Assembly: GCA_004431415.1 (NCBI GenBank)
Contig: QPMI01000535.1
Coordinates: forward strand, 492,026 to 556,025
Source of the DNA: Cyanophora paradoxa CCMP329
Taxonomy: Eukaryota; Plantae; Glaucophyta
Direction: 5' to 3'
Length of the DNA: 64,000 nt
The stretch's first letter is position 1. Every line of letters begins with the position of its first letter. The position numbers and the translations under genes are program-made. Under the pieces are notes generated by a model that had not been told where the DNA came from, searched no databases, and saw only the letters and a program-made list of their open reading frames with translations. Below, in pieces: positions 1 to 64,000 of this stretch.

Positions 1-3000
1 GCGCAGCTCTGCTACCCGGTGCTCTTGCAGCGCGCCTGCATCGAGCGCGTCGGCTTTTGTCGCTCTTAACGCCGGGGCTTGCGCAGTGGATCGTCAACGT
101 CCTCGCGAGGCAGCGGTACCTGCAGCTGCAGCTCGTGAACGTGCGCCCCGGAGGCTCCACGCCGCCCCGCACCCCCGGCCGCGCAGCTGACGCGCGGCTG
201 GCCGGCCGGGCGCTCGCGCGCGCGCAGCTGCCCATCGGGATGTACGGCGTGCGGGCGAATGACACGCGGCTTGTGTTCATCGATCAGTTCTTCTCGGTGA
301 CGCCTGCGGCGCTCTGCAACGGTCTGGGCGGCAGCTTCGACTGCACCGCGGGCGTCAGCTACATCGGCGAGCGGCCCTCGGGGCTTCTCCCGCCGAGCAC
401 CGTTGAGCTCCGTGCGCCCGCCCGCCCCGCCCCGCCCCGCCCGCCCCGCCCCGCCCGTCCCGACGCGGGCCCCCCGCGGCGCCGCGCAGTGCCGGACCGT
501 CTGGCGAGGGTGGATGAGGGCGCGGCGGCGGCCGGGCCGGACTCGCCGGGCCTGCTGCCCGAACCGGGCCCGCCGCAGACCGTGGTGGTCACGCAGGGCG
601 TCCCCACGGCGGCCGTCATCGGCGCGGCGGCCGGCGGCGCGGCCGTCGCGGCGGTGGCGGTCGGCTGCTGCGCCTTCTGCTACATACAGCGGCGCCGCAA
701 GCAGCGGCGGAGCACGACCGTGCGGGTCGTCTTCGACGACTCGGGCCGCGAGAGTGCGCCCCGCCCCGGCAGGGGGGCGCGGGGCGGGGCCGGGCCTGCA
801 GGGGCTCAGCTGTAGCCCGCCTCCGTCGCCCCCGCCCCGCTCTGCTCTGCGTTGCTCCGCTGCGCGGCCGCTGATGCGATCGGGGCCGGCAGTGATCCGC
901 ATCGAGGGCGGGCCGCAGACCGTCGACGGCGCCTCGCCCATCTCCGTCACGCCTGTGCGCCCCCGCCCCCCCGCCCCCGCCGCCGGCCCGTAGCCTCACC
1001 GAGCGCGCCGCCGCCGCGCCGCCGCGCAGGACGGCCAGCTCGTCATCCGCACGAACGCGCGGGCCCAGGTCCCGGCCCCGGCCCCACCCGCCGGCGGGGC
1101 GCCCGCGGCCGGCCCCTCCCGTCGGGGCACCAACCCCACGGAGCCGGCGCCGCGCAGCCCCGCGCCCTCCTTCCCCCGCTCCGCCTCCGCCCCCGGCCTC
1201 CAGCAGCTGCAGCAGCTGCAGGGGCAGGGCCAGGGGGGGTACATGGAGCTCCCGTCGGCCTCGTCGGTCGACTCGACCGCACAGGCGCCGTCCCCGGCCG
1301 CCGGCGGCGGGCGGACGAGCCGGCCCCGCGCGCCGGCGGCCCCAAGCGCTCGCCGAGCGTCGCCGGCCCCGCCGCCGCCGTCGGCCGCTTCTCCGCGAGC
1401 TTCCTCCCCTCCCCCGACTCCTCCGCCTTCCAGCGGTGCGCCGTACCCCCCTCGTCTGCCTCCCCACCCCCCTCCGCCTCGGTGCGACGGGGCGGGGGCG
1501 GGACAGGGCGATCTGCACGAAGTGCGCGCGGGCGTGCGCGGGGGTACCGGACGAGGAGGAGGCCCTCGAGGCAGAGTGCCCCTCCTGCCGCCTACCCCTC
1601 GTCCGTTCCCCCCCCCCCCCCCACTTCCTCGGCTCCCGTCGCCGCCCCTGTGACCGCGCACCCCGCCGCCGCAGGTCATCAAGAAGCGCTTCTGGCCGGT
1701 GTCGCGCGTCGGCGGCGGCGAGTTCGGCACCGCTTTCGTGCGCCCCGCCGTCCCGCGCCGCGCGTCCGCCGCGCCCCGCCCCTTGGGCCCGAGACCTCAT
1801 ACCCCCTGCAGCTCGCCGTCGATCTGCACTACCCGTCCAGGCGCCAGTGCGTCGTGAAGAAGGTGCTCCGATGCTGTACCCCTGCGCCGCCCCAGACCCC
1901 TCCCCTCATTCCTGTACCCCCGCAGTTCACGTTCTTCGAGAAGAGCGGCAACGAGGAGCACATCGAGAAGGCCGCGGAGCTCTTCCTCGAGGAGGTGTAC
2001 CCCTCTCGGGTGCTCGTACCCCCGGAAGGCTGACGCGGTACCCCCTCCCAGGGCCGCGTCCTGGAGAACCTCGACCACCCCTGCGTGCCGAAGCTCCTCG
2101 GCTCGTTCCTCTGGCAGGCAAGGCCGTACCCCCTCTCGTCTCCGTACCCCTCTTGATTCGAATCCTCAGGGGGACCTGTACAACGTGATGAACTTTGTAC
2201 CCGGGCGCGACCTGCAGCGGATCATGAAGGACCGATCGGGGACGTACCCCGAGAGCGAGGCGAGGCGTACCCCGGGCCGGAGGGCCGTGCGGCCGCGCTC
2301 TGAATCCGCGCTCAGGTCTACCGCCTGCTGGACGACATGACCGACGCGCTCTCGTACGTGCACGCGCGGCGGATCCTGCACAGGTGCCGGGCCCCGCGTC
2401 GCGCTCGCCCTGGCGTGGCGCGGGGCGGCGCTGAGGGCGCCGCAGGGACGTCAAACCATCGAACATCATCGCCGGCGACGACGGTGCCCCGCCCGCCCCC
2501 CCACAGCCGCAGCCGCCGCCGCCGGCGCTCCTGACGGCGGCCGCAGGGGACTACTACCTCGTGGACTTCGGCCTCTCGACGACCTCGCGGCCCGACTGGG
2601 AGCAGGCCACCATGGCGCGGCCCGCCCCGCCCCGCCCCATCCCCCGCCCCTCACCCGCCGCCCGCAGATCGGCACCTACGCCTACAGCGACCCCGAGCAG
2701 CGGCGGGGGTACCCCACGCCCTCCTCGGACCTCTACAGGTGCCCCTAGCCCCCCCCCTCTCCCGTCCACGCGGGGCGCCGCCGACCTGGGGGCAGCCTGG
2801 CGGCGACGTGCGTGGAGCTGCTGACGCGGGCGCGCCCGACGTACGAGTACTTCTGCGACTGGACGCCCCGTCCGCCCCGCCCGCCGCGCCCCCGCACCCC
2901 GCCCCGCCCCTCCTCACGGGCGCCCCCGCAGCCGCGCGCCTCCCGATCTCCTCCCACCTCGCCTCAGTCCTCTCTCGCATGCTGCGGAGGGACCCCGCGC

Positions 3001-4807
3001 AGCGGTGCGGCGCGCCGGCCCCGCCTCTCAACTTCTTTCCGCCCCTCTCACCCGCGCCGGCGCAGGTTCGAATCCGCCGCGGCCGCCCGAGAAGCTCTCT
3101 TCGGGCGCGACTGCAGGCGGAGGAGGAGCGTACCCCCCCAGCACCTCGCGGCCCCCGACTCGCCGGCGAACGCGCCCCTCCGCCCCGCCTCCTCCGCCCC
3201 GCCTGCCGCCCTGCTGCCGCCCAAGGGGGACGACGGGGGGTACCCGAACGGCGACGAGGCGTTCTACGTGATGCCCCCCGGCACGGGCCCCCGCCAGGCC
3301 TCCTCCGCCCCCTCCCACGTACCCCCCCGTGCCTACGTCCTCCGCACCGTCAGCACGCCCCGCTCCGGTACCCCTCGGGGCGCCCCCGCCCCCTCCGAAC
3401 CGGGCGCTCCCACCGGGGGCCCGGGACCGCCCGCCTCCGCCACGCCGCGGGGCGCTGGCCCCGCCCCCGCCCCCGCCGCCCCTCCCCCCGCCCTGCCCCC
3501 CAGGCCGCCCTCCCCCCGCCCCCTCCGCCGGCGCCACCCGCGGCTCCCCCGCCCCCCTCCTCTGCAACCCCACGCGTGGCGGCCCTCCCCCGCCCCGCCC
3601 TCCTCCACCCCGCGGGTCCCCGCCGCCGCCCAGCCCGCCCCCGCGCCCCCGCCCCGCCGCCGCCGCCGCCGGCCGCCCCACCGCCTCCCCCGCTCCCCCG
3701 CCTCCGCCCGCCGGGCCCTCGCCGCCGACCTCGGGGCCGCTGCCGCAGCCGGCGACGCCGCGGCCGGGCTCGGGCCCGCTGCGGGAGGCCTCGCCCGGGG
3801 CCTCCTCCTCGGCGCTCTCCTCGTCGCTGCGCTCCTCGGAGCGCCGCGAGGAGCGCTCGGTGATCTGGGACCTCCTCTCCACCGCCTCGCGCCTCGCCGC
3901 CGGCTTCGACGGCGAGGCGCCCACGTCCCCCGAGGGCACCCTCCAGACCGCCTCCTCCGCCCCCTCCTCCCGCCCCCTCGCCCCCCTCCTCCGCCGCACC
4001 CGTGCGCGCTGCGGAGCGCGCAGCCGCCCGCTGCCTTCGTTTGTCTGACGGGGGCGGGCGGGGCGGGGCGGCAGAGACGATGAAGGGCGGGCCGCGCGGG
4101 AAGGGCCGGCGGCCGCGCCCGGGGCCCGCGAGCGCCTCGGCGCCCAGCAGCCCAACGCGGCGCCGCGGCGGAGATCGGGCGGCGGCCGGCGGCGAGCAGG
4201 CGCGGGGGCGGGAGCGGGGCCGGGAGAGGCAGGGGGCGCGGGAGGGGCAGGGGCCAGGGGCGGGGCGCAGGCGGGGGCGCCGAGCGGGGAGGGCCGGAGC
4301 AGCGCGAGCCGCAGCTCCGCGAGCGACCGGACGGCCCACGGCGGCAGCGACAGCGGCGAGGTGCCCCGCCCCTCCTCTCTCTGCCCCGCGCCCCGCCCCG
4401 CCACTGACGCCGCGCCAGCCGCAGCGGGGCCTGCGGCTGCCGCGGAGCGGGCGGCTGCCGAGCAGCGAGGGAGCAGCAGCGGCGAGGGCGTCGCGGCGGC
4501 GCTGCACCGGTGGGCGACCCGGCGCCGCAACCACGCCGCCCGGAAGCGCAAGGAGGGCCCCGCTGCCGCCCCCCAGGGGCCGCCCGCCCCCTCGGCGCCC
4601 GCCGCCTCCTCCGCCCCGCCCGCCGGTGCCCCCGAGGCACCTCAAGCGGGGGGCACGGACGCCGCCGCGGGGGCGGCGCCCTCCTCCGCGCGATCGGAGG
4701 GCCTCGGCGGCTCGTCGCGATCAGTCCCCGGAGCCTCCGAGGCGGGCGGAAACCCGGCCGCCGGCCCCTCCCGCAAGCCCTCGAGCGCTTCCCTGCACTC
4801 CCACTAG
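1..4807 (+). CDS. Receptor-like single-pass TM Ser/Thr protein kinase with a cyanobacterial-type 4-Cys + Pkn2-like kinase module; multi-exon, 5' end outside window
   Basis: TM segment AAVIGAAAGGAAVAAVAVGCCAFCYI followed by RRRKQRR (~610-710). Spliced exons at ~1507-3120 read CTKC...CPSCRLPL|VIKKRFWPVSRVGGGEFGTAF|LAVDLHYPSRRQCVVKK|...EKAAELFLEE|GRVLENLDHPCVPKLL...|ILHR|DVKPSNII..|YYLVDFG..|IGTYAYSDPEQ..SSDLYS|..MLRRDPAQR|F. A low-complexity tail ends at TAG 4805-4807. One frame change near ~1320 needs an indel or an extra intron. Confidence 0.85.
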
Positions 4808-5275
4808 TCGACGTCTCCTATAGCTAGGCCCAGCCGTCCTGCTCTAAAACCTCCCCGGGCCCGCTCTGTGCTGGTTTATCGGATTCATGGTCAGACCTAG
4901 GTTCATGAAATTGATAGCGAACTCTCGAAGCGCGCTTGACGTACGTACACGCGTAAGCATCGAACTTCGGAACTCGGAATTCGAAGACACTGCAGCTGGA
5001 ATCACAGCGCTGCAGTCCATCTGCATACGATACGGCCATGCAACTGGCAACTGGAAGCAGCTAGCCTCTGAGCTGCGCTCCGCGAGTCCGAACAACTTCA
5101 GAACTTCTCAACAGGGGGGTACCGTTGCTGCTGGGTGTCCCGCACCGAACACGCACGTTCCCGGGGCTGGCTAGGTCTGCTAGGCGTCCGAAACGCATCT
5201 TCTAGGCAGGCGGCCGGCCATCTAAGCAGGAGAAACCCGGGAAGAGGACGGCGGAGTCGCCGGCAGCTTGGCGGC

Positions 5276-8200
5276 ATGGGCTGCGGAGCGGGGAAGCCTG
5301 TAACTACCGACAGCCCGCCAGGGCTTGGTCCCCAGCTCAACGCGGTGCGCGCTGAACTCCTTTCGTCTTTTCCATTCTGTGACTTCGGACCAGCCGCCCC
5401 CGCAAGCTTCAGAGCCGGTCGTTATTGTGAGCACTAATCCTTCTGGGGTGTATGAAGCATCCCCGTTGACGCCCGCGCAGGAGCCCGTCAAGGCTCCGCC
5501 AGTCCTGCTAGATCGCCCGCCAAGGCACCCGAGCCTGGCGGTGAGCGCCAATGTGAGCGTGAATGGCGTCAAGAAGGGCGCAGACCTTGAGGATGACCGC
5601 AACACCATCATCAAATCCCCGCTGGGTGCGTGCACGTTCCGAGCCCTTGGCCAGTTCGGCGCTTGCCGCCGTCCCCCGCCTCTGCCTCGAACCGCGGGGG
5701 TCCAACGCTTCCCTTAGCTCTAATATGACGTTAAGACGCACGCCAGCCCACGCTTCCTCTGCGAAGGCCTGACTTTCCAATGCCGCGCCGCAGCATCCGC
5801 CGTCCTGAACTATGCCTTCGACGACAACTACAAGAAGGAGGTGGAGAAGGCGCTGCAGACGAGCGCAGTGGACTCGAATCCGGCGTGGCAGCGCAGCAAG
5901 TCCCGCTCGCTGCTGCAGCCGCAGAACCAGGCCAACGGCGTCTCCACTGGGGAAGGGAACCACCTCAGCACGCGGCCCGTCTCGCCAGGATACTGCATTC
6001 CCGGTCCGGGGCACCGCGCCGCCGCTGCGCCACCGCCGCCGCCGCTGACATCCCCGCGCGGGGCAGACCCACCGCCGGACGACGGAGCCGCCTCGTCGCC
6101 GCTGCCGTTCGAACCTGCGCGCGTGGACCGCACGCTGTGTATCTTCCTCTGTGCCGCCGCGTTGGAGCCTGCGGTGCGCCCTCCCGCCGGCCCGCCGCGC
6201 CGCACCAGTCGCCCCCTCTCGAGACTCAACCTCGTCCCCATCCCTTGCAGGTCAAAGAGGCCCTCTTTGCGCAGTCCATTCCGAAGCTCCGGTGCGCCGC
6301 CGCCGCGCCCCGCCGCGCGGCGCTCGCCGAGGCGGGGGCCGGGGCAGCTACGCGTGCGCGCGGCGCGGGCTCGTCCTTTGCGTGACCGACCTGCTGGACG
6401 CCTCCGCCGTCGACGCCAAGGTCCGCTCCCTCCCTTTCCAGCCCCGCCCTCGGCCCCCGCCCAGGCGCCGACGGGGCGGGCCGGCGGCGGGGCAGTCGCT
6501 CTCGCGGGGCCTGCGGCAGCTGGAGCGCTCGCAGTACTTCGTGGCGCTCGTCGGGGACGCCTACGAGCCGGCCGCCGTGCCCTCTGAGGTCCTCGCCGAG
6601 GTGCCCGAGCTGCGGGGCCGGGGCCTCCAGCCGGGCGCCGGCCTCCTCGACCTCTTCCTCGACGCCGGCCCCCTCTCCCCCGCCCGCCGCGGCGGCCTCG
6701 GGCCCCGCGCCCTCTTCGTCTGGCACGGCCCCGCCGCCGCCGCCGCCGGCGCCGGCGAGGGGCAGCAGGGCCCCGGCGCGGGCCCCGACGCGGCGGGCGG
6801 CCCCGCTTCCGCGCCCTCCCCGGCGGCGGCCGCACTGCGGCGGCGGGCGCAGGCCGTCGGGCAGCACCGCGAATCGAAGAGCGCGGGGCAGGCCTGCAAG
6901 GTGCGGCGCCCTTCCGCCCGCCCCGCCCCGCCCAGCCGGGCGCGCCTGACGCGGCGGGGGCGGCGGGGCGGGCAGTTCGTGGAGCGCGGGCTCGCCGGCG
7001 CCATCGACCGCGACTTCCCGTCGGAGCAGTCGGCGCAGGGCGCGCCGCCCCGCCCGCCCCGCCCCGCCCCACGTCGCCGTCGCCGCTGACGCTCGCGGGC
7101 AGTGATCGCGCGGACGGCGCACGCGCAGCTGACGGAGCACCTGCTGCGGGAGGCGGAGGCCGGCGGCCACGTGGAGCCGGCGGCGCTCGAGGAGGCCTTC
7201 CTTCGAGCCGTCGAGGCCCCGCCGGGCGCCCGCGAGCCCGTCTGCCTCGTCGGCCCCGCCGGCTCCGGAAAATCCAGTGCGCCCCCCGTCCCGCCCCGCC
7301 CGCCCCGCCCCGCCCACCCCGCCCCGCCCCGCCGGAGCCGACCCGGCGACCCGGCAGCGTTCCTCGCGCGCTGGGCCGAGCGGCACCGGCGGAGCAACCC
7401 GCGCGACGTTGTCGTCCTCCACGTGCGCCCCGCCCGCCCGCGCGAGCGCCGCCGCGCCCCGCGGCCGACGGACGGGGGGCGCCGGCAGCACGTGGCGGCG
7501 GAGTGCGTGGCGGACCCCGTGCCGCCGGCCGTCGTCCTGGCGCGGCTCGCCCAGGAGCTCGCCGCCCGCTTCGGGATCGAGCGCGAGTCGCTCCCGACCT
7601 TCTACGCCGGCCCGGTGGGCCCCGCCGGCTCCAGCTCCCCGCTCCCCGCCTCGGCCTCGGGCTTGGGCTCGGGCTCCGGCCCGGTCTCCCCGCCCCGCGC
7701 CTTCCCCTCCTTCTCCTCCCTCTCCGCCCTCGCCTCGGTCTCCATCTCGGGACGCGCCAGCGAGGTCCTGGGCGCCTCTAGCCGTCGCCCCTCGTCGGCG
7801 CCGCCCACGGGGGACCACTTCTGCGCGGCCCTCGCCGAGGTCCTCGCCCGCGCCGCCGCCGCCTGCCGCGGCCGCCTCTTCGTCGTCCTGGACGGCCTCG
7901 AGCGGGTGCTGGAGGCGCAGGAGGGCGGCGACGCGCTCGCCTGGCTGCCGCCCCCCGCCGCCCTCCCGCCCAACGTGACCCTCGTCGCCGCCGCCCGCCC
8001 CGGCCGCTCCGCCGAGGCCCTCCAGTCCTCGGCCGCCTTCCGCCCGCTGCCCGTGCCCCCGCTCGAGCCCGCCGAGCGCGCCGCGCTGGCGGAGGCCCTC
8101 GGCGTTCCCCCCGCGCTGGCCGCCGAGCACCCCGCCTGCGACCGCCCCGGCGGCCTCCGCCTCGTCGCCCGCGCCGCCCGCGCCGCCGGCCCCGAGGCGG

Positions 8201-11200
8201 CGGCGCGGGCCGAGTCGCCCGAGGCGCTCTGGGACCTGCTGCTGGGGCGGGCGGAGGAGGAGATGGGGCGGGAGGCGCTGCGCATCCTGCGGCTGGTGCG
8301 GTGCAGCCGGGCGGGCCTCTCGGAGCCGGAGCTGGTGCACCTCGTCGGCCTCCCGACGCACGCCGCCGCCGTCGACGTCCTCGAGGGCCTCCAGGTCCGA
8401 TCGAGCGATCCGATCCATCCGATGCAATTCGATTCGAATTTGATCTCCTCGGCAGGCGGCGGGGGCTCTCGTGCGGCTCGCGGGGCTCTACACGCTCCCC
8501 TCCATGGAGCTTGTCGCCGTTCGCCCCCCTCCCCGCCCCGCCCCGCCCCGGCCCCGCTGAGCGGTGCGCTGCGCCCGCCGGCAGGCCTTCGACCGGCGCC
8601 AGTTCGCCCGCCGCGCCGCCTCTGTCACGCAGCTGCAGGGCCCGCCGAGCCCGAGCGCCGGGGCCCTGCAGCCGCCCAGCAGCGCCGGCGTCGCCGGACT
8701 CGCCGCCAACAGTGCGCCCCCCGCTCGCGCCGCTCGCGACGCGACGCCCGACTCACGGGCGGCGGCGCGCGCAGCGGACCTCCTGCCGCCGCTAGAGCCC
8801 TCGCGGTCGCCGCGGCTCCCGGCCCCGCCGGCCTGGGCCTGGCCGGCGTGCACGCGGTGGCGACGGGGGCGGCCACGCCGGGCGGGGCGCCCTCGCACCC
8901 GCGCCGCACGGAGGCGCTGCGGACGCTGCGGGAGCACTTCGCGGCGTACCCGTCGTGCGTGCGGCGGGCGCAGGAGCTGCCGTGGGCGCTGCACGCGCTG
9001 GGCGAGAGCGAGGCGATGGAGCGCGTGCTGGCCGAGCTGCCCCTCATGGATGCCTTCCTCCGGGGGGGCCTCGAGGCGGAGCTCGCCTCTGCCTGGCGCG
9101 CCGCCGTCGGCGGCTCCCCCGCAGCGCCCACCCCCGCCCTCTCCGCCGCCGTCGGCGGCGCCGTCTTCGACGCCTACCGCGCCGCCCTCCGCCCCTCCGC
9201 GCCGCCGCCGCCCTCCCGCCGGCCCACGCCCAGCACTCCTCGCCCGGCGGGGCGGCCACCGCGGCCCCGCCGGCCCCGCGCCGAGCGACGTCGCCTCGTA
9301 CGCGTACCGCGCGGCGTGCCTGCTGGCGGCGCTGGGGCGCCCCGAGGAGTCCCTCGAGATGCTGCGGGTCGTCGAGGGGGACGCGGCGCCCCTCTCCGAC
9401 GACGGCGCCGGCGGGGCCTCGCCGTTCCTCACCCCGGCCGCCGCCGCCGCGCCCTCGGCCGGCGCCCGCCGCCCCTCCAGCCTGCGCCAGCGCCCCTCCT
9501 ACGCCGGCTCCTCCTCCTCGATGCGGGCCGGGGGCGGCGGCGGCGGGGCCGGCGGCGGCGGGAGCATCCGGAGCCTGGACGCCGTCGGCTCGAGCGTGCG
9601 CTCGGGGAGCGCGTACGGCCTGGGCGGGGCGCTGGCGCTGCCCGAGGGCGCCGGCCTCTCCCCGCTCGCCTTTGCCGAGGCCGTCGACCCGCCGCTGCGC
9701 GCCCAGGCGGCGCGCCTGCGGGCGCCCTCCTCCGCGCCGCGGGGCAGGCCGGGGAGGCCCTGCAGGCGCTGGAGGCGGCGCTGGAGCTCGAGGAGCGGGC
9801 CCCCGCGCGCCCGGGGGCCGTCTCTGCTGCCATCGCGACGCTGCGCGCCCTCGCCGGCCTCTGCTTCGAGCGGGCCGAGTACGAGCGCGCGGCGGGGCTA
9901 CTGGAGGAGGCGGCGCTCGCGCACCAGCAGCTGCCGAGCTCGGAGGGCGGCGGCCCGCTCGCCGCCGCCGCCCTCCTCATGGCCCTCGCCCGCGTCCACC
10001 GCACCCGGTACGCCCACGCCCCGCCCCGCCGATCCGATCCAACCCGGTCTGACGCGCGCGCAGGATGGACCGGGAGAAGGCGCTGGCGCTGGCGGACGAG
10101 GCGCTGCGGCTGCAGCGGGGGGCCGTGGGGGCCGCCCACCACGAGGTCGCCACCACCATCCTCTTCATCGCCGACCTCCTCCGCAACCAGGCCCGCCCCC
10201 GCCTTCGCCGCCCCGCCCCGCCCCGCCCCGCCCCGCCCCGCCCCGCCCCGCCCCGCGCCGCGCCGCGCCGCGCTCCCCTTGGGCGGGCCCCGCTTAGCTT
10301 AGCTTAGCTTAGCGTAACCAGGCCCGCCCCCGCCGCCCTCCAGGCTCCAGGCTCCAGGCTCCAGGCTCCAGGCTCCAGGCTGCACGCTAACTTGGAGAGC
10401 AGGGGCACCTGCCGGGGGCGCTGGACGGCTACCAGAAGGCCCTCCCCGTCCTCGAGCGCGTCTTCGGGCCCTGCCACCCCCGCGTCTCCCAGGTCCGACC
10501 CCCCGCCCGCCCCGGGCCCTCATCAAGCTAGCGAAGACGGCGATCCTGACCCTCGCCCTCGGCGCCTCGGCGCAGACGCTGACGGCGATCGGGGACATCT
10601 ACCGGATGCGGGGCCTGCTGGAGGAGGCGCTGCCGATCTACCAGCGCGCCACCGAGATCCGCGTCAAGTTCCTGGGCTCCGATCAGCACGCCGAGGCCCG
10701 CCCCCCGCCCCTCTCCTCCCTCCTCACGGCTCTGAGCCGCCCCGGGGCGCGCAGGTGGCGAACCTGCTGGCGACGGAGGCGGGGATGCTCAAGGACGTCG
10801 GCCAGCTCGACGCCGCCCTCGAGGTCCGCCCCGCCCGCCGCCCCCGCCGCCCCCGCCGGGCTCCGCTCACGCGCTCCTGCGTGGCGCCCCCGCCCCCGCC
10901 CTCAGATCTACGAGCGCGTGCTGCGGATCCAGACGGCCTGCCTCGGGCCCAAGTCGCCCAAGGTGCGCGGCGCGGGGCGGGGCGGGGAGGCCCGGGAGGG
11001 CTCGCAGCGGGGGGCGTGGGGGCAGAGGTGCTGAGCGAGGCCGGGGCGCTTTGCTCTGCTTTGCCGCGCGCAGGTCTCGGTGACGATCAACTGCATCGAC
11101 GCGACGAAGCGGGCGATCAAGGAGGCGGAGAAGGCCGCCGGCCTCCGCGCCATGTCCGTCGACCAGGGCGCAGCGCCGCCCCCGGGGGCCCCCGCCCCCG

Positions 11201-11205
11201 CGTGA
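5276..11205 (+). CDS. NPHP3-like STAND protein: N-terminal MGCG acylation motif, DUF4062-like domain, P-loop NTPase, C-terminal TPR repeats; multi-exon
   Basis: Starts MGCGAGK (5276). Contains SRGLRQLERSQYFVALVGDAY (DUF4062-like, ~6500-6565), Walker A VCLVGPAGSGKS (~7240-7277), Walker B LFVVLDGLE (~7876-7902) and RRAQELPWALH (~8960). Kinesin-light-chain-type TPRs follow (e.g. EEALPIYQRATEIRVKFLGSDQHAE, ~10620). Stop TGA 11203-11205. Confidence 0.8.
10191..10400 (+). repeat. Intronic microsatellites (CCCCG)n, (CTTAG)4, (CTCCAGG)6
   Basis: Read directly inside a GC-AG intron of the TPR gene. Confidence 0.8.
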
Positions 11206-11843
11206 GCTCTTTCCATCGTAGAGAGCATATATTTCACTTGCGAGTCTCTAGTTATCTTATTCGTAAAGTTTCAAGCCACAGCGACCGCCCGATCTGCAGT
11301 GGTGGAGCCTGCTAGCTATTTGAAGCTAGTACTAGTTGGCGCAGCATTCCTCAGCAGCGAGTATTATCATTTAATGCTGGTAGTACGCATGTTCATTGAT
11401 ATGTGTATTTATGACGTCCACATCTGAATTTCGCTCGGCACATGTACATGTGCGTATGCTAGTACGGGTGCAACTGCCGCAGTGCGAATTCGAATGCGAG
11501 GCCTTCGCAAGCCTGTTCGAAATTCGGAGCTGCGCATGCGGCGCCGGGGCAGGCGGTTCAATTCGCTCGTACGCCGCCGGGCCGCTAGCCTAGTATACGT
11601 AGATCGATATCATAGTACGTATCTATCATAGTACTAGTATCGCTAGATCAGCCGCGGGGCCCGGCGGCTGCGGGGATCTGAAGCTCCGATATGGACATGG
11701 GTGGCCCAGTACTAGTGGATCGAATCCGGAACTCCGCTGGATCGGGAGGAGACGGGACTGGTCGCGAGCGAGGGCGCCGCGGCGTGGGGGAGGGGGGTGG
11801 CGGCGCGGGGACTGCAGGCGGGGCGGCGGGGGCGGCGGGGGCG

Positions 11844-14800
11844 TCACTTCCGCTTGTAGATGGACTGGATGCGCCGCTGGTGGAGGCGGAGGGGCACGCC
11901 CTGCGGAGGGTCCTCCACGTCAGAGCGACGACGGCCGCGGGGCGCGGGGCGCGGGGCGCGGGGCGGGCCTGGAGGTCGAACTCGTCGCGGAGGGAGTTCT
12001 CGAGGTACCGCACGTACGCCTCCGGGATCTCCGGCGCCTTGCTGCGGCCCCGGCCCCGCCCCCGCCCCCTCAGCCCTGGCGGCCGCGGGTCCTGGCGGAT
12101 CAAATCTGGAGAGGGGCGCTCAACGCGCCTGAAGAAGAGGGCAAAGGTCGGGGGCCGGGCCTTGACCTGCGCTCGGCATCAGCGCCCGTCTGGAGCGTCT
12201 ACTATTGCTGAAGTAACAGCTATGGGGCTGAAGTAACAGTAACAGCTCCGACGGTCTCGTCTCAGGGAGACGCCTTCGAGCGCGGGGCGGTGCGGGGCGG
12301 GGCGGGGCGGGCGGGGCGGGGCGGGGAGGGCGGGCGGGGGGGCGGGCCTGGGTCATGTAGCGGATCTTGATGCGGACGCCCTGCCCCGCGTTGGAGGGGA
12401 TCGGGGGCGCCTTCTGGGCCGTCGCCCGCGCAAGCCACCTGCCCCCAGCAACCATTAAATCGATCGATCGGACTGAAGGCTGCTCCTCCAAGTGCAGTCG
12501 AGGGGCACCGGTTGAGCTGGCTGGTGGGGACGCGGCGGTTCCAGCGCTCGTAGAGGCGGTGGACGGCCGGCATGAGGCGGGGGAGGCCCTCGCCCGTCTT
12601 CGCGCAGAGGGGCACCACCTGCACGCCCCGCACCTGCCGCAGCGACATCTGCACGCCCCGCCCGCCCCGCCCCCGTCGCCTCTGCTTCGCCCCAGCCAGA
12701 GTCGAGCGCGGGAGCACCTCGGCGCGGCCGCGGATCGCCTCGACGGCGGCCTTGCGCTGCTGCTCGGCCGGCCGGCCCCGAGCGAGCGAAGCCCGTCAGC
12801 GCCTCTCGCCCTGGGCGAGAGCGGGGGGCCCGGGGCACCTTGTCGGGCACGAGGTCCATCTTGTTGGCGACGATGACCACGGGGCGCCCCTCGTCCGTGC
12901 ACCTGCCACGAGCCCCCGTCAGCTTAACCTTCAGGAAGCTCAAGCTGAAGGGCGGAGGGGGGGAGGCCGGGGCCACCGCTCGGCGAGGGTGAGGTCGGCC
13001 TGGCCGAGGGGCTCCCGCGCGTCCACCACCAGCGCCGTCACGTGCGCGAAGTTGATCGCCCGCTGCGCCCCCGTCCCGCCCCCCGCGCCCCTCAGCCCCG
13101 ACCCAGCGCCCCACCCGCTCTCCACCGAGGCGGCCGGCTGCTCTCTTGACGGCGCGGCAACGGGTGCGGGCGCGGGGGCGGCGGCGCGGGCCCGCGCACC
13201 TGGGTGTCCCCCCAGGCCATCCCCTCGAGCTTGTCCGTCACCGTCGACTGCCGCCGGAGCCCTGCGCGCGCGCGCCCCCTCAGAAGGCGGGGCGGGCAAG
13301 CACGGCAAAGCAAAGCAGAGCAAAGCGGGGCGGGGCGGGCCGGCGGTGTCGACGAGGCGGATGCGGCGGCCCTCGGAGGTCCACTCCACCGTGATCGCGT
13401 CCCGCGTCGTCCCGGGCACCTGCGCCCCCCACGCCCCCGCTCGACCCGCAAGCCCGCCCGCCCGCCCGGCTGGCGCTCGGCCCCGCGTCCGAGAGAGCGG
13501 CGCGCACCGCGGAGACGACGACGCGGTTCTCGCCGAGCAGCTGGTTCAGGATCGTCGACTTGCCTGCGCGGCGCGGGGCGGGGCGGGAGGCCTCGGCTCG
13601 CCCGCCTCGATCGGGGGCTGCGGGGCGCGGGGCGCGGGGCCCGCGCGCACCGACGTTGGGCTTGCCGACGATCGCGAGCTCAAGGGGCCCCTCCAGCGCC
13701 CCCGCCTCCGCCGCCGGCGCCGCCGCTGTCTCCGCCGCCTCCCCCGCCCCGCTTCCCTCCTCCTCCTCCGCCACCAGGCCGCCCTCGGCCGCCGCCGCCG
13801 GCCTCGCCGCCTCCTCCGCTGCCGCCTGCTCCGCTTTCCGCGCCTCGTCCTCGGCCCGTCGCGCTTCCATCTCCGCCTCCCGCCGCGCCGCCGCCTCCGC
13901 CGCCCGCTCCGCGTGCGGTAGCATCGCCTGAGGGCGGGGCGGGCGGTCGGACGGGGCGGGCGGGCGGGGCGGGCGAGCGGGGCGGCGCGCCTGGAAGAGC
14001 CCCGCGAGTCCCTCGCCGTGCTCCGCGGAGATCTCCACAGGCGGCCCGAAGCTGCGCCGGCGGCGCGCCCGAGGCACGGGTCAGAGCCCAACTAACTGAC
14101 TAAGTAGCCAACTGATCGTTTAAGCCTCGGGGCGGGCCGGGGCGCGCCCGAGCTCGAAGGCCTCGGAGACGCCGGCGTCACCAGCGTCCCCCTCGCACTT
14201 GTTCGCCACGAGCACCACCGGCAGGCCCTTCTTTCTCAGCCACCTGCCCGCCCCCGCCCCCGCCCCCGCCCTCAGCCTCAGCCGCCCCTCGCCGGCGCCC
14301 GCCGCGCGCGCCCCGGCCGGCTCGCCTGGCGAAGTGCTGGTCGTCCCCCGTGATGCCCTCGCGCGCATCGATCACGAAGAGCACCTGCCGCGCCGGCCGC
14401 GTCGCGCGCGGCGAGGGCGGCGGGCGGGCGGGAGGGCGGACCACGTCGGCGGCGCAGACGGCGGCCTCCGTCTGGCCGAACATCGCGCTCCGCAGCTCGT
14501 CCCCGCCGATCTGCGCGCGCGCCCGCGAGAAGCGGCCGCTCAGGCGCCGGCGCGGCCGGCGGCGGGCGGCTCGGGCGGGCGCGCCTCGCGCTCGAGGCCG
14601 GCCGTGTCGAAGACGGTGAAAGCGAGGTCGCCGACGCTGCCGACGGCCTCGCGGCGGTCCCGCGTCACGCCCGGTGTGTCGTGCACGATCGCCATCTTCT
14701 TCCCCACGAGCCGGTTGAAGAGCGTCGACTTCCCGACGTTTGGCCGCCCCACGATCGCCGCCCGGAACGACGGCAGCTGCGAGAGGCCCGGTCGGACGCG

Positions 14801-15131
14801 CGCGAGGCTAGCTGCGAACGTGTGCGCGGCAGTTTGGCACCCGCTCCGCGTTGCGCATGCGCTTGCGCTTCTTGGGCGGGCCCTTCGGCAGGTTACCGGC
14901 CTTGGCGGTCGCAGGGGCAGCGCGAGGCGCTCCAGCGGCACCCGTCGTGACCGCACGGCACGAGAGCGCTCCGTGCAGCAGCCAGGACGCTCGGCACAGG
15001 GCTGCAGCTGGCGCTAGCTGAAGCCCGCATTGCGTGGACAGGCGACACGCAGGGATCTGCAGCAGGCGCAGTCGAGCGAGATTCGGCGCCGCCGGTCGCC
15101 TCCAGAGGCCGGAAAGCGCGCCTCGCAGCAT
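11844..15131 (-). CDS. der: Ribosome biogenesis double GTPase Der/EngA, probably organelle (mitochondrion) targeted; multi-exon
   Basis: GD1: [46 protein letters not shown]2: [34 protein letters not shown]-like tail [34 protein letters not shown]. The N-terminus is Arg-rich ([12 protein letters not shown]). Confidence 0.93.
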
Positions 15132-15294
15132 TTGCTCGCGTACCCCATCCTGGGACGCCCCCCACCCAACGGCAGAATTCAAGCGGGTTGCCGCCGCGCC
15201 GCAGGATCGCAGCTCGGCTGCCTCGTCTGCTGTCGCCCAGCTGTCCGGCCCAACTCCCGGTAGCGAGACGCGCCAGCACCGAGGGTGACCCGCA
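15132..15294. promoter_or_regulatory. Probable bidirectional promoter between der and the TPX2-like gene
   Basis: Divergent start codons at 15131 (-) and 15295 (+), 163 bp apart. Confidence 0.5.
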
Positions 15295-18117
15295 ATGGAC
15301 CACGGATACATAGACTCGGACTTTGAGTTTGATGCGCCGCGTTACTGCGAGCTGCCTGAGCCACCGCCCGATCCGAACGTGAGCCGCCGATCCGCCCCAG
15401 CGTCACCGCTGCCTTGCCCTGACCGCCGGGGGGCTGGGTCGCAGACCTACGATCCGTTCTTCGATGTCGTTCATCCGTTGCACGAGAACCAGCACGCACA
15501 GTGCTCGTCGCCCGGCAAGCTGCCGCCACCCGTCCCCGCCGCTGCGGTGCTGTCGGAGAATCGGCAGGTGCGGTCCCCGCCCTCCAGAGCGCTCCCGCCG
15601 CTCGAGCTTGCCGCGCAGGCCGAGGCGCAGGGGCACGCCAGCAGGCTGCACGGCCCGGCCCAGCGGTGCGAGGCGAAGGCGAAGCCGGCAGCTGCAGCGG
15701 CGACGGCGGCCAAGGGTGGACGCAAGTCGGCGTTCGTGTACAGCTCCACAGGCGCGCGCGCGCGCTCGAACTCTCGCGCTCGATCGAGCGCGGCCCGATC
15801 GCTGATGCGGCGCGGCAGAGCCGGAGAACCTGGCGTACCGGCCGACGACGGGCCCGGCGGCCAAGGCGAAGGCGAACATCCTGAGGCGGCGGAAGGGCGA
15901 GAGCGTGGGCCCCGAGATCGACGAGGAGGCGACGATGCAGTGGGCCGAGGTCCTCGCCCGCCAGTACGCCGACGACGTCGACGAGGCGCTCGCCCACAGC
16001 ACCGGCGGCCACCGCACGCCGGGGCGCCCCGCCCGGCCCTCCGCCGGCGCCGCCGCCACGCCGGCCGCCTTCCGCGCACGGCGCTCGTGCCTGGACATCG
16101 GCGGGGACGGGGCCGCCTCGGGCCGGCGCCCCGGGCGGCCGAGCGCGACGCCGGGCGGCTCCCGCCCCGGGCGCCTCTCGGAGCCCTTCTCGCCCATGTC
16201 CGTCGCCGACACGCCCTCCCCCGGCGCCGGCGGCCCGCGCCCGCTGCTCGGCGGCGGCGCCCTCCGCGTCCCGGACTTCGGCCCGGCCGCCTCGCCCTCC
16301 TTCTCGCCGAAGCTCGCGGGGGCCCTCGAGAAGCGCCGCAAGCTCGCGCACGGCGCCTCGCCCCCGGCCGCCGCGCGCTTCAGCGCCCTCCTCGGGCCCA
16401 CGGGAGCCCCCCGCGGGCCGCCCCCGCGCCGGGGACGCCGCCGCGGGGCGAGCGGGAGGCGTGCCCCGGGGCGCTGCTCTCGCCGGGGCGCGCCGGGCGC
16501 ACCTCAGAGGCGACGACCCGCCCGCCCTCCCGAGGCGCCCCCGCCCCGCCCCCGGCCCCCGCCGCACCGCCCCGCCCCGCCCCGCCCCGGCCCCCGCCCC
16601 TCCGCCCACCCTCCTCGCACCCCTCGCCGCCCGCCCGCGTCCGTCCCCGTCGCATCCTCCCCGCCCGCCGCCCGCCTGCCCTGCACGCCGCTGCGGGCCC
16701 GCGCCGGCTCCGTCGGCCGCGGCCCCGCCCCGGCCGCCGGCCCGCCCTCTGTCCCAGTCGACCAAGTCGATCCGCCCCTCCTCAGCTGTGGGGGGCCCCG
16801 CGTCCGCCGCGCAGCCGCGGCCCACGATGCGCCCGGCGGCCGCGGCGGTCCCGCGGCCCTCAGCGGCCCCGCAGAAGAGGCGGCGCCGGCGCCGGCGCCG
16901 GCGGCCTCGGCCTCGGCGCGGCAGTCGGTCTACGGCGCCGCGGCGCGGGCATCCACCGCCCCCGGCGTGGACCGCGAGGTGCCCTACCCCCCTCCTCTCC
17001 GCCCCCCCGCCCCGCCCAAAGCTCACCTGAGGCCCGGCTCAGGTGAGGGACCTGCTGGACGAGCACAACCGGCGGGCGCGGGAGCGGCAGGCCGCCGGCC
17101 CCTCGGGGCCCCCGCCGCAGCCGCCGCCGGCCTCCGCAGGGGCGCCGAGTCGTTCTGCGCCGCCCCCGCCCGCCCCGCCGTGCGCGCCCCCGCCCCGCCC
17201 CTTCGCCTCCGGCCCCCGCCAACCCGCTCGCGCGTGCACACGCAGACGGGCAAGCGACCCGCCGGCGCCTCCGCGGCGCCCAAGCCCCGGCCGCCCCCGC
17301 CGCGGCCCCGCCCCCGCCCGGCCGGCTCCCGTCCGACCGTCGACGGCCCCCGCGGCTGCGCGGCCGACGCTGGGGGCGCGGGCGGCAGCGGCTCCCGCGG
17401 CCTCGCGCGCCGTCGTCCTCGCGCGGGCCCCCGCCGCCAGTTCCACCTCGGCGGCCCCCCGGCCGCGCCCCGGCGGCCGCCTCCCGCCCCACTTCTGCCG
17501 CGCGCCCGCCCCAGCTGCTGCCCGGCCCGCACCCGCCGCCGCCGCCCCGCGCCCTGCCGCCGCCTCAGCCACAGCCCGCGCCCCAGCGACGGGCGCCACC
17601 GCCCGCGCCCAGCGGCGGGCGCCGCCGCCTCCGCCGCCTCTGTCGGTGCGCGCAGGCCGCCGGCTGGGCCCGGGGGGGCGGGGCGGGCGTCGGCGGCGGC
17701 TGTTCCGGCGGGCGGGGCGCGGTCGCTGGTGGCGGGGGCGGCGCCCGGGGGCGCCCTGGACGACGAGCTGGCGGCGATGCTGTGCGCGCACAACGCCAAG
17801 TTCCGCGCCCCCGCCGCCTACGAGCCCCGGCCCCGCTCCGCCAAGGTCCCCCCCCCCCCCCCCCCCGCCCGCCCGCACCGGCGCTAGGAACCGAGCGGCC
17901 GCGCGCAGGACGTGAGGGAGTGGGAGGCCCAGACGGGGCGCCACTGGTGAGGGAGCCCGGCCCTCCCAGCCCGCCACTGGGCCGCCAGTCGGCGCCGGGC
18001 CGCCGACGCCCGCCGTCTGACGATGAGCCGCTCGTTCCCTCGCGCAGGTACGAGCTGAGCGCGGAGCAGCGCGCCAAGGCCAATGGCGAGATCGCCGCCA
18101 TCGCCCGATCCCGGTAG
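15295..18117 (+). CDS. TPX2-like protein (N-terminal Aurora-binding-like motif, disordered middle, structured C-terminal module); multi-exon
   Basis: The N-terminus MDHGYIDSDFEFDAPRYCEL...|TYDPFFD resembles the TPX2 Y/F-x-FDAP...W/F-F-D/E Aurora-binding motif. The C-terminus reads AHNAKFRAPAAYEPRPRSAK|DVREWEAQTGRHW|YELSAEQRAKANGEI, with stop at 18115-18117. Confidence 0.6.
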
Positions 18118-18966
18118 CCCCGGCCGCTCGCCGCAACACGGCAACAGCTGCAAGTTGCCTCCATTTTTCCGCATTCATGAACTCGTTTCACACGAACGCA
18201 AACTTGATCATGAACGCTCGTTATTTTCATGATTTGGTAATCATGGGCGGATGCACAAATACGTACAGCGATCATGCATGGATATCATCCCAGTATGATA
18301 GGTCGCGCATTATCCACTAATATCCAGCTTATAATTGCCAAAGCTCCGGAACGGTTTGCTAGCTCAGCCTAGCTGGTGCGGCACGCGGCTGCTGTGAAAC
18401 TTCGCCCAGCTACCGGGGTAGCGGTTTTACTTGGCCAACATTGGCGCACTGCATCAGTCTGCATGATCATGATGGCATGTCCCAGTATTGGCAATTTGAC
18501 AGCGCCAGCGCGGCCAGCATTGACAGCGCGTATTGGCGAAACCGTATTGGCGGCGGGCGCATTATTAGCTCGAAGGCTCGTGTGCATGCATGCAGCCCTG
18601 ACCGGGCTGACCCCGAGGTCGTCGACGATCCGACTTCTCGACCGAGTCCGCCGCCGGTCAGTTAGCTCGAGCGGCGCGACCAGATAGCCGCGCCGAGTCG
18701 GCCTCGCGCGATCGCTTTCGGCGAAGCCTGCAGACTGCAGTCTGCAGTGTGAAGGGCAGGAAGCGGATTTCGTTCGACTGCGCGCGCGCGCATCTCGGCA
18801 TCAGCGAGCTAGCCAGGTAGTAGGCCTAGCGCGCGACAAAGGCCGCTTAGCGCGTCGTCGAGCCCCGAAAGCGCGCGCCGTGCAGCGCTAGCGCTGGCAT
18901 CGGAGTAGTGCGGGAGTTCGAACCCGCAGGAGCGGTGCGCGCGCGCACTTAAGTAGATCAAATCCG

Positions 18967-21900
18967 ATGGGGCAGCGCCGGCCAGCGCCGTCCTTGAGTA
19001 GGCCAGCCATCGGCCTCGCCATCGCAGCGCTCGCGGCCGTGTTCGTCTTCGCCGCCGTCGCGGCGCCGGCGCACGCGCACGCGGGGCACAGCCACGACCA
19101 CGACCACAGCCACGGGCACGGGCATGTGGACATCCTCGACGTGATCAGGCGCGGGCGCGCCGATGGCCGCGCGCGCGCTGAGACGGCAATCGTCACGGGC
19201 GGCGCGCCCGCCGCCCGCTCCCCACTCGCGGCATCGACCTATGGGCCAGTCCGTGCGCGCTCTCCCATCCCGCGGCGGCTCGCCCTGCGCGCGCGCGCGC
19301 GTCCGGTCATATGCATTTAGACGACCCCGCGTCCAGCCCGGTCGGACTGACCTGCGCGCGCTCGACGCGCAGAGCCGGCAACGCGCTGCACGCTGAAGAG
19401 CCTCTCTTTCGAGCGCGCGAGGGAGGGTGACGCGACGGTGAAGCCCTTCGTGATGAACACGGCCCAGGTGCCCGAGCTCGCACGGTCGCCGCTCTAGATC
19501 TAGATCTAGATCAGACCGACTCCCCGCGGCACGCGCGGCGCTGGATCCCGGGTCCCCGGAGGTCAATATGTCTGCTGAAGTCGCGCATGGCAGGTTGAGC
19601 AGCTCATCCGGGCCGGCAACCCGTCGTTCACTGACGCGCGCTTCGCCCCGCACTACTGCATCGACGGTGCGCTCCCGAGCGCGTTTTCGAGCGCTCGCGC
19701 TCGCGGCTAATCTAGCGCGCCGCGCGCCTGCGCAGGGCGGCACCTGAAGAACGCCGTGCACACGCCCGGCGGCGACATCTCGGAGTTCCTGCTGGCGCTC
19801 AACGCCTACCAGCAGGTCGTGCTGAAGGGCGCGGCCCTCACCGACGAGCAGGTCTACCAGATTATGATCGACTTCATCGACCTGTACGCCATCCCCAACG
19901 AGGTGCGCTGCCTCCTCCGCCGCCGCACGCCATGTGCATGGCCAGCGTGCAAGTTAAACAATTCATTAATTCAATATTCATGATCGTAACTTATTTCCGC
20001 CTCCAGCGTCCCTTCTACATGCATTCGGACGATCACTCGGACCACTATTTCAAGGTGGGAATTTCAAAGCACATAGAAGGTTGATCGAATCTCGTCTCAC
20101 CCTCGAATTCTCCGCGCCGCAGGACCTGCTGGCGTACAACACGTCGATCGGCACCCGCGCGCTCGACAAGGCGTACACGATCGAGGGCGCCCCCGCCGCT
20201 GACCGCGACGCGATCATGTCTATGGCCCTGATGCCCGACACCCTCGGTCCGCGCCTCCAGCCTTAATTCGGCGCTTTTCTTATCGAGCCGACGTCGCGCA
20301 GGCTGCGGGCACCTGAAGCGCACACTGAAGAATCCGGCGATCTACGAGACGCCCGAGGCGCTGACCAAGAGCGTCATCAAGGCGTTCTACAAGGCCCTAT
20401 GGCGCGACCGCGACGCCGGCAAGGGTGCATGACATCGCATGAATATTTTCTCATTTCGTACTGGGTTCCCGTACGGTCTCTGATGCGCTGGGCCCGCAGG
20501 CGCCGTCGAGTTCCAGATCCTCCCCGGCGAGCACGTCGAGGGGTGCGGCTTTGAATTTATCGATTCTGAAAGCAGTGATTACTGCAAGGTCTCAACTCGC
20601 CCCTGCAGATCCGTCGCGATCGTCCACTCCGAGGCGAAGTGCGGTGACTCCGTCTTCACGTTCAAGCCCAACGCCACCTTTGGCCAGGTCAGTCGTTCTT
20701 GTCCTTATATATAATTAGTTATCTTCTTGTTTGCGCGAATTAACAAGCGCGCCTCGTGTTCAGGTCTTCATCTACCACGCGGACTCGCTCGACTACATCC
20801 GCCAGACCATGACCCGCTTCTTCTGCGACCACAAGACCAAGCTCGGCGCCCTCCCCGCCACCGAGTGCCGGTGCGCGCGCCCTGCAAGCCCGGTCCTGCT
20901 CGTCCTTTAATTTTGCCTATGACACCTCGACCTGTGCAGCCCGAGCGCCCTGCGCGAGAAGATGGTTACTATTTTCGACGCTGGCTTCGCAAGCACTGCG
21001 GGCGCCCTCGCCAACGTGCGCAATTACATGCGCATATGACCGTCAAATTTAATCCTAGAGCTCACCCCGCGGCTCGCATGCGCAGGCTCGCCCCATCGAC
21101 GCCGTGAAGATCACGGTCGACGGCTTCCCCGGCGCGAAGACGGCGGCGCTGACGCCGGCGGACGACCCCGAGTCGGCCCGCGCCGCCGCTGTGGCCCTCA
21201 AGCAGGACCAGGCCAAGGGCTGCCCCATCCTCGACGTGACGGCCTCCGTCGCCGCGGTGCGCTCCTCTTCCAAAGCTCCAGGACGGCGCCCCGCGCGCGC
21301 GCAGGCTTCAGCGCTGACGGGACTGCTCCGCGCGGCATGCGCAGGCCTCGACGGAGAGCGACCCCGAGAAGATGTGGCGCATCCTCTCGATCGAGCACGC
21401 CAAGGCGTTCGTCGGCGACGCGCACATCGTCGACGTCGTCAACCACACCTGGTCCTGCATCGGTGCGGATCGGCTCGAGGTCTCTTCAACTTAATTTATT
21501 GACAGTAAACTGAATCTCCCCGCATGCAGACGGCCGCTCGCACAAGGCGATCCTGGGCACGCCTGGCGGCACCATGAGCGAGTTCATCCTCGCCCTCGCC
21601 GCCTTCGTCAAGAACGGGGTGCGTCAACGTTGCAGCCGCGAGCCCGAGCCACGCCTCCACGTGACCGAGACTAATACTAATCGTAACCCGTCTGCTGCAG
21701 TTCACTGTGGCCAACGAGGACACGATGCAGGCGCTCGTCGACCTGTACACTGAGAAGTACACCATCCCCTACGTTCGGTGCGCGGATTTGAACTCGTTTT
21801 CGAAAGAATTTGTCTTCGCCGCTCGACGCATCCGTCCTGATCCCCTCGCAGGCAGTTCTACATGCACACTGACGTCAAGTCCGTGACGAAGATCGCGGCC

Positions 21901-24900
21901 AAGCTCGGCCTCGACGCGACGACCCTCGGCACCCAGCTGAGCAACCCGCCGGCGCACCTCCGCCCCGCCCTCCTGGAGTACTCGGCGACCCCCGACTACA
22001 TGGGCTGCGGCCACATCAAGAACACCATCGAGGTCTGGAGCAACCCTAATATATAAATACAACGAATTCTCGAAACTGGCGCTGAAATTTGGAAATCGCA
22101 GCAACCCACGACGTACGGGATCGACGCCCAGCTGACGAAGTGGGCCGTCCGCTCCTTCACCCGCGCGCTCTGGGCCGACACCTCCCGCGGCGCCGGCCGC
22201 TTCGTCTACGAGGTGCGCTCGCTCGGTCCGGTGGCTTCTGTCCGTCCCAGCGCACTGACGCGGGGCGGTCGCCGCAGAACCTGCCGGGCGAGCACGTCGA
22301 GGGCGCCGTGCTGCTCGTCAAGTCGGCCGGCTGCAAGGACCACGCCGCCGAGGTCGCCCCGCACCAGGGCAACCTCGTCCCCGGGCAGAAGCCGGCGCTG
22401 GGCGACGGCGAGGCCTTCATCTTCCACTACGCCGACGTGCCCATGTTCCGCGAGTGGAACGCCAAGGTCGGTCCGACTGAGGCGGCCGCCGCAGCCCGCC
22501 GCGGGTCGGCGTCGACGTCGCTGACGGATTCCGCCCGCGCGCAGTTCTTCACCGACAGCGTCCGCCCGGCGATCGCCGCCCCTCCGGCGACGTTGACCTC
22601 CGTCGCGTACTCCGGCATGGTCACCGAGATGAACAGCATCTTCCAGCCCGGCGTGCGCCCCTCCCTCTGTTAGATCTTGGGGATTTATCCTTGGACCTCG
22701 GCCTGACCCCGCAACCCGGCAGCTCGGCTACACTGTGTCCAAGCTCGCGTCGACCCTTCCCATGTTGTGCGTCTCCCATCCCAGACCGCGACCGCCGCTA
22801 TCGCTCGGAGAGCTGAAGGCGCCCCGCCCCGCAGCTACGACGACGTCTCTGGGACCAAGTACTCGGAGATCTCCCTCGCCGTTAAGGCCGACGAGGCCGC
22901 CGTCAAGGGTCCGCCCCGCCCGCCCGGACGACCCCTCGGGCTCCCCGCCATCGGACGCGCTCTAACTTTTCATTTGGTGCAGGCAAGCTGCAGTCGAAGA
23001 AGGAGGTCCTCTCGTTCCACGTCGACCTGCCCGGCCTCCCGTGCTCCGTCCTCACCGCCAGCGGCTTCAAGGACATCAAAGCCAGCCTCGCCGCGTGCGC
23101 CCGGCATTTCTGCGCGCGCGCTTCCTCGTTCGTTTAAATTGATCTCCCGCGCTCGCAGCAAGCTCCTTCTGAACCCGAGCCGCCTCCTCGTGTCCAACGT
23201 GCGCTGCGGCCTCCAGGAGCGCATGCGGCGCACGCTCTTCCAGACCTCGCGTGTCGCCCGCCGCGGCCTCCTCGCCTCGGCCGTCGTCACCGACGGCACC
23301 TGGACCGTCCTCACCGCCCACGTCCTCCCCCCGCTCCGTGCGCCCGCCAGGCCCACTCTAGATCTTCACTGCCGTCGTCGTGCTGATCATGGGCCCCTCG
23401 GCAGGCTTCGACGACAAGCTGACGCTGGACGTGATGAGCAAGCGCCTGAACGACACCATGAACCACCTCACGATGACCGTTGTCGGCTACGGCAACGTCG
23501 TCCTCCGCCGCGTGGACGGCTCCGACCAGTACCCCGCCGACGCGAGCGGCAAGGACTACGGCACCGTCGCCGCGCCGTCGCGCTTCGCCCTCGACGCCGC
23601 TGCCGACCTCAAGAGCTACCTCTCCACCGTCTCCGCCGCCGCCGGCCCGCACCCCGCCGCCCTCGACCACACCAAGGTCCGAACCGGCCCCCGCGCCCTC
23701 TGTTTGAATTCTGCAGTCGTTAATCCGGTCTCGCCACAGATCGCGAAGCTCGTTGCCGCCGGCAAGCCGCACTTCCGCGACGTCCGCTTCGCCCCCCACT
23801 ACTGCATTGACGGCGCGCGGCCGCCCGTGTTCAATTTACTCACGTTTCCCCTATGCTGAAGCGGCGGCGCAGGCCGGCACGTGCGCGGCTCGGTGCACAC
23901 GCCCGGAGGCGACATCTCCGAGTTCCTGCTCGCCCTCTCCTCGTTCCAGCGGACGGTTCTCAACAACGCCGCCATCTCCGACGAGCAGGTCTACCAGATC
24001 ATGACCGCCTGGATCGACGCCTTCGCCATCCCCAACGAGGTGACCCGCCCCGCCCGATCTCATCTCTGCAGAGAGCCCACGCGGAACGGAACTGATTCGC
24101 GCTCTGCAGCGGCCGTTCTACATGCACACGGACGAGCACTCGGAGGAGTACCTGCACAAGAAGCTCGGGCGGGACCTCTCGTTTGACATCTCCATGCCCC
24201 CGGCCAACGAGGCGGAGGAGAAGCTGCTGCTCGAGGCCGTCATCGACCCCGAGACCCACGGCTGCGGCCACCTCAAGGTCCGCTCCAATATTAAATTTAT
24301 CTTACGTCCTCGAGCTAATTTAATTTATGCTCGCTTTTGTTCGCAGCTCACGCTCAAGAACCCCGACATCTACGGCACCTCGGCGGACCTCACGAAGAGC
24401 GTGATCAAGGCCTACTACCGCGCCCTGTGGCGCGACCGCGCCGCCGTCCCCGGCGGCCTCGGCGCCGTCGACCGCCAGGTCCTCCCCGGCGACCACGCCG
24501 AGGGGTGAGCGCCCTCGCCTGCGTTTTGGATCCGCACACCGACGCGTCCGCTGATCACGAGCGTGTCGCAATCGCGCAGCTCGGTGCTCGTCGTGTCGCA
24601 GACGAAGGACATGGGCGACTCGGTCGTCACCTTCGCGCCCAACGTGCCGTCCATCGGCCAGGTCTTCCTCTTCCACGCCGACGCCCTCGACTTCATCCGC
24701 CAGTCCTTCGTCCGCTTCTTCTGCGACCACAAGACCAAGCTCGGCGCCGGCGCGACCGCCGAGTGCCACTCGTCCAAGATCCGCGCCGACATGAAGAAGA
24801 TCTTCGACGGCGGCCTGGCGCACACGGCCGGCCGCCTCGCGGCGAACCGCGCGATGGACTCGCTGGCGATCACGGCGCCGGCGGTGGGCGGCATGGCCGG

Positions 24901-45599: not shown

Positions 45600-47868
45600 A
45601 GCTATATAGGCCTGTCTATGTGTTGCCTGCAGCTGATTGTGTACTCGAACCTGAAGGTGGACTACCGTTATATTAAAAATTACAGTATGGACATATGCAT
45701 GGAGCTTTATATACATACTGCGCATGCCGCCTGCTCGTTTGCCCCAAGGCCGACATGTATGTTTGTAGTAGTGCTTTGATATTGAGTAGGAAAATATTGT
45801 ACATGTATACGTAAACATTGTACTTTTGATATTGAGTATACGTAGGAAAACGTTGTATACGTATCGCGTATTGCCTGATCATGTCTGGTGCAGTTTGTTT
45901 TTTATGATCTTGCAATTGGTGCAAATACGATCGCCTTGTGATCATGAATTGCGAATGATAATCAATGGATGCGAGCAAACAGTCCGGCAGCTGCAGTCCG
46001 GCGTGATGCATCAGACGCCGTGACGGTCGCCAATTCATGATTCCCCCTGATTTTCCGGTGCGGCCGCATTTCCGAAGCTTTAAGTTCCCGGAGTCCTTCC
46101 GAAGTCGGCCTTGGGGAAAGGAGAGGCCCTTAGGTCTGTGCATATCCTGTCTGTAAATTCAAAATGCGATTCAGGTGAAATTTTTTGGACCTAGGTACCC
46201 ATTTTCGACCCTACACGATGGCCGGGCTACTTTTCAAATGTGACCTCTAACAAGCACTAACAGGACGTACGAACGCATTATTTGTAGTATGTTCGCGTTT
46301 AGCTCGATTGCCATTGGCACAAAAAGTCAATTCACCTATATTAAGCGTGAATGTTATTGGTTCCAGCTTGCTTCCCCTTCGCCGATGGAAATTGCAAAAT
46401 TAAAGCCTCTAGATCTGTACGGTAGAGACTGTACCCGGCTGGGAGGCTGGAACCACTTGGCGCTTCGCAGGCGGAATCGCCGCGCGTACGTCGCTTCGCA
46501 ATCGATCGCGATCAACGATCGAGCGCTAGCGCTTTAGCTAGCGCTAGCAGCGCCCGGCGGCCGGCGCCGACGTCGCGATCGATATCGACGCCGGCGCCGG
46601 CCGCGCCAGGCGTTGCTATACGAAGAAGCCTAGCTATCGGCGTACGCGTATACGTATCTGCAAGCTAAGAGCTACTATAGCTAGTACTAGCTACAGGCGG
46701 CGTACTATGGTAGTCCTCTCAACAGTAACCGCGCGCGGTAACGCCGCGGTTGCGGGCCCCGGCCCCGTTTCAAAACAAAGAGCGGCCACCCTCACGCCTT
46801 GAAAGTTGAAACCCCGGCCCAAGCCTTGAAGACCCAAGTTAAGGCCACTCCTGTTCCGCACTGAATCCGCAGGGACTCGTGACTCGCTTGCTGGAATTCA
46901 CTTAATTGATCAATTTCGAATTCTGGATCCGGATTCCGGATCCACGTCCTGCAGCTGCAGCTGGGATCCGGATCATCGGTGATCATGATGCATGACATGA
47001 TGAATTGACAATTTGACATCGGATCATCGGATAACGCTCCGACCGTTCTGGCCGCGGTTACTAAGTGGCTAGTAGTAGCCTAGTACTAGACTACTACTAG
47101 TAGAGTACCCAGTAACTAGAATAGTACTGTAGGAGCCCCTCGGAGGCGGAAATTAAAATTGCCGAGTACGCTAGTAGCCTAGTAGTCGGTCTGATAAATA
47201 GTACTACCTGGTACGGGACAAGTCATGATCACGACTCACGAGACTCACGACTCACGAGTCACGAGCCTCGGAGTCACGCGATCCTCGGAGACTCACGACC
47301 GGACTTGCTTCAACTTCCTTCAAGAGTCGCTTGCCGACTTTCGAGCTGCCGTTTGCAAGTCGGTTCGAGAGCTGCATTTATCATACTCCTAAAAAAACAT
47401 GATTGCCAAATCATGCTGAACGGAAAATGATACATTAATAATGAACTTCAGGAAATGATTGCCGCGATCTTAGTGGGACGCAGAACGTACAATTTAATAG
47501 GTCCGGTGCTAGCTATATAGGCTACTTAGAACACCAAAAAAATAGAACACATAAACACGGCGCCCGCTTAATTGCCGCGGTCCCAATTTGGACTCCCAAA
47601 TAGTAATTACCGCGCCGAAGTCTTGCATTGACGCGGTAATTTGGTACCGCGCCGTAACCGCGCTGTTACCACGGTAATTCTCTCCTGCGAAGTTGCTCTA
47701 AATAGTACCCCCCAAAAGTACCGCCCCATACAAGCCTCAAACTTTAATAACGCGGTAATATGATTAATGCACTAATCAACGGTGTACAATGTACATAAAC
47801 AGTCTGAGGCTATCTCCGATACTACTAGGCTAGTACTGGAGTCCGAGAATTGGACTCCTATTACTAGT
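45600..47868. other. AT-richer non-coding region with probable transposon remnants
   Basis: No credible exons. Iterated TTACCGCG/CGCGGTAA, GACTCACGA and TAGTA motifs, plus hairpins. Confidence 0.45.
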
Positions 47869-48584
47869 AGAGCCTTCTCATCGCTCCGGCGATCGCTAGG
47901 CCCTGGTACCGAGTACTCCGGGGCGATCGCCAGCGCGAACCGTCGGACGACGGACGCGGCGCCGGCGATCGCTTGAAAAAGGCCCCGGCCAGATCCGAGC
48001 CCACGGCCGGCGGGCATAGTGAACATAGTGCCAAAATTTCGCTCCGAAAACACGCTTTTTAGAAGGATCGGAAGAAAGCGCGCCCAGGCAGGTCCGAGGG
48101 GCGGTTCCGGGACGTACCTACTGACTCAGAGCTGCTTGCGCTGGGCCCGCCGGGCGACGCCATGGTTGAGAGATCGAATCCCTGCGCGCCGCCTTACAGC
48201 GGCCGAGGAAGGGGCGACGGCTGCAGAATTCGATGATGTGAACCTCGGACAAGCGAAAGCGTGTAGCTAGCGCGCCGCCGGCGCCGCGGGTGAGCCGATG
48301 AAGCGAGCGATGTGTACTCCTCGCGTGCGCGGGCGCGGCGAAGTCGCCTGCGGGCGGGCGTGGCGCCGCGGGGCTGAGCACGGCGCGCGCGCTGCGAAGC
48401 GCTATGCGCGAGCTTTGCGCGAGCTTTGCGTCGACGTCGCGCGCCTCACTTTCGAAGGTCGGGGTACCCCCCGACTCATTCCCCCTAAACTTGGGGCTCG
48501 GTGGCTTAAAAGCGAAGGCTCTGGGGTACATCGACGAAATTTGACTTGCTCCACAAAATTGCAAGGCGCTCAAGAACTCTACGC

Positions 48585-51500
48585 TCACTGGAAGTTCAAC
48601 TGCGGCCCTACAAACTGCTTGCACCGCTCCACTAGCTCATCTAGTCTACCTGGGTCAGCAAACCGATCCTCCTCGGCCACTAGCGGCTTGCGGAACCATT
48701 CTTTCGCAACCGCAACAAATGGTGCGCAGTCCATTGGGCTGCGCTGGTGGTGCCCGGCGCATACCACCCGACCCCATCGAGGCGAGAAAAGAATCTCGAG
48801 CACGCGGTCAGCTCGGCATCTTGCCTTGAAGATGGAGCCAGCGGTCGTGTGGAAGGTCATATCATGCACAGGCTCCGAGAGCTGAAGGAGGGCCTGCACT
48901 AATGCAGCGGCGTGACTCTTGATGGTGACTCTGCTCGTGATATATATGAGCTCGAGGCAATCAGCAAGAGTGGTTACTGATATCCATGGACAGAAAAAAG
49001 GAAACCACAAGTAGAAAAAGGAAGAGGCGCACGGCCAGTGGTCCCACTCGAGATTGGTGAAGCCCCGGAGGATAACCATTGTTGCCTCCGGTGTTGTTCC
49101 CGGTACATCAAGCCGGTGCACTTGACTGGAGACGCTGCAGCGCGCGGCACCTTGCGTGGCCGTGCACTCCAGTGCACCGTCGTTTGGCGGTAGGCGAGCC
49201 AGCTTCTCGACGTACGCACGTGCTGCGGGGCTCGCTGCCCTCGCGTCCCGTATCGCGGTTGCGACCACGGCGATGCTCCCCCGTACCGATCTGGAGCCTC
49301 CTTCCTCCCGTGACATTGCAGGGAACCAGTGCAGTTTCGCCTTCAGGGTATTGCTCAGCGCGTTGAAGTATCGGTTCTCGGTGTTCGCCACGCTGCGACG
49401 CGCCCAAGTCAGAGCACGTTCAGCGGGAGAAGGGAAATAAGAAGGAAAAGAAACAAAGGAAAAGAAAGAAAAGAGAAGGGGGGTACGCGGACCGTCTGTA
49501 CAAGCAGGACAGGATGGGTGTCGGAATAGGCCGCTCAGGTGTGCCTAGCCATAGAGGCTTGTTTCGCCTCGTGTATGGCGGAGGCACATACGCCTCAACA
49601 TCGATGTCCGGCTGAGTTTCTCGTGAGCTTGAGCATTTGCGATAACCGTTGCTCGTACCTGTTGGACTTTCCGTGTAGTTCTCCTGTATGCCGTCGCGCC
49701 GAGTTCGTCCACCTCGGGGTACTCCTCTCCAGAGTCGTTGCCCCCATTCAGCATCCGGTGTGTTAGAACATCTGACTTGGAGCCCATCTGTTCCAGCACT
49801 GCAGCCACTTGCTTCAGAGCCTGAAAGCTGTTCTCCGCTGCGCGACCTGTACCGTATTTCTCCTGCACCGGAATTAGAGTTCAGTAACCCCTTCTGTGGC
49901 GTCGTCTTCGTACCCTCGCACGCACCGCCAGCTCTGGCTTCATGCGCAGCCGGGTGAAGAGCTCGTTCGCCGGCGCTTCGTGGTGGAGAACGGCAGGGTT
50001 TCCCATTGCCTCGTGGCACGCCTGTGGAGAACGGCAGGGTACGCGCATCAGCTCCACGTGTCGGGGGGGGGGGTACGCGTAGCGAAGGGGGAGGGGGGGT
50101 TGGAGGGGGGGGGGTAGTCGAACCTCCATTGGACTTGGCGCCTGTTCGGGAGCCGGGCCTGGGTCTTGACCTGCTTGCCGCGCGGCCTCCCACGCTGCTC
50201 GCGCCCGCCTTGCGTTGCCGTGCTCCTCGTCGTCTGGTTGGCAATTGTCGCCCACCGCCGAAAACGCGATTTGCGGACAAGGTCTGAGAAGATAATGCCG
50301 ACTGATATGCTGCTTGCCGGCCCTGCAAGAAGGCGAAGAAGCTCCTTGCCGCTCTTCCGAACAGCCTGCAGGACCTGCACATCGCTTGCAATCTTGCCGC
50401 CACGACCGACATCCTGTTGCCTCCGTACGCGTTGCACTTCCGAAGAAGCTTCTTCACCTCCGGGTACGACACGAGATCGTCCTGCGCCTTGCGCTTCCGC
50501 CCTTTCCCACGTGGCAACTCTTCCACCAACGCGGCCTCTGCAGCTGCTGCTGCAAGCTCCACACATGCATGAAGCCTGCGTCGCCATTGGTAAGAAAAAA
50601 AACTTTACCCCCCTCCGCCCCCCCCCCCCCCCGGATGCATACCACAGCTGGAGTGATTCGCCTTCCGTGTCTGCTGCTGTGCTGCGTGCACTGATTGAGC
50701 GAGACTGCGGAACTGGCCCTTCATTTCTTCCTTCGTGCCAAGGTACATTGCTTGCTGGCTGAGCCCGAGAGTCGCTTGCATACGCAGAAGGTTGATTTCA
50801 GACTGTCCGTTTGTGACCTAATATAAAATTAAGAACATGTTACGAAAAGACAGAGCATGAAAGCATCGTGCACCTCCATGAAAGCATTTGCAAGACCTTG
50901 TGCCCGTGCAGGCTCACGGTCAACTCAGCGTCTCCTGGCCGCAGGGCCAGAAGCTGTGTGAGCACAGCAGCAGCTGAGCGGATCTCGCATCATCAGGGGC
51001 TGCATCACATTTCGGTTTTCAAAATAGAATGCAGTGATTTGAAGGGACGTACTGTAGAAATCGAGTGATGAATTGCTCGATCGCCCGTAGAAGAACACCT
51101 CTATCCAGAGCGATAGGAACATCTTCGATTCAACAGCGTATGATCGTTTGTCATCGCTAGTACTTGTGTCATCCTTGCCCTCCTGAAAGTCCAGAGACAA
51201 GATGACCTGACCGGGCAGCAAGTAAGCAGAAGAAGCACGAGGCAAGCTGGCATGGACACGTGCCAGATCTATCTCTCGCAGTCGTCTCTCACGGATGTAG
51301 ATCTTGTTGGTATAGAAGCTCGTCACCCGGGCCTTTAGCCAGTCGTAGTGCCTGGCTCGAAGGTCCGTATCCACTGCAAACTCACCGTGCGCCCCTGGCA
51401 CGCCAAGGCCCAGAAATGCACACTGTGCCTGCAGTGAGTGCCGTGCTTCAACTGGCCAAGAAAGATAGATGCTTACGTCCATATCAATGAGCTCATCGAG

Positions 51501-52715
51501 TTGAGAAGAGCTTGAGGTATCTTCCTTGTCGCCAGCAGCTATATCAGCATCTGGATGAGGGTCGGGACCGGTGCGCTGAAGGCTTGGCGATTCGAGTGCG
51601 ACCTAAATGCAGTATCTCATGGCGAATCTCAAGCTAAAGAAGATCGAGGACGCACAGTGCTCATGAAGTGCTTCAGAGCATGGAGATCCTCCAGTGTCCG
51701 TGTCCGGTTCTTTGCTGGTTCACCTCGAAACTGCAACCGACAAGCGTTCGCCTGAGCTTGCCGAGCCGCTTCTGTCACCTGGAGAAGTTGGTCTTAGATT
51801 CCATTCGATCAATTCTTTGAGCTGCAGAGCACCTCATCAAGCCAATCAACACAACTCTGAAATTTGGGGCCTCGAAACGCTCACTTTGTGCCCACAAACA
51901 GGTTGCGCAGTGCACGCAAGCATCTGGCAGGGGGCAGGTCGACGATGATGTCCTCCACATAATGCACTTGGGGGTCCAGATCTGCAAACATGATAAGACA
52001 AAGAGGCGGCGTGCAGATTTCACAGAGAAACGCACAGATCTCGAAGGGTGCATGTGCTTGTCGCCTTCTGCAGCGCCACCAGCGTCGCCGCCCGCTGCGC
52101 CGTCCAGGGCGCCACCCGCCGCGCCGCCTCCCGTGCCGCCTCCCGCGCCGCCTCCCGCGCCGCCTCCCGCGCCGCGCACCGGGCCGGGGGAGGGGGAGGG
52201 ACAGGGCCGGGGGGGGGCGGGCCCGGGGGAGGGGCGGGGCCGGGGGAGGGACGGGCCCGGGGGAGGGGCGGGGCCGGGGGGAGGGGGGGGGCGGGGGGAG
52301 GGGCGGGCCGGGGGAGGGGCGGGCCCGGGGGGAGGGGCGGGCCGGGGGGAGGGGCGGGGCCGGGGGAGGGGGGGGGGCGGGGGAGGGGCGGGCCCGGGGG
52401 AGGGGCGGGCCCGGGGGGAGGGGCGGGCCCGGGGGAGGGGCGGGGCCGGGGGGAGGGACGGGCCCGGGGGGAGGGGCGGGCCCGGGGGGAGGGACGGGCC
52501 CGGGGGGAGGGGCGGGGCCGGGGGGAGGGGCGGGGCCCGGGGAGGGGGAGGGGCGGGACAAGCTCAAGGCCGGAGCCGCCCCCGAGGCCGCCCACGAGGC
52601 CACCACCCGCCGCGCGGCCCGCCAGAAGGGGGTTGGGAGATGAGCTGGAGGTCCACTCCATCTCTTCCTCCCAAAGAGTGTGCTCCTGGGGTCGACATGC
52701 TGCGCAGTCGGGCAT
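48585..52715 (-). CDS. Spliced orphan gene within the element (copy 1, disrupted by deletions)
   Basis: Exons can be joined across GT/GC-AG introns: (GPAPPP)n, Gly-rich stretch, APFEI|YLDPQVHYVEDIIVDLPP.., ARHYDWLKARVTSFYTNKIYI..VILSLDFQEG.., PDDGEIRSAAAVL.., RGKGRKRK (NLS-like), FRRWATIANQLIFKG.., ..ERCKQFVGPQLNFQ*. Start codon uncertain. Confidence 0.55.
52180..52560. repeat. ~18-bp G-rich minisatellite (also at ~57415-57770 and ~62635-62955)
   Basis: Repeats of CGGGGGGAGGG(G/A)CGGG(G/C)C that read as GP(A/V)PPP on the minus strand. Confidence 0.85.
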
Positions 52716-53046
52716 AAGACACCGAAAAGCAGCGATCGCTTGGCCAATGAGAAGGCGGTGGACGTCAAGCCCGCGGCGACCGTTAGAACTGAGAACCCAG
52801 AAGCGATCGCCGGCCCAGCAGCTCTTTGTTAGAGGTCGGACTCGCTGGGTATGGCGCCGAACACAAAGCGATCGCCGAGCAATGAGAAGGCTCTATGCGC
52901 GGGGCAGATCTAGCGATCCAATTGAATAGAGAATCTCTATGCGAGCAAGCTCGCAGCGCTACGGGAGGCGGGCACGCACTGCAGGCGTTGGCGTTGGCTG
53001 GTGCGACGAACTTGAAGCAGCTCCTGCGCAAGCGATCGCCGGTCAG

Positions 53047-56000
53047 AGAGCCTTCTCATCGCTCCGGCGATCGCTAGGCCCTGGTACCGAGTACTCCGGG
53101 GCGATCGCCAGCGCGAACCGTCGGACGACGGACGCGGCGCCGGCGATCGCTTGAAAAAGGCCCCGGCCAGATCCGAGCCCACGGCCGGCGGGCATAGTGA
53201 ACATAGTGCCAAAATTTCGCTCCGAAAACACGCTTTTTAGAAGGATCGGAAGAAAGCGCGCCCAGGCAGGTCCGAGGGGCGGTTCCGGGACGTACCTACT
53301 GACTCAGAGCTGCTTGCGCTGGGCCCGCCGGGCGACGCCATGGTTGAGAGATCGAATCCCTGCGCGCCGCCTTACAGCGGCCGAGGAAGGGGCGACGGCT
53401 GCAGAATTCGATGATGTGAACCTCGGACAAGCGAAAGCGTGTAGCTAGCGCGCCGCCGGCGCCGCGGGTGAGCCGATGAAGCGAGCGATGTGTACTCCTC
53501 GCGTGCGCGGGCGCGGCGAAGTCGCCTGCGGGGCGGGCGTGGCGCCGCGGGGCTGAGCACGGCGCGCGCGCTGCGAAGCGCTATGCGCGAGCTTTGCGCG
53601 AGCTTTGCGTCGACGCCGCGCGCCTCACTTTCGAAGGTCGGGGTACCCCCCCGACTCATTCCCCCCTAAACTTGGGGGCTCGGTGGCTTAAAAGCGAAGG
53701 CTCTGGGGTACATCGACGAAATTTGACTTGCTCCACAAAATTGCAAGGCGCTCAAGAACTCTACGCTCACTGGAAGTTCAACTGCGGCCCTACAAACTGC
53801 TTGCACCGCTCCACTAGCTCATCTAGTCTACCTGGGTCAGCAAACCGATCCTCCTCGGCCACTAGCGGCTTGCGGAACCATTCTTTCGCAACCGCAACAA
53901 ATGGTGCGCAGTCCATTGGGCTGCGCTGGTGGTGCCCGGCGCATACCACCCGACCCCATCGAGGCGAGAAAAGAATCTCGAGCACGCGGTCAGCTCGGCA
54001 TCTTGCTTGAAGATGGAGCCAGCGGTCGTGTGGAAAGGTCATATCATGCACAGGCTCCGAGAGCTGAAGGAGGGCCTGCACTAATGCAGCGGCGTGACTC
54101 TTGATGGTGACTCTGCTCGTGATATATATGAGCTCGAGGCAATCAGCAAGAGTGGTTACTGATATCCATGGACAGAAAAAAGGAACCACAAGTAGAAAAA
54201 GGAAGAGGCGCACGGCCAGTGGTCCCACTCGAGATTGGTGAAGCCCCGGAGGATAACCATGTTGCCTCCGGTGTTGTTCCCGGTACATCAAGCCGGTGCA
54301 CTTGACTGGAGACGCTGCAGCGCGCGGCACCTTGCGTGGCCGTGCACTCCAGTGCACCGTCGTTTGGCGGTAAGGCGAGCCAGCTTCTCGACGTACGCAC
54401 GTGCTGCGGGGCTCGCTGCCCTCGCGTCCCGTATCGCGGTTGCGACCACGGCGATGCTCCCCGTACGATCTGGAGCCTCCTTCCTCCGTGACAATTGCAG
54501 GGAACCAGTGCAGTTTCGCCTTCAGGGTATTGCTCAGCGCGTTGAAGTATCGGTTCTCGGTGTTCGCCACGCTTGCGACGCGCCCAAGTCAGAGCACGTT
54601 CAGCGGGAGAAGGGAAATAAGAAGGAAAAGAAACAAGGAAAAGAAAGAAAAGAGAAGGGGGGTACGCGACCGTCTGTACAAGCAGGACAGGATGGGTTGT
54701 CGAATAGGCGCTCAGGTGTGCCTAGCCATAGAGGCTTGTTTCGCCTCGTGTATGGCGGAGGCACATACGCCTCAACATCGATGTCCACATCGACCAATTG
54801 TCCCGCGCCGTTTGGCTGAGTTTCTCGTGAGCTTGAGCATTTGCGATAACCGTTGCTCGTACCTGTTGGACTTTCCGTGTAGTTCTCCTGTATGCCGTCG
54901 CGCCGAGTTCGTCCACCTCGGGGTACTCCTCTCCAGAGTCGTTGCCCCCATTCAGCATCCGGTGTGTTAGAACATCTGACTTGGAGCCCATCTGTTCCAG
55001 CACTGCAGCCACTTGCTTCAGAGCCTGAAGCTGTTCTCCGGCTGCGCGACCTGTAACCGTATTTCTCCTGCACCGGAATTAGAGTTTCAGTAACCCCTTC
55101 TGTGGCGTCGTCTTCGTACCCTCGCACGCACCGCCAGCTCTGGCTTCATGCGCAGCCGGGTGAAGAGCCTCGTTCGCCGGCGCTTCGTGGTGGAGAACGG
55201 CAGGGTTTCCCATTGCCTCGTGGCACGCCTGTGGAGAACGGCAGGGTACGCGCATCAGCTCCACGTGTCGGGGGGGGGGGGTACGCGTAGCGAAGGGGGA
55301 GGGGGGTTGGAGGGGGGGGTAGTCGAACCTCCATTGGACTTGGCGCCTGTTCGGGAGCCGGGCCTGGGTCTTGACCTGCTTGCGCGCGGCTCCACGCTGC
55401 TCGCGCCGCCTTGCGTTGCCGTGTCCTCGTCGTCGAATGCCTTGGCTAGATCTACAAGGCCTTTGAATATGAGCTGGTTGGCAATTGTCGCCCACGCCGA
55501 AAACGCGATTTGCGGACAAGGTCTGAGAAGATAATGCCGACTGATATGCTGCTTGCCGGCCCTGCAAGAAGGCGAAGAAGCTCCTTGCCGCTCTTCCGAA
55601 CAACCTGCAGGACCTGCACATCGCTTGCAATCTTGCCGCCACGACCGACATCCCTGTTGCCTCCGTACGCGTTGCACTTCGAAGAAGCTTCTTCACCTCC
55701 GGGTACGACACGAGATCGTCCTGCGCCTTGCGCTTCCGCCCTTTCCACGTGGCAACTCTTCCACCAACGCGGCCTCTGCAGCTGCTGCTGCAAGCTCCAC
55801 ACATGCATGAAGCCTGCGTCGCCATTGGTAAGAAAAAAACTTTACCCCCCTCCGCCCCCCCCCCCCCCCCCCGGATGCATACCACAGCTGGAGTGATTCG
55901 CCTTCCCGTGTCTGCTGCTGTGCTGCGTGCACTGATTGAGCGAGACTGCGGAACTGGCCCTTCATTTCTTCCTTCGTGCCAAGGTACATTGCTTGCTGGC

Positions 56001-58105
56001 TGAGCCCGAGAGTCGCTTGCATACGCAGAAGGTTGATTTCAGACTGTCCGTTTGTGACCTAATATAAAATTAAGAACATGTTACGAAAGACAGAGCATGA
56101 AAGCATCGTGCACCTCCATGAAAGCATTTGCAAGACCTTGTGCCCGTGCAGGCTCACGGTCCAACTCAGCGTCTCCTGGCCGCAGGGCCAGAAGCTGTGT
56201 GAGCACAGCAGCAGCTGAGCGGATCTCGCCATCATCAGGGGCTGCATCACATTTCGGTTTTCAAAATAGAATGCAGTGATTTGAAGGGGACGTACTGTAG
56301 AAATCGAGTGATGAATTGCTCGATCGCCCGTAGAAGAACACCTCTATCCAGAGCGATAGGAACATCTTCGATTCAACAGCGTATGATCGTTTGTCATCGC
56401 TAGTACTTGTGTCATCCTTGCCCTCCTGAAAGTCCAGAGACAAGATGACCTGACGGGCAGCAAGTAAGCAGAAGAAGCACGAGGCAAGCTGGCATGGACA
56501 CGTGCCAGATCTATCTCTCGCAGTCGTCTCTCACGGATGTAGATCTTGTTGGTATAGAAGCTCGTCACCGGGCCTTTAGCCAGTCGTAGTGCCTGGCTCG
56601 AAGGTCCGTATCCACTGCAAACTCACGTGCGCCCCTGGCACGCCAAGGCCAGAAATGCACACTGTGCCTGCAGTGAGTGCCGTGCTTCAACTGCCAAGAA
56701 AGATAGATGCTTACGTCCATATCAATGAGCTCATCGAGTTGAGAAGAGCTTGAGGTATCTTCCTTGTCGCCAGCAGCTATATCAGCATCTGGATGAGGGT
56801 CGGGACCGGTGCGCTGAAGGCTTGGCGATTCGAGTGCGACTAAATGCAGTATCTCATGGCGAATCTCAAGCTAAAGAAGATCGAGGACGCACAGTGCTCA
56901 TGAAGTGCTTCAGAGCATGGAGATCCTCCAGTGTCCGTGTCCGGTTCTTTGCTGGTTCACCTCGAAACTGCAACCGACAAGCGTTCGCCTGAGCTTGCCG
57001 AGCCGCTTCTGTCACCTGGAGAAGTTGGTCTTAGATTCCATTCGATCAATTCTTTGAGCTGCAGAGCACCTCATCAAGCCAATCAACACAACTCTGAAAT
57101 TTGGGGCCTCGAAACGCTCCTTTGTGCCCACAACAGGTTGCGCAGTGCACGCAAGCATCTGGCAGGGGGCAGGTCGACGATGATGTCCTCCACATAATGC
57201 ACTTGGGGGTCCAGATCTGCAAACATGATAAGACAAAGAGGCGGCGTGCAGATTTCACAGAGAAAACGCACAGATCTCGAAGGGTGCATGTGCTTGTCGC
57301 CTTCTGCCAGCGCCACCAGCGTCGCCGCCCGCTGCGCCGTCCAGGGCGCCACCCGCCGCGCCGCCTCCCGTGCCGCCTCCCGCGCCGCCTCCCGCGCCGC
57401 TCCCGCGCCGCGCACCGGGCCGGGGAGGGGGAGGGACAGGGCCGGGGGGGGGCGGGCCCGGGGGGAGGGGCGGGCCGGGGGGAGGGACGGCCCGGGGGGA
57501 GGGGCGGGGCCGGGGGGAGGGGGGGGGGCGGGGGAGGGGCGGGCCCGGGGGGAGGGGCGGGCCGGGGGAGGGGCGGGCCGGGGAGGGCGGGGGGGGGGGC
57601 GGGCGGGAGGGGCGGGCCGGGGGGAGGGGCGGGCCCGGGGGAGGGCGGCCCGGGGGGGGGCGGGGCGGGGAGGGACGGGCCCGGGGGAGGGCGGGCCGGG
57701 GGGAGGGACGGGCCCGGGGGAGGGGCGGGGCCGGGGGGAGGGGCGGGCCCGGGGAGGGGGAGGGCGGGGACAGCTCAAGGCCGGAGCCGCCCCGAGGCCG
57801 CCCACGAGGCCACCACCCGCCGCGCGGCCCGCCAGAAGGGGGTTGGGAGATGAGCTGGAGGTCCACTCCATCTCTTCCTCCCCAAAGAGTGTGCTCCTGG
57901 GGTCGACATGCTGCGCAGTCGGGCATAAGACACCGAAAAGCAGCGATCGCTTGGCCAATGAGAAGGCGGTGGACGTCAAGCCCGCGGCGACCGTTAGAAC
58001 TGAGAACCCAGAAGCGATCGCCGGCCCAGCAGCTCTTTGTTAGAGGTCGGACTCGCTGGGTATGGCGCCGAACACAAAGCGATCGCCGAGCAATGAGAAG
58101 GCTCT
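53047..58105. mobile_element. Inverted-repeat-bounded element, copy 2
   Basis: Same termini and interior as copy 1. Confidence 0.7.
53767..57926 (-). CDS. Spliced orphan gene, copy 2
   Basis: Same exons as copy 1, with many 1-bp indels that are likely sequencing errors. Confidence 0.5.
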
Positions 58106-58257
58106 ATGCGCGGGGCAGATCTAGCGATCCAATTGAATAGAGAATCTCTATGCGAGCAAGCTCGCAGCGCTACGGGAGGCGGGCACGCACTGCAGGCGTT
58201 GGCGTTGGCTGGTGCGACGAACTTGAAGCAGCTCCTGCGCAAGCGATCGCCGGTCAG

Positions 58258-61200
58258 AGAGCCTTCTCATCGCTCCGGCGATCGCTAGGCCCTGGTACCG
58301 AGTACTCCGGGGCGATCGCCAGCGCGAACCGTCGGACGACGGACGCGGCGCCGGCGATCGCTTGAAAAAGGCCCCGGCCAGATCCGAGCCCACGGCCGGC
58401 GGGCATAGTGAACATAGTGCCAAAATTTCGCTCCGAAAACACGCTTTTTAGAAGGATCGGAAGAAAGCGCGCCCAGGCAGGTCCGAGGGGCGGTTCCGGG
58501 ACGTACCTACTGACTCAGAGCTGCTTGCGCTGGGCCCGCCGGGCGACGCCATGGTTGAGAGATCGAATCCCTGCGCGCCGCCTTACAGCGGCCGAGGAAG
58601 GGGCGACGGCTGCAGAATTCGATGATGTGAACCTCGGACAAGCGAAAGCGTGTAGCTAGCGCGCCGCCGGCGCCGCGGGTGAGCCGATGAAGCGAGCGAT
58701 GTGTACTCCTCGCGTGCGCGGGCGCGGCGAAGTCGCCTGCGGGGCGGGCGTGGCGCCGCGGGGCTGAGCACGGCGCGCGCGCTGCGAAGCGCTATGCGCG
58801 AGCTTTGCGCGAGCTTTGCGTCGACGTCGCGCGCCTCACTTTCGAAGGTCGGGGTACCCCCCCGACTCATTCCCCCCTAAACTTGGGGGCTCGGTGGCTT
58901 AAAAGCGAAGGCTCTGGGGTACATCGACGAAATTTGACTTGCTCCACAAAATTGCAAGGCGCTCAAGAACTCTACGCTCACTGGAAGTTCAACTGCGGCC
59001 CTACAAACTGCTTGCACCGCTCCACTAGCTCATCTAGTCTACCTGGGTCAGCAAACCGATCCTCCTCGGCCACTAGCGGCTTGCGGAACCATTCTTTCGC
59101 AACCGCAACAAATGGTGCGCAGTCCATTGGGCTGCGCTGGTGGTGCCCGGCGCATACCACCCGACCCCATCGAGGCGAGAAAAGAATCTCGAGCACGCGG
59201 TCAGCTCGGCATCTTGCCTTGAAGATGGAGCCAGCGGTCGTGTGGAAGGTCATATCATGCACAGGCTCCGAGAGCTGAAGGAGGGCCTGCACTAATGCAG
59301 CGGCGTGACTCTTGATGGTGACTCTGCTCGTGATATATATGAGCTCGAGGCAATCAGCAAGAGTGGTTACTGATATCCATGGACAGAAAAAAGGAAACCA
59401 CAAGTAGAAAAAGGAAGAGGCGCACGGCCAGTGGTCCCACTCGAGATTGGTGAAGCCCCGGAGGATAACCATTGTTGCCTCCGGTGTTGTTCCCGGTACA
59501 TCAAGCCGGTGCACTTGACTGGAGACGCTGCAGCGCGCGGCACCTTGCGTGGCCGTGCACTCCAGTGCACCGTCGTTTGGCGGTAGGCGAGCCAGCTTCT
59601 CGACGTACGCACGTGCTGCGGGGCTCGCTGCCCTCGCGTCCCGTATCGCGGTTGCGACCACGGCGATGCTCCCCCGTACCGATCTGGAGCCTCCTTCCTC
59701 CCGTGACATTGCAGGGAACCAGTGCAGTTTCGCCTTCAGGGTATTGCTCAGCGCGTTGAAGTATCGGTTCTCGGTGTTCGCCACGCTGCGACGCGCCCAA
59801 GTCAGAGCACGTTCAGCGGGAGAAGGGAAATAAGAAGGAAAAGAAACAAAGGAAAAGAAAGAAAGAGAAGGGGGTACGCGGACCGTCTGTACAAGCAGGA
59901 CAGGATGGGTGTCGGAATAGGCCGCTCAGGTGTGCCTAGCCATAGAGGCTTGTTTCGCCTCGTGTATGGCGGAGGCACATACGCCTCAACATCGATGTCC
60001 ACATCGACCAATTGTCCCGCGCCGTTTGGCTGAGTTTCTCGTGAGCTTGAGCATTTGCGATAACCGTTGCTCGTACCTGTTGGACTTTCCGTGTAGTTCT
60101 CCTGTATGCCGTCGCGCGAGTTCGTCCACCTCGGGGTACTCCTCTCCAGAGTCGTTGCCCCCATTCAGCATCCGGTGTGTTAGAACATCTGACTTGGAGC
60201 CCATCTGTTCCAGCACTGCAGCCACTTGCTTCAGAGCCTGAAAGCTGTTCTCCGCTGCGCGACCTGTACCGTATTTCTCCTGCACCGGAATTAGAGTTCA
60301 GTAACCCCTTCTGTGGCGTCGTCTTCGTACCCCTCGCACGCACCGCCAGCTCTGGCTTCATGCGCAGCCGGGTGAAGAGCTCGTTCGCCGGCGCTTCGTG
60401 GTGGAGAACGGCAGGGTTTCCCATTGCCTCGTGGCACGCCTGTGGAGAACGGCAGGGTACGCGCATCAGCTCCACGTGTGGGGGGGGGGGTACGCGTAGC
60501 GAAGGGGAGGGGGGGTTGGAGGGGGGGGTAGTCGAACCTCCATTGGACTTGGCGCCTGTTCGGGAGCCGGGCCTGGGTCTTGACCTGCTTGCCGCGCGGC
60601 CTCCCACGCTGCTCGCCCGCCTTGCGTTGCCGTGCTCCTCGTCGTCGAATGCCTTGGCTAGATCTACAAGGCCTTTGAATATGAGCTGGTTGGCAATTGT
60701 CGCCCACCGCCGAAAACGCGATTTGCGGACAAGGTCTGAGAAGATAATGCCGACTGATATGCTGCTTGCCGGCCCTGCAAGAAGGCGAAGAAGCTCCTTG
60801 CCGCTCTTCCGAACACCTGCAGGACCTGCACATCGCTTGCAATCTTGCCGCCACGACCGACATCCCTGTTGCCTCCGTACGCGTTGCACTTCCGAAGAAG
60901 CTTCTTCACCTCCGGGTACGACACGAGATCGTCCTGCGCCTTGCGCTTCCGCCCTTTCCCACGTGGCAACTCTTCCACCAACGCGGCCTCTGCAGCTGCT
61001 GCTGCAAGCTCCACACATGCATGAAGCCTGCGTCGCCATTGGTAAGAAAAAAAACTTTACCCCCCCTCCCCCCCCCCCCCCCCCCCGGATGCATACCACA
61101 GCTGGAGTGATTCGCCTTCCCGTGTCTGCTGCTGTGCTGCGTGCACTGATTGAGCGAGACTGCGGAACTGGCCCTTCATTTTTCCTTCGTGCCAAGGTAC

Positions 61201-63281
61201 ATTGCTTGCTGGCTGAGCCCGAGAGTCGCTTGCATACGCAGAAGGTTGATTTCAGACTGTCCGTTTGTGACCTAATATAAAATTAAGAACATGTTACGAA
61301 AAGACAGAGCATGAAAGCATCGTGCACCTCCATGAAAGCATTTGCAAGACCTTGTGCCCGTGCAGGCTCACGGTCCAACTCAGCGTCTCCTGGCCGCAGG
61401 GCCAGAAGCTGTGTGAGCACAGCAGCAGCTGAGCGGATCTCGCCATCATCAGGGCTGCATCACATTTCGGTTTTCAAAATAGAATGCAGTGATTTGAAGG
61501 GGACGTACTGTAGAAATCGAGTGATGAATTGCTCGATCGCCCGTAGAAGAACACCTCTATCCAGAGCGATAGGAACATCTTCGATTCAACAGCGTATGAT
61601 CGTTTGTCATCGCTAGTACTTGTGTCATCCTTGCCCTCCTGAAAGTCCAGAGACAAGATGACCTGACCGGGCAGCAAGTAAGCAGAAGAAGCACGAGGCA
61701 AGCTGGCATGGACACGTGCCAGATCTATCTCTCGCAGTCGTCTCTCACGGATGTAGATCTTGTTGGTATAGAAGCTCGTCACCCGGGCCTTTAGCCAGTC
61801 GTAGTGCCTGGCTCGAAGGTCCGTATCCACTGCAAACTCACCGTGCGCCCCTGGCACGCCAAGGCCCAGAAATGCACACTGTGCCTGCAGTGAGTGCCGT
61901 GCTTCAACTGGCCAAGAAAGATAGATGCTTACGTCCATATCAATGAGCTCATCGAGTTGAGAAGAGCTTGAGGTATCTTCCTTGTCGCCAGCAGCTATAT
62001 CAGCATCTGGATGAGGGTCGGGACCGGTGCGCTGAAGGCTTGGCGATTCGAGTGCGACCTAAATGCAGTATCTCATGGCGAATCTCAAGCTAAAGAAGAT
62101 CGAGGACGCACAGTGCTCATGAAGTGCTTCAGAGCATGGAATCCTCCAGTGTCCGTGTCCGGTTCTTTGCTGGTTCACCTCGAAACTGCAACCGACAAGC
62201 GTTCGCCTGAGCTTGCCGAGCCGCTTCTGTCACCTGGAGAAGTTGGTCTTAGATTCCATTCGATCAATTCTTTGAGCTGCAGAGCACCTCATCAAGCCAA
62301 TCAACACAACTCTGAAATTTGGGGCCTCGAAACGCTCCCTTTGTGCCACAAACAGGTTGCGCAGTGCACGCAAGCATCTGGCAGGGGGCAGGTCGACGAT
62401 GATGTCCTCCACATAATGCACTTGGGGGTCCAGATCTGCAAACATGATAAGACAAAGAGGCGGCGTGCAGATTTCACAGAGAAACGCACAGATCTCGAAG
62501 GGTGCATGTGCTTGTCGCCTTCTGCCAGCGCCACCAGCGTCGCCGCCCGCTGCGCCGTCCAGGGCGCCACCCGCCGCGCCGCCTCCGTGCGCCTCCCGCG
62601 CCGCCTCCCGCGCCGCCTCCCGCGCCGCGCACCGGGCCGGGGGGAGGGGAGGGACAGGGCCGGGGGGGGGCGGGCCCGGGGGGCGGGCCGGGGGAGGAGG
62701 GCCGGGGGAGGGCGGGCGGGAGGGGGGGCGGGGGAGGGCGGGCCCGGGGGGGGGGGCGGGCCCGGGGGAGGGGCGGGCCCGGGGGAGGGCGGGGCCGGGA
62801 GGGGGGGCGGGGGAGGGCGGCGGGGGGGCGGGCCGGGGGAGGGGCGGGGCGGGAGGGGCGGGGCGGGGGGGACGGCCGGGGGAGGGGCGGCCGGGGGGGG
62901 ACGGCCGGGGGAGGGCGGGGGGGGAGGGCGGGCCCGGGGAGGGGGGGGCGGGACAAGCTCAAGGCCGGAGCCGCCCCCGAGGCCGCCCACGAGGCCACCA
63001 CCGCCGCGCGGCCCGCCAGAAGGGGTTGGGAGATGAGCTGGAGGTCCACTCATCTCTTCTCCCAAAGAGTGTGCTCCTGGGTCGACATGCTGCGCAGTCG
63101 GGCATAAGACACCGAAAAGCAGCGATCGCTTGGCCAATGAGAAGGCGGTGACGTCAAGCCCGCGGCGACCGTTAGAACTGAGAACCCAGAAGCGATCGCC
63201 GGCCCAGCAGCTCTTTGTTAGAGGTCGGACTCGCTGGTATGGCGCCGAACACAAGCGATCGCCGAGCAATGAGAAGGCTCT
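58258..63281. mobile_element. Inverted-repeat-bounded element, copy 3
   Basis: Same termini and interior as copy 1. Confidence 0.7.
58978..63105 (-). CDS. Spliced orphan gene, copy 3
   Basis: Same exons. The 268-aa 3' ORF is identical to that of copy 1. Confidence 0.55.
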
Positions 63282-63582
63282 ATGCGCGGGGCAGATCTAG
63301 CGATCCAATTGAATAGAGAATCTCTATGCGAGCAAGCTCGCAGCGCTACGGGAGGCGGGCACGCACTGCAGGCGTTGGCGTTGGCTGGTGCGACGAACTT
63401 GAAGCAGCTCCTGCGCAAGCGATCGCCGGTCTATGCGCGGGGCAGATCTAGCGATCCAATTGAATAGAGAATCTCTATGCGAGCAAGCTCGCAGCGCTAC
63501 GGGAGGCGGGCACGCACTGCAGGCGTTGGCGTTGGCTGGTGCGACGAACTTGAAGCAGCTCCTGCGCAAGCGATCGCCGGTC
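63281..63582. repeat. Direct duplication of the 151-bp inter-element spacer
   Basis: TATGCGCGG...GATCGCCGGTC occurs at 63281-63431 and again at 63432-63582. Confidence 0.9.
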
Positions 63583-64000
63583 AGAGAGCCTTCTCATCGC
63601 TCCGGCGATCGCTAGGCCCTGGTACCGAGTACTCCGGGGCGATCGCCAGCGCGAACCGTCGGACGACGGACGCGGCGCCGCGATCGCTTGAAAAGGCCCC
63701 GGCCAGATCCGAGCCCACGGCCGGGGCATAGTGAACATAGTGCCAAAATTCGCTCCGAAAACACGCTTTTTAGAAGGATCGGAAGAAAGCGCGCCAGGCA
63801 GGTCCGAGGGGCGGTTCCGGGACGTACCTACTGACTCAGAGCTGCTTGCGCTGGGCCCGCCGGGGCGACGCCATGGTTGAGAGATCGAATCCCTGCGCGC
63901 CGCCTTACGCGGGCGAGGAAGGGGCGACGCTGCAGAATTCGATGATGTGAACCTCGGACAAGCGAAAGCGTGTAGCTAGCGCGCCGCCGGCGCCGCGGGT

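Follow-up and report, generated by a model that had tools for sequence, protein, structure and literature searches.

The right-hand part of the 64,000-nucleotide stretch of Cyanophora paradoxa DNA analyzed here (referred to as the window) is a tandem array of 3 full head-to-tail units of 5.18 to 5.33 kb each plus the start of a fourth, as delineated by direct-repeat families and a MAFFT alignment (Table 1). This confirms a preliminary description of the locus that had counted at least 3 near-identical units in head-to-tail orientation. With the G-rich minisatellite left out, the units differ from each other by 12 to 25 substitutions and 45 to 117 gap positions in ca. 4.2 kb. These gaps mostly affect single bases and many are corrected by short-read contigs, so that the single-base gaps are errors of the long-read assembly, which had been generated from PacBio RSII data with Canu (PMC6704402). 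The left edge of the array coincides to the base with the left inverted repeat, and unit 1 is continuous with unique DNA whose 47.8 kb upstream of the array are free of any unit fragment.

Table 1. Features of the array, with positions given in window coordinates.
Feature	Position	Strand	Remarks
Unit 1	47869..53046		5178 bp; private 27-bp and 40-bp deletions within the gene
Unit 2	53047..58257		5211 bp; reference unit for public reads and contigs
Unit 3	58258..63584		5327 bp; spacer of 151 bp present twice
Unit 4, start only	63585..64000		ends at window edge
Left inverted repeat IR-L (AGAGCCTTCTCATCGCTCCGGCGATCGCT)	47869..47897	+	further copies at 53047, 58258, 63585
Left subterminal cluster	47872..47972	-	three GCGATCGC sites: 47889, 47923, 47965
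Gene, unit 1	48585..52184	-	stop codon 48585-48587; conserved coding exons to about 52184
Basic motif RGKGRKRK, nuclear-localization-signal-like	50480..50503 (approximate)	-	exon 8
G-rich 17-bp minisatellite (GGGGGAGGGGCGGGCCC, about 20 copies)	52192..52547	+	also 57427-57765, 62657-62953
Right subterminal cluster	52732..52893	+	GCGATCGC at 52732, 52803, 52868
Right inverted repeat IR-R	52867..52894	-	further copies 58078-58105, 63254-63281
Spacer	52895..53046	+	151-bp unit (TATGCG...GCCGGTC) plus AG
Gene, unit 2	53767..57420	-	exons backed by RNA contigs
Unit 2 exon 1	from 57272 upwards	-	RNA contigs; 5' limit not set
Unit 2 exons 2-5	57067-57216, 56891-57012, 56715-56838, 56505-56662	-	RNA contigs
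Unit 2 exons 6-9	56296-56448, 56112-56241, 55328-56056, 55131-55227	-	RNA contigs
Unit 2 exons 10-12	54863-55065, 54671-54815, 54214-54571	-	RNA contigs
Unit 2 last exon	54112 down to stop near 53767	-	RNA contigs
Two spacers in tandem	63279..63582	+	two 151-bp copies, unit 3

Each full unit carries the terminal inverted repeats that are characteristic of class II DNA transposons, with arms of 28 to 29 nt that match except for one mismatch and one indel and that enclose a core of ca. 5.03 kb. They are confined to the unit ends: A 17-mer taken from the repeat is found at 7 places in the window, always at these ends, compared to an expected 0.05 occurrences. As described before, the array starts with the 29-bp repeat, and 152 bp lie between its inverted partner and the end of the unit. 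In correction of the earlier description, this spacer consists of a 151-bp unit, of which unit 3 has two copies. The end of the spacer holds an incomplete version (CCGGCGATCGCT) of the end motif, and its boundary (...CCGGTC) is joined to several differing sequences in DNA contigs. Flanked by the repeats, the spacer folds strongly (z = -4.1). On the gene strand, 11 nt separate a small hairpin (ATCGCCGGAGCGAT) from the end.

The subterminal regions are characterized by the motif GCGATCGC, which is found 33 times in the window (5.7 expected), with 25 of these occurrences in end regions. In the left cluster, the outermost copy is paired with GCCTTCTCAT, while the right cluster contains 2 direct modules of the form GCGATCGC-N4-5-CAATGAGAAGGC (52732-52758 and 52868-52893), and the orientation of the GCGATCGC-CAATGAGAAGGC modules is inverted between the left and the right end. 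At the sole array edge within the window, the left flank (...ACTAGT) does not match the sequence to the right of IR-R (ATGCG...), and no target-site duplication is visible there. The 152-bp spacer was considered as a target-site duplication and rejected as far too long.

Each unit contains one gene of at least 13 exons on the minus strand that is represented by contigs from 3 RNA-like runs. In contigs of 2.2 to 2.5 kb from these runs, 12 introns of 47 to 101 nt have been spliced out that are retained in a DNA-like run. The predicted protein has a length of about 950 to 1,150 amino acids; the preliminary description had proposed a single multi-exon gene for a protein of roughly 1,000. The start codon of the unit 1 gene is not fixed, with a candidate ATG at 52715 if the proline-rich repeat is coding. 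Read on the gene strand, the minisatellite would encode PGPAPPP repeats, and it may be either an N-terminal coding region or sequence upstream of the gene. The nuclear-localization-signal-like motif noticed previously is present and kept as GKGRKR in 2 homologues, and the exons are indeed less GC-rich than their surroundings (58% versus 72% in the opening 45 kb of the window).

In EukProt, near-identical gene models of the element are spread over at least 8 assembly contigs, several of which carry consecutive models, and a second subfamily of about 40% to 60% identity is found on 4 contigs. Judged from gene numbering, several small contigs consist of the unit alone. The ends of the unit greatly outnumber its interior, with a 6- to 50-fold higher depth over ca. 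520 bp on the left and ca. 340 bp plus the spacer on the right, a figure that represents summed contig depths and not mapped copies. The dominant end variant differs by ca. 5% from the array copy, and contigs depart from the unit into other sequences at 53526, 57894-57941, and 58255. Both the end excess and the departing contigs fit the existence of related or non-autonomous copies with common ends. In one junction, 8 filler bases stand in place of 3.3 kb of the interior. Among the copies seen on contigs, none is a lone insertion flanked on either side, and empty sites were not found; all copies so far are located in arrays or array-only contigs, and the present array sits at a contig end.

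Profile searches with open reading frames, exons, and gene models, in which the N-terminal half of the protein was covered exon by exon, revealed no relative outside Cyanophora in Pfam, NCBIfam, PHROGs, PDB profiles, or the ESM Atlas, nor did metagenome and viral scans, with the exception of one Logan contig (L001) encoding a colinear homologue of about 45% identity with intron positions in common. An exhaustive search of 1.84 billion representatives with the C-terminal half similarly found no relative outside Cyanophora. No DDE/D (RNase H-like) transposase was matched in Pfam, NCBIfam, or PDB by any of these queries, and there was no match to DDE_Tnp_4 or any other PIF/Harbinger or Sola2/3 domain; the coverage of Sola transposases by Pfam is uncertain. 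Neither the Rep protein (HUH, two tyrosines) nor the PIF1-type helicase that are fused to each other in Helitrons and Helentrons was matched in Pfam, and exon alignments with L001 show no conserved HUH/Y motifs. Across the three subfamilies no HUH/HUQ or GYxxK/YxxK motif is conserved, and the Replitron motifs SUTU, HUQ, and GYxxK are absent from the conserved protein blocks. In keeping with the initial impression that recognizable DDE, HUH/helicase, and recombinase motifs are lacking, these searches found no domain of a known transposase or recombinase and no HUH or helicase domain, so that the protein need not itself be the enzyme. AlphaFold models reached pLDDT values of 34 and 44 and are unusable. 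A series of motifs (WLG..LY, GY.SVR, HW, an acidic residue ca. 21 positions later, and C(A/G)PF ca. 70 later) resembles, at the motif level only, those of C48 (Ulp1/SENP) peptidases in order and spacing. Domains of this family, which have a His-Asp-Cys triad and a glutamine, are carried by some transposons. For this family, Pfam gave nothing at E<=10, PDB searches with two profiles returned 0 SENP/Ulp chains, and the glutamine of the C48 oxyanion hole is not conserved.

Because transposon-like inverted ends are combined with an expressed, intron-rich orphan gene, our leading yet tentative reading, to which we give slightly less than an even chance, is that the unit is an unclassified, glaucophyte-restricted, multi-copy selfish element with terminal inverted repeats that undergoes tandem amplification. 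It resembles TIR transposons such as hAT/Ac, CACTA/En-Spm, and P in its short terminal inverted repeats with inverted copies of subterminal motifs, in its single intron-bearing gene with a nuclear-localization-like motif, and in ends that outnumber the interior along with an internal-deletion derivative with filler bases. Unlike these, it has no detected DDE/RNase H-like domain or target-site duplication, it is known solely as head-to-tail arrays with a 152-bp spacer, and its protein has no relatives in any of the superfamilies searched. The more specific suggestion of a Sola2/3- or Harbinger-like TIR transposon gained no support: no DDE domain was detected, the 3-4-bp target-site duplication of these superfamilies was not seen at the visible edge, and the aspartate of VILSLDFQE, suggested as the first catalytic one, is a glutamate in L001. 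As a candidate new mobile or selfish element, the unit is supported by its inverted ends with modules, over-represented variant ends, occurrence on at least 8 contigs along with a second subfamily, low GC content, and expressed orphan gene.

We infer DNA binding, catalysis, and mobility of this putative selfish element as follows. The orphan protein would enter the nucleus, bind the repeated end modules (GCGATCGC, 4 to 5 nt, CAATGAGAAGGC), and promote movement or copying of the unit at the DNA level, and the 151-bp right extension with its partial end motif may be an alternative outer right end. Arrays of core plus spacer could arise from an end-directed event—insertion beside a resident copy, sister-chromatid transposition, or one-ended transposition—which would explain why the array starts exactly at the left repeat, and unequal exchange would then enlarge the array and also change the number of spacers. 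Transposons can form tandem arrays via double insertion followed by unequal exchange (McGurk and Barbash, bioRxiv 10.1101/158386 / PMC5932611), and these arrays similarly consist of whole elements head to tail that can expand into satellite-like arrays. The separator of the Cyanophora units is a 151-bp unit of variable number with its own end-like motif, unlike the target-site-sized duplication that separates the units of double-insertion arrays. It is rather unlikely that the unit founds a new superfamily of eukaryotic mobile DNA, in which the orphan of ca. 1,000 amino acids would be a new transposition or replication enzyme that recognizes end modules with GCGATCGC and propagates the element in the form of head-to-tail concatemers.

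A somewhat unlikely alternative is a non-mobile tandem host gene family that grew by segmental duplication and unequal crossing-over and may be subtelomeric like the Y' elements of yeast, so that the inverted repeat and the GCGATCGC clusters would constitute an intergenic promoter/terminator region. The many introns, the expression, and the shared intron positions in the L001 homologue are compatible with a host gene, as are the failure to find a transposition enzyme and the restriction of all copies so far to arrays, but a host family would leave unexplained why the array edge falls to the base on one inverted-repeat arm and why the ends are far commoner than the gene, with diverged variants joined to other internal sequences. 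The existence of 2 or 3 subfamilies, whose near-identical copies are in each case found on several contigs, and a GC content well under that of host genes also argue against it. The host-family reading would further suit the location of the array at a contig end, the AT-rich non-coding stretch before it, and the G-rich minisatellite strand directed to the distal side. Runs of TTAGGG or TTTAGGG are absent from the window, with the distal array end lying outside. Yeast Y' elements are units of 5 to 7 kb with one large ORF. They occur as short tandem arrays on the ends of several chromosomes, spread through recombination, and resemble the Cyanophora unit in size, single large gene, and short arrays. 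However, Y' codes for a helicase, and telomere repeats lie between its units; the Cyanophora unit has no helicase and the window no such repeats. That the array is an assembly artefact, with a single unit or circle unrolled by the long-read assembler, is extremely improbable. The region is rich in single-base indel errors, the array leaves the window, and sister contigs contain nothing but the unit. However, short-read contigs of 4 independent runs include the junction at which the end of the spacer meets the start of a unit (58257>53047), albeit this junction is equally compatible with a circle such as a nuclear plasmid of the 2-micron or Ddp2 type. Moreover, the units differ structurally by the private deletions of unit 1 and the doubled spacer of unit 3, and unit 1 is joined to unique DNA.

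Copying of the element as a circle or by rolling circle, either as an episome or as a Helentron- or Replitron-like copy-and-paste element, appears distinctly improbable. A circle of 5.2 kb would place the inverted repeats on either side of the 151-bp segment as a hairpin or origin, head-to-tail concatemers would be made and integrate from a nick beside IR-L, and the spacer would represent a read-through "fuzzy" right end. Helentrons have asymmetric inverted repeats with a terminal repeat at the 5' end and a subterminal one at the 3' end, a 3' palindrome, and insertion between T and T. The unit fits the repeat geometry on the plus strand, with a long tail of 152 nt and the gene on the other strand. 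The Helentron/Helitron2-like model proposed earlier gained no support: the asymmetric repeat geometry and the concatemers fit, but Rep/HUH, helicase, and TC/CTRR ends are missing and the gene is antisense. The strictly head-to-tail concatemers beginning at one end, the strong folding of the repeat-flanked spacer, the hairpin near the end, the small unit-only contigs, and the variable spacer number would all suit such copying, and the possible read-through right end and algal occurrence are further features shared with Helentrons/Helitron2 and Replitrons. A precedent is Replitron-1, whose right ends carry downstream sequence and whose protein initially had no Pfam or CDD match (PMC10288648). 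However, Replitrons possess SUTU, HUQ, and GYxxK motifs as well as short direct, not inverted, terminal repeats and were not found in glaucophytes (PMC10288648). The unit lacks HUH/HUQ and catalytic tyrosine motifs, a helicase, TC...CTRR ends, and short direct terminal repeats, and its array adjoins ordinary chromosomal DNA.

Glaucophytes branch deeply within the Archaeplastida, and 11.5% of the Cyanophora genome was left as unknown repeats by the authors of the assembly (PMC6704402). Since the protein of the selfish element that we favor matches no known transposase, Rep, recombinase, or other family, even when its C-terminal half was compared exhaustively with 1.84 billion sequences, it could reveal a new enzyme that moves or copies DNA, and the Replitrons provide a precedent for a new enzyme emerging from an unmatched protein. 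At a minimum, the unit accounts for part of the unassembled repeat fraction and, in the published proteome, for a set of over 18 gene models that are broken.

Tandem repetition at the right-hand side of the window, for which the preliminary description had proposed at least 3 near-identical head-to-tail units, comprises three full units and the beginning of a fourth (see table). The units differ from one another by 12 to 25 substitutions and 45 to 117 mostly single-base gap positions per ~4.2 kb (G-rich minisatellite excluded). Many of the single-base gaps are corrected by short-read contigs, which fits the PacBio RSII/Canu origin of the Cyanophora assembly and its retention of raw consensus in unmapped repeats (PMC6704402). 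By contrast, some structural differences are real: unit 3 has a doubled 151-bp spacer, and segments of 27 bp and 40 bp found in the large exons of units 2 and 3 are missing from unit 1, an edge copy that may be defective. Contigs of four public runs contain the transition from the end of a spacer to the start of the next unit, so head-to-tail linkage, or a circle, exists in the organism, and an array created by the assembly itself is highly improbable. Rfam gave no match over 44-64 kb, and an array of rDNA or other RNA genes was rejected on this basis; neither unit fragments outside the array nor telomere repeats were found in the window.

Coordinates of the array and its features in the window (units delimited by direct-repeat families, Tandem Repeats Finder and MAFFT alignment)
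Feature	Position	Remark
Low-GC stretch	45500-47868	directly precedes array
Unit 1	47869-53046	array edge
IR-L, left inverted repeat of unit 1	47869-47897
Stop codon	48585-48587	minus-strand gene
Sites of 27-bp and 40-bp deletions	49609 and 50233	unit 1
Exon 8 block	~50240-50420	LLAGPA(S/G).IS.GI.FS
Candidate ATG	52715	if minisatellite coding
IR-R, right inverted repeat of unit 1	52867-52894	ends 152 bp before unit end
Unit 2	53047-58257
Left end of unit 2	53047-53568	high RNA contig depth
RNA depth trough	53569-53742
Unit 3	58258-63584	doubled spacer
Unit 4		first 416 bp only inside window

The inverted repeat said to bound the unit is borne out, since IR-L and IR-R align along 28-29 nt, interrupted by a single mismatch and a single indel, and a 17-mer from this repeat occurs 7 times in 64 kb, exclusively at unit ends (0.05 expected). 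The octamer GCGATCGC is similarly concentrated: the window contains 33 sites where 5.7 would be expected, and 25 of the 33 fall into the end regions of units. At the right end it is found twice, followed 4-5 nt later by CAATGAGAAGGC, and the same module in inverted orientation forms the terminal 28 nt of the left end. A further motif, GGCCGGCGATCGCTT, lies ~100 nt inside both ends in inverted orientation, and the spacer terminates in CCGGCGATCGCT (complementary strand), a partial copy of the end motif without its outer 17 nt. These ends are far more abundant than the rest of the unit: summed contig depth exceeds that of the interior 6-50 times along ~520 bp of the left end and along ~340 bp at the right end and spacer. 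In each of the four runs, the most common left-end variant departs from the array sequence at ~5% of its sites. Contigs also exit the unit into other sequences at 53526, 57894-57941 and 58255, the last being the spacer end, from which four DNA contigs run on into different sequences. Together, these contig-level data suggest that related or non-autonomous copies possess the same ends and that a boundary can lie at the spacer end.

The element carries the multi-exon gene that had been predicted for it. Twelve segments of 47-101 nt are missing from 2.2-2.5-kb contigs of three RNA-like runs and retained in a DNA-like run from 2012; 7 of the twelve are listed with CT..AC ends, equivalent to GT..AG on the minus strand, which makes the transcript a minus-strand mRNA of 13 or more exons. 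When a majority consensus was taken across the three units, solely for finding frames, most exons were open and frame breaks remained in exons 2 and 8. Independent EukProt gene models (P0001-P0008) and a homologue that runs colinear with the gene on Logan contig L001 agree with these exon frames; supposed micro-exons of 36 nt and 12 nt were rejected as alignment gaps inside exons 10 and 5. The conserved part of the protein spans ~900 aa from LDPQVHY to the stop codon. Exon 1 is coding as well, because its final residues ...APFEI line up with ...GPCEI at the beginning of L001, where GTAAG comes next, and the protein thus reaches into a Gly/Arg/Pro-rich region. If the minisatellite is coding, the total would be ~1,150 aa from the candidate ATG; since RNA depth falls upstream of ~57400, the start codon is tentative. 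In keeping with the description of the exons as less GC-rich than host genes, exon GC is 58% versus 72% across the neighboring 45 kb, and the NLS-like basic motif RGKGRKRK is kept as GKGRKR in a second subfamily and in L001.

Two features of the RNA-like contigs in unit 2 stand apart from this gene structure. In two RNA-like runs, contigs pass directly from 53970 to 57264, leaving out 3.3 kb and carrying 8 additional bases (TTCCCCAG) at the join; this join was not seen in the DNA-like run and could represent a transcribed internally deleted copy or an unusual splicing product. Beyond the stop codon, the left end has an RNA contig depth that exceeds that of the coding exons several-fold, with a trough (see table); either transcripts from related copies present in greater number or an intron in the 3' UTR, as modelled in P0002 and P0016, could account for this.

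Identical or near-identical models of this gene in EukProt EP00741_Cyanophora_paradoxa are found on at least 8 tig-named contigs (tig00021038, 21042, 21680, 21682, 21684 with four models, 1006, 1110, and 1163 with two models), and consecutive models on several of them imply tandem units there too. Since the 27-bp loss seen in unit 1 recurs in P0002 and the unit 3 frameshift in P0007, the window is probably tig00021038, with the array at the contig end. The second subfamily (~40-60% identical) occupies four further contigs, and L001 (run SRR31724264, GC 59%) represents a third lineage with ~45% identity and at least 3 intron positions in common, its positions 1-3338 covering the whole gene with introns of ~45-50 nt. 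No GCGATCGC sites are present in L001, which stops right at the gene ends, and exact ORFs from the ends of the element had no record among Logan contigs. Such a set of diverged lineages, with multiple near-identical copies inside each, is typical of repeat families.

Searches for protein relatives point to an orphan family, as far as sequence comparison can tell. Pfam gave no match to raw ORFs, single exons or gene models, and NCBIfam and PHROGs returned only noise on ORFs, single exons and gene models, the best score being IstB-like (E 0.005, 16 bits versus a cut-off of 300) and lacking Pfam support. The source of this weak match to the IS21 helper ATPase is a P-loop-like block without the lysine that is kept in exon 8 and in L001 (1449-1940). 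A HMMER search of 1.84 billion representative proteins with a profile of the C-terminal half gave ten matches, 6 of them fragmentary Cyanophora gene models, 3 ORFs of L001 and one a repeat protein (E 5e-4) that we consider spurious. In the ESM Atlas, the C-terminal half yielded a weak lead to DUF6698/DUF6532 of Basidiomycota with 157 shared features, fewer than the 170 that most true members of a family have in common, and the N-terminal exons (5-6) no usable match. Nothing came from two profile searches against PDB, two scans of metagenomes, one viral scan or a word-based protein search with N-terminal ORFs; for the N-terminal half, the absence of relatives applies to exon-by-exon searches. 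Two AlphaFold2 models from shallow alignments (pLDDT 34 and 44) are unusable. The order and spacing of WLG..LY, GY.SVR, HW, an acidic residue ~21 on and C(A/G)PF ~70 on resembles that of Ulp1/SENP motifs and is a lead only; no profile search matched a SUMO/NEDD8-protease-like C-terminal domain.

Our preferred reading, held tentatively and at somewhat under even chances, is a selfish DNA element of unclassified type, with ends formed by inverted repeats and an orphan protein that probably binds DNA ends. Arrays of core plus spacer would arise by an end-directed event and be amplified by subsequent unequal exchange. The suggestion of a Sola2/3- or Harbinger-like DDE transposon gained no support: no DDE domain was found in ORFs, single exons or gene models, L001 has Glu (ILSLEF) in place of the Asp of VILSLDFQE that had been proposed as catalytic, and the one array edge inside the window shows no target-site duplication. 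Near-identical units probably stand in tandem on several contigs; a non-mobile tandem gene family, possibly subtelomeric, would have to accommodate the inverted-repeat ends and their excess over the interior, and we regard it as unlikely, albeit the strongest competitor.

A circle or rolling-circle element is less likely still. It would agree with the unit-to-unit junction, and the proposed Helentron-like organization is matched in part by the terminal left repeat, the subterminal right repeat, the concatemers and the repeat-flanked spacer, which folds strongly (z = -4.1). Against a Helentron-like organization, no HUH/Tyr motifs, helicase or TC/CTRR ends were found in the element, and the gene is antisense to the orientation that would fit Helentron repeat geometry. 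Readings as HUH/HUQ protein (motifs not conserved) or as tyrosine recombinase, prompted by a conserved H-x-x-R (no conserved Tyr downstream), were rejected. Replitrons provide a precedent for an algal element whose protein matched no known domain, but the Cyanophora element has neither their SUTU/HUQ/GYxxK motifs nor their direct terminal repeats (PMC10288648).

Outside the array, the 2.3-kb non-coding stretch directly before it has 48.5% GC versus 72% in the first 45 kb of the window and is rich in short palindromes and ACTAGTAG-type repeats. An old repeat is one possible origin of this stretch; alternatively, it might mark a boundary or resemble a subtelomere. Further upstream, a first reading from sequence alone assigned a carbonic-anhydrase-repeat surface protein and a TIR-domain NADase-like gene at 18967-27478 and 28839-30309.
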